Positions 1 to 64,000 of a stretch of DNA of 64,000 nucleotides are shown in pieces. Source of the stretch: Macrostomum lignano (Eukaryota); NCBI GenBank assembly GCA_002269645.1, contig NIVC01001029.1, positions 1-64,000 on the forward strand, in the 5' to 3' direction. The position numbers and the translations under genes were made by a program. The notes below the pieces were generated by a model. It had not been told where the DNA came from and ran no database searches. It saw only the letters and a program-made list of their open reading frames with translations. Each line of letters begins with the position of its first letter. The first letter of the stretch is position 1.

Positions 1-1008
1 CACAACAGCTACCTACCAGAGCACACAACAGCTCTACCAGAGACCCAACAGCTGCCTACCAGAGCAGCAAACCTACCTACCAGAGCACCAACAGCTACTA
101 CCAGAGCACTCAACAGCTGCTACCAGAGCACTCAACAGCTGCCTACCAGAGCAGCCAAAGCTGCCTACCAGAACACCCAATAGCTGCCTACCAGAGCAGC
201 ACAACAGCTACCTACCAGAGCACACAACAGCTGCCTACCAGAGCACACAACAGCTGCCTACCAGAGCAGCCAACAGCTGCCTACCAGAACACCAACAGCT
301 GCCTACCAGAGCCAGCCAACAGCTGCTACCAGAGCAGCCAACAGCTACCTACCAGAGCACTCAACAGCTACCTACCAGAGCACCCAACAGCTGCCTACCA
401 GAACACACAACAGCTACCTACCAGAGCACAACAACAGCTACCTACCAGAACACACAACAGCTACCTACCAGAACACTCAACAGCTACCTACCAGAGCACC
501 ACAACAGCTGCCTACCAGAACACACAACAGCTACCTACCAGAGCACCAACAGCTGCCTACAAACACACAACAGCCCTACCAGAGCAGCAACAGCTGGTAC
601 CAGAGCAGCCAACAGCTACCTACCAGAGCAGCCAACAGCTGCCTACCAGAACACACAACAGCTGCCTACCAGAGCAGCCAACAGCTGCCTACCAGAGCAG
701 CCAACAGCTGCCTACCAGAGCACACAACAGCTACCTACCAGAACACACAACAGCTACCTACCAGAGCAGCCAACAGCTACCTACCAGAGCAGCCAACAGC
801 TACCTACCAGAGCAGCCAACAGCTGCCTACCAGAACACACAACAGCTGCCTACCAGAGCAGCCAACAGCTGCCTACCAGAGCAGCCAACAGCTGCCTACC
901 AGAGCACACAACAGCTACCTACCAGAACACACAACAGCTACCTACCAGAGCAGCCAACAGCTACCTACCAGAGCAGCCAACAGCTACCTACCAGAGCAGC
1001 CAACAGCT
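1..1008. repeat. 23-bp minisatellite
   Basis: CAACAGCT[A/G]CCTACCAGAGCAGC. Confidence 0.95.
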
Positions 1009-1054
1009 GGTACCTATCTAGAATAAAGCACACAAAACGAGTCCAGCAGCTTAC

Positions 1055-1083
1055 CTCAGTTTTCAGCCTGAGGCGGCCGTTGC
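1055..1083 (-). CDS. RP1-like exon 16 (29 nt)
   Basis: TTTCAG|GC...GAG|GTAAGC; NGRLRLKTE. Confidence 0.6.
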
Positions 1084-4000
1084 CTGAAACAAGTTGTGGT
1101 CAGGGAGGAAAATTCGAATATTATTTAAGCTTATGAACTGGTCAAATTGCTGTTAGTAGAAATGGTGAGACTACATTAAAAACTAATTCAAGATGAGTCT
1201 AATTCGAGCTATTTTACTCAGTCTTCAGGTAAGACAACAATAAGCATAATTTAAAAGATTACGGAAAGGTTTAACATAAATGTCCTCGTGCAGTTTGTGC
1301 AAAATTTGTGTCAAAACTTGTACTAAAATGGAGAGCACAGTTTAGGTTAGGGTTTAGGATTAGGGTTTAGGTTAGGTTTAGGTTTGTCAGTCAGACTGTG
1401 ATAGACCCGCTAATATTAGTGCGTTGTCAAAATGATAATCATCTTACTGCTTCTACTGTTAGTAACCACATGCAGATTTTATTGTAGTTTTTTCAACGTT
1501 TAGATTTTTCAGTAGTTTATGCACAATGTACTTTAATTTGAATTCTAATTGTTAAAACAACACGCTGGAACTTTGTGACGATGAGGCATTAGTAACGCTT
1601 AGGAGGCTGGCCAATTCTACCTTCGGCATCGTGCAACTCCTGGACTCGTCTGGCCGCCTGCTCGGCGATGTCATCGATCAGTGCTTTGGCTGCAATCCGT
1701 AGGTTGATAGCGCTCTGCTTTATCGCGAGGATAATCTGCTAATCCAGCTGCTAAGCTACTGGAATCGTGGGATTATGTGACAGGTGAAGCAAGAGGAAGA
1801 GGCCTGCGTTCCAAATCAGTCCAAATCATAAAGAATTTCGGCATGCAGCTAAGCACAGCTTCTAACACTGTCTAAAGAATTGGATAGCGAGCTGCATCAT
1901 TCAAAAACCAAACTTTTTAGGTTGACCCGCAAAATCTTACTTTGAATTTGAAGAGACTCAAATCCAGCGTCCATCGTAAATCACATTCCTGCACCCTACC
2001 CAGTCTAGTAATAATCTATAGCACCCCACATCACTCCTGCCGCACAATAATCTATAGCAACCACCTCACTCCTGCCCGCACAATAATCTATAGCACCCAC
2101 TCACTCCTGCCCGCACAATAATCTATAGCACCCACCTCACTCCTGCCGCTCAATAATCTATAGCACCCACCTCACTCCTGCCCGCACAATAAACTAAAAG
2201 CACCCACCTCACTCCTGCCCGCACAATAATCTATAGCACCCACCTCACTCCTGCCCACACAATAATCTAAAAGCACCCACCTCACTCCTGCCCGCACAAT
2301 AATCTATAGCACCCACCTCACTCCTGCCCACACAATAATCTAAAAGCACCCACCTCACTCCTGACTGCACAATAATCTATAGCATCCACCTCAGTTCTCT
2401 CTAATATCCATCTAATTACTACCCCATCTAGTGACCAACTTTCTCCCATGTCTAAGAAGCAGTTCAACTGTTTAAAAAATATCCAGGACTTTTCACTCAT
2501 AGGGAGGGGTAGCTACCGCCGAAGTTTAATAACTATTCAATGAATGGGCGATGTTCAAGCGTATTTAAGTATTTTTAAGAACACGACAATTCCAAAATAG
2601 AAAGGAAACGTGAGACTGAGTGCATTTCAAATTGAATTTCAGCAAGCTACTTTAAGACACCACGTGAGCTAATAGATGTGTGCAGAAGTGACAGGACAAA
2701 CCTTTGGCCTCTGCAATGAATAATTTTGATGGGTTGCATGATTTAGCACGATAACATGTATTATTTATAGATTGATCTGACATTTTAGCACTACAACTAT
2801 ACCTTGTACAGAACCGCAAATATGAGTCTGAACTACCTGGTTAAATAGCTGCATAGCGTGTTAGAATCACTAACTAATTTTAATTTTTTTACATATCCAC
2901 TTCACTCCACACTTTCGTCACTCCACAACCACGTCACTCCACACCCATCCACACCACGTCACTCCACACCCGCGTCACTCCACACTCAGGTCACTCCACA
3001 CCCAATTCACTCCACACCCGCGTCACTCCACACCCGTGTCACTCTACAAGCAGGTAAATCCACACCCACGTCACTCCACACCCGTGTCACTCCACAAGCA
3101 GGTAAATCCACACCCACGTCACTCCACACCTGCGTCACTCCACAAGCAGGTAAATCCACACCCACGTCACTCCACACCTGCGTCACTCCACAAGCAGGTA
3201 AATCCCCACCCACGTCACTACACACCCACGTCACTCCACACCCACGTCACTCCACAAGCAGGTAAGTCCACACCCACGTGACTCCTCGAACACTTTACTT
3301 TAGACCCATATTATTCAAGGGGGGGCCGTAGCCCAGCGGTAGCGCAGCTGCTCTGGTGTGCCGCGACCCAGGCTCGATTCCAAGTGCAGCCACATTAATT
3401 TGGGGCTGGATTGGAATCTTGGCTTGGCTCGCTTGTGCAATTAACGGCCTTGAGAGCCAACCCCCCCCCCAAGGCGCAGTGAAGTGTACATGCCTAACAA
3501 TAAATAAAGTTAGGGCCGCTGTACACTCCTGTGTGAGTGTGTGCCTGCGTAACGTATCCGCGCGCTTGTATGCCTGCTCAGGGGAATCGGCGGAATGGGC
3601 AGTAATGCCTCTCGCCGGTTGTGTGCCTATGTCGCTTAAATTGCGCCAGGGTGCACACAACCCCCCTGCCTCTAAAAAAAAAAAGACCCATATTATTCAA
3701 TAAATCTGTACATAACGAATCTTTAAAATGCAAGCATTAGAGGCAGGTAAATTATATGTTATTTTCATGTATGCAGCTAGCTCTATGCGCATACGGTATT
3801 CGGGCAGTAGTAGCAGCAGATTATTAGCTTTTAATTCTAAGAGTGACTGTTAATGTTGCTATTGCATTGTTCCATCACCCCGGTTACCATAGGCATCGAG
3901 CAAGTCTCGGAAAGTTCGTGTCGATGATTGGTTAATCAGCAGCTGCTGATCTGAAGTTCATCAAATTTTTGTAACTATGCAATTAAATTTTCTGTCGATT

Positions 4001-7000
4001 TCAGAGACTCTTGTCACTTTCAAGGCCATCAAATTGTTCTGAAGCTTTTCACTCTATGCATTTCTATGCTGTTAACAGAAAATAACCTCAACGTACCGTC
4101 TTCCTCGTATTGCTTGTTGTCTTCATCCTCCGTCAGGTTTTCTGCAACATGGTTTCGGGGAAAAGTACACATCAGTTTGTGTCAACTGACGACGCCGGCT
4201 ACAGGACAGAACGAGACAAGCAAAATGAAACGGCAAGCGCAGAAGCTTCTGACAAACAAATATAAACAAAGTTTAAATGGATCTACATCTTTTCATTAAT
4301 TACATTCGTTCATTCTTGATGAAGAATAATTAGTTTTTTGCAAAACTGTACTTCTGATTTGAATGTTTGCGTATTTTCCTGCGTAATATTCAACTATTTT
4401 TACTGAAAGTAGAGTAGCAAGAAAATTCCAGTCGGTCTGTCAGATTTTCGAGACAGCAATTTTTGACAGCTATTTTATGAACTGAGGCTGACTGAGAGAT
4501 AAGAGAGAAACTAGAGAAAAGTTGAGACAGTAATAGAAAGTACGAGTAAGACAAAGGAGAATTTGTTGTTTTTTATGAACCAAAGCATAAGTAATGGCAT
4601 TTTAACACCTAAGAATTCAACTACTCAGTCGAATTGTACATGCATATTTTACGTAAGTTCTTTGTTACGCACAGAATTTATATGTACATCACACATAATC
4701 AACAGGTAAAACACAGGAGTGTACATTTCATGCCAATGTCTAATGTGCATGGCTAAAGCTTAGTATGCGTTCATCACTGAGCTTATTAGGAAGCTTGACT
4801 AGCTCTGGCTAGGAGGCGTTTCTATTTTTAGCTCAAATGTACATGGGCTGCATGGGGCACGAACAGCTCTCTAGGGGGAGCTGGTGTACATTTACAGATC
4901 AGAGTTGCGCAACCTGACACTGAGTGCGCAGCTGTCGTGCTGGGAATGCTATAAATAATCTAATGAGCCTCAGCTCCGTTAGGAAGCTAGCGGGGCCAGG
5001 CAAGGACAAGCGGCCGAGCTCTTCTCCCGCAGGTGTTCACCTGGCAGTTCATTCTGCAATTCCAGCACGGCTGCTGACACCGCCTCAACCACCAGTCTTG
5101 AGGTGGCCTGAGAGACGTCTGCGAAGAGGAAAAAAGTGAACAGGGAATTCGTGGCTTGAGGCTTCATCAAGGGAGCCTAATCCCCATGATTCCAAGGCTG
5201 CACTCAAGAGTGAGAACATTTTAATTAAACCGATATCCGAAAGCATGCATCCGCTAGTGAAGGATGCAACTATCGAAAGCTTGAGTTGGCTGAGCTTCCG
5301 TGCTAAGTTGATTGAGGTAGTAAAAAGATTAAGCATGTCACATAATTAATAGGTTAATTGACTTTTTACTTCTCGTACTCTTTAAATGGATGGCGGCTGT
5401 TGCTGTAAATCATCGCAATGAGATGCAGGTGGAACACATTCTTTAGAAACGTCTTTGGAAACATATTCTTTGCGACAAAAGAACTGCGATCAAAGACAGG
5501 GGCTTGGCCAATCAACTACAGGGCTAGAGGGTTGGCAGCCCCAAGCACAGCTCCCAAATACAGGGCTAGAGGGCTGGCAGCCCCAAACACAGCTCCCAAA
5601 TACAGGGCTAGAAGGCTGGCAGCCCCAAGCACAGCTCCCAAATACAGGGCTAGAGGGCTGGCAGCCCCAAACACAGCTCCCAAATACAGGGCTAGAGGGT
5701 TGGCAGCCCCAAGCACAGCTCCCAAATACAGGGCTAGAGGGTTGGCAGCCCCAAACACAGCTCCCAAATACAGGGCTAGAGGGTTGGCAGCCCCAAGCAC
5801 AGCTCCCAAATACAGGGCTAGAGGGCTGGCAGCCCCAAACACAGCTCCCAAATACAGGGCTAGAAGGCTGGCAGCCCCAAGCACAGCTCCCAAATACAGG
5901 GCTAGAGGGTTGGCAGCCCCAAACACAGCTCCCAAATACAGGGCTAGAGGGTTGGCAGCCCCAAGCACAGCTCCCAAATACAGGGCTAGAGGGTTGGCAG
6001 CCCCAAGCACAGCTCCCAAATACAGGGCTAGAGGGCTGGCAACCCCAAGCACAGCTCCCAAATACAGGGCTAGAGGGTTGGCAGCCCCAAGCACAGCTCC
6101 CAAATACAGGGCTAGAGGGTTGGCAGCCCCAAGCACAGCTCCCAAATACAGGGCTAGAGGGCTGGCAGCCCCAAGCACAGCTCCCAAATACAGGGCTAGA
6201 GGGCTGGCAGCCCCAAGCACAGCTCCCAAATACAGGGCTAGAGGGCTGGCAACCCCAAACACAGCTCCCAAATACAGGGCTAGAGGGTTGGCAGCCCCAA
6301 GCACAGCTCCCAAATACAGGGCTAGAGGGCTGGCAGCCCCAGACGCTTTACTCTACGAATTTCACTAACATGAATGACGGGAACTGCTTGAAATATTTCT
6401 AGAGATATGCTTTGCTATCTTTGACAGTTAAGTTACTACCAGCAAAGAGAATGAATAACCAGTCACTCATGTAGTTTAAGCAGATATATTAAGATTTTAA
6501 AGCATTTTTCTACTGTCACTACTGGTACCAAGTAGTATGGAAAGCAAACAACACGCATCGTATATAAATATTAGTTCTAAATGAACAAGCCCAGGTCCCC
6601 TCTGAGTCCCCGAGTTCGCCCTATTCTAGCAAAATTACCCAGCTCTTTCTCTTCTGTATCAGCAAACTCTGCAACAGAAAGCAGACAGTGAGAGTGAAAA
6701 TCTGCAAGACCTTTTAGCTATAAATAGCTTTTGCAGAAGTGACGTCAGTTCCTGCACTCACCGTCCAATCGAAGCAGGCGCTCGGTTTTGCCGTCGCCAT
6801 GGCCGGGATCCAGCCAGCTGCCGCAGGCGAAAACCGCCTGCTGGCCGTTCGGCTGCGTCACCATCAGGCCGTCGCAGTGCCAGCCGGCGCCAGCGGTGGC
6901 CGCCTCGGCCGCTACGAGGCACTGCTTCAGCTGGCCCAGGTCCACCGCCGAGATGCTGAACTCGCCGATCTTCAATTGAAAGGAGGGAAAACATGTAATA

Positions 7001-10000
7001 TAAATTTTCCCACGAGGGCGACATCATGCCGCATGCCAATGGTGAGGCAATTCTGCGCATTCCGCTAACTCCTCGGCACATACAAGCGCGCTCACACAGG
7101 GTGTACAGCGGGCCTTAACTTTCTAATGGTCAGGCATGTACACTCTCTGTGCCTTGGGGGTTGAGAGTGTGGCTAACCAGGGGTCGTGGCACGGAAGCTA
7201 CTTTGCCATCCCGATTTCAAATGCTTATTGTATTCTGTGCTAAAAATAGCGATTAGTCTTTTAATAGATTCACCAATGATACAGTTTCCAAAACAGAATA
7301 TTAACGAATCAGTCTTCACTAGTGATTGGTTGCGTTCTAAAGTTAAATGTCAGAATTTTGAATGGATTCTCCTTTAGCCGTCGCTAAAAGTAGAAACACA
7401 TGGGGGTAGGTGTACAAGTGATACGTACAAATGACCCAGGATTGGTCACGTGACTGTCCATTCTAAAAATAGAAACAGAAACAAATAGGGCGGTGTACAA
7501 ATGATACGTGACCTGGGATTAGTCAAGTGACTGCCCAATTCTAAAAATAGAAAAATAACAAATGTACAATCAAAATGCTAAGCAAAAAAAGCGATTCATT
7601 TCTCCGTTATTTGCTCTCTCCCATGTCACCATCTCGGGCATCCAGTCACGATCACTCACATCTCCCGCCGCCATCGGGCCCAGCTCGTAGCAGGGCCGCC
7701 TGCCGGAGTCGCCCCGCTCGCCGATCAGGCAGACGGACACGGGGCCCTGGAACGGCTGGGCCTGCTCGGACCCGGTGGCCACCTGCACAGTGTAGCGGAG
7801 CACCTCCAGTCCTGAGTCTGGAGTCGGGAACTCAGCCGCGGTCTCCAGACCTTCGCCGAGACCCAGTCGGCACCGGCCGATCTGGAAGTCGATGTCGGTC
7901 TCCGGTCGGCTCAGCACCAGCTGGCTGATGGACCAGGTCGGCGGTTCGGCCATCTCCGGCCACGGCTTCAGCTCCAGACGCAGCTTGTACAGCGGCCCGG
8001 CGTCCTTCAGCTCGATCTTGAACTCGTCCTGCGTGGCAGCGCTGAAGGCACCGCCGCCGGCCGAGCCGAGCATGATTGGCCCGACAGACTTCTGTTCGCC
8101 GTAGGCTGTCAAGCTGACGTCGGCGCCGACGCACGGCTCCTCGGTGTCGATGCGCAACAGCCAATCGTGCGGCTCCTTCAGGCTGGCCCGGCTCGTGTCT
8201 GGCGGCTCCTCCTTCGGCTGCGGCGGCTCCTCTGGCTGCTTATTTGCTTGCTGCTTTTGCTTCTGCACTGGCTGTGGCTTCGACAGCACCGGCTGCGGTG
8301 GCGGAGGCTTCTTCTGCTGCTGCGGCTGCGGCTGCGGCGGCTGCGGCAGGCGGGACTTCGGCTTGCCAACTGAATGAACAGCGGGTGGTGGAGTTGCGGG
8401 AAGTGCAAGTCACGTGATTAGCGGGTGAAGTTGGTCAATGGAAGGAAGGGGTAGGGAAGAGAGAAACACATAGGCAGGGTCAGGGGCCGTTATGTAGAAA
8501 ACAATAGACTGCTCTGCGATATCCTTGTTGTTGCGCATGCTTGAGTGAGGCCAGCATATCTGAATTCTTCTGGTTGTGAGACACAATAGAATGCGAAATG
8601 AAAGCCGGAGAGTAGAGCTTAAATCATTCTCCGTCTTCCATACGCTGTCTGATCGTTTTATCTCAACCTCCCAGTCATTGGGTCCACTTCCTATACTGTA
8701 GCCGGGAAGTACAACCCAGCACTTCTCAGTTCCTGTCCTGGCCTATTGTGCCGGTCAATGGTAAAAATTCAGGTAAGAAACAAGAGCGAAATGCATTTTC
8801 GGTGAATAGGGTCGCAGATTTGAGGGTACTAGAATTATCTGTCTCACCTGATTATTTGGAATTTGTAACTGAAATTTGTATCTTTGCCCCTATTCTAATC
8901 CCCCCCCATTCACCAGTGAATCATCCACTTTCCCATTCACTGGTGAATCATCCGCTCCCTATTCACCAGTGAATCATCCGCTCCCTATTCACCAGTGAAT
9001 CATCCGCTCCCTATTCACCAGTGAATCATCCGCTCCCTATTCACCAGTGAATCATCCGCTCCCTATTCACCAGTGAATCATCCGCTCCCTATTCACTGGT
9101 GAATCATCCGCTCCCCCATTCACTCCCCATTCCTGCCAGACTTACACGTCACCACCTCAACAAAGAACCTGGCGGGAGTCGCCGTCCCGCTGTCCTCATT
9201 GTCGGCCACGGCCGCTCTGCCGTCCGGGGTCAGGCCCACAAAGCTGCCCGGCTGCCTGACGCTCTCCAGGGTAGCTGTGCCCTCCGCCTTCTGCCGGGCA
9301 ACCCGGAAGTAGCAGGCCACGTCGCCAGTTCCCTGAATGACGGTCGGGAAATAAAATGAATCAAAGCGGAGTAACCTTAGCTGGCAATCGAGGCGGACTG
9401 AAGAGGGCCAGCTCACCCTGCAGTCGATGACGCCGTCCTTTAGACGCAGAAACTGATCGGGGAACACGACGGACTCGAACAGCCGCACGCTTCCACCGCC
9501 GCCGCCGCTGCCATCGTCGTCTTCGTCGCCAGCCGTGTCGTCGGGGTCGTCTTCGCCAGTCGGGCGCCACACGCGGAACTGCGCCATGGGGCCGCGGCCG
9601 CCGGCGCCGTGCACGCTGTTGTCGTGGTCCAGCGACAGCGCCTGGGTGGCGGAGCAGCCCAGCATCACGACGCCACCGTCGCGCAGGGCGCCTCGGCAGT
9701 GCGGCGCCAGCAGCCGCGCCGGCCCGTCTGACGGGGCGCCCTTCCACTGGCGCGGATCAACGGGGTGACCGTCGGCGGCGAAGCCGACGAACAGCAGCGG
9801 GGCGCGCGCCGCCTCCAGGGACACCGCGGCCAGGGACGGCGGGTGGGCGCGGACTCGAAATTCGGTCTGGGGACTCGGCTTGGCCTGCGGAGCGCAGGGG
9901 AAGGAGCTGATCGGGATTCCGCTGGCTACCCTGGCATCCCCAACTGTCTACCCTGGCATCCCCAACTGTCTACCCTGGCATCCCCAACTGTCTACTCTGA

Positions 10001-13000
10001 CATCCCCAACTGTCTACCCTGGCATCCCCAACTGTCTACCCTGGCATCCCCAACTGTCTACCCTGGCATCCCCAACTGTCTATAATTTCAGGGTTCTGAG
10101 ATAAAGCCTATATACCAATTTCCTATCTAAGGGCTTCCCAAATATGGAAGCATGGAACTTGAGTGCAACGTTAAATGCCAAGCGGAAGGCTTTGCTTAAT
10201 CCCATGGGAGATTAGCGACAAGCTCAGAAGCTAATCCCTCACGCTGCCGGGAACGGATGCAGAAACTTTTCGAACTGCAGAACTGGCATCGCTAATCTGC
10301 ACCGAATGCTCGGATGGTCAGGAAAGTATTGAGGCTGTTCAGGTACATTTCTGTCTGAGCAGTGGGCAAATCTCAGTGTTCTCATCCTTAGTTTTTCTCC
10401 CCTGCACGACCGGCAGCTTACAGGAATTCGAGCTCCAGCCACGGCTCGGATATTGATGAGGTGAAAGGGACTGAAAGATGGAAGGGGATAATGACGCTGC
10501 GGCAGGATTGCTCCCCTTGTCAGCTCTCTCCTCTTCTCCCTGCCTCTTCTCAACTCAGTCGGACACAGCAGATCGCTCAGTCTGGGGAGGGCGCCACAGG
10601 ATTGAGAACTGCTCTCTGCCGAGTACATTCGAGTAGAGCTCAGTGTAAGCAGTCCTGATTGGCAGTTCGTAATTGCTTTGAGCAGGTGCTTCTGTGCTCA
10701 ATCGTTTGTGACGTAAAAATTGAGCAAGACAGGAGCATCGCGCCCGGTCGGCTCGTGAGGAATTCTCACTGCGCGTTTGAAAACTCGCCTGACACCGCGT
10801 CTATTTGTGGTGTACTTTTCAATCATTAAGGCTTTAATTAGTCAATAAAACATATTGAGTTTCCAATTAGAGCTCTCTAGGCGACTTAATTACAGCTCTG
10901 GGCTTCGGGATGTTAAGATTTTGCCGGGAGTTTCTTTGTTTTCGCGCACGGATGCTGCATTGAGTGGCTCCTTCATCGCGAAAACAGCTTTAGACAGTTG
11001 CAAGTTGTCAATTTTGCAGCCTCAAAGCTACGATGGTCAGGCGCTGAGAAAGTGTACACAGCCAATGTCTCACCTGGCCAACAATTTGTCCACCGTCGAT
11101 GGCGAGGTAGCTGCGCTGGCCTGAGCCAGTGTCCGCTCGGAGGGTCCGCAGCGAGTCTTTCTTGCCGCCGACTGTGAAGAATGCTGCGGTGGTGGGTAGG
11201 CCAATTGATAATGTGTCTCTGCCAATTGATAATGTGTCTCAGCCTATTAATAATGTGTCTCTGCCAATTGATAGTGTGTCTCTGCCAATTGATAATGTGT
11301 CTCTGCCAATTGATAATGTGTCTCAGCCAATTGATAATGTGTCTCAGCCAATTGATAATGTGTCTCAGCCAATTGATAATGTGTCTCTGCCAATTGATAA
11401 TGTGTCTCAGCCAATTGATAATGTGTCTCTGCCAATTGATAATGTGTCTCAGCCAATTGATAATGTGTCTCAGCCAATTGATAATGTGTCTCAGCCAATT
11501 GATAATGTGTCTCTGCCAATTGATAATGTGTCTCAGCCAATTGATAATGTGTCTCAGCCAATTGATAATGTGTCTCAGCCAATTGATAATGTGTCTCAGC
11601 CAATTGATAATGTGTCTCAGCCAATTGATAATGTGTCTCTGCCAATTGATAATGTGTCTCAGCCAATTGATAATGTGTCTCTGCCAATTGATAATGTGTC
11701 TCAGCCAATTGATAATGTGTCTCAGCCAATTGATAATGTGTCTCAGCCAATTGATAATGTGTCTCTGCCAATTGATAATGTGTCTCAGCCAATTGATAAT
11801 GTGTCTCTGCCAATTGATAATGTGTCTCAGCCAATTGATAATGTGTCTCAGCCAATTGATAATGTGTCTCAGCCAATTGATAATGCGTCTCAGCCAATTG
11901 ATAATGTGTCTCAGCCAATTGATAATGTGTCTCAGCCAATTGATAATGTGTCTCAGCCAATTGATAATGTGTCTCAGCCAATTGATAATGTGTCTCTGCC
12001 AATTGATAATGTGTCTCAGCCAATTGATAATGTGTCTCAGCCAATTGATAATGTGTCTCAGCCAATTGATAATGTGTCTCAGCCAATTGATAATGTGTCT
12101 CTGCCAATTGATAATGTGTCTCAGCCAATTGATAATGTGTCTCTGCCAATTGATAATGTGTCTCAGCCAATTGATAATGTGTCTCTGCCAATTGATAATG
12201 TGTCTCTGCCAATTGATAATGTGTCTCAGCCAATTGATAATGTGTCTCAGCCAATTGATAATGTGTCTCAGCCAATTGATAATGCGTCTCAGCCAATTGA
12301 TAATGTGTCTCAGCCAATTGATAATGTGTCTCAGCCAATTGATAATGTGTCTCAGCCAATTGATAATGTGTCTCAGCCAATTGATAATGTGTCTCTGCCA
12401 ATTGATAATGTGTCTCAGCCAATTGATAATGTGTCTCAGCCAATTGATAATGTGTCTCAGCCAATTGATAATGTGTCTCTGCCAATTGATAATGTGTCTC
12501 AGCCAATTGATAATGTGTCTCAGCCAATTGATAATGTGTCTCAGCCAATTGATAATGTGTCTCTGCCAATTGATAATGTGTCTCAGCCAATTGATAATGT
12601 GTCTCAGCCAATTGATAATGTGTCTCTGCCAATTGATAATGTGTCTCAGCCAATTGATAATGTGTCTCTGCCAATTGATAATGTGTCTCAGCCAATTGAT
12701 AATGTGTCTCTGCCAATTGATAATGTGTCTCAGCCAATTGATAATGTGTCTCAGCCAATTGATAATGTGTCTCAGCCAATTGATAATGTGTCTCTGCCAA
12801 TTGATAATGTGTCTCAGCCAATTGATAATGTGTCTCTGCCAATTGATAATGTGTCTCAGCCAATTGATAATGTGTCTCTGCCAATTGATAATGTGTCTCT
12901 GCCAATTGATAATGTGTCTCTGCCAATTGATAATGTGTCTCAGCCAATTGATAATGTGTCTCAGCCAATTGATAATGTGTCTCAGCCAATTGATAATGTG

Positions 13001-16000
13001 TCTCAGCCAATTGATAATGTGTCTCTGCCAATTGATAATGTGTCTCTGCCAATTGATAATGTGTCTCAGCCAATTGATAATGTGTCTCAGCCAATTGATA
13101 ATGTGTCTCTGCCAATTGATAATGTGTCTCAGCCAATTGATAATGTGTCTCAGCCAATTGATAATGTGTCTCAGCCAATTGATAATGTGTCTCAGCCAAT
13201 TGATAATGTGTCTCAGCCAATTGATAATGTGTCTCAGCCAATTGATAATGCGTCTCAGCCAATTGATAATGTGTCTCTGCCAATTGATAATGTGTCTCAG
13301 CCAATTGATAATGTGTCTCTGCCAATTGATAATGTGTCTCAACCAATTGATAATGCGTCTCAGCCAATTGATAATGTGTCTCAGCCAATTGATAATGTGT
13401 CTCAGCCAATTGATAATGTGTCTCTGCCAATTGATAATGTGTCTCAGCCAATTGATAATGTGTCTCAGCCAATTGATAATGTGTCTCTGCCAATTGATAA
13501 TGTGTCTCTGCCAATTGATAATGTGTCTCTGCCAATTGATAATGTGTCTCTGCCAATTGATAATGTGTCTCTGCCAATTGATAATGTGTCTCTGCCAATT
13601 GATAATGTGTCTCTGCCAATTGATAATGTGTCTCAGCCAATTGATAATGTGTCTCTGCCAATTGATAATGTGTCTCTGCCAATTGATAATGTGTCTCAGC
13701 CAATTGATAATGTGTCTCAGCCAATTGATAATGTGTCTCAGCCAATTGATAATGTGTCTCAGCCAATTGATAATGTGTCTCTGCCAGTTGATAATGTGTC
13801 TCTGCCAATTGATAATGTGTCTCAGCCAATTGATAATGTGTCTCAGCCAATTGATAATGTGTCTCAGCCAATTGATAATGTGTCTCAGCCAATTGATAAT
13901 GTGTCTCTGCCAATTGATAATGTGTCTCTGCCAATTGATAATGTGTCTCAGCCAATTGATAATGTGTCTCAGCCAATTGATAATGTGTCTCTGCCAATTG
14001 ATAATGTGTCTCAGCCAATTGATAATGTGTCTCAGCCAATTGATAATGTGTCTCAGCCAATTGATAATGTGTCTCAGCCAATTGATAATGTGTCTCAGCC
14101 AATTGATAATGTGTCTCAGCCAATTGATAATGCGTCTCAGCCAATTGATAATGTGTCTCTGCCAATTGATAATGTGTCTCAGCCAATTGATAATGTGTCT
14201 CTGCCAATTGATAATGTGTCTCAACCAATTGATAATGCGTCTCAGCCAATTGATAATGTGTCTCAGCCAATTGATAATGTGTCTCAGCCAATTGATAATG
14301 TGTCTCTGCCAATTGATAATGTGTCTCAGCCAATTGATAATGTGTCTCAGCCAATTGATAATGTGTCTCTGCCAATTGATAATGTGTCTCTGCCAATTGA
14401 TAATGTGTCTCTGCCAATTGATAATGTGTCTCTGCCAATTGATAATGTGTCTCTGCCAATTGATAATGTGTCTCTGCCAATTGATAATGTGTCTCTGCCA
14501 ATTGATAATGTGTCTCAGCCAATTGATAATGTGTCTCAGCCAATTGATAATGTGTCTCTGCCAATTGATAATGTGTCTCTGCCAATTGATAATGTGTCTC
14601 TGCCAATTGATAATGTGTCTCTGCCAATTGATAATGTGTCTCTGCCAATTGATAATGTGTCTCTGCCAATTGATAATGTGTCTCAGCCAATTGATAATGT
14701 GTCTCAGCCAATTTATAATGTGTCTCTGCCAATTGATAATGTGTCTCAGCCAATTGATAATGTGTCTCAGCCAATTGATAATGCGTCTCAGCCAATTGAT
14801 AATGTGTCTCAGCCAATTGATAATGTGTCTCAGCCAATTGATAATGTGTCTCTGCCAATTGATAATGTGTCTCAACCAATTGATAATGCGTCTCAGCCAA
14901 TTGATAATGTGTCTCAGCCAATTGATAATGTGTCTCAGCCAATTGATAATGTGTCTCTGCCAATTGATAATGTGTCTCAGCCAATTGATAATGTGTCTCT
15001 GCCAATTGATAATGTGTCTCTGCCAATTGATAATGTGTCTCTGCCAATTGATAATGTGTCTCTGCCAATTGATAATGTGTCTCTGCCAATTGATAATGTG
15101 TCTCTGCCAATTGATAATGTGTCTCTGCCAATTGATAATGTGTCTCTGCCAATTGATAATGTGTCTCTGCCAATTGATAATGTGTCTCAGCCAATTTATA
15201 ATGTGTCTCTGCCAATTGATAATGTGTCTCAGCCAATTGATAATGTGTTTCTGCCAATTGAAAATGATAGTGTCTCTACCAATTTATAATGTGTCTCAGC
15301 CAATTGATAATGTGTCTCAGCCAATTGATAATGTGTCTCAGCCAATTGATAATGTGTCTCAGCCAATTGATAATGTGTCTCTGCCAATTGATAATGTGTC
15401 TCAGCCAATTGATAATGTGTCTCAGCCAATTGATAATGTGTCTCAGCCAATTGATAATGTGTCTCAGCCAATTGATAATGTGTCTCAGCCAATTGATAAT
15501 GTGTCTCAGCCAATTGATAATGTGTCTCAGCCAATTGATAATGTGTCTCAGCCAATTGATAATGTGTCTCAGCCAATTGATAATGTGTCTCAGCCAATTG
15601 ATAATGTGTCTCAGCCAATTGATAATGTGTCTCAGCCAATTGATAATGTACGCAGTCATGCGTACAGGCACACACTCACACAGGAGTGTACAGCGGCACT
15701 AAATTAATTTATCGTTAGGCATGTACACTTCACTGCGCCTTGGGGGTTGGCCCTCAATGGCGTTAATTGCACAAGCAGAGCCAAGCCACGATTTCAATTT
15801 AGCCCCAAATTAATGTGACTGCACTTGGAATCGAGCCTGGGCCGCTGGGACATCAGAGCGCCGGGCTAAACTACTGATTGTTCACTGATTGTTCACAGCT
15901 AATCGGTCACTGATTGTTCACAGCTAATCGGTCACTGATTGTTCACAGCTAATCGGTCACTGATTGTTCACAGCTAATCGGTCACTGATTGTTCACAGCT

Positions 16001-19000
16001 AATCGGTCACTGATTGTTCACAGCTAATCGGTCACTGATTGTTCACAGCTAATCGGTCACTGATTGTTCACAGCTAATCGGTCACTGATTGTTCACAGCT
16101 AATCGGTCACTGATTGTTCACAGCTAATCGGTCACTGATTGTTCACAGCTAATCGGTCACTGATTGTTCACAGCTAATCGGTCACTGATTGTTCACAGCT
16201 AATCGGTCACTGATTGGTCACAGCTAATCGGTCACTGATTGGTCACAGCTAATCGATCACTGATTGTTCACAGCTAATCGGTCACTGATTGTTCACAGCT
16301 AATCGATCACTGATTGGGTCACAGCTAATCGATCACTGATTGTTCACAGCTAATCGGTCACTGATTGGTCACAGCTAATCGGTCACTGATTGGTCACAGC
16401 TAATTGTTCGCAATGTGTCGAAAATGAATAATCGCTCACAGCTCGGGTCCGAGTCCTCGGCCGACGCGTCCACGCTGTTGTCCGAATTGATGCGGACCGG
16501 CCGGCCAGTCACCCGGCTGTACAGCTGGATGACGGTGTCCGGTTGGAACAGCCAGGCCAGGGACTGCCAGGCCAGCTTCTCCAGTGGATCCAGCGGAAGT
16601 TCCGGTTGCTGTTTTTGCTGCTGTTGCTGCTGCTCCTGCGGCCGCAGCTCCCGGGTGGTCTTGCCGTCCTCTTCGGCCTCGTCCAGCCACCTTTGTAGGT
16701 GACATTGGGAAAAGGGGTTGCCCGAATGTGCGCACTGAGTGTGCATTCTACGAGTAAATGTACACCGAAATGTACATTATAGAAGTAAATGTACATTCTA
16801 AGTGTAAATGTACATTCTAAGCGCAAATGTACATTCTAAAAGTAAATTTATATTCTAAGAGCAGATGTACATTCATAAGAGCAAATGTACATTCTAAGAG
16901 CAAATGTACATTCTAAGAGCAAATGTACATTCTAAGAGCAAATGTACATTCTAAGAGCAAATGTACATTCTAAGAGCAGATTTGCATTATACTCATAAGA
17001 GCAAATGTACATTCTAAGAGCAGATGTACATTCTAAGAGTAAACGTGCATTTCATAATGAGTACAATGGTAGCAAAGTGCAGAGCATAGAAGTTATCATA
17101 GCCCTCACCTGTGACACAAGAAAGTCACTGGCGCGTCCGGCTTCGATGCCGCAGTCACCTGCACGCTGTCCAGGAACCAGCCGTAGCCGGCGCCTTTGCC
17201 GTCGTGCCCGATGACCAGCTTCTTGATGCGGCCGAGGTACACGGCCTCCAGCTCAAACACGTCAGTCTGGGGAGTACCGGGAGTGTGAGTGGATTTTCAA
17301 ATGCGCCACTCTACGGGCAGCATCTTGAAAAAGAAAGTTTCAAAAGAAAACAACTTGAAGAATGCTGCTCGCGAAATATTCCTGTTGCTGACGGCAGCGT
17401 GAAAATTCAATCCGGTTTTAGCGGCCTAATCCCTATTAGCGCGGATTAGCAGGGAATTAGGGTCAGCCGCTGCGACAGCTGTGAAAAATTCGCGATATTT
17501 ATCCTTAAAGCTGGCGCATTTGTGTCAGGAGTGAGAAAAAATATATTTTATAAATTTTATTCCTCCTGTTTTTGCTTGCTCAGCTCAAAAAATTTTCTGA
17601 GTAAAACAACGCCAGAAAAATCTCTTGATGTTTCGCCGTCGGCTGTCACTTCTGCTGCAGCCGATGCTGCCGCTCTTGCTGCAGCTGCTACTGCCTGACA
17701 TTCAGCCCGCGACCGCCTGCTCCGCGACCTCAGTTCGCGAAATTCAAAGCAAAATTGTGAACGGCAAGCTGGCTGCAATCCGCTGCTCCGACATCAAGGG
17801 AATTCTGCGCGGCGGCTCGCTGATGGACCCGGCAACCTACATCGAGTGCCTGCCGAACAGCACGGAGCACGCCTGCACCGGCGGCGCCCGGTGTCTCGGC
17901 TACCGCTGCGGCTGCCCGGACGGCCTGGTGTACATCGGTGCCCTCGGCTGCACTGACGTGGACGAGTGCTCGCTGAAGCTGGGCGGCCCGGCCTGCACGG
18001 GACCGCAGGATCGGGTCAGCTGCGTGAACCTTCAGGGCGGATTCGCGTGCAACTGCACCCAGCCGGGCCAGCAGTACCACCCGGAGTGGGGCTGCACCGA
18101 CTCGCCCGAGTGCGTCTTCCCCTTCGTCTACAGGGGCAAGCGGTACACCCACTGCACCTCGGCTGACCGCGGCTACCTGTGGTGCGGCCTGAGCGATGAT
18201 GTGGACCGCGACAACCGGTGGGTGGCGTGCCCGCTGAGCTACGGCACCGCGCACTGCGTGTTTCCCACGCGCTACCAGGGCGAGCTTCGGTCCGGCTGCT
18301 TCGTTGACAAGCCGACCGGCAAGCGGCTATGCTCGCTGACCAGCAACTTTGATGCCGATCGGGAGGCTGAGCTATGCATGGAGGTTGCTTAGGCCTACCG
18401 GACGTGTCACCATCAGCAGCTGTCTGTCATCCTGCGTTTTTTTGGTTTCTGGGACAAATCTGTGACTTCTTAATTCCTTCATTTTCAGCGCAGTGTTTTC
18501 GTCGAACGCAGAATTGATAGACTATATGTTTTCATAAATCATTCACTGAGATTTCCAAATTGGCAAGTTGGATTTTAAGTTATAAATGTTTCACAACAAA
18601 GCACCATGATACTCAAGCGCCAACTAAACTCTTTCGTTGTACTGAACTGATCACGCATGAATATAATTAGTGCAACTCAGCTCAGCATTCATCAAAGTAC
18701 GCACTGAATGTTTTTCTGCCATTTACGAGCGTATTTCAAGCTCATGTCCTCACCTGGCCCATTTGAAATGGTTGCTGAGCTCCCGACACCGGCCTTGACA
18801 GCTTTCGCGGCCCGGTGTCTCCGTAGTCGCCGAACAGCACGACGCTGACTGCGGCTTTGGTGCTGGCGTTGAAGCAGCTACCGGTGCGAACCTCGACAGT
18901 GTACTTTTCCACTGCAAGGTTTGGGAGAGTTGGGTTCTTGTGGAACTGCATCTCTGTGGCTTGTACACTTGGTGTGGATTCTTGTGGAATTGCATCTCTG

Positions 19001-22000
19001 TGGCTTGTACAGTTGGTGTGGATTCTTGTGGAACTGCATCTCTGTGGCTTGTACAGTTGGTGTGGGTTCTTGTGGAACTGCATCTCTGTAGCTTGTACAG
19101 TTGGTGTGGGTTCTTGTGGAACTGCATCTCTGTAGCTTGTACAGTTGGTGTGGATTCTTGTGGAATTGCATCTCTGTAGCTTGTACAGTTGGTGTGGATT
19201 CTTGTGGAACTGCATCTCTGTAGCTTGTACAGTTGGTGTGGATTCTTGTGGAATTACATCTCTGTAGCTTGTACAGTTGGTGTGGATTCTTGTGGAACTG
19301 CATCTCTGCAGCTTGTACAGTTGGTGTGGATTCTTCTGGAACTGCATCTCTGTGGCTTGTACAGTTGGTGTGGATTCTTGTGGAACTGCATCTCTGTGGC
19401 TTGTACAGTTGGTGTGGGTTCTTGTGGAACTGCATCTCTGTAGCTTGTACAGTTGGTGTGGGTTCTTGTGGAACTGCATCTCTGTAGCTTGTACAGTTGG
19501 TGTGGATTCTTGTGGAACTGCATCTCTGTAGCTTGTAAAGTTGGTGTGGGTTCTTGTGGAACTGCATCTCTGTAGCTTGTACAGTTGGTGTGGGTTCTTG
19601 TGGAACTGCATCTCTGTAGCTTGTACAGTTGGTGTGGATTCTTGTGGAATTGCATCTCTGTAGCTTGTACAGTTGGTGTGGGTTCTTGTGGAACTGCATC
19701 TCTGTAGCTTGTACAGTTGGTGTGGATTCTTGTGGAATTGCATCTCTGTAGCTTGTACAGTTGGTGTGGATTCTTGTGGAACTGCATCTCTGTAGCTTGT
19801 AAAGTTGGTGTGGGTTCTTGTGGAACTGCATCTCTGTAGCTTGTACAGTTGGTGTGGGTTCTTGTGGAACTGCATCTCTGTAGCTTGTACAGTTGGTGTG
19901 GATTCTTGTGGAATTGCATCTCTGTAGCTTGTACAGTTGGTGTGGATTCTTGTGGAACTGCATCTCTGCAGCTTGTACAGTTGGTGTGGATTCTTCTGGA
20001 ACTGCATCTCTGTGGCTTGTACAGTTGGTGTGGATTCTTGTGGAACTGCATCTCTGTGGCTTGTACAGTTGGTGTGGGTTCTTGTGGAACTGCATCTCTG
20101 TAGCTTGTACAGTTGGTGTGGGTTCTTGTGGAACTGCATCTCTGTAGCTTGTACAGTTGGTGTGGATTCTTGTGGAACTGCATCTCTGTAGCTTGTAAAG
20201 TTGGTGTGGGTTCTTGTGGAACTGCATCTCTGTAGCTTGTACAGTTGGTGTGGGTTCTTGTGGAACTGCATCTCTGTAGCTTGTACAGTTGGTGTGGATT
20301 CTTGTGGAATTGCATCTCTGTAGCTTGTACAGTTGGTGTGGGTTCTTGTGGAACTGCATCTCTGTAGCTTGTACAGTTGGTGTGGGTTCTTGTGGAACTG
20401 CATCTCTGTAGCTTGTACAGTTGGTGTGGATTCTTGTGGAACTGCATCTCTGTAGCTTGTAAAGTTGGTGTGGGTTCTTGTGGAACTGCATCTCTGTAGC
20501 TTGTACAGTTGGTGTGGGTTCTTGTGGAACTGCATCTCTGTAGCTTGTACAGTTGGTGTGGATTCTTGTGGAATTGCATCTCTGTAGCTTGTACAGTTGG
20601 TGTGGGTTCTTGTGGAACTGCATCTCTGTAGCTTGTACAGTTGGTGTGGATTCTTGTGGAATTGCATCTCTGTAGCTTGTACAGTTGGTGTGGATTCTTG
20701 TGGAACTGCATCTCTGTAGCTTGTACAGTTGGTGTGGATTCTTGTGGAATTACATCTCTGTAGCTTGTACAGTTGGTGTGGATTCTTGTGGAACTGCATC
20801 TCTGCAGCTTGTACAGTTGGTGTGGATTCTTCTGGAACTGCATCTCTGTAGCTTGTACAGTTGGTGTGGATTCTTGTGGAATTGCATCTCTGTAGCTTGT
20901 ACAGTTGGTGTGGATTCTTGTGGAACTGCATCTCTGTAGCTTGTACAGTTGGTGTGGGTTCTTGTGGAACTGCATCTCTGTAGCTTGTACAGTTGGTGTG
21001 GATTCTTGTGGAACTGCATCTCTGTAGCTTGTACAGTTGGTGTGGATTCTTGTGGAACTGCATCTCTGTAGCTTGTAAAGTTGGTGTGGGTTCTTGTGGA
21101 ACTGCATCTCTGTAGCTTGTACAGTTGGTGTGGGTTCTTGTGGAACTGCATCTCTGTAGCTTGTACAGTTGGTGTGGATTCTTGTGGAACTGCATCTCTG
21201 TAGCTTGTACAGTTGGTGTGGATTCTTGTGGAACTGCATCTCTGTAGCTTGTACAGTTGGTGTGGATTCTTGTGGAATTACATCTCTGTAGCTTGTACAG
21301 TTGGTGTGGATTCTTGTGGAACTGCATCTCTGTGGCTTGTACAGTTGGTGTGGATTCTTGTGGAACTGCATCTCTGTAGCTTGTACAGTTGGTGTGGGTT
21401 CTTGTGGAACTGCATCTCTGTAGCTTGTACAGTTGGTGTGGGTTCTTGTGGAACTGCATCTCTGTAGCTTGTACAGTTGGTGTGGATTCTTCTGGAACTG
21501 CATCTCTGTGGCTTGTACAGTTGGTGTGGATTCTTGTGGAATTGCACCTCTGTAGTTTGTACAGTTGGTGTGGATTCTTGTGGAATTGCACCTCTGTAGT
21601 TTGTACAGTTGGTGTGGGTTCTTGTGGAATTGCACCTCTGTAGCTTGTACAGTTGGTGTGGGTTCTTGTGGAACTGCATCTCTGTAGCTTGTACAGTTGG
21701 TGTGGATTCTTGTGGAACTGCATCTCTGTAGCTTGTACAGTTGGTGTGGGTTCTTGTGAAACTGCATCTCTGTAGCTTGTACAGTTGGTGTGGATTCTTG
21801 TGGAACTGCATCTCTGTAGCTTGTACAGTTGGTGTGGATTCTTGTGGAACTGCATCTCTGTGGCTTGTACAGTTAGTGTGGGTTCTTGTGGAACTGCATC
21901 TCTGTACAAACTTGAATAGTTATGGATTATTAAGGAACCGGATGCATAAATGTAGAGTTTACAATGGACTTTGAGTTATTTTCATCGATTTTTGCACAGA

Positions 22001-25000
22001 ACCAGAGCTGCATAACGCACTCTCATTGCTCAGCTGTCGCCAGCAAGCCATTTTTCCATCTCAAACAAAGCCGAGGCAAAGTCTCCGAGCTCAAAGCAGT
22101 CAAAAGAGGGCAGCAAAAAAGAAAGCAAAACGGATGAATTAAAAAGCGGCTCTCCAGGACGTGCCCGCCCAGCCCGTCATTCTAAAAGCCCCGGCAACCT
22201 GTGGGTCGCTACATTTTCTCCCTAATTACCCCGCTGCTTAGCCTCTCATTTGCCTGTGTTCTCAATCTTCAGGCGGGGCAGCAGATTGCGGCGGAGGCAG
22301 AGCTTTGCCGGAGGAGGAGGAGGATCGCTCTTTGTCCAAAAATGGCGCAGGGAGGCTGGGGTGATGCGGCATCGCGGAAGAAATCTAATATCCCATAGAA
22401 AGACGCTAGTTGCTGGGGGACGGAGTAGCCGTTCACGAGATAAGCATTGATGTCGGATTCGATTTCATTAATTCCCCCCCAGCCTCCATCGGATTCTCCA
22501 CGGACCTGTCGCCCGAACCGATGGGGGGGTTTCATTTTCCCTATTCGGACAGATTTTCACCTCTGTTGGGTTAATGAGGGCGGGTCAGAGGGGCATGGAT
22601 GGGGAGTTGAGGAAGCAAATTCTGTCGAACGGGGGAGGCAGTGCATTCTAATTAAACATACTGAACTGGCTCGAAGCTATGTAAGAAAATAAAATTGAGC
22701 ATGAGACCCGTGGCGCCCATACAGATACCTATAGATATGCATAATGGTAAAGCAAAGTCCGGGGCAGCGCTAAAGCACACTATGCCCGAAGCCAATCAGT
22801 GCGGCATCCCGGCAGCTGAAGACTTTTCCAACAGTTCTATAATGCCGAGTCCCCGATCCGGCTAGCAGATTAGGGAGTTAATTAAATGCCTGGACTGAGC
22901 CGCGCCAGTTGCCAGGGGGGGATTGACGCATTCGGGGCCTATTAATTACCGCCTCGCGTGCCCCGTGCAGGTTGGAGCGGACCCCTGCCGCACATGACAG
23001 GCTGCCTGTCACTTGAAGGGGAGGCAGGAGAGGCGGCGAGCGAGAGGGTGAGAGCAAACAATACAAATCACCGAGCGAGCTGCAGTCCTGACCTCAGCTC
23101 GGCAACCTCACTCTCGGGATTCACTGAAGCCCTCTCGTCTCAACTCCCACACGGCCGTATCCAAGTGGTTGCCCAGGCAACCTCCGCCGACCAATTTCGG
23201 GATTCAGGAGACGGATAGCTAGTGTTTTCCCCAGCCAGGAAATGAAGAGCTCTCGATGTCAGTAAAAAACAGGATTTGCAAGTGGACTGGCTGTAACTAT
23301 ATATAGTCAGATGGCTGGCTGGGCTATTTACAAATGTCTGATATAGCTCGTATTGTGAGCAAAGAGCGGCTCATTGTGGATATTCATCCTGCAAAAAACT
23401 TGTGATAAAACATACCCCAGATTTATATACTATTTATAGTCACTCTCCACTGCAGCAGTGGTCAGCAGTCCCAGTCACTCATCTCTGCACTCTTCACTGC
23501 AGCAGTGGTCAGCAGTCCCAGTCACTCATCTCTGCACTCTTCACTGCAGGTCAGCAGTCCCAGTCACTCATCTCTGCACTCCGCACTGCAGCAGTGGTCA
23601 GCAGTCCCAGTCACTCATCTCTGCACTCTGCACTGCAGCAGTGGTCAGCAGTCCCAGTCACTCATCTCTGCACTCTTCACTGCAGGTCAGCAGTCCCAGT
23701 CACTCATCTCTGCACTCTTCACTGCAGCAGTGGTCAGCAGTCCCAGTCACTCATCTCTGCACTCTTCACTGCAGGTCAGCAGTCCCAGTCACTCATCTCT
23801 GCACTCCGCACTGCAGCAGTGGTCAGCAGTCCCAGTCACTCATCTCTGCACTCTGCACTGCAGCAGTGGTCAGCAGTCCCAGTCACTCATCTCTGCACTC
23901 TTCACTGCAGGTCAGCAGTCCCAGTCACTCATCTCTGCACTCTTCACTGCAGCAGTGGTCAGCAGTCCCAGTCACTCATCTCTGCACTCTTCACTGCAGG
24001 TCAGCAGTCCCAGTCACTCATCTCTGCACTCCGCACTGCAGCAGTGGTCAGCAGTCCCAGTCACTCATCTCTGCACTCTGCACTGCAGCAGTGGTCAGCA
24101 GTCCCAGTCACTCATCTCTGCACTCCGCACTGCAGCAGTGGTCAGCAGTCCCAGTCACTCATCTCTGCACTCTGCACTGCAGCAGTGGTCAGCAGTCCCA
24201 GTCACTCATCTCTGCACTCTGCACTGCAGCAGTGGTCAGCAGTCCCAGTCACTCATCTCTGCACTCTTCACTGCAGCAGTGGTCAGCAGTCCTAGTCACT
24301 CATCTCTGCACTCTTCACTGCAGCAGTGGTCAGCAGTCCCAGTCACTCATCTCTGCACTCTTCACTGCAGCAGTGGTCAGCAGTCCTAGTCACTCATCTC
24401 TGCACTCTGCACTGCAGGTCAGCAGTCCCAGTCACTCATCTCTGCACTCTGCACTGCAGCAGTGGTCAGCAGTCCCAGTCACTCACTGGGCAGAGGCCTG
24501 GCGCCCTCCCGCACTGCTGGCAGCTCCTTGCTGGGCTCGCAGTCGGGCCGACTGTCCGACAGCCAGCAGTTGAAGTCGAAAGTGAGCTGCTCGGCCGTGT
24601 GCGCGTCCGTCATGACCAGCTGACCGACGCACCAGTCCGGAGCGGGGCCTGAGCAGTCGTGGCTCAGTCGGACTTTCATCACCTCACCGATTGGGCCCGT
24701 GTTAATCTGACAATGTAAAATTTGTTCCTATGTGAACTCAAAATCACGACTGAATAACATTTTTCTGAACATTCTGCGAGGAAAATAATAATTGATTACA
24801 CCTGCCCTAATGACCAGATGTGCAACCGACAGCTCAGCCGCAGCTATTGCGCGGCGCATCTGAAGGCTGCGTACGGCTGTTCAGTCCAAGGACTGGGGGG
24901 GTCGCCACACGCACCCTCAATTACCCCAGCTAATGCTGGCACCCATTTTACAGCTGGGTGAACTGAAGCAATGCAGAGATAAGTGTCTTGCTCAATGACA

Positions 25001-26741
25001 CAAATTGTTCCGAGTGGGTAGAGAATCGAACCCCCGACCTTTCAGTCGATACTTCAAAATATTGACTTTAGTTAATAAAACTCAACCGTAGTTGAAAAAT
25101 GAAAAATGGAGAAGCAGATACGGGGCGACAACAGCTCGCACTAAAGCACACAATAGCCCAGCAAAGTCGCAGATTGACTTTTGCATGCGCAATGTTTGAG
25201 CAAGATTGTACCTGCTGTTGACTCTGTGCCGGAGTTCAATAACTACTGCTCTGTGGGCAAATATAAGCAAATATGCGTCTTGCCAGCTACCTCGAACTCG
25301 TCTTCTTGGCCGGCTTGGAAAGGGTCAACAATGCAGTCGGTTTGGATTGGCATGCTGAGCGCGATGGGCTCCGAGCTGCCCTGGCGGCCGTACACTGTGA
25401 TGAAGACTCGGCTGCTGGTGCCGTGCTCCTCTGGCCCGGACTGGGTGCTCACCCGAACTCGCCACTGACCCTCTGCGGAATGACATTTCAAGTTTCACTG
25501 AGCAGATTTATTTGAGCAATAAAATAACTTATAAAAGACTTAACTATCTGATCCCAGACTCTTCCATGAGCACTCCTCAGATCCCTGAGTGAGTTACCAC
25601 TTCCACTCCTCAGATCCCTGAGTGAGCTACCGCTTCCACTCCTCAGATCCCTGAGTGAGCTACCGCTTCCACTCTTCAGATCCTGAGTGAGCTACCGCTT
25701 CCACTCTTCAGATCCTGAGTGAGCTACTCCTTCAAAGAGATTCTCAAACCCCAAGTTATCTACCGCACCGAATTCAAAAGCTTCATAACCCCGCAGTCAT
25801 CTCACTCGACTTCGAGGCATTCGCCCGGCTGTCTCGATTGTTGTTGACCCGCCTGCTGCCCGCCGGTTGCAGCGACTTGGCGCCGGCGCCGCCTTTGCTA
25901 CCGTCAGCAGCCGGCCCGCCGTTCCAGGCGTTCATCGGCTTGAACTTTTCGGTGCCGGCCACCACCAGGTGATCAGAGCCGTTGTAGATTGCGGATAGGG
26001 ACTCGATCTGCACGGCCGATCAGAATAGGGCTAAGTAGACCAGCTACAGACTGGGGTACACAGCAACGATTCAATAATTTAACTCAGCTCACCGGCTCGC
26101 CGTCCACGGTGTAGAGGCGGCGCACCTGCATCTGGAACATGGCGGACAGGTCGTCCAGCACCTGCTCGTAGTCGCGCACGTTCCGCTTGTTGAGCAGCAC
26201 GATGTGCTTCTTGAACGGTTCGCCGTTCTTTCTAGCGTAAATCCGCTTGCAGTCGGCCTGACGAAACGTCGGCGCGTAAGGCGCCGGCCCAGCCGCGTCC
26301 GGCTCTGAGCCCGGGTAGCTGCGGCTGTCCGGCTGGCTGCGCCTCGGCGCTGGCCGGATCGGGTCCGGCGCGGTACCGTTGCGCGCTTTTCCGCCGGCGC
26401 CACGCCAGGCAGGCGGCGGCGGCAGCGGCTGCTGTTGGCCTGGCAGCGCTCCCGCCCGGCGCTGGTTTGTGGAGCAAACGTAGTGGCCCTGGTTGGCGAA
26501 GTCTTCGACTGAGGCGACACGGTCGCGACCTTTCGGCGTAAAGACGGCGCGGACTCCGTAGCTGAGCTCCGGCATGCGGCCGGTGAGCTCGGTGAGCAGC
26601 GTGTCGAGGCCGCGGTAGCGGTTGGGGTGGATGGCCAGCCGCACGGGGTCCTTGTGCTGCACTCCGTCTCGATGGAAGAAGACAGTTTTAGCCGGACGTG
26701 GCCGGTTCTGCTCATTGCTTGGGCCCAGCTGGGGCAGCGAA

Positions 26742-26777
<36 letters not shown>

Positions 26778-26959
26778 TCCTGTGGTTGATCGCTGTGGCC
26801 GTTTTCCATTTTGCCTTCCTCCAAGTCGAAGATTTGCTCTTGCGTTTCGTCGGTACCTTCTGCGGCTGCTGGAGCTGCCGCCGGAACTGCCTCCTCGTCT
26901 GCGAGCGGCCTATCGGAGGGCGGCGCCGGCTCTGGATCCGGCGCGGCTGCTGAGGACAT
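1055..26959 (-). CDS. RP1: RP1/LOXHD1-like protein (2 doublecortin domains, 3 PLAT/LH2 domains, beta-trefoil-like region); 3' end off window
   Basis: Exons 26959-26093, 26007-25806, 25472-25291, 24706-24487, 18911-18754, 17266-17109, 16690-16440, 11183-11074, 9884-9417, 9332-9146, 8369-7660, 6969-6762, 5118-5041, 4141-4097, 1689-1621, 1083-1055. All GT-AG and phase-compatible, 1314 codons. DCX motifs (KTVFFHRDG...GVRAVFTPKG; RIYARKNGEP...VRRLYTVDG) and PLAT motifs (YTVEVRTG...GDTGPRKL; GHDGKGAGYGWFLDSV; CHRWLD). Orthology to RP1 is inferred from architecture. Confidence 0.88.
1340..1386. repeat. Degenerate telomere-like TTAGG/TTTAGG/TTAGGG tract
   Basis: TTTAGGTTAGGGTTTAGGATTAGGGTTTAGGTTAGGTTTAGG. 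Confidence 0.6.
1621..1689 (-). CDS. RP1-like exon 15 (69 nt)
   Basis: TTGCAG|CC...GAA G|GTAGAA; KALIDDIAEQAARRVQELHDAE. Confidence 0.65.
2008..2392. repeat. About 36-bp minisatellite
   Basis: AATAATCTATAGCACCCACCTCACTCCTGCCCGCAC. Confidence 0.95.
2915..3285. repeat. 48-bp minisatellite built from 16-bp subunits
   Basis: CAAGCAGGTAAATCCACACCCACGTCACTCCACACCCGTGTCACTCCA. Confidence 0.9.
3319..3683 (+). mobile_element. Full-length tRNA-derived SINE (family A)
   Basis: A box TAGCCCAGCGGTAG, B box GGCTCGATTCC, poly-A tail, 17-bp target-site duplication AGACCCATATTATTCAA at 3302-3318 and 3684-3700. Confidence 0.85.
4097..4141 (-). CDS. RP1-like exon 14 (45 nt)
   Basis: TTGCAG|AA...GAC G|GTACGT; NLTEDEDNKQYEED; phase 1 to phase 1. 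Confidence 0.65.
5041..5118 (-). CDS. RP1-like exon 13 (78 nt)
   Basis: TTCGCAG|AC...CCA G|GTGAAC; DVSQATSRLVVEAVSAAVLELQNELP. Confidence 0.72.
5519..6341. repeat. 42-bp minisatellite (about 19 copies)
   Basis: CAGGGCTAGAGGGTTGGCAGCCCCAAGCACAGCTCCCAAATA. Confidence 0.97.
6762..6969 (-). CDS. RP1-like exon 12: PLAT C-half
   Basis: EFSISAVDLGQL...GAGWHCDGLMV...FACGSWLDPGHGDGKTERLL. Confidence 0.85.
7010..7180 (-). mobile_element. Diverged SINE family A-related copy (central core)
   Basis: Shares GTGTACAGCGG...GGCATGTACACT...GCCTTGGGGGTTG with the reverse complement of the 3319 copy. Confidence 0.6.
7401..7570. repeat. About 80-bp two-copy tandem duplication
   Basis: GGTGTACAA.TGATACGT...GTGACTG.CCA.TTCTAAAAATAGAAA occurs twice. 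Confidence 0.7.
7660..8369 (-). CDS. RP1-like exon 11: P/Q-rich linker, PLAT-like segment, PLAT3 N-half
   Basis: ORF 7570-8289 extended to the acceptor at 8370; YTVQVATG...VCLIGERGDSGRR. Confidence 0.85.
8905..9125. repeat. 26-bp minisatellite
   Basis: CCCTATTCACCAGTGAATCATCCGCT. Confidence 0.95.
9146..9332 (-). CDS. RP1-like exon 10
   Basis: GTGDVACYFRV...TLESVRQPGSFVGL...RFFVEVVT; donor T|GTAAGT. Confidence 0.85.
9417..9884 (-). CDS. RP1-like exon 9: beta-trefoil-like repeats
   Basis: AKPSPQTEFRV...VRLFESVVFPDQFLRLKDGVIDCR; CGCAG| and |GTGAGC. Confidence 0.85.
9925..10081. repeat. 22-bp minisatellite
   Basis: TACCCTGGCATCCCCAACTGTC. Confidence 0.95.
11074..11183 (-). CDS. RP1-like exon 8
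   Basis: FFTVGGKKDSLRTLRAD...YLAIDGGQIVGQ; CCGCAG| and |GTGAGA. Confidence 0.8.
11200..15648. repeat. 21-bp minisatellite (about 210 copies, two main variants)
   Basis: GCCAATTGATAATGTGTCTC[A/T]. Confidence 0.99.
15649..15874 (-). mobile_element. SINE family A copy, 3' part lost
   Basis: Close match to the reverse complement of 3330-3560; B box present as GGAATCGAGCC. Confidence 0.8.
15875..16403. repeat. 25-bp minisatellite
   Basis: AATCGGTCACTGATTGTTCACAGCT. Confidence 0.97.
16440..16690 (-). CDS. RP1-like exon 7
   Basis: WLDEAEEDGKTTREL...IQLYSRVTGRPVRINSDNSVDA; phases 2 and 1 fit the neighbouring exons. Confidence 0.85.
16765..17050. repeat. 19-bp minisatellite
   Basis: GCAAATGTACATTCTAAGA. 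Confidence 0.9.
17109..17266 (-). CDS. RP1-like exon 6: PLAT2 C-half
   Basis: TDVFELEAVYLGRIKKLVIGHDGKGAGYGWFLDSVQV...FLCHR; not in the ORF track. Confidence 0.9.
17628..18392 (+). CDS. Nested intronless secreted protein: signal peptide, EGF-like, calcium-binding EGF, 2 fibronectin type II domains
   Basis: Hydrophobic N-terminus; DVDEC...CVNLQGGFACNC cbEGF consensus; CVFPFVYRGKRYTHCT...WC...WVAC FN2 consensus plus a second, diverged FN2; GC-rich codons; ATG at 17628. Confidence 0.88.
   Translation: MFRRRLSLLLQPMLPLLLQLLLPDIQPATACSATSVREIQSKIVNGKLAAIRCSDIKGILRGGSLMDPATYIECLPNSTEHACTGGARCLGYRCGCPDGLVYIGALGCTDVDECSLKLGGPACTGPQDRVSCVNLQGGFACNCTQPGQQYHPEWGCTDSPECVFPFVYRGKRYTHCTSADRGYLWCGLSDDVDRDNRWVACPLSYGTAHCVFPTRYQGELRSGCFVDKPTGKRLCSLTSNFDADREAELCMEVA
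18754..18911 (-). CDS. RP1-like exon 5: PLAT2 N-half
   Basis: EKYTVEVRTG...VVLFGDYGDTGPRKL...PFQMGQ; only the last 158 nt of the 1055-aa repeat ORF are real. Confidence 0.9.
18932..21906. repeat. 44-bp minisatellite (about 67 copies)
   Basis: TTGTACAGTTGGTGTGG[A/G]TTCTTGTGGAA[C/T]TGCATCTCTGT[A/G]GC. Confidence 0.99.
22950..22995 (-). CDS. Candidate alternative first coding exon of the RP1-like gene (MCGRGPLQPARGTRG)
   Basis: ATG at 22995; donor G|GTAATT in phase 1 matching the exon starting at 18911; long pyrimidine tract and AG at 23006/23012; X-box about 170 nt upstream. Confidence 0.4.
23168..23181. promoter_or_regulatory. RFX X-box, perfect consensus
   Basis: GTTGCC-CA-GGCAAC. Confidence 0.6.
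23445..24486. repeat. 47/41-bp minisatellite
   Basis: ACTGCAGCAGTGGTCAGCAGTCCCAGTCACTCATCTCTGCACTCTTC plus a 6-bp-deleted variant. Confidence 0.97.
24487..24706 (-). CDS. RP1-like exon 4: PLAT1 C-half
   Basis: INTGPIGEVMKVRLSHD...FDFNCWLSD; donor A|GTGAGT. Confidence 0.88.
24799..25048 (-). mobile_element. CORE-type tRNA SINE (family B), 5' end eroded
   Basis: Near-identical to the 32360 copy; CORE-like segment and B box. Confidence 0.75.
25291..25472 (-). CDS. RP1-like exon 3: PLAT1 N-half
   Basis: GQWRVRVST...VFITVYGRQGSS...FQAGQEDEFE; canonical splice sites. Confidence 0.88.
25560..25735. repeat. 33-bp minisatellite
   Basis: CACTCCTCAGATCCCTGAGTGAGCTACCGCTTC. Confidence 0.9.
25806..26007 (-). 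CDS. RP1-like exon 2: end of DCX2
   Basis: GCAG|ATC ... TCG A|GTGAG; IESLSAIYNGSDHLVVAGTEKFK. Confidence 0.85.
26093..26959 (-). CDS. RP1-like exon 1: DCX1, polyQ tract, start of DCX2
   Basis: ORF 26084-26959; donor CCG|GTGAGC; acceptor-like site just upstream of the ATG at 26976. Confidence 0.9.
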
Positions 26960-27221
26960 CGAGGCGGCTGCTCAACTGCCAGCGGCAATGGGGGAACCAA
27001 CGCAGTAGGGTGAGGGTCAGTTGCAACTAGTTTGCTTGTCCACCAGAATGTTGGTAGCAAGAGGCTACTCCACGAGGCAAGCGGGCTGGAGGGAGAGTGG
27101 AAACAGTGGAAGAGCTGAGGCGAACGGGGAGAGTGCGGAGAGAGGAGAGTCGCGTCGAGCTGAGCGCGCAGTTGCTTAAATAAATGATTAGAGACACTTC
27201 ACAAGGCTTGCTGCGCCATCG

Positions 27222-27905
27222 GTTGCCAATGACAACCACCTGGCACGCCAGTGCAGATGCGTATTGGGGTTGGCTGGTGGAGCTACTGGGGGTAGGGAAG
27301 ACCAAGTTTAGGACCAAAGGGCGCAAATCTGATCCCCGAAGCGCTGCGCAGACAATGGCTCTTCCTCTCTATCAATTCTCTCTCTGTGTTTCTATTTCTC
27401 TCGCCACCCTTTCGCGCGGGCGCCTTCCAAATGCCATGGCAACCAGGGGGGGGGGTCTATTGAGTGGCAGCTGACCCAATAAAAGTAATATGGTACCCCT
27501 AATTCCGTCGTTGCCGGTCCGCCTGACTTTCATAGCCAATTCTCAATATGCAAAGCGCACTGTCCCCGGCTCCGCCCGTGCGAATTGGGCAAATGGAAAG
27601 GCAGGGAGAGACGGAGAATCAAAGACCGGAGTCGCCATGGAGCCTGAGCAGCCCAGGGCGGCCGATTGGAGTGGCGCAGGTGGGGGTCTGGCTTTGATTA
27701 CCGAGTGGGGAATTAGTCCCAGCTACAAACTGACTTCTCTGGTTCAATCCGGAGCGCCAGCGGGCTGCAACCAGCGCCCTCCTGTCCGGCTTTTATTCTT
27801 TGAAGTGGCGACGGGACAATTTTTAGAGGCGCCACACAGCAGTGCTGGATAATCAATTGCGGCCGAGGCGCAGCACCCCCGTTGCCATGGGGTTGCCATG
27901 GTCGC
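27222..27905. promoter_or_regulatory. Cluster of RFX X-box-like motifs upstream of the RP1-like gene
   Basis: GTTGCCAATGACAAC at 27222; ATGCCATGGCAAC at 27431; GTCGCCATGGAG at 27631; GTTGCCATGGGGTTGCCATGG at 27881. Confidence 0.55.
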
Positions 27906-30455
27906 TTTGCGTAGCTAGACAATTTCTGTGAACCGGAACCGGGTCTCGTTGACTTTTGATGAAAACATTTTGTTCAAGAGCGGAACCCTCTGGTGGCCTA
28001 TGTGTTTACATTCGTCCCTCGTGCTTGGTTGACAGGCAGTTGATGGTTAGGTGGCTCAAGTTGACCAACTGACACTGAAATACTCTGTCAGCTTGTCAAA
28101 CATTCTGAATATTCGTAAAGCATGCTCTCAATAATATACAGAGGAAAATGCAAAAAACTCCCTAGAGCTACTAGAGCCACCAAAAGACACCAATTAAGAG
28201 ATCCCTGAGTCGAGTTGAGATAGAGTAACACCGTGGGCTGGCCAAGATAAAGTTCCTCGTTAGTACGAGCGTAGTTAGGCTTGAAAACAAGAGGCTTCTA
28301 CTTATGTTCAAAGTTAGGTATGTTAGCATTTTAATGGCATTACCATAGAGTGGAGCGTAGAAATTCATAGGAAAAACTATTGGGATGCATTAAAACAAAG
28401 TAAACGACTTTCTAAAAAAATTCCTTAAAATCATCGTAGCACAGAACCTGAAAACTTAATTTTTAAACTTGAGCTTTAAACAGTGGTTTATTAAGTAACT
28501 GATTGAACTTAATCCAATTACTTCCAATGTTTTAAATTGTCTTTTGTTTAAGTACACATACTTTTTGAGTCACATATCGTTAAAATAACTGTTTGAAACG
28601 GTAACGCAAATAACAGCGATATAGTAGGTGGAAAGCAATTCAAATAGTTTTAAATTTACAAAACGACTTGTCCCTAATAAATTCTAATCTCTTCCTAATT
28701 CCATCCTGAGACTCGTGGAGAATTCTTTAATGAATTGGACAGGCCTGTGTTATTTGTCTTTTAATGTTAATTAAATTTGATTAGTAGAAAAGCAGTCTTT
28801 ACAATGAATCTACACACATATTTTTCTACCATTTAAAAATTAATGACAATTTAATAACTTGAAGAATAATTGTTTTGTAAGAGATTAAATATTCTGGTCA
28901 GAAGGTACTTTGTTGGCGTCCAAATTAATTTTATCTTTTAGCCAAATAAGTTTCCCTGATACATTGTGTTTACGCTTCTGTAGTATGTTCATTTTAATAT
29001 TGCAATATACTATGTTGTGTATTGTGCATAGTATTGTACGATTATTGACAGTCTGTGGAGCAGTCTTGAATTTCGGATTTTTGCTGGCTCGCTTCTAGTT
29101 TTACTTTGTTTGAAACATGAATTTATAATACTCGTACTACAGTTATAAGTTAACAAACATGAGACAGCTTATTCGACTTCGTACCACTAAACTATTGCAG
29201 CCTATATAAAAATTAATTTTTGCCAAACTGTCAATGATAATAAGTGCAAACGGGAAATCACAAAATGAAAGAGCAATAATACGAGCATGATTTTTTTTGC
29301 CTTTGCTTTTTTCTTTTTAAATATACAAACAAAAGAAACAAAAAGATATATCTTACCATTTTATGAAAACCAGAATAGTATTTTAATTTCTTTGCCACCT
29401 GCTTGCAAAAAAATGAGTCATACACTGCGCGGCAAATAACTCGGTAATTTTGAAAAATTGCTTGTTCTATTTACGTTTTATCCGTTTACTAAAACAAAAT
29501 CTTTACAAATTACAGCACAAATCGTGTAAAAAATTAGTTTGAATTAAAAATTATAGTCCAATTTCATTAGGAATTAATTTATTTTCATTACAAATGTAAT
29601 CTAGGAGCTTCACGAATCAGTGGATAAGTTAATTGTTACGTTCTAGTAGCTTGGGCTTGATTTAGAATTTTTTAAGCGGTCAAGTCTAAACATCCGTCAG
29701 TATTACAGTGTTAACTTAGTTGTAATAGCAAAAAGGATTGGTTAACAATTGTTTAATAATGTTACTAAATTGTTTTACAATTCGGACACGAACAATTCAA
29801 AATTAATAAATTAGAATAATACCGGGTGGCGCATAATTAACTTTACAAATTTGAAACTTTTAGTCTATGTCGATGTGTATACATGTACGAGTAGTTACTT
29901 ATGCGCCCCTCGGGTATATGTATTGAATTGTGTATATATACCTATACCTAAATGAGCTAACGATCTACTAAAAAAATTCCTTGCTTGCAATTAGGTACTC
30001 GTAGATATAGTCCCAGAACTCAACAGTATGAGAAGGCGTAGTTGGATGGAAGCTAATTTAGGACGACTTAATAGAAGGAAAACTTGTAGAAAATATTTTT
30101 ATAAAACCTAAATTCGCGAAGTGCGAGTACTTTAAAGCTATACAAACTTTTCGCCAGTGCGAACTCGGAGCTGTTCCGATGTTTTTTTGGCTTTGTCTTT
30201 GCTTAATCTTTTGGATGCGGTTCAGCAACCATCAGGAAACAGAAGTGAAAAAAACTGTTTATGAGGGAAATTATTTGCAATACCGATATACAACTGCTGA
30301 GCGTGAACGGCAAATTTCGGCGAATGTGATTCGAACTGCTTAGCAGAGTCGTGAATACTGGAAGAGCCATTCTTGCAGAAGTAACAGCTTTCCATGAGAA
30401 AGCAGCTATGTAGTGAACTCCCCAGATTCAATGCCTTGAAGGGGGGGGGGGGGCA

Positions 30456-30660
30456 TCACAAACCCGAAAAATCACAACTCCGAAAGTTCTAGTAATGTTC
30501 AACACTATTTTGGTTTTCGGAGTTGTGATTTTTCGGGTTTATGATATTTCGGGTTTATGATATTTCGGGTTTGTGATAATTCGGGTTTGTGATATTTCGG
30601 GTTTATAAATGGGAAGTGCTTTCGGAGTTGTGATTTTTCGGGTTTATGATGGCAACCCCT
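30456..30660. repeat. Inverted and short tandem repeats (foldback/MITE-like)
   Basis: 26-bp arm 30460-30485 is perfectly inverted at 30515-30540 and again near 30621-30646; GATATTTCGGGTTT tandem between them. Confidence 0.7.
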
Positions 30661-31424
30661 TTGAGGCACCGAGGGTCACTCAGAATTCCCTTCTTTTGAG
30701 CGATGTAACCTAGAAAGAAGAAGAAGGAGAAACATGATTCGATCGCATGCTTGATATTTACAACAAAAAACTGCATCCTACTCAAAAGTCAAAACTCACC
30801 TAAATAATTATACAATACATGTACTTTCATTTCCAGACGAAGTCACATTCTCCGCAGAGGTGTAGCAGCTGTCTAACTTTTCTAAACTGGTGATTAACAG
30901 TGATTAACTGGTGGGAATACCAAGCCATTTTTCCGCCCATCGAACTACCAACCTCCTCCGTCAAGATATTCAACAATTCTGCCAAAAGTTCGGATTTTTC
31001 CCTTAAGTGCTAGTGTATTCAGTGCACCCCTCAGTGCAGCCTTGCCAACTCTCCAAATTTCATCAGCACGTCCACCACATGTGTCTGCATCAGCTGTGAC
31101 TTCGTTGGTCACTAGCCTTCACCCAGGTGGAGCTTCTGGACCTTCAACAGATGACACCACGTGACTATGGACACCCCGTTGCGAATTTCTTTTGTTTCGC
31201 TAATCAAGCCTCGACAGTGGGCAAAGCCTCAACTGCTAGACACCAGGCGTTCACAATACTATTACAGTAAAAACAAAGAAAAATCAGCACAAAGTATGAT
31301 AGCTACTACTGCGCACTCGACATTTGGAGGAACTTATTTTTCATCGTAATGGTAATTTCACTTGATTTTATGTGGATTTAGTTAAAACTTAAAAAATCTG
31401 TCTCATATCCATAGTCACCTTGTC

Positions 31425-31762
31425 AGCTCAAGTGACTCAGCCAGTTAAGATCGGTCAGTTCAAGTGACTCAGCCAGTTAAAATCGATCAGTTCAAGTGAC
31501 TCAACCGGAATTAAAATCGGTCAGCTCAAGTGACTCAGCCAGTTAAAATCGGTCATTTCAAGTGACTCAACCGGAATTAAAATCGGTCAGCTCAAGTGAC
31601 TCAGCCAGTTAAAATCGGTCAGTTCAAGTGACTCAGCCAGTTAAGATCGGTCAGTTCAAGTGACTCAGCCAGTTAAAATCGGTCAGTTCAAGTGACTCAG
31701 CCAGTTAAGATCGGTCAGTTTAAGTGACTCAGCCAGTTAAAATCGGTCAGTTCAAGTGACTC
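31425..31762. repeat. 32-bp minisatellite
   Basis: AAGTGACTCAGCCAGTTAAAATCGGTCAGTTC. Confidence 0.95.
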
Positions 31763-31829
31763 AGGTCAAAGTCTTGGCCAAGTCTGCTTCTCTGACAAAT
31801 AATTGCAGCATTTTCGTGCCATGAGTAGA

Positions 31830-31990
31830 TTAAAAAGTCAGTCAACATTTGAAACAAAAGAGGACAAATTGAATCTATTGATTTCCTATCAAACGGTGCC
31901 AATATTGTATTCATCAGCGTGCAGGAAACTAATTGAGATAAGTCCTGATGAGACTCATAAATACGGGCTACATTTGTTATTATCCATGAA
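31830..31990 (+). mobile_element. Possible degenerate LINE AP-endonuclease fragment
   Basis: DKLNLLIS then, after a frameshift, NIVFISVQETN, resembling the CR1/L2 APE xQETW motif; contains stops. Confidence 0.25.
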
Positions 31991-32359
31991 TGAAAGTGCT
32001 GTGGGACGAAAATGAGTGTGCACACTGGGTGTGCATCGGACGTTGTCAGTAATGTAACTTAAGCTTAAGCTTTGGAAACTTGGAAAAAACTTTCTGGAGT
32101 TTTCGAACTTTCACTGCAAGCTACAGGTCACTTGGTTTTTCAAAGCACACTCCATTCGGGAAGCATGTGTGAAAATGATTGCAGGGCAAGCTCAAACTTG
32201 CTGTTTGAGTCAACTAACACTCAATGGCCCTTCAAAGGAAATAGAAGTCGGATGAGAGGGCAACTTCTGAAGCAGTCAAAAAGTCAAATCAAAAGGCACT
32301 GTAGTTGCCGACCAACAGTTACGAAAATCGTTGGAGACGAAAGCGGGACTCGCAAACGT

Positions 32360-32625
32360 ACACCTGCCCTAATGGGCAGATGTGCAACCGACAGCTCAGC
32401 CGCAGCTATTGCGCGGCGCATCTGAAGGCTGCGTCCAAGGACTGGAGGGTCGCTACACACACCCTCAATTACCCCAGCCAATGCCGGCACCCATTTTACA
32501 GCTGGGTGAACTGAAGCAATGCAGAGATAAGTGCCTTGCTCAAGGACACAAACTGTTCCAGTGGGATCAGGAATCGAACCCCCAACCTTTCAGTTGTGAT
32601 TCCGACGCTCTACCACTTTGTCTCC
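32360..32625 (-). mobile_element. CORE-type tRNA SINE (family B)
   Basis: Minus strand: GTGGTAGAGCG A box, GGTTCGATTCC B box, GTGTCCTTGAGCAAGGCACTTA...CAGCTGTAAAATGGG resembling the MIR/CORE domain. Confidence 0.8.
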
Positions 32626-34749
32626 AATAGAAAATATTGAACGAGTAACTCCATTTGTGCTTCGTGAAAGTTCGCCAAGCATTAACCACGGCTTGCGAAT
32701 GTGGCTTGTGATCTTAGAAAAAAAGAAATTTTAACTGCAGGACTTGAGCCGATCCAGAATTTTTAATTTCAACTATTTTTGCATGACCGCGCACAATTGG
32801 TGAATTTTTTTACAAGCTCTTCCAAGCACTTTCCAAGGTCCAGCCTGTGCCTTTCGGATTCCAAATGCAAGCAAGTGATATGACTGGTGACACTAACAAA
32901 TTGCGGTCAAGTTTCAACGCACCTCCCCCTGCATTGCTTGATTGCTTGCCGACAAAGTAACTTCTAGGAGGGCTAGTAATTGTTTACTCCTTCTTTACTT
33001 CTTAGTTGAAGCCAGTGTAAATTGCAGCACCTGTCCAGATCTCTGGCTGGCCCTCCGGTTTTATACTGAGAGTGGACAGAAGAAGCGGTTTAGATAGCAG
33101 ATTAGATAGCAGAGTTCACCCTTGCCTGGCAGGGGTTTGCATCGCGCTGGCCTGATATCTGTAGGTTGCGCTCGCACTATCTCTAGCACTCATTGCAAGA
33201 ATTCGGACAGGCAGAAAGCCGAAAGCACTTTGAATTCGTATTGGCCAATAATAGCAGCAGGCACTGATTCCACCGGCTCTTGCCTGCACTGTTGCATGGC
33301 TGCACAACTACAATTTTAAATCTTAAATTTTACAATTTTCAACAAAAAGGGCAATATGGGAACACGAATTTCAAAACCAACATCTTGTCTTGTCTACGGC
33401 GCTAAATTGGTGCCAACATCTTGTCCAGGCGCTAAATTGGCTTCAAAATCTTTTTTTCGGGATTTCATCTGACCACCTCACCTTACAAGCCTAACAGGAT
33501 TGTATAACTTTAACAGCCCTTTAACTTTGATAGCTCCATGCCTGTTGTCAGGTGATTTGAGAGCTTGGAAATTCTAAGTAAGGCCTTCTAAATGCTTCGA
33601 CAAAAATGCAAATACATGTCATCTTTTCGCTCACCTATGTCGACTCTTTCTTTAGAACTTTAAATAGATTGTTCTCGGAAACAAACCTGTGTCATTTTCG
33701 GCCCTCAAAGGTGCGAAAAGGGGTGAAACAAGTGTAAAAAAGGCAAGAAATACGCGCTGGCAGCTTAGGAAGCAATATTAAAGCAATTTTGCAAGCAAGC
33801 AATAACATATAAATTTGAGATTTGAGTACTTGCTCTGACTAGTTCAATGATAAGTATTCTCAGAGTCTACAATTGATCAGTTTGAGTCGGAAAGCTGAAA
33901 GACAACCACCGACCATCGTGGTGAGACCTGGCCTCAAGGTGTTTATTTTCTTTTCCGTAATGCTTGAGCAGCTTGAGTGCAAAAAATCAGACAAACTAAT
34001 TAATTTCAAGTGACTGGGGATTTCACCGACTAGTCTGATTTAGGTCACCTAAAATAATAACTGTGAAGTTTTGACCAACTGTGTGTCGAATTCTGCACGA
34101 TTGGCTGACCACGCAGGAAATCTACTGCGGAGCCGGTGCTTCCTGTCATTCTGGACCGGCTGAATCAAAATTAGCATAATCATTAAGCCGGACTCAGCGG
34201 ATCGGTCTAAAATGTTTCCAGCTGTCGTCTGATTGTCTATCTTGCAGCGAATTTGCATGCATTGTATATTTGAGCGACTCAGGTAAGCGAAAGTCTTCTT
34301 CTTTCGGGTGAATAGCTACGTGCCGTGTGTTAATGAATGTTGGTTCTGCTAATCAGGCCAAGCTTTCGTTCTCTAAGAAAACATTCAGTTTAATCGAGAT
34401 TTCTTTGCTTAGTCTTGTCTCTAAGTCCTAAGGGACCCCAGTATGTCAGAGTCCTTTGCCAGCCGCTGTTGTTGCCACAGTGCTATTCCTGAGCAAATAC
34501 CCTGAAAGAAACAGGCCTTTTGGGGTAAATTAAACATAAAATACGTCAAACAGTAAAATTACTTTGTTTTATTTGACCTCTAATGTTGCTTCCCAAGTAT
34601 TACCCATTGCTATACATTCACAAAGGTTGAAAAAATGTTGCGAGATTATGTGTCGCTCTTCTGTTGATTCTGAAATACTGAAAGGACCAGGCCAGATTGC
34701 ATGTTTAGCGCTTCTGTATTGAAGCTAGAGCCGATCAATTGATGCTTGC

Positions 34750-35080
34750 AAGTCCCACTGCATGGGTTCTTCAAGTCGCGTAGAAACCTATGTTCGAGTC
34801 CGTTCGATCTTGGGTGTTATGCCGGAGTCATGACGAGACTATTGATCCCCTTCAGCCGTTCCTGCACCCTCTTTGATGCAAACGGCCGTTGTCAGATATT
34901 TAAGTCACCGGAAGACGGTGCAAAGGCTTCTGAGGTGGCTTGTTGACCTCTGGGCACGTGGACTTCAGTCCATTTGCTACGAACGAGCGTCGTGCAGTCC
35001 ATTGCCTTGCGGATCCGTGATCCTTGCTCTTCTTGAAAATCTCGACCGATATCTGCATGGCCATCAGATGCACTGTCATG
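34750..35080 (-). mobile_element. Degenerate Gypsy-type LTR retrotransposon integrase fragment
   Basis: Motifs across frameshifts: HADIGRDF, SKWTEV, LPVT*ISDNG, TPA*HPRSNGLEHRF. Confidence 0.55.
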
Positions 35081-35291
35081 CGTCATGTAATACAACGATC
35101 TTTTAGCCTCTGGTACTACCAGATGGATCCATCGGTATAGCAACAGAAACATTGAGTAGCACTGATCGAGCTAATATCTACTAAAGAAAACAGGACGCCA
35201 TTTAAAAAAATTCACAATGAAAGACTTTTTTTAGGAATTCTAGCAGATTGATGAAATCGTTGAGTCTGGAGGTACTGCATACAGTCAAAAT

Positions 35292-35625
35292 AAACAACAA
35301 CAACAAAACTTCTCTTGCCAGCCACTCAGTGGCCGGAAAGGGGGGAGAAGTCAGAGAGCGCGTCTCTGGGCCATAGCCCTCAAAAAGTCACACCCCCCAG
35401 CTTGGTCCGGGGCGCCAGTATCAGTCGAAAGACGGTCAGGACATCTCGCCGTTCGCCTTGGCCTCGCACTTCGAGTAGCGGCTCAGGGCAGCGGGCCCCC
35501 GACCGGATGACGTGGCCAGCCAGTCGAAGTCGTCGCCCGCGTAGCAGGTCAGAAGGCCGCATCAGGCGCGCCCTTGCGTAGAGCATGGCATTGGTCTGGA
35601 CCAGTGCGCAGTCCGAACGCCTCAG
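35292..35625 (-). mobile_element. 5'-truncated RTE-clade LINE 3' end
   Basis: LLRGRRLRLAGHVIR C-terminal RTE motif; short (TGT)n tail. Confidence 0.65.
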
Positions 35626-37810
35626 GCAGCAAATAAATTGACTAAATAGACTCTTCTGCTGCATTTAGACCTAGTTCCATGGGGAAATGCTTTATTACCA
35701 GTGCCAATCATTGGCAGTTTCATTGAAAATTGTTAATAGAACGAAGCGTAGAGTGCATCAGTCCCTCTAGTTCTCCCTGCAGGTCTGAGTGCATTAGGGG
35801 GGGGGGGGTTATAGGAATCCATTTAAATTTTTGGCGCCTATACAGAGAAACTCAAGACAACACAAGGCCTGCGTGCTGAACCAAAGAATTGGCAATTTTA
35901 TTGGTTTTCAAAGAAGCAAGTGGCACAGAGATTTCAAATGGGGCCTGCAAACACTGGTGCCAATTGAGAGACGTAGTATGCAAGTTAACCATAAGAGCTC
36001 GAATAAATTGTGTCATTTTTCCACAGTTAGACAGGAATAAGTAAAGGTCGACTAATCCAGAGTCAAGACGGAGTGAACCGGAATGTCACAACAGTTCTCT
36101 CTTGTGGGAAAAAAACAGCTAAAGAGGAATTTTCGGTACACGCTAAGACAATACAGACATATATTGATGCGGAACGAACTTTGCTAACCTGCAGTGCAGC
36201 CTGCTATTCATAAATAAGCCAGATGGGTAGTGAAAAAATCTTTTTAAAAGCGACTATCTCTGACAGGACAGGTGCAGCGACAGGTGTTGTCAAACGAATT
36301 AATAGCATGAAGTGCCGAAGCAAAGTACGAGATGTATCTGATAACAACATCCGAACCAGAGACAAAATTACTTAGCCAAGAGTTAATCACGAGGCAAGAG
36401 AGTAAGTGAAGGTTAAAGCAATCGATAGATATGCAGAAAGCAGCTTCTATAAATTCCAAATTCTAGCGCAATAGAATTCCAAATCATAGAGAAAGAATCA
36501 TACAGTTCTTAGCGCGCATTCGGTGTGGCAGGTTAGTGAAGAGCGAAGTGGCAGAACGAAGGGAACTTATGGAAAAATTCGGGCAGGGTCGAGTCGAGAG
36601 TAAGTACATCAGAAAGAGCTAGCAACAATATTTTTGTTCCAGCCTGAAAGCATAAATGTTTCTGTGTGAAAAAGAGCTTCGGTTTGAAATGGAAGGACTC
36701 GTTGTCCTAGCCTGAAAAGGGGTTGTGTGGACTAATCTCATGATTGGACAAATAATGCAGGCTCTTGTCAATAGGGGCGGTTTTAAACTGTACTGAGGGT
36801 GACAGCAGGAGGGTGACTGAGGGTGACTGAGGGTAAGAGAAAAAATGACGAGAGAGGCAGAGTCAACCCTTGCTGGCTTGTGCTTCATTGAGCTTGCCAC
36901 GCTCTCCCCGGGTCAGAGTACTGTGCGAACACTTGAAAAGCAAAACACGATTCCCCAGTCTCAACTACTCATGGAAGTACAGGGAGACAGAGAGAAGGGA
37001 TAGAGCTTGAGTCGAGCGAAGCGGGGAGAGCAAAGTACGTGTCGAGAGCAGGTAGGCCTCCCCTTGCCTAACAGTTCCCCGTGCCCTAATTTCTCGTGAA
37101 CTTTTATACGACGGCAAATGGAATTCGTGGCACGAATAAATAAGAGAGTGATGTAGGGGACTGAAAGATTCACAAGAAGTTGAATAATGGCGGGTACGCA
37201 GGTAAGAGCAGTTCACAAAAACAAGACAACAAATCTTCAGGGATCTGGAAATGTCACTGATGGTTTCTAATGGCACACATCTGCTCAACAGTTAAAAAAG
37301 ATAGCTCGAAGATCCGTGGTTGGCAGAATGAAACACAATACGAATTTTAGAATTAAAAACATTTCTCTAAACATAAAGGCTGGGATTATAGTTTGACAGG
37401 GTGGCACACGGTTCGTAAATCAATAGCCTGTACACAATCGGTAATGCGTTTGGACAAGAAAATCTGTCTTTTTAATGCGTAGCTCAGCTTTTCGAGTTAG
37501 GGAACTTGATAAGCAAAATTGTTGGGCAATGGAGCCTGACTTTGAAAGCATCTTATATGAAAGCTTAGAGGCTTTGCTGCTGCTGTATGTTTCTTCCAAT
37601 ATTTACAATACTGAGATTTGATAATTAACTGGGTCAGCCCGCGGACGATTATCTTTCAGAGCAGCGCTCGGGAATTTAAAACGGAAGTTGACCTGCCGAT
37701 CAGGAGAAGGGTACCAGGGTTCATTCAGCTGGGTGACCCCCTTGTAAGCAAAAAGAACTGAAAACTGGATGCATTGAGTCCCCACTGGACCAACTGGGAG
37801 GTGGCAGTAA

Positions 37811-38443
37811 TCAGGCAAGTCCCGTGGCAGCCAGTTCCTGCATGATCGGCGGCGCGGCAGTGATCTGCATGACCTTGGAGCCGTCGCTGTACCGCACGTC
37901 CAGCCAACGGATGGGCAGCAGCAGCAGCAGGGCCCGCTTTGCCTTGTAGTTGGCCGCTGCAGGTACAGCCTCCTGCATGTTAGCCAGACCGTCAAGGTAC
38001 TGCATGTAGTGCCACTGCGTAGCCTTGACTAGAGCTCGCTCCGCCTCGTCCAGCTCAAGGCCAACGTCGTCCTCGAGCAAGTACAGGCCGAGCAGGATGA
38101 GCGCGGCAACTTGGCGCTGCTCGCCAAACAAGGTGCGAACTTCGCAGTAATAGTTGCGCAACGTTTCGTAGATGCGCTCAACATCGGCGGCGGTGTAGAG
38201 TGGCCGGCCGTCGATGCAGCGGCGTGTCATTAAGCCCATGAAGGTGATCATTGTAGCCGCTTTCGTCTCCAGCACCACCTCTTCCAGGCCGCCGTTGGCT
38301 GAGCCGTCGCTGCCACTGCCGCTGCCGCTGCCGCTGGCTGCCGCACCACCAGCCTGCTGATTCTCGAGCAGAAGGACCCACGCGTCGCGCGAGTAATCGT
38401 ATGAGAGCACGCTAGTAAGCTGGATGCCTCCGAACACCTTGAA
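37811..38443 (-). CDS. NR last exon: LBD C-part
   Basis: ORF 37811-38437; acceptor CCCAG|TTC; stop TGA. Confidence 0.85.
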   Translation of the reverse strand, partial: FKVFGGIQLTSVLSYDYSRDAWVLLLENQQAGGAAASGSGSGSGSDGSANGGLEEVVLETKAATMITFMGLMTRRCIDGRPLYTAADVERIYETLRNYYCEVRTLFGEQRQVAALILLGLYLLEDDVGLELDEAERALVKATQWHYMQYLDGLANMQEAVPAAANYKAKRALLLLLPIRWLDVRYSDGSKVMQITAAPPIMQELAATGLA

Positions 38444-41400
38444 CTGGGCAAGAATTTATTTAAGGGTTTCATTTAATACTACGTTGTCGTAAAGCCCTAC
38501 TGACGACGATAGCTTACGATATAGATATACGCCCTCAAAAAGGCGTGTTAAGTACGAAAAAAAGATGCGCAACTTCCTTTTGTGAACTGTCTACTGACAG
38601 ACAGATCGCACCCTGCAAGATAGAGAAACAGATTCTACTATCGACTATTGTAAATAGGTTTTCAACAATTTGCCTTCAACTATATGTACGAGCTACTACT
38701 GTTTGATCGGGAATTAACTATAAATTTGAAAGCCTATTTCCAAGCTTGACTGCGTTGACTGCATCCAGACAAAATCTCTAAATGGCTGGAGTGACTAAGC
38801 GGAAGTTAACACAGCTGCTCTGTTTATGGTTAAAATACTTTTCTACGTCGAGTACACTCTGAAAGAAGAGATCACGACACCAAAAGGTTTACGTACAGTG
38901 CACATGTTCCCGTACCCTACCATACAGACTTGCTCACCTTGACAATTCGTCCCAGCAGGTTCTTCTCCATGCTCTCGAACCCAGGCAGCTGTGGAATAAG
39001 ACGAATCATCTTTCGCACGGAACTCTCGAGCGTAGAGAATCCCTCCTCGGAGTTGAACAGCTTGGAGGACATGCATGGGGTCCGCGCTTCGTACGGCAGC
39101 TGATAGCTCTTGACACAGAGCAGAAGCTGCTGATACACCAGTGAGAGCTCGAAGTTGTGCGCCAGAGACTCAATCTCCGGCAGGGAGCCGCCCCGACTTT
39201 CGTCAATATCGCTGGTCGATGAGTCTTCGAAATTTCGAGCGTCTGCAGCTTCACTGCTTGCTGGAAACTCAACCGGCCGTGGGGGCGCTGGCGGGGGCAA
39301 ATGCGGTGGAGGCGGCGGCGGCGGCGGCGGTGGGGGCAGAGGTGGAGGTGGCAGCTGTCTTGACGCTGCGGCGTTGGCGGCCGCAACAGCTGCGGCTGCG
39401 GCGGCTGCTGCGGCATTTGGTTCGTGCAATTGATGAGGCATAGCAGCATGTTGAAGCATGCGCAGCGATGGCATGAGCTGCTCGGCTGCCAGATCACCTT
39501 GACCACCGCCATTAAATCTCGGGACGCCGTGCCGCATGGCATTGCCAGGGAGGCCCATGCTGGCGGCGACGCTCATGCCGGAGAGCAATTGGTCAACGTT
39601 GACATCCGCTGGTACCCGGCACCAGCGGAAGCGCGGCTTCTTGAACGTTGGCCGAGCGCGCGTCTTCAACTTTTCGTCGGCTTCAGGCGCGGTTGGGGCA
39701 GGTGAGAAATTGTTAGTGTCTTGCTGAACAGAGCTGCAAACTTCGGGAACTGGTTTCCCGAACTATTCTTCCCCACCCCAAAGTTAAACCATCTTGTGCA
39801 TCCTGCCTTTCGGGCCATCCCTGGCAACGATTTGGCCGATCGCCTGGCCAAGGCTGGCTCGACCGGTTCTTTTACTGGTCCCCTGTCCGTGGCCCCCACC
39901 CCCACCGCCGTTGTCACCACTCGGATCAACCAGTGGGTGGCTTCTAAGCACAGGGAGAGGTGGGCTAACGCTCCCAACTGCCGGAAATCCCGCGCGGCTG
40001 TCCCCTGTCCTTCCCTCGCCCAATGCAGGGCCCTGCTTGGACTCAACCGCAGGGACACCAGGGCGGTGACCACCTCTCGGGACCTGGATGTTTTGCCAAG
40101 CATCGCTACCTCCAGAGAAAATCCCATTCTGCCTCTCCGGTGTCGAGAATGCGGAGCACTTCATCTGCAAATGCCCTGCCTTAGCTCAAGACAGGCTCAC
40201 CTACCTCGGCCCAAACCCGGACCTCTCCGACGTTTTCAGGCCCGAGAATCTCTGCCAGCTCGTCCGCTACCTAAGGGCTACCGGACGAGCGACTATCCAC
40301 CTCCTGGACTATCCTGCACTCGCCTCCCCGCTGTATCCGGATGCCTGGAACCCCCTGCAGCTGAGCAAAGTACGAAGTGCATCCTGTCTATTTAATTAGC
40401 ACAGATGCCTCGGGCACCCATGCAGTACGCCGGAAAATGGTGCCAATGCCAATAACAAATACTCACACAAGATGAGGTCCTTCTTCATGCCCACGGCGAA
40501 GCACTTGCGCAACCGGCATGCGGTGCATGAGCGCCGGTACTCCCGCAGAATATTGCAGTTGTTCTGGTGCAGACACTTGATCTGGCTCGGCTGTCAAATT
40601 AGAATTTTACTAAATCAGTGTCATTCGATGGGAGATGAACGGAAAATCAATCAGTTAACGAGCTCACACTTGGGAAACTATTCAATGCTAACCTTTTGAT
40701 CCCACGTCATCTACTTGTATATGCATACTTTGAAATAGATAATAAATTAGCTAATTTCCTTAATGTCATCAGTGTCTCGAGACCCATTTTTCTTCTAACG
40801 CTTGCACTTTTAATTTTAGACTCGTATAATGCTCGAACGTCATTACTTTGATTATTTTTTTGATATTATGGGACGAATGGTCTCTTTCTTGTAATCCAGT
40901 CGTTAGTAGTTTCTAATTTCCTAAAATACGAGTATACTAATTCTAAAAGCAGAAAACTACTCCAATAATTGAAGAAGCCCGCCATTTGCATGACTAGGGG
41001 GAGCCGTGGGACAAGATGTACGTTCAACTATATGGCATGCATACTTCGGAGCGATACGAATACGATTCATTAGCCAAGTGCTTTGCTAATGAGTCGACTA
41101 AACGTACCTTCCTTCCTTGAAAGTCAGCGCCATTGAACTGAAGGAGGGAAATTCTGTGCCACGATGCTTGCTAGCTCATATGCTCTAGCATATGTTTAGT
41201 GCTATATCAGGGGCCGTAGAATGTAGGGCATGACTGCGGGCCTGAGAGAGGAGGGGAGAGATAACAGAGGGAATAGAGAAGAAGAGAGGAGAAGAGAAGA
41301 GAGAAGGGGTGAGAGAGGAGAGAGGAGAGGAGAGAGGGAGAGGGGAGAGAGGGGAGATGAGAGAGGAGAGAAGAAAAAAGAGAAGAGAGCTGAGAAGAGA

Positions 41401-41783
41401 CACAAACCTTGAGCGGGCCGGAGTTCGCCGGCCCCTAATGAGTTCAAATCAAATAAACTCTAAAGGCAAAGGCAAGTTGTCCTTCTTACATCCCGCTTGG
41501 CGTTCCGCCGGAAGAATGTCTTGCAAGACTCGCAAGTGGCCACTCCGAAATTGTTACCGGATGCTGCCAGCTCACACACACAGCATTTTATTGCCAGTTG
41601 CTGTTGCTGCTGTTCTTGCTGCTGCTGCTGCTGTTGTTGTTGTTGCTGATGATGATGCTGATGCAGCTGAGGTGTCAGCAAAGGCGGTGGCGGCGGTGGC
41701 TGGTGGTGCTGCTGCTGGTGCTGACGCACAGTCCAAGCTGGGTGGCCAAAGAATTGACTGCTCTGAGCTGCACCGTCTCCCAT
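37811..41783 (-). CDS. HR96: Nuclear receptor, HR96/NR1J (DAF-12/NHR-8 group)-like, about 597 aa
   Basis: Exons 41783-41490, 40590-40467, 39680-38938, 38443-37811, phase-compatible. C4 fingers [29 protein letters not shown] and CLHQNNC...[23 protein letters not shown]; diverged ligand-binding domain ending PIMQEL. Confidence 0.88.
38938..39680 (-). CDS. NR exon: hinge (polyA, polyP) and LBD N-part
   Basis: ORF 38917-39669; [18 protein letters not shown]; donor AAG|GTGAGC. Confidence 0.85.
39815..40395 (+). mobile_element. 5'-truncated RNase H-bearing non-LTR retrotransposon (LOA/I/R1-like) in an NR intron
   Basis: [14 protein letters not shown] (RNase H C-terminus), [24 protein letters not shown]...[10 protein letters not shown]. 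Confidence 0.7.
40467..40590 (-). CDS. NR exon: zinc finger 2
   Basis: [41 protein letters not shown]; not in the ORF track. Confidence 0.9.
41490..41783 (-). CDS. NR exon: polyQ N-terminus and zinc finger 1
   Basis: ATG in strong context (AGCATGG); donor GAT|GTAAGA. Confidence 0.85.
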
Positions 41784-41885
41784 GCTGCATTCTGGGGGGG
41801 AGGGGCAGAAGCAGATGGCAAGTGTTTTAGACAACACTCCATCACATAATAAAAATCGATTACACATAAAATATGAAGTACTCAC

Positions 41886-41966
41886 CGCGTAAGTCTTATT
41901 GTATGTCTCAGTTTCAGCAACAAAAATCCGGTTGGCTAAACTATTAGCTGTTTTGCTAGTGGAGTT
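41886..41966 (-). other. Probable 5' UTR exon of the nuclear receptor
   Basis: TTTCAG| and GCG|GTGAGT; the intron ends at the acceptor at 41792; not in frame with the CDS. Confidence 0.5.
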
Positions 41967-43233
41967 CTGAAACAATATTTAATATCTCTTTCTATAAACT
42001 GTACGCTAGGCTGTTTCTTGAGCAAAGCAGAAAATCATGCAACAATGAAAATTGGCTGCTAGCTGCTCTCAGGAGAGGAGGACACGTCGTTTTGAAAAAG
42101 TCGGGCACTCCGGGGTGGCGACGCTACTTTGTCAGACAATAAAAACTGGCAGAGTGGGGTGGAAAAATGGGAGGGTGGGTTGGCCTCAGAGGACAGGCCG
42201 CTTTGCTGAGTCCTGTCTCTTTTTTACCGGCTTGGACCAAATAGGCTCTTTCTGTGCGTCTCCCGCCTTGTGAACTTGTGAACGGTAGAGAAAGGTAAAT
42301 GGACCATGGCATAAAGGCAAGGAAAACCCCTGTTAGGTTGAGGGTGGGTTGTTAGATAAAACAGAGGCCGTGTGTTCTACCCTCGCGTCCGCCTGCTGCC
42401 TCTCCCTTCATTGGTCGAGCACCTTCTAGCCTCCCCATCTGACTGGGGCTCAATTTCTGCCCCAGCCCTGCCCCGAAGAGAGAAGTACGCGGCAACCTAG
42501 TTGTTGAACTCTAAACTAATGGCCGGGTGGGCGCCACTGCAAAGCGGCTCTGCCCCATAACGACAGGCAGACATGTCACCATAGTACAGCAAAAATTTCT
42601 GCCTGAACTGGACATTGAGCACCCGGCTCAGCAATTGCAAAAAAACACGAATTTTAGAGGCAGAGACAGAGCGATTGACTTCAGCTTGCTATAATGCAAA
42701 TGAGGCCAGGTTTTTCAACTCTTGCTAAGGCGCACTGTGGGTCTACTAGGGGTGGCGGTGTTTATTGTTTGATGTTTGGTGTGTTTAATGCCATGATTCG
42801 ACGATTGTCTATGGCCAAAGCCGTGTATAGGGAGAGCACTGATTCAATTCAGACTTTAAACTCAGAACCGTTAGAAAAAATGATGTACTTTTTGATGCAG
42901 AAAGCGAACAAGTGATAAGTGAATTAGCATTTTTTGATGCACTAGTGACAATTCAAAACTCCAAATGTAATTAAACTGTCAGACCTCATGTGTGCTCAAT
43001 CAGATGTTTTCATGGGCCAACCAGCGGGACAGGAAGCACTTTGTGTGAGAAAAGCAGGCGCCAATAGAACGCCAATCCTGTAGATTGATTTCGTCTGGTG
43101 GCCTCTCGGACTCCCATTGCCCGGCTGTCATGACTTGTGTCTGAATTTAACTGCTGTGTGTCTTAAATTCAATGCTCTGCCTGTGCCATAGACTATGGAT
43201 GGTGTTTTTTCCATAGACTAAAGTAGAGACAAA

Positions 43234-43424
43234 GGGCCGTATGCAGAAAGCCTAGTCCAGACTAGCTAGTCCGGACTTGGTAGTTCAGTCTATAGTCTAT
43301 GGTCTAGCTAGCCTAGTTCTGCTATAGTAGACTGGTCTAACTTTGTTTTCTGCATACCAAATCCAAGTCTAGACTAGCTTTTCAAGACCGGACTACCCTA
43401 GACAGAGCTCTCTGCATACGGCCC
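43234..43424. mobile_element. PIF/Harbinger-like MITE
   Basis: Perfect 14-bp TIR GGGCCGTATGCAGA / TCTGCATACGGCCC with AAA flanking both ends (3-bp TSD). Confidence 0.7.
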
Positions 43425-43440
43425 AAAGGTTGACTTTGTT

Positions 43441-44207
43441 TTTTTGCAGCCCATTTGGGCTTACGCGCATTAGTCCGCTTCTCAGTTTCAACTTAATTTA
43501 ATCCAAGATACGGTTGCCAATGCAATGGAGCTTTTGTCTATGGTAGCAAGGCTTGATTTGGTCCAACAAGCATCAATTTGGTCCATAGCTTCATTTGCAA
43601 CTGCTGCGGAGGAGCAAGATCAGCCCCAGAATTGTGAACCATATGCTGGGCTGTCCAAGGAATGCCAACGAAGTGGCTTGCGATCGAAGCACTCGACACA
43701 GGTGAACACCCAAATGACATTGCAAGGTTGCTGAATGTTACAGAAAAGATGGTTTACAGCATCCATCAGCGCGTTGAAACTATGCCGGCAGAGATTGCCT
43801 GCGAAACGATGGCAATCGCCAAGGCAAGATGCTCGAGAGCCTCAGGTCCAACTGCTACTCGATGCAGTTGAGACGAATCCTTTGTTGATATTTCAGAAAA
43901 TGCAGCAGAAGTTGAAGGAACAGCTCCAGTTAGTTTTCTGATTTGGAAAGCAGAGCTCTGGAAAAGCGACTGAAAGTTGTTGCTATAGAGACGCTGACAT
44001 TCCAGCGGTACGCAACAGCCTGCAGACAGTTGCGAGAAGGCAAGAGTTTGTCCAATGGCTCACGAGAATTTGGACCAAATTGATGCTTGTTGGACCAAAT
44101 GAAATGCCGCTGTGCCAGCCTTGCTACCATAGACAAAAGCTCCGTTGCATTAGCAAGCCTATCTTGGATTAAATTTAATGCGCCTAAGCCCAAATGGGCT
44201 GCAAAAA
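43441..44207. mobile_element. Non-autonomous DNA transposon with about 140-bp imperfect TIRs and an HTH remnant
   Basis: 43441-43585 is inverted at 44070-44207; the internal ORF has PNDIARLLNVTEKMVYSIHQRV, a Tc1/mariner-like HTH. Confidence 0.65.
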
Positions 44208-44818
44208 GCTAAATTAATGGGTTGGGAACGTGAGAATTTTCGCTCTTGACCTGAGCCTTTAATTAGCAAGCAGATATGAAGTTCAGTTGATTAAAACTAC
44301 GGCATCTACCGAAACTGTGCTTCCACCCTCACTAGGAATTCAGCAGCAACAATGTGCCTAGTGCAATAAATAGACTGGAGTCTCAGAATAGAATTGCCAT
44401 CTTTCTCAAGGTAACCGTGCTCTCTGAGAGGGCTGGATCGGGCATGCATGACTGAGACGGGACTGATATGAGACAGAGGCAATCTGAAGGACAGCGACAC
44501 AGCTTGGGCCAGAATAGCATGAGGGAGGGGAAGCTGGCAAGTTCTGGGTGACAAGCTAAATGCAGACGAGTCTGCTCTGTCCTTGGCAAACAATGAGATA
44601 TACGAAACCGATAAACTGTACAGCATCCTCCCAGATTCTCACTGAATTAACTCAGTACACACAGAAGAGTACAGCGCACTGCATAATGCAAGCATTGAGG
44701 AGAGAGAAGAAAGTGTCTGAGTCAGCCCAATATGCTGTGCACATTATTGGTGGCGTGAATTACAGTGTACTTACACGGTTGCAATGCCCTGCCATGCCGT
44801 TGAAACGTGGTCAATTCC

Positions 44819-45680
<862 letters not shown>

Positions 45681-46044
45681 AGTTTAAATCTCAGCCAGAA
45701 AACCATTGAATCATTTTAACCAATGCGCTCATTTTACCCTATTGATGTACAATATTTATTCAAATTTATTTTATTCAAACTGCTTGATTGTACGCACAAA
45801 TATCGATTTTTATGCTCCTACCCTCAATACTGGCATTTCCTGTAATCGTATAGCACTTCGAAAAAACAATTTTTTTATATAATAAATATACTGTCGATTA
45901 AAATGAACTGGGACAAGTTAGAGCTAGACAAAACAGGGTTTTAAATGTACATCCCTCATATGTACAACTAACTCATCAATTTTATCAGACTAAGAAAAAT
46001 AATACTTAAAAGACCAACTTGCATTGCATTACACCCAGATTTTT

Positions 46045-46082
46045 GGCCTGACGAAGAGCCCAGAGGCTCGAAACCGGTTGTG
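46045..46082 (+). ncRNA. Minimal type I hammerhead-ribozyme-like motif (Penelope-associated)
   Basis: CTGACGA-A-GAGCC-CAGA-GGCTC-GAAA-CCGGT-T: catalytic core, 5-bp stem II, palindromic stem III; stem I weak. Confidence 0.55.
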
Positions 46083-47145
46083 TTTAAAAAAAAATTTTTA
46101 AACACGCCGTGACCTCTCTTCTCTCTCTCTCTCTCTCTTTAAACGTTGCGCACGTCAAAATTATGTTGGTCAGTGCAAATATTCATTCCATACCAGCATT
46201 CTATTAATGTTACACTCTCAGCGCGACCTTCTCCCCTTACCAGCAGACCATGGCAGACTTGTGCAATGGGTGAAGCAACTTTATTGCTACAGCCCCCCTC
46301 CTCCACCCTATCAGCACGATGCTCTTTGCTGCTGCTTCGTGCGAGACACACTTTGCACACTCAGCGCACAATCGCTCTATACTGCCCGTAGTGCAACATG
46401 GCCGTCTTACCGCTGCATACATTTACTCTACCGCAGTGTATTTGATAAGAGTCTAGCTCAGCGGCTGGCTGCAACTACACAGTGTAAGAAATTCCCGACC
46501 ACTTGCGAGTTTCCATGCCTACACCAAATATGCTAGTACGAAGCGTACTTTCAAGAGATGCAAAGGTACTTTTAATTTGGATGGTGAGCCGGACAATTAG
46601 AACCGGTGATAAGCAAATTCAGGGCAATATTAGTTCTCCTAAAATCGATATTTTGAGAAAAAAAACAAATAAAATCTCAAAAAATCTTCAAAAATGATTT
46701 GAAAAATCGTTACCAGAAACAGTTCAAACCTTGGCAACGGTACTGAACAGACACTTTCAGATATTAAAAATAATATATATTTAAACCCTTGACGCGTTGC
46801 TATAAGCACCATCGTTGCCAGATTGGACTCTGCGCTCTCTTGTGTCAGGTGACACAATCAGAATTGTCACGTGATAATTTGTCGTTTCTGTGTTTGTCAG
46901 TGCAATGCCAACTCCAGCTGCAGCCTTGGGTGATGGCTGGGAGCGCAGGAAGGTTGCACGGAGTACCTTAGAGTTAAGAGCAGCCCGCTACTGCCGACAT
47001 TGTTTTGCGAGAGCCGTGTCCCGTTACAGGGACTTCTCTATCTAGCATACTGTATGGAGAGCTCTGCCCGTGTGACAGCTTCAAGTGGACCCGCATCTTT
47101 GAAGCAGCCCTCCTCACATACTAATGGATCCTTTACGATTCCGAG

Positions 47146-47994
<849 letters not shown>

Positions 47995-48299
47995 CGAGCT
48001 AGATCTCAAAGCCACGTCTCGAGTAAAAGTACACCCCGAGGAATGCACTACTACCTGAGCGTGAATAGTGCAGATTATTCTTAGCTCGTACGTCCGAATT
48101 CTGCACTTATTAACCCGGCGTGCGGCTTTTTAGCTTTTTTTGAATGTTGCCTTCTCTGCATCTCTAAATTCCAAAAAATCGATCTTGCACATCGATCGTG
48201 GCAATTCGGATCTCCCTGCAATGAGAACTGGCAGCTGCGACAGCTGTTCTCTAGTGTATTTTTACCATTGCGTTGTACTATCGAAGCAAGCAGTTTTTC

Positions 48300-48626
<327 letters not shown>

Positions 48627-48957
48627 TAGTATGTATCTGGCTCTGTGTCTGTCATTTTTCATAAATTAAAGATCTTAAACTCGCGGTTTCAAATTTCGTG
48701 ATGGGCTGAAACACGGTTACTCAGATATTTAGATACATTGATAGTCTGTTTAACCTGTGTAACGTGTTTAAACAACATAATTTTACAATACTTTTTGCTG
48801 AAGACATGGAAAAAGAAAAAATTCCTGGTGAACAGAAATTTAAGCAATAAAAAGCCAAGCACACTACTTCACAACAGCAACAGTAGCGAAGTTTGAATAC
48901 GCGCTGATTTTTATCAAAAGCTAGGCTGATCGCGAGTCTCCTTAGTAAAAGTATAAT

Positions 48958-49227
48958 TTAACTGATTTCCAAATCCTTGGAATCGACTGTTGGTGGCAGC
49001 ATCGCCTGCATCGGCAGATGCTCCACAATCTCGTTGCCATCGGCGAGCTCCTCCGGCGATAGCGACGAGAACCGACGACGACCTCCAACCCGGCCGCCGC
49101 CATTGCCGCCGACTCCAACGACTCCGCTGATGACGAAGGTACTGCGGCCTCCGAGACGATTGTCGCGGCTCTCCTTTCCGCGTCGGATCTGGCGACGTGT
49201 CATCGTGCGGCGGAGCGCAGTCTGCAC
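48958..49227 (-). CDS. GPCR C-terminal exon
   Basis: CTGCAG|GTG; VQTALRRTM...LEIS followed by stop. Confidence 0.8.
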   Translation of the reverse strand: MQTALRRTMTRRQIRRGKESRDNRLGGRSTFVISGVVGVGGNGGGRVGGRRRFSSLSPEELADGNEIVEHLPMQAMLPPTVDSKDLEIS

Positions 49228-52200
49228 CTGCAGAGATTGCGGAGGTAATCTGCCGAACAAAATACCTCCAAGATTTACCGAGTGATAACTGCCTATTGAA
49301 AAACTATTGACTGACAACCTACCGATTGACAACACCGATTGAAAATCTACCGATTGACAACACCCACTGACAACCTACCGATTGACAACACCGACTGACA
49401 ACCTACCGATTGACCTACCGATTGACAACCTACCGATTGACAACACCGATTGACAATCTACCGATTGACAACCTACCGATTGACTACCTACCGATTGACA
49501 ACTTACCGATTGACAACCTACCGATTGACAACCTACCCATTGACAACCTACCCATTGACAACCTACCCATTGACAACCTACCGATTGACAACACCGATTG
49601 ACAATCTACCGATTGACAACCTAGCCATTGACAACCTACCCATTGACAAACTACCCATTGACAACCTACCGGTTGACAACCTACCCATTGACAACCTACC
49701 GATTGACAACACCGATTGACAATCTACCGATTGACAACACCCACTGACAACCTACCGATTGACAACACCGACTGACAACCTACCGATTGACCTACCGATT
49801 GACAACCTACCGATTGACAACACCGATTGACAATCTACCGATTGACAACCTACCGATTGACTACCTACCGATTGACAACTTACCGATTGACAACCTACCG
49901 ATTGACAACCTACCCATTGACAACCTACCCATTGACAACCTACCCATTGACAACCTACCGATTGACAACACCGATTGACAATCTACCGATTGACAACCTA
50001 GCCATTGACAACCTACCCATTGACAAACTACCCATTGACAACCTACCGGTTGACAACCTACCCATTGACAACCTACCGATTGACAACACCGATTGACAAT
50101 CTACCGATTGACAACCTACCGATTGACAACCTACCGATTGACAACCTACCCATTGACAACCTACCGATTGACAACCTACCCATTGACAACCTACCCATTG
50201 ACAACCTACCCATTGACAACCTACCCATTGACAACCTACCCATTGACATCCTACCGGTTGACAACCTATCCATTGACAGCCTACCCATTGACAACCTGCC
50301 GATTGACAACACTCATTGACAACCTACCGATCAACACTTTCAATTAATAAACTTACAGGAGTATAAAAACACGTATTAATTACATGAAAAGGCCAATCCC
50401 GACTATCCAAACAAGTAATTTTTTAAACAAAAAGTAAAAAAAAGCGCAACGGCCAACCTCCTTGCTGAGGAAGCAGTACATGAGCGCCAGGAACAGGCCC
50501 TGGAAGCTGAGCATGAAGGACTTCAGAGAGGTGACCACTATGAAGCAGACGGTGTTCATCGGGTCGGGCAGCAGGCTGATGGCGTTCGTGATGCCCAGCA
50601 GCGGCAGCAGCAGCAGAGCCGCTCGGAGGGCTTTTCTTGAAGGGAGTTCAAAAGGAATTTCTGAGATACGAGCGTATCGAGTGGGGAAATGAGACACAGC
50701 GACAGAGGGCTGAGCATCCAATACTGATTGCCTAGGCAAATCTGGCATAATGCAATAGGAATTGGATTCAGAGCAGGGGGAGGCTCCCGCCCGTTCGAGG
50801 GATTAAGCGAAGAATTAGTCGCGCAAACACTGAGCGCTTATTTGGGCCCTGTGAACTTTTACTATGCTCGTCTGTCCTATTCAAGTAATGTAGAAATTAT
50901 ACAAGCGCTAGTCAGGGGTCGGCAAACCTTTTTAACTTAAGGTCCAGAATATAGAATCTAGCGCATGGATCTAGGAGAAAAGAGAAGACAGAAGAGAGAG
51001 GAGGGGAGAGGGGAGAGGAGGGGAGAGGAGAAAAAAGAAGGGAGAGCTGAGAAGGGCCATAAACCTTGATGGATTGTTTTAATAGTTTTTATTGCTTCAT
51101 GTGGCCCGCAGGTCGGAGTTATATGATGCCTGTTTCTTGGTGATTCAGAGCTCCAGAGCCCCAGACTATTTAGTTAATTTTCGCACTTGAGTTTTAGCAC
51201 TTCGTTTTGAGAGACATTTTAATTCGCTGGCACCTAAAGATGAAGGACACTGCAGTCCCAAATGCAACTGAGGCCAATTTAGCACGCATTTGAAGGCAGA
51301 TTATTGCTGCATAAAATGAGTTGCCGTAGCGGGAGTCAACTTCCCAGCCCTAATAGCTAAAGTGACGAATTTATCATTGTCAGATTTGACAATAATCCTA
51401 TAATTTCCTATTTCCTCTGTGTATTTTTGCGTGTGATAGCCCCCAATTGGGCCGTTTTATTTTGTGCGTGCTGTGTGTGTACGAGCTATTTAGAGTGGTT
51501 CGTAAAAAAGTTTCACGATCGATATTTTAGGCCTCTCCGCGCGCATGCCGCACGAAGAGGTCCAGTTTTATTACTTCTAAATATAGTTTGCCTCGCTTCG
51601 GATTAACCGTTTAACTATCTCTTACCAATCTCTCTTCTGACTTTTTAGGACTGTTTAAACTTTCACTGTCCGCCTGTTGCTAAATTTAGCTTCAATTGTC
51701 GGTTGGTTCTTTGTTATTTATCCTACTTAGCTATTGGACAATCTTCTAATCTTCCAAACTGGGGGTTGGGGAGGGGCAGAGCAGCTCTGCGTTGAACGCG
51801 TCTGACTCTCGCTCCACGACCCCAAGTTTGATTCCGTGCGCAAACACCTTCAATTGGGGCGCAAATCGGCCTGGGGTTGTTCTGCGATTAACACCTAAAT
51901 CGTGTCTTCATCTTGTCGACATCCTGTCCACATCGGGTCCATATCGGGTCCACATCGGGTCCACATCGTGTCCCAATCGTGTTCCCATGAGATCCACATC
52001 GTTTCTACATCGTGTCCACATCGGGTCCCCATCGGGTTCCCATGCGATCCACATCGTGTCCACATCGGGTCCCCATCGTGTTCCCATGCGATCCACATCG
52101 TTTCTACATCGTGTCCACATCGGGTCTCCATCGTGTCTTCATGGGGTCCACATCGTGTCTATATCGTGTTCACATCGGGTCCACATCGTGTCCACATCGG

Positions 52201-55200
52201 GTCCCCATCGTGTTCCCATGCGATCCACATCGTTTCTACATCGTGTCCACATCGGGTATCCATCGTGTCTTCATGGGGTCCACATCGCGTCTATATCGTG
52301 TTCACATCGGGTCCACATCGCGTCCCCATCATCGGGTTCCCATGCGATCCACATCGTGTCCACATCGGGTCCCCATCGTGTTCCCATGCGATCCACATCG
52401 TTTCTACATCGTGTCCACATCGTGTCTACATCGTGTTCACATCGAGTCCACATCGGGTCCCCATCGGGTTCCCATGCGATCCACATCGTGTCTACATCGG
52501 ATCCACATCGGATCCACATCGGGTCCACATCGGGTCCACATCGTGTCCCCTACTAGTTTGAACTGATTTTTCTAAAATCATTCTCGACGCAGACTACCGT
52601 ACGCATGTTAGTGTGGTAAAACCTCATATACGCTTGTGATGCCAATCTAAATGCGAATCTTAGCGAAGGCTCCTTTAGCAGTTCCATAAGTCAATGTTAT
52701 TCAGTCAAGACAAATCGAATTGATCTCTCACCTGATCCGCATGATCTCATTGGACCGGTTCTCTCTCAGTCGCATGACGAGAACCCGCAGCACGTTCAGA
52801 AGCAGCACAATATTAATCTAGATGGTGGAGCAATTTTCAGATGCAGCTGTAGCTTAATAATAATTATTATTGCAGGACGGCTGAGGGCACCCTGGCGCAA
52901 CGCAACGCCAATACTGTATGCAGGCGTGCACTCATTCACACGCTCACACAGAGTGTACAGCGGTCGTGACTTTCTAATCGTCAGGCATGTACACTCTCAG
53001 TGCCTTGGGGGTTGGCTCTCTTGGTTGTGCATCGCACGACAGCCTCCCTGGTCAATTTTCGTGCACAAGCTCCAAATGAATGTGTTTGAGCACGGAATCG
53101 AACCATGTGGGGTCTTGGAGCCAGACTCAGACACGTTTACAGCTGAGCTGCTCGCAACCTTATCTTGAGCATAGCAAACAGCCAAACTATTGCTGTCAGA
53201 CACAAGTCCTTTTTATCAAACACCCTGTCAGATGCAGAGACTACAATGTCACTTCCTGCTTCACATTACGTACGCATTATACTCGCCTACACTTTTCATT
53301 GTTTACCAAGCTTTAAGTCTCGACCAATCACGCATCAGCTGTCCCTCAACCCCAACAACGAATGTATTGACGCAGAAAAAAGGCCACACATTATAGCCAC
53401 CTTTTCGGCACTCAACCTTGGACTTTGCATCGGATAGTAGTCCTTCTGTCAGACAAATTTCTCTTTTTGTCAGAAATCCACATCTCTTGTCAGCCCTCTT
53501 TCTGTCACAAATTAGTCCTGTTTGGCCTTTCTGTCAGAAATTCTGCTGTTCCTGTCAGACACTAACAAGAAGAAAAAAATGTCTTCACCCAAACTCACGA
53601 CAAAAGTGGTCAGCCTGCAGGCGTTCAATATCCAGTAGTCAGCCGAATGGAAGGAGTCTTTCCAGCAGCTGAAAATATATTTGGCGAAATTCTTGACAGA
53701 GAATTATCAACTAATCAGCTCAATCAAGTTTTTGCGCGTTCGCTTTTTGAGACGGCATTGGGCGAAAAAAATCAGATAAAAACGAAAACAATCAAAGCGA
53801 ATTTAAAGAGGAGTCAACTCACTCAGCCGCTGACTGCTTCTTCCGCAGAAAAACGACGGCAGCCCAGACAGTTGTGGGAACGACTGGAAGGCCTGGAAAC
53901 AAATGGGGAGACGTTTTAGGACAAAGCGCCACGACGTCTCTTTGCCCATTGCCACGTGACTTTCATTCAAGTTGAATCACTTTTGACGAAACTGAGTGCA
54001 GGGTATAGAAAGTCAGGGGGCTTTACGAAGCTGTCACGTGATTCAATAGAAATCTGACTGGACTGCGTGCAGGGTTTAGGGTGCGAGATCAGGGCTGTAC
54101 GCAGACGTCACGTGATTCAATAAACAGTTCTGACTAGACTGTGTGCAAGGGGTAGAAAGCCGGGCTTTCGAAGCTGGTCACGTGATTCAATAAAAATCTG
54201 ACTGGATTGCGTACAGGGTTTAGGGTGCGAGATCAGGGCTGTACGCAGACGTCACGTGATTCAATAAACAGTTCTGACTAGACTGTGTGCAAGGGGTAGA
54301 AAGCCGGGCTTTCGAAGCTGGTCACGTGATTCAATAAAAATCTGACTGGAATGCGTACAGGGTTTAGGGTGCGAGATCAGGGCTGTACGCAGATGTCACG
54401 TGATTCAATAAACAGTTCTGACTAGACTGTGTGCAAGGGGTAGAAAGCCGGGCTTTCGAAGCTGGTCACGTGATTCAATAAAAATCTGACTGGAATGCGT
54501 ATAGGGTTTAGGGTGCGAGATCAGGGCTGTACGCAGATGTCACGTGACTCATAAAAAGTTTACGTAGAATCTGTGCGGAGTAGGAATCAGGGCTGTAAGC
54601 AGCTGTCACGTGACCTACCATATCCAAGCAGATAGTTTCTGCACATGCCGCTGCTTGTCTGAAACACAGTACCGGCAATTTTGCTGTGAATGTTGATGCC
54701 CTCGATCAGCATCCAAGCAAATATAGAAGTTCGCGTGGTCTCCCAGATGCACTTCAGGCCAGTGCAGGCGTAGGACTGAAAAGGTGGCGACTTGGTTCGT
54801 GAGAATATTAAAGCTTTGATTGATTCATTCTCATGGATCTTTAGGTTTCCAGATCGCAAAAACACGTTCAATTTTGTAGTCAACTCTTTTCATGAAACGA
54901 TTTGTTTTAAATCAATTTTGTCAAGCCCCAATTAGCTGACAGACATTCTTTTGTACGAGTGCAACTCCGATTTTTCGTGTCGGGCAAGCATGCATTTTTC
55001 ATAGATTTTATCTGTGCCTCTTTTTATTACAGCTCTGCTGAGAAGTGCAGACTATTGAGCGGATATTGAATTAGCTGGCAAAGGAAGCCGGCGTGCAGAG
55101 TTAGTGCTGCTGTTACTGGTGAAGTAGCAGCGTTCGCGACCATGAGACTGAGGGCATTTCTGCTCCAAAATGACAAAACTAACTCTGTTTTATTTTACTC

Positions 55201-58200
55201 TGCTCTTTTCTGCAGGTAGGCATCCAATTTCTCAGAACTGGATGCGCTTATTTAGCTAGACAGACTGCCTAACCCGGTTGCTCAATTGAAAGCACAAGCG
55301 GCAAACACGAAGTCTCAACTCGCGTCAGACACATTTGAGCTGCTTGATGACTTACACATTGAGGCATTGCTACAGGAATGAACTAAAGGATCGGCTGTCT
55401 TCAAATTCTCAACCAGCGAAGAAGCGATATAAAATTGGAGCTGGTTAAGCAAACTGGACGCGGCTAGTAAGCACCTTTTTGCGTACTTTTATTTCTCAAA
55501 CTCTCACCCTGTCTCTCACTCTGTCTCTCACCCTGTCTCTCACTCTGTCTCTCACCCTGTCTCTCACCCTGTCTCTCACCCTGTCTCTCACTCTGTCTGT
55601 CACCCTGTCTCTCACTCTGTCTCTCACCCTGTCTCTCACTCTGTCTCTCACCCTGTCTTTCACTCTGTCTCTCACCCTGTCTCTCACTCTGTCTCTCACC
55701 CTGTCTCTCACCCTGTCTCTCACCCTGTCTCTCACCCTGTCTCTCACCCTGTCTCTCACCCTGTCTCTCACCCTGTCCCTCACCCTGCCTTTCTGATAGT
55801 CAGTCAGTCAGTTTGCACACTCTGTGCCTTGGGTTTTGTGCCGCGATTAACAGTGAAAATCCTAAAAAAGCTGTTTCAGTTACCAGAAACTCCAACTTGG
55901 CCGCCTGCACTTTGGTCCTGGACGTGGCGATCTCCCTGGAGGCCAGCAGCAGGTGAGCCAAGATCTGCATCAGCATCGCGATGAACAGGTTGCGATGGAT
56001 CTTGTTTCTCACGCTGCTCAGGCTTCTGGAAGAGAATTGAGCAATGTTACTAATCTTTCAAATATTTCACGGGAGTAATAGGAATTTCACTCACGAGTAA
56101 CAGCAGAAGATGGCCACCGCGAAAGCCAACGACATCGACGAAAGTACATCGCCGATAATCTCCAGGATTTCGTTGACTCGAACAGCCTTGTCGATCATCT
56201 TGAAGGGGAGTTTTAGGATAGAACTGTCTTGTGGGACATGAATATTTCTACCTCACTCTCTCCTTCACTCTCTTCCTCACTCTCTCCCTCACTCTCTCCC
56301 TCACTCTCTCCCTCACTCTCTCCCTCACTCTCTCCCTCACTCTCTCCTTCACTCTCTTCCTCACTCTCTCCTTCACTCTCTCCCTCACTCTCTCCCTCAC
56401 TCTCTCCCGCACTCTCTCCTTCACTCTCTCCCTCACTCTCTCCCTCACTTTCTCCATCACTCTCGACCTCACTCTCGACCTCACTCTCGACCTCACTCTC
56501 ACCCTCACTCACTCTCTCACTTCCTCCTTCACTCTCTGTCTCACTCCCTACTTCGCTCTCTCTCCCTCACTCTCTCCCCTACTCTCTCCCTCACTCTCTC
56601 TTTCACTCTCTCCCTCACTCTCTCTCCCTCACTCTCTCCCTCCCTCTCTCCCTCACTCTCTCCCTCACTCTCTCTCCGTCACTCTCTCTTCGTCACTCTC
56701 TCTTCGTCACTCTCTCTCACTCTCTCCGTCACTCTCTCCGTCACTCTCTCTCTCACTCTCTCCGTCACTCTCTCCCTCACTCTCTCCCTCACTCTCTCCC
56801 TCACTCTCTCTCCGTCACTCTCTCTCCGTCACTCTCTCCCTCACTCTCTCTCCGTCACTCTCTCTCACTCTCTCCCTCACTCTCTCCGTCACTCTCTCCC
56901 TCACTCTCTCCCTCACTCTCTCCCTCACTCTTTCCCTCACTCTCTCCCTCACTCTCTCCCTCACTCTCTCCCTCACTCTCTCCCTCACTCTTTCCCTCAC
57001 TCTCTCCCTCACTCTCTCCCTCACTCTCTCCCTCACTCTCTCCCTCACTCTCTCTCCGTCACTCTCTCTCCGTCACTCTCTCCCTCACTCTCTCTCCGTC
57101 ACTCTCTCTCACTCTCTCCCTCACTCTCTCCGTCACTCTCTCCCTCACTCTCTCCCTCACTCTCTCCCTCACTCTTTCCCTCACTCTCTCCCTCACTCTC
57201 TCCCTCACTCTCTCCCTCACTCTCTCCCTCACTCTCTCTCCGTCACTCTCTCCCTCACTCTCTCTCCGTCACTCTCTCTCCGTCACTCTCTCCCTCACTC
57301 TCTCTCCCTCACCTTCTCTCCCCCACTCTCTACCACACTCTCGACCTCACACTCTCCCTCACTCTCGACCTCACACTCTCCCTCTCTCTCGACCTCACAC
57401 TCTCGCTCTTTCTCGACCTCACTCTCGACCTCACTCTCGACCTCACTCTCGACCACACTCTCGACCTCACTCTCGACCTCACTCTCGACCTCACTCTCGA
57501 CCACACTCTCGACCTCACTCTCGACCTCACTCTCGACCACACTCTCGACCTCACACTCTCGCTCTTTCTCGACCTCACTCTCGACCTCACTCTCGACCAC
57601 ACTCTCGACCTCACTCTCGACCTCACTCTCGACCACACTCTCGACCTCACTCTCGACCTCACTCTCGACCTCACTCTCGACCTCACGGTCTCTTACTTTG
57701 TCTCTCAGTCTGTATCTCATCGTCTCTCACCGTGTCTCAGCCTGTCTTTTACACCCTGTCTTTCATCCCGTCTTTTTACATGTCCTTCACTCTGCCTGAC
57801 TATCTTTCAGTCTGTTGCTCAACGCTAATTCATCAACGGTATCTCTGACTCTCTGCCCCGACAGGAGAAATTTCTTTTCTTTAAAATTCGCTAAATTTTT
57901 AATTTCTAATTTGTCTAGTGTTACAGAGTCAATGCTCACTCTGAACCTCATTCTTTTTATCGCAACTCTGTCTCTCAGAGCCATTCCATGCAGTTTAGCT
58001 TCAATCAGCTCCTACATTATTTAAATTCCATGTATAGTTTATTAAAAATGATTTCCTTCAATATCCTGCCCTTTCATCAATGCCTAAATTTGAGTCAGCA
58101 TAATACTCGAAAAGCGACCTTAGACTCGTCAAGCAGCACTTTTCACTGTTTGTCAATACCGCAGCGGCCATCGGCAGCGCCAGAGCATCTCAGTCAGTTC

Positions 58201-61200
58201 CCAGCTGCATCTATCGATCGCCACCTTCTCACCCCTGCTCCGCCTTGCCATTGCGTGTCGCGCACCGATGCGCGCTGAAAATCGATCTAAAAGAACTTGC
58301 AGGCCAAATTGCCGCATCGGCTAAATTTAATCTGCCGACTGCAAGGCTGAACTTCGCGTGATACATGCAATACTTCCCGCTGCTCGGTCACCTTGTGCTT
58401 CTCAGGGAATTGCGCAAGCCGATTGCTTTGTCAACCGGCTTCAGGAATAAATAATAACAGCCTGGAATTACAAAACATGCTGGCTGATTGCTCTGAGGGG
58501 AATGATCAGCTGGAAGTAGAGTCACGTGAGTCACTGTAGTCATGTGAGTGACTGCTGCAGTCATGTGAGTCACTGTAGCCATGTGAGTGACTGGCTGTAG
58601 TCATGTGAGTGACTGTAGCAATGTGAGTGACTGGCTGTAGTCATGTGAGTGACTGTAGTCATGTGAGTGACTGTAGTCATGTGAGTGACTGTAGTCATGT
58701 GAGTGACTGGCTGCAGTCATGTGAGTGACTGTAGTCATGTGAGTGACTGGCTGCAGTCATGTGAGTCACTGTAGCCATGTGAGTGACTGGCTGTAGTCAT
58801 GTGAGTGACTGTAGCAATGTGAGTGACTGTAGTCATGTGAGTGACTGGCTGCAGTCATGTGAGTCACTGTAGCCATGTGAGTGACTGGCTGCAGTCATGT
58901 GAGTCACTGTAGCCATGTGAGTGACTGGCTGTAGTCATGTGAGTGACTGTAGTCATGTGAGTGACTGGCTGCAGTCATGTGAGTTACTGTAGCCATGTGA
59001 GTGACTGGCTGTAGTCATGTGAGTGACTGTAGTCATGTGAGTGACTGGCTGCAGTCATGTGAGTCACTGTAGCCATGTGAGTGACTGGCTGTAGCCATGT
59101 GAGTGACTGGCTGTAGTCATGTGAGTGACTGTAGTCATGTGAGTGACTGGCTGCAGTCATGTGAGTCACTGTAGCCATGTGAGTGACTGGCTGTAGTCAT
59201 GTGAGTGACTGTAGTCATGTGAGTGACTGTAGTCATGTGAGTGACTGTAGTCATGTGAGTGACTGGCTGCAGTCATGTGAGTGACTGTAGTCATGTGAGT
59301 GACTGGCTGCAGTCATGTGAGTCACTGTAGCCATGTGAGTGACTGGCTGTAGTCATGTGAGTGACTGTAGTCATGTGAGTGACTGTAGTCATGTGAGTGA
59401 CTGTAGTCATGTGAGTGACTTAGTCTTGTCAGTGACTGTAGTCATGTGAGTGACTGTAGTCATGTGAGTGACTGGCTGCAGTCATGTGAGTCACTGTAGC
59501 CATGTGAGTGACTGGCTGTAGTCATGTGAGTGACTGTAGCAATGTGAGTGACTGTAGTCATGTGAGTGACTGGCTGCAGTCATGTGAGTCACTGTAGCCA
59601 TGTGAGTGACTGGCTGCAGTCATGTGAGTCACTGTAGCCATGTGAGTGACTGGCTGTAGTCATGTGAGTGACTGTAGTCATGTGAGTGACTGGCTGCAGT
59701 CATGTGAGTTACTGTAGCCATGTGAGTGACTGGCTGTAGTCATGTGAGTGACTGTAGTCATGTGAGTGACTGGCTGCAGTCATGTGAGTCACTGTAGCCA
59801 TGTGAGTGACTGGCTGTAGCCATGTGAGTGACTGGCTGTAGTCATGTGAGTGACTGTAGTCATGTGAGTGACTGGCTGCAGTCATGTGAGTCACTGTAGC
59901 CATGTGAGTGACTGGCTGTAGTCATGTGAGTGACTGTAGTCATGTGAGTGACTGTAGTCATGTGAGTGACTGTAGTCATGTGAGTGACTGGCTGCAGTCA
60001 TGTGAGTGACTGTAGTCATGTGAGTGACTGGCTGCAGTCATGTGAGTCACTGTAGCCATGTGAGTGACTGGCTGTAGTCATGTGAGTGACTGTAGTCATG
60101 TGAGTGACTGTAGTCATGTGAGTGACTGTAGTCATGTGAGTGACTTAGTCTTGTCAGTGACTGTAGTCATGTGAGTGACTGTAGTCATGTGAGTGACTGT
60201 AGTCATGTGAGTGACTGTAGTCATGTGAGTGACTGTAGCCATGTGAGTGACTGTAGTCATGTAAGTGACTGTAGCAATGTGAGTGACTGTAGTCATGTTA
60301 GTGACTGTAGCAATGTGAGTGACTGTAGTCATGTGAGTGACTGTAGTCATGTGAGTGACTGTAGTCATGTTAGTGACTGTAGTCATGTGAGTGACTTAGT
60401 CTTGTCAGTGACTGTAGTCATGTGGGTGACTGTAGCCATGTGAGTGACTGTAGTCATGTAAGTGACTGTAGTCATGTTAGTGACTGTAGTCATGTGAGTG
60501 ACTGTATTCATGTGAGTGACTGTAGTCATGTGAGTGACTGTAGCCATGTGAGTGACTGTAGTCATGTGAGTGACTGTTGTCATGTCAGTGACTGTAGCCA
60601 TGTGAGTGACTGTAGTCATGTGAGTGACTGTAGCCATGTGAGTGACTGTAGTCATGTGAGTGACTGTAGTCATGTTAGTGACTGTAGTCATGTGAGTGAC
60701 TGTAGCCATGTGAGTGACTGTAGTCATGTGAGTGACTGTAGCCATGTGAGTGACTGTAGTCATGTGAGTGACTGTAGTCATGTGAGTGACTGTTGTCATG
60801 TCAGTGACTGTAGCCATGTGAGTGACTGTAGTCATGTGAGTGACTGTAGCCATGTGAGTGACTGTAGTCATGTGAGTGACTGTAGTCATGTTAGTGACTG
60901 TAGTCATGTCAGTGACTGTAGCCATGTGAGTGACTGTAGTCATGTGAGTGACTGTAGTCATGTTAGTGACTGTAGTCATGTCAGTGACTGTAGCCATGTG
61001 AGTGACTGTAGCCATGTGAGTGACTGTAGTCATGTGAGTGACTGTAGTCATGTTAGTGACTGTAGTCATGTCAGTGACTGTAGTCATGTGAGTGACTGTA
61101 GTCATGTGAGTGACATGGGGCATCAAGAAGTAAAAACTCACACTGATCTCGGCCGAGGACTTTCCGTCAAGGAACTGATTAGAAAACGGGGAGAAGCAGG

Positions 61201-63101
61201 TCGAATAGTTTGAGAAGGACTTGCTGATGTTCTCCACCGGATGGCCGTCACCGCCCAGCCAGCGGCCCGAACTGTGGCAAACTCGATGGGCCCGGCCCTC
61301 GGGAACTGTGGCGGCGGGAAGTGATGGAATGGGGTCTGATTCAGAGTGATTGGCACCGGAAGTGACTGATGTCTCCCCTGGATGTCAGAGTGCTCCCCTA
61401 GATGGCATCGGGCTCAGACAGAATCGGACTCGGACAGAATCGGACTCGGACAGAATCGGACTCGGACAGAATCGGACTCGGACAGAATCGGACTCGGACA
61501 GAATCGGACTCGGACAGAATCGGACTCGGACAGAATCGGACTCGGACAGAATCGGACTCAGACAGAATCGGACTCGGACAGAATCGGACTCGGACAGAAT
61601 CGGACTCGGACAGAATTGGACTCGGACAGAATCGAACTCGGACAGAATCGGACTCGGACAGAATTGGACTGGGATAGAATCGGACTCGGAATCGGACAGA
61701 ATCGGACTCGAACAGAATCGGACTCGGACAGAATCGGACTCGGACAGAATCGGACTCGGACAGAATCGGACTCGGACAGAATTGGACTGGGATAGAATCG
61801 GAATCGGAATCGGACAGAATCGGACTCGGACAGAATCGGACTCGGACAGAATCAGACTCGGACAGAATCGGACTCGGACAGAATCGGACTCGGACAGAAT
61901 CGGACTCGGACAGAATCGGAATTGGACAGAATCGGACTCGGACAGAATCGGAATCGGACAGAATCGGACTCGGACAGAATCGAACTCGGACAGAATCGGA
62001 CTCGGACAGAATCGGACTCGGACAGAATCGGACTCGGACAGAATCGGACTCGGACAGAATCGGACTCGGACAGAATCGGACTCGGACAGAATCGGAATCG
62101 GAATTGGACAGAATCGGACTCGGACAGAATCGGACTCGGACAGAATCGGACTCGGACAGAATCGGACTCGGACAGAATCGGACTCGGACAGAATCGGACT
62201 CGGACAGAATCGGAATCGGACAGAATCGGACTCGGACAGAATCGGCCTCGGACAGAATCGGAATCGGACAGAATCGGACTCGGACAGAGTCGGAATCGGA
62301 CAGAATCGGACTCGGACAGAATCGAACTCGGACAGAATCGGAATCGGACAGAATCGGACTCGGACAGAATCGGAATCGGACAGAATCGGACTCAGACAGA
62401 ATCGGACTCGGACAGAATCGGACTCGGACAGAATCGGACTCTGACAGAATTGGACTCGGACAGAATCGAACTCGGACAGAATCGGACTCGGACAGAATTG
62501 GACTGGGATAGAATCGGACTCGGAATCGGACAGAATCGGACTCGGACAGAATCGGACTCGGACAGAATCGGACTCGGACAGAATCGGACTCGGACAGAAT
62601 CGGACTCGGACAGAATCGGACTCGGACAGAATCGGACTCGGACAGAATCGGACTCGGACAGAATCGGACTCGGACAGAATCGGACTCGGACAGAATCGGA
62701 CTCGGACAGAATCGGACTCGGACAGAATCGGACTCGGACAGAATCGGACTCGGACAGAATCGGACTCGGACAGAATCGGACTCGGACAGAATCGGACTCG
62801 GACAGAATCGGACTCGGACAGAATCGGACTCGGACAGAATCGGACTCGGACAGAATCGGACTCGGACAGAATCGGACTCGGACAGAATCGGACTCGGACA
62901 GAATCGGACTCGGACAGAATCGGACTCGGACAGAATCGGACTCGGACAGAATCGGACTCGGACAGAATCGGACTCGGACAAAATCGGACTCACAGTCAGG
63001 GCAAGGCAGCTTGGCCACCGTGCCGTTCGGAGTTCGAGGCCAGGTGAGGAAGCCGTCATTGTAGGCCGGGCAAAACCGCCTCTGCTCCTTGCTGAGGGTG
63101 G
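48958..63101 (-). CDS. Pdfr: Class B (secretin-family) GPCR, PDF-receptor-like; 5' end unresolved
   Basis: Exons 63101-62994, 61305-61142, 56198-56095, 56025-55884, 54775-54619, 53892-53823, 53668-53599, 52817-52732, 50635-50458, 49227-48958, all phase-compatible. Hormone-receptor ECD (FCP..DG..TWP..PCP, HRVC..GRW, SNYSTC), IHRNLFIAM, WMLIEG, CW, YWIL, NVLRVLVMRLRE, RKALRAALLLLPLLGITN, SFQGLFLALMYCFLSKEV. Confidence 0.88.
49300..50340. repeat. 15-bp minisatellite with a 377-bp internal duplication
   Basis: ATTGACAACCTACC[G/C]; identical ORFs at 49410 and 49787. Confidence 0.95.
50458..50635 (-). CDS. GPCR TM6-TM7 exon
   Basis: KALRAALLLLPLLGITN...SFQGLFLALMYCFLSKE. Confidence 0.9.
50913..51132. 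mobile_element. hAT-like MITE; a related fragment lies at 41200-41450
   Basis: CAGGGGTCGGCAAACC end and GGCCCGCAGGTCGG...CCTG end; GA-rich interior plus AAACCTTGA shared with 41225-41450; no clear TSD. Confidence 0.4.
51900..52550. repeat. 10-bp-based minisatellite
   Basis: CACATCG[G/T]GTC variants. Confidence 0.9.
52732..52817 (-). CDS. GPCR TM5/ICL3 exon
   Basis: INIVLLLNVLRVLVMRLRENRSNE. Confidence 0.85.
52880..53120 (-). mobile_element. Diverged SINE family A-related copy
   Basis: Same central core; B box present as GGAATCGAACC near 53094. Confidence 0.6.
53599..53668 (-). CDS. GPCR ECL2/TM5 exon
   Basis: CWKDSFHSADYWILNACRLTTFV. Confidence 0.85.
53823..53892 (-). CDS. GPCR TM4 exon
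   Basis: GLPVVPTTVWAAVVF. Confidence 0.82.
53950..54612. repeat. 144-bp dimeric (70+74) tandem repeat carrying GTCACGTGA
   Basis: Period 144 (54101, 54245, 54389, 54533). Confidence 0.93.
54619..54775 (-). CDS. GPCR TM3 exon
   Basis: ACTGL...FAWMLIEGINIH...YLLGY. Confidence 0.88.
55502..55790. repeat. 12-bp minisatellite
   Basis: CTCTCAC[C/T]CTGT. Confidence 0.95.
55884..56025 (-). CDS. GPCR ICL1/TM2 exon
   Basis: RNKIHRNLFIAMLMQILAHLLL. Confidence 0.88.
56095..56198 (-). CDS. GPCR TM1 exon
   Basis: EILEIIGDVLSSMSLAFAVAIFCCY. Confidence 0.85.
56250..57685. repeat. 12-bp CT-rich minisatellite with two unit types
   Basis: CACTCTCTCCCT changing to CACTCTCGACCT. Confidence 0.95.
58525..61113. 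repeat. 18/22-bp minisatellite with a 725-bp internal duplication
   Basis: GTCATGTGAGTGACTGTA; marker TAGTCTTGTC at 59421 and 60146. Confidence 0.98.
61142..61305 (-). CDS. GPCR ECD exon B
   Basis: EGRAHRVCHSSGRW...SNYSTCF. Confidence 0.85.
61404..62993. repeat. 16-bp minisatellite
   Basis: GACAGAATCGGACTCG. Confidence 0.98.
62994..63101 (-). CDS. GPCR ECD exon A
   Basis: FCPAYNDGFLTWPRTPNGTVAKLPCPD. Confidence 0.85.
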
Positions 63102-63924
63102 CTGCAAGTTGGCAGGGAGACTCAGTGACAGTAACGCGACTCTGGCTCAGAGCAGTAGTAAACCAGCTAGTCAGAAAAGTCTTTCAAAGGTAATTCGAGC
63201 CAATTTATTCTTAGAGCTCATTAAATGTGTCTGAAAGAAGACTGGAAAATTGAAGAGCTATTCTTACTCATGATGCGGCATAAGGATTCTGGATAAATTC
63301 TTCGTTCCGGATCGCTGCAGGCAAGAAGATTCAAGAAGCCTTCATCTACTATGACGAAATTGAATGAACTGCAATTATGAGAATGCCGCTGCTTCGGTGG
63401 TTCCGGGGTATTTTTCCCGATTTCCTGTTGCGACTCTTTGCGCTTGCCAAACGGCGGTTGAGAAACGGAAGAATTTCGTCGGGCTGAACCGGCCCACCGC
63501 ACCAGGGGGTCGGGATGGGGGTTGGCCAAAAACTACAGGGTTGCAGTGGGGGGAGAGGAAAATCGGGCAAAAAACAAAAAACCCCAGCGCTCGCTGTCCC
63601 CCCCCCCCGCGCTCGTGTTTGCCCCGGGATTTTCGGTGTGAATAATTTATGCTACCTTGGCAGCTGGGCGAACCAGCCAGCGTTCCCGGGACTTGGGGGG
63701 GGGGGGGTTCCTCCCGGAACTGCATGCGGCTCAGCAGGCGGCAGGGGCGCACGGTCGGGGGCAGGAGCAGGGGGCGCTGGCCAATCCTCCAGTTGTCAAA
63801 AGTAGCCGTCAGGTCCTGTCGGGCGTGCTGATTCCAGCTGGCCAACTTGCTGACCGCTGTGTGTTTTCTAAGAATTTCTTAGCGCTACCTGGGTCGGGCG
63901 ACTTGCTTTAACTTGCGTCGTGAT

Positions 63925-64000
63925 GGGTACTTTCGGATTGTGAGTTCGGGTCACTCCGAATATCTAGGACACTCCGAATCTCTGGGTCACTCCGAATCTC
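63925..64000. repeat. Start of a short-period repeat running off the window
   Basis: GGGTCACTCCGAAT recurring. Confidence 0.6.

Follow-up and report, generated by a model that had tools for sequence, protein, structure and literature searches.

An exact RFX-binding motif (X-box) is located in intron 4 of an RP1-family gene of the flatworm Macrostomum lignano. The motif, at positions 23168-23181, is a genuine consensus sequence and a predicted RFX site. The window, i.e. the whole 64,000-nt stretch of DNA that was analysed, corresponds to bases 1-64000 of contig NIVC01001029.1 (assembly GCA_002269645.1). The intron-4 X-box and three further half-sites might together constitute an RFX-bound cis-regulatory module of this gene, and the chances of this reading are judged to be about even. 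An earlier sequence-only reading of the same DNA had proposed that the X-box belongs to a hidden internal promoter with an in-frame first exon, which would produce a PLAT isoform without the DCX domains; the 46-nt segment in question looks like a chance ORF rather than a conserved coding exon. For the gene itself we infer RFX binding, an enhancer function of the module, and ciliary expression. Genes of this class are typically regulated by RFX/DAF-19.

The minus-strand host gene in the window encodes an RP1-family protein with two DCX domains, PLAT repeats and a beta-trefoil region. Two duplicate loci, L003 (NIVC01003168.1) and L004 (NIVC01003512.1), match the window at about 96-98% identity across the region of interest; the diverged paralog L001 (NIVC01004725.1) shares about 73% nucleotide identity in the exons. 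The annotated protein of the L003 copy (P0026; PAA52898.1, BOX15_Mlig026803g1) has 1291 aa, with the ATG of exon 1 as its start. Where exons 4 and 5 meet, this protein reads GARPLPMEKYTVEV (also given as RPLPMEKYTVEV and AVREGARPLPMEKYTVEVRTGS), i.e. exon 4 is joined directly to exon 5. The junction search against P0026 thus bore out the gene model, the intron numbering and the phases of exons 4 and 5 in the sequence-only reading. The coordinates of the relevant features are listed in Table 1.

Domain searches of P0026 detected Pfam DCX in two stretches (E=5e-29), and the PDB matches included the N- and C-DCX domains of doublecortin. PLAT 1 is encoded by exons 3 and 4, and PLAT 2 by exons 5 and 6. 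The Pfam PLAT match begins at residue 495 (EKYTVEV), i.e. the start of exon 5 lies at the PLAT boundary. Residues 650-762 were assigned to Pfam FGF, with PDB matches to beta-trefoil structures; this FGF-like beta-trefoil region and further PLAT repeats are encoded by later exons (Pfam and PDB matches). The DCX-PLAT isoforms of vertebrate RP1 are collinear with the flatworm protein (query coverage 97-98%, E down to 1e-152, same Pfam set). The search with exon 1 returned a diverged M. lignano DCX protein as its sole match, and UniRef contains M. lignano PLAT fragments identical to exons 6 and 7 of the window. A small nested gene is also located at 17628-18392 in the window. The literature search yielded no paper about Mlig026803, the gene itself, or about PLAT isoforms of RP1. 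The 44-bp satellite in the 3' part of intron 4 contains minus-strand open reading frames, which are due to its A/C-rich composition.

Table 1. Positions in the window of the features of the RP1-family gene, its intron 4 and its 5' promoter block
Feature	Position	Strand	Basis and remarks
5' promoter block	26960..27960	-	5 RFX half-sites and X-box-like motifs
X-box-like GCGACCATGGCAAC	27899-27886	-	promoter block
X-box-like GTTGCCATGGCATT	27443-27430	-	promoter block; kept in L003 and L004
X-box-like GTTGTCATTGGCAAC	27236-27222	-	promoter block; kept in L003 and L004
Exon 1	26093..26959	-	start codon and most of both DCX domains; Pfam DCX E=6.7e-25; P0026 residues 1-290 map there
Exon 4	24487..24706	-	second half of PLAT 1; donor CCCA|GTGAGT, phase 1; junction search against P0026
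Intron 4	18912..24486	-	5575 nt; junction search against P0026
47-bp satellite	23441..24485	.	22.9 copies (TRF); 5' part of intron 4, adjoins exon 4 donor
Unique core of intron 4, 1.5 kb, between the two satellites	21907..23440	-	TRF limits; candidate RFX-responsive cis-regulatory module
Palindromic RFX X-box GTTGCCCAGGCAAC, core of the 16-bp palindrome GGTTGCCTGGGCAACC	23168..23181	.	exact consensus match; identical in L003 and L004
GTGAGG	23111-23106	-	donor-like
Second GTTGCC half-site, context GAGGTTGCCGAGC	23101..23106	-	62 nt downstream of X-box; kept in L003 and L004
GTGATT	23071-23066	-	donor-like
Pyrimidine-rich tract, ~45 nt	23012..23056	-	acceptor-like; ends caAG|T (next base 23011), then gacAG|G (next base 23005)
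Proposed coding start, 46 nt, MCGRGPLQPARGTRG + G	22950..22995	-	in window copy; judged a chance ORF
Donor-like GTAATT	22944..22949	-	overlaps TAATTAAT, a homeodomain-type motif
44-bp satellite	18931..21906	.	67.6 copies (TRF); 3' part of intron 4, adjoins exon 5 acceptor
Exon 5	18754..18911	-	PLAT 2 start; acceptor ttgcag|TG; phase 1 in, phase 0 out

The X-box claimed for intron 4 is present and exact. It reads GTTGCC-CA-GGCAAC, fits the X-box pattern GTNRCC(N0-3)RGYAAC, and lies within the intron 3.8 kb downstream of the start codon. The sequence GTTGCCCAGGCAAC has its sole exact match in the 64-kb window at this place; about 0.004 exact matches are expected per window of this size, and none was found in 100 shuffles. 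The general consensus GTNRCCNNRGYAAC also matches only at 23168-23181, on both strands since the site is palindromic. X-box-like sites at 43513 and 50727 have two mismatches each, and the count of such sites in the window is at the chance level; the site at 50727 is situated within a GPCR exon ORF. The host of the X-box is the RP1-family DCX/PLAT gene, which is presumably expressed in ciliated cells of M. lignano. No paper on X-boxes in flatworms was found in the literature search.

GTTGCC/GGCAAC hexamers number 30 in the window, as expected, and 10 of these 30 are concentrated in two ~1-kb blocks. Five RFX half-sites (23176, 23168, 23101, 22908 and 22193) are in the intron-4 core (21907-23440), and the 5' promoter block has five within 1 kb upstream of exon 1. 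The expected number is 0.8 in each block, and P=0.0015 for each was obtained from local dinucleotide shuffles. Two clusters of this kind occurred in 0.7% of the shuffles of the window's unique (non-satellite) sequence. The cluster thresholds were set after the data had been seen. The X-box itself accounts for two of the five intronic half-sites, and by our own calculation the remaining three are marginal when taken alone (Poisson P ~0.05 from the mean of 0.8). The enrichment of the promoter block is independent of what the sequence-only reading had observed, and RFX control of the gene is therefore plausible. That reading had described two RFX promoters at this locus. Since the promoter block and the intron-4 block are both enriched in half-sites, the DNA can fairly be described as containing two modules of RFX type; the in-frame coding first exon that was attached to the second of them did not hold up.

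The intron-4 module would act together with the half-site-rich 5' promoter, and both modules would promote the expression in ciliated cells of this gene, which is microtubule-associated and presumably ciliary. The module in intron 4 would have enhancer activity, or might provide a weak or alternative site of transcription initiation. Other identities of the intron-4 block were rejected: an ncRNA gene, as no Rfam match at E<=1 was found; a transposon or repeat origin, as neither the window nor L001 has another copy; and a hidden protein-coding gene, as the 88-aa and 86-aa ORFs have no Pfam match.

In the three-way alignment, L003 and L004 retain the X-box, the ATG and the GGTAATT. Both are without one A of CTCCAACCTG (22973/22972) relative to the window, and this 1-bp deletion leaves a segment of 45 nt that ends in phase 0 and is out of frame with exon 5. 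The GTGAGG of the window is GCGAGG in L003 and L004. The divergence between the copies is 1.9-2.9% in non-exon DNA and 0.3-0.7% in exons, and one indel per 46 nt corresponds to the neutral rate. The three copies are identical over the 189 bp within which the X-box is located; other non-exonic identical runs reach 175-375 bp, so the identity around the X-box says nothing about constraint, and an excess of conservation at this place was rejected. In L001, intron 4 (1 kb) contained no alignable counterpart to the window intron 4 in a sensitive blastn search, and no half-site cluster, only a loose GTTGCTAAGCAAT.

All the sequence features named in the sequence-only reading are present on the minus strand, with coordinates within 1-2 nt. 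The AG dinucleotides that close the pyrimidine tract are at 23013-23012 and 23007-23006; the ATG is at 22995-22993, the last base of the proposed exon is 22950, and the 46 nt end in phase 1. In the window copy, these 46 nt joined to exon 5 (first base 18911) would read MCGRGPLQPARGTRG-VEKYTVEV in frame. The claim that use as a cassette would shift the frame was also right: the length of a cassette exon would be 62 or 56 nt in the window copy, against 61 or 55 nt for L003 and L004. No value is divisible by 3, and such an exon was rejected.

That an RFX-driven internal promoter makes this segment a first coding exon, spliced to exon 5 to give a DCX-less PLAT protein, is very improbable. Some points are in its favour: 172 nt separate the X-box from the first ATG downstream, a promoter distance like that in C. 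elegans, the ATG has a pyrimidine tract and an AG in front of it, the frame is right in the window copy, and the start of exon 5 coincides exactly with a PLAT domain boundary. The ATG-free stretch of 172 nt is mildly unusual, being found in 3.7% of shuffles, and was spotted post hoc. However, when the 1.2 kb that follow the X-box were shuffled by dinucleotides, 621 of 2000 sequences (31%) had a phase-1 GT[AG] donor between their first ATG and its stop, and the real sequence of the same 1.2 kb has three further ATG/GTR combinations in phase 1. The proposed donor, GCG|GTAATT, has G at -1, A at +3 and +4, and T at +5; being without the +5 G, it is off-consensus and weak, though not impossible. 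Among the 14 donors of this gene, 10 are GTGAG and one is GTAAG, and the cis-donor motif GT[G/A]AG was reported for about 65% of M. lignano donors (PMC8629364). The upstream GTGAGG is not retained in the sister copies, and L001 has no counterpart of the segment. No protein beginning with MCGRGPLQ or at the exon-5 start was found in a database of 5.8 billion sequences, and the annotation of the two sister copies places no gene within intron 4. The frame break in two of the three gene copies contradicts the hidden first exon and the DCX-less isoform. The in-frame coding first exon was thus not borne out by any of the tests, given the shuffle frequency, the 1-bp indel, the weak donor and the lack of a matching protein or gene call, and the sequence evidence argues against a conserved coding start for a DCX-less isoform.

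An internal promoter as such, without the coding exon, is possibly present as a candidate. Transcription would start near the X-box, and the 5' end would be non-coding or SL-trans-spliced; we regard this as unlikely, though less so than the coding exon. In M. lignano, the spliced leader ends in ATG, 30% of the genes are trans-spliced, and the acceptor motif is [T/C]TNCAG (PMC8629364). An acceptor-like pyrimidine tract does exist here. An SL acceptor should have no cis donor ahead of it; in the window copy, donor-like GTGAGG and GTGATT lie upstream of the tract. The candidate acceptors TTCAAG|T and TGACAG|G match the motif only in part. By our own translation, L003 and L004 have an uninterrupted frame over the 55 nt that follow the second AG, with its end in phase 1. 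In these two copies, an SL AUG at gacag|GCAGCC (the equivalent of 23005) would be in frame with exon 5, whereas in the window copy this holds for the internal ATG alone. We estimate the probability of an open frame with the required phase at p ~0.14. The frame agreement varies between the copies as by chance, and such differing routes are what chance predicts, which makes this a reading of low probability. A true second RFX promoter that yields a DCX-less PLAT/beta-trefoil protein, with the internal AUG used in the window copy and the SL AUG in the sister copies, is accordingly a long shot; if it were true, a recently duplicated flatworm RP1 gene would have been caught changing its isoform-initiation route.

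The more serious alternative to the intronic module is a chance motif, i.e. a palindrome with neighbouring half-sites that have no function, in an intron 4 of neutral DNA between satellites. This explanation is somewhat unlikely. The genome of M. lignano comprises several hundred Mb, and by our own calculation a motif with 12 specified bases is expected tens of times in a genome of this size. There is no surplus conservation around the X-box, the motif is missing from the paralog L001, and there is an ascertainment bias because the earlier reader had scanned for just such motifs. On the other side are the low expectation for a 64-kb window and the shuffles cited above, the three additional half-sites in the intron-4 block, and the independent half-site enrichment of the promoter block of the same gene. 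Moreover, the X-box is found in the window's one gene with a ciliary-type architecture. The X-box and its neighbouring half-sites most likely mark an intronic RFX-responsive module of the gene, a common type of element at a new location.

If the X-box is functional, this would be a flatworm case of RFX control of an RP1-type axonemal gene, with RFX sites far inside an intron in addition to those of the promoter. Such sites would be useful for the annotation of the Macrostomum ciliary regulon, and their presence would be unsurprising. A DCX-less isoform, if true, would bear on the separate deployment of the microtubule-binding and PLAT modules.

The X-box promoter motifs of RFX/DAF-19 in C. elegans, Drosophila and vertebrates have the same 14-bp imperfect-palindrome consensus (GTNRCC-NN-RGYAAC) as the flatworm site. 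Some RFX/DAF-19 targets contain multiple X-boxes, with extra 5' sites as in the flatworm gene. The usual X-box of these targets precedes the first ATG by no more than a few hundred bp, whereas the flatworm site is intronic and 3.8 kb past the start codon. A known parallel to the coding-first-exon model is DCLK1, a DCX-domain gene with internal promoters that give short isoforms without the microtubule-binding DCX repeats; the short DCLK1 transcripts have been experimentally established; however, the frame of the flatworm candidate start is not conserved.

LOXHD1 is a stereocilia protein that consists entirely of PLAT repeats. Tandem PLAT repeats are common to LOXHD1 and the flatworm protein, and some bird relatives are labelled "LOXH1 protein, partial", which is a homology-based annotation. 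The best full-length matches of the flatworm gene are nevertheless RP1 isoforms, and the gene is not an ortholog of LOXHD1. The sequence-only reading had expected an RP1-like form and a LOXHD1-like form from one locus. The RP1-like DCX and PLAT architecture was recovered by Pfam; the LOXHD1-like, PLAT-only form was not, as the beta-trefoil region is encoded downstream of exon 5 and the best matches are RP1 proteins.

Vertebrate RP1 (oxygen-regulated protein 1) binds the ciliary axoneme, and the canonical retinal isoform is without the PLAT part. The long predicted isoforms of vertebrate RP1 have the same order as the flatworm protein, i.e. two DCX domains, PLAT repeats, a beta-trefoil and more PLAT. 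They match with E-values to 1e-150 across 97-98% of the PLAT/trefoil query, yet the identity is 27-30%. Pfam detected three PLAT stretches in the 1291-aa flatworm protein and six in macaque RP1. The DCX-PLAT-trefoil architecture shared by the flatworm and the long predicted vertebrate isoforms suggests that this is the ancestral form of RP1.

No called product was on record for the RP1-like gene on the window contig (positions 1-26959, minus strand). The gene was annotated in both near-identical copies, NIVC01003168.1 and NIVC01003512.1, as proteins of 1291 and 1319 aa, a difference of 28 aa. The junction of exon 4 and exon 5 (24487 / 18911-18910) splits an ATG codon as A|TG, and the PLAT-2 exon of the canonical protein therefore begins with a methionine (…PLPMEKYTVEV).

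The introns of this gene are occupied by large satellites, which adjoin the splice sites, and the array length varies among the three gene copies. For example, intron 4 has a length of 5.6 kb in the window, compared with about 3.2 kb in NIVC01003512.1. The 44-bp array has three minus-strand frames without a stop codon, and one ORF of 1055 aa continues directly into exon 5. The dispersed element of about 185 bp is located in intron 3 of the window gene, whereas it is found in intron 4 of the diverged paralog L001 (NIVC01004725.1). Its end is similar to a tRNA T-arm (GGTTCGATTC-like), and the element looks like a SINE or MITE.

Features of the window and of the diverged paralog L001
Feature	Location	Strand	Remarks
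Nested single-exon gene, intact	window 17628-18392	+	within intron 5 of the RP1-like gene, opposite strand
44-bp satellite array	window 18931-21906		intron 4
47-bp satellite array	window 23441-24485		intron 4
Long satellite array	window 10973-15707		intron between 16440 and 11183
Dispersed element, ~185 bp	window 24864-25048; window 32433-32597; L001 14538-14720		88-94% identity between loci
TAATTA/TAATC homeodomain-type motifs GGTAATTAAT, TTTAATTAACTCCCTAATC, GGTAATTAGG	window 22885-22949 (-), and 22230, 22470		intronic block shared with the X-box
Two X-box right halves in tandem, CCATGGCAAC CCCATGGCAAC, 11 bp apart	window 27876-27899	-	~930 bp upstream of the start codon
Consensus X-box GTTACCATGGCAAC	L001 18263-18276		coding exon of the diverged paralog, beta-trefoil region
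Nuclear receptor gene	window 37800-41975	-	neighbouring gene; zf-C4 exon 41460-41975
Assembly gap (Ns)	window ~45.2-45.6 kb (about 45200-45630)
Secretin-family GPCR gene	window 50380-54883	-	neighbouring gene; 7tm_2 exons 50380-50748 and 54587-54883

The product of the nested gene is 254 aa long; it has a signal-peptide-like N-terminus and carries one EGF_CA domain together with two domains of the fibronectin type II family. All three gene copies have this gene annotated, and the protein sequence is identical among them. Numerous additional micro- and minisatellites are present past 47 kb in the window.

One of the homeodomain-type motifs overlaps the GTAATT that the sequence-only reading had proposed as a splice donor in intron 4. 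The occurrence of these motifs and the X-box in one intronic block would fit a candidate composite enhancer. The tandem right halves belong to the promoter block of the RP1-like gene, which is rich in half-sites. The best X-box within L001 is the exonic one, which translates in frame as V-T-M-A-T; its presence inside a coding exon is probably coincidental.

The predicted vertebrate RP1 isoforms among the database matches (P0006-P0016, P0020 and P0022) also contain PLAT and FGF-like domains downstream of the DCX pair. A paper on the DCX-PLAT-trefoil architecture of RP1 was not found in the literature search. The domain order of these isoforms is collinear with that of the flatworm protein, which suggests that DCX-PLAT-trefoil is the ancestral architecture of RP1.
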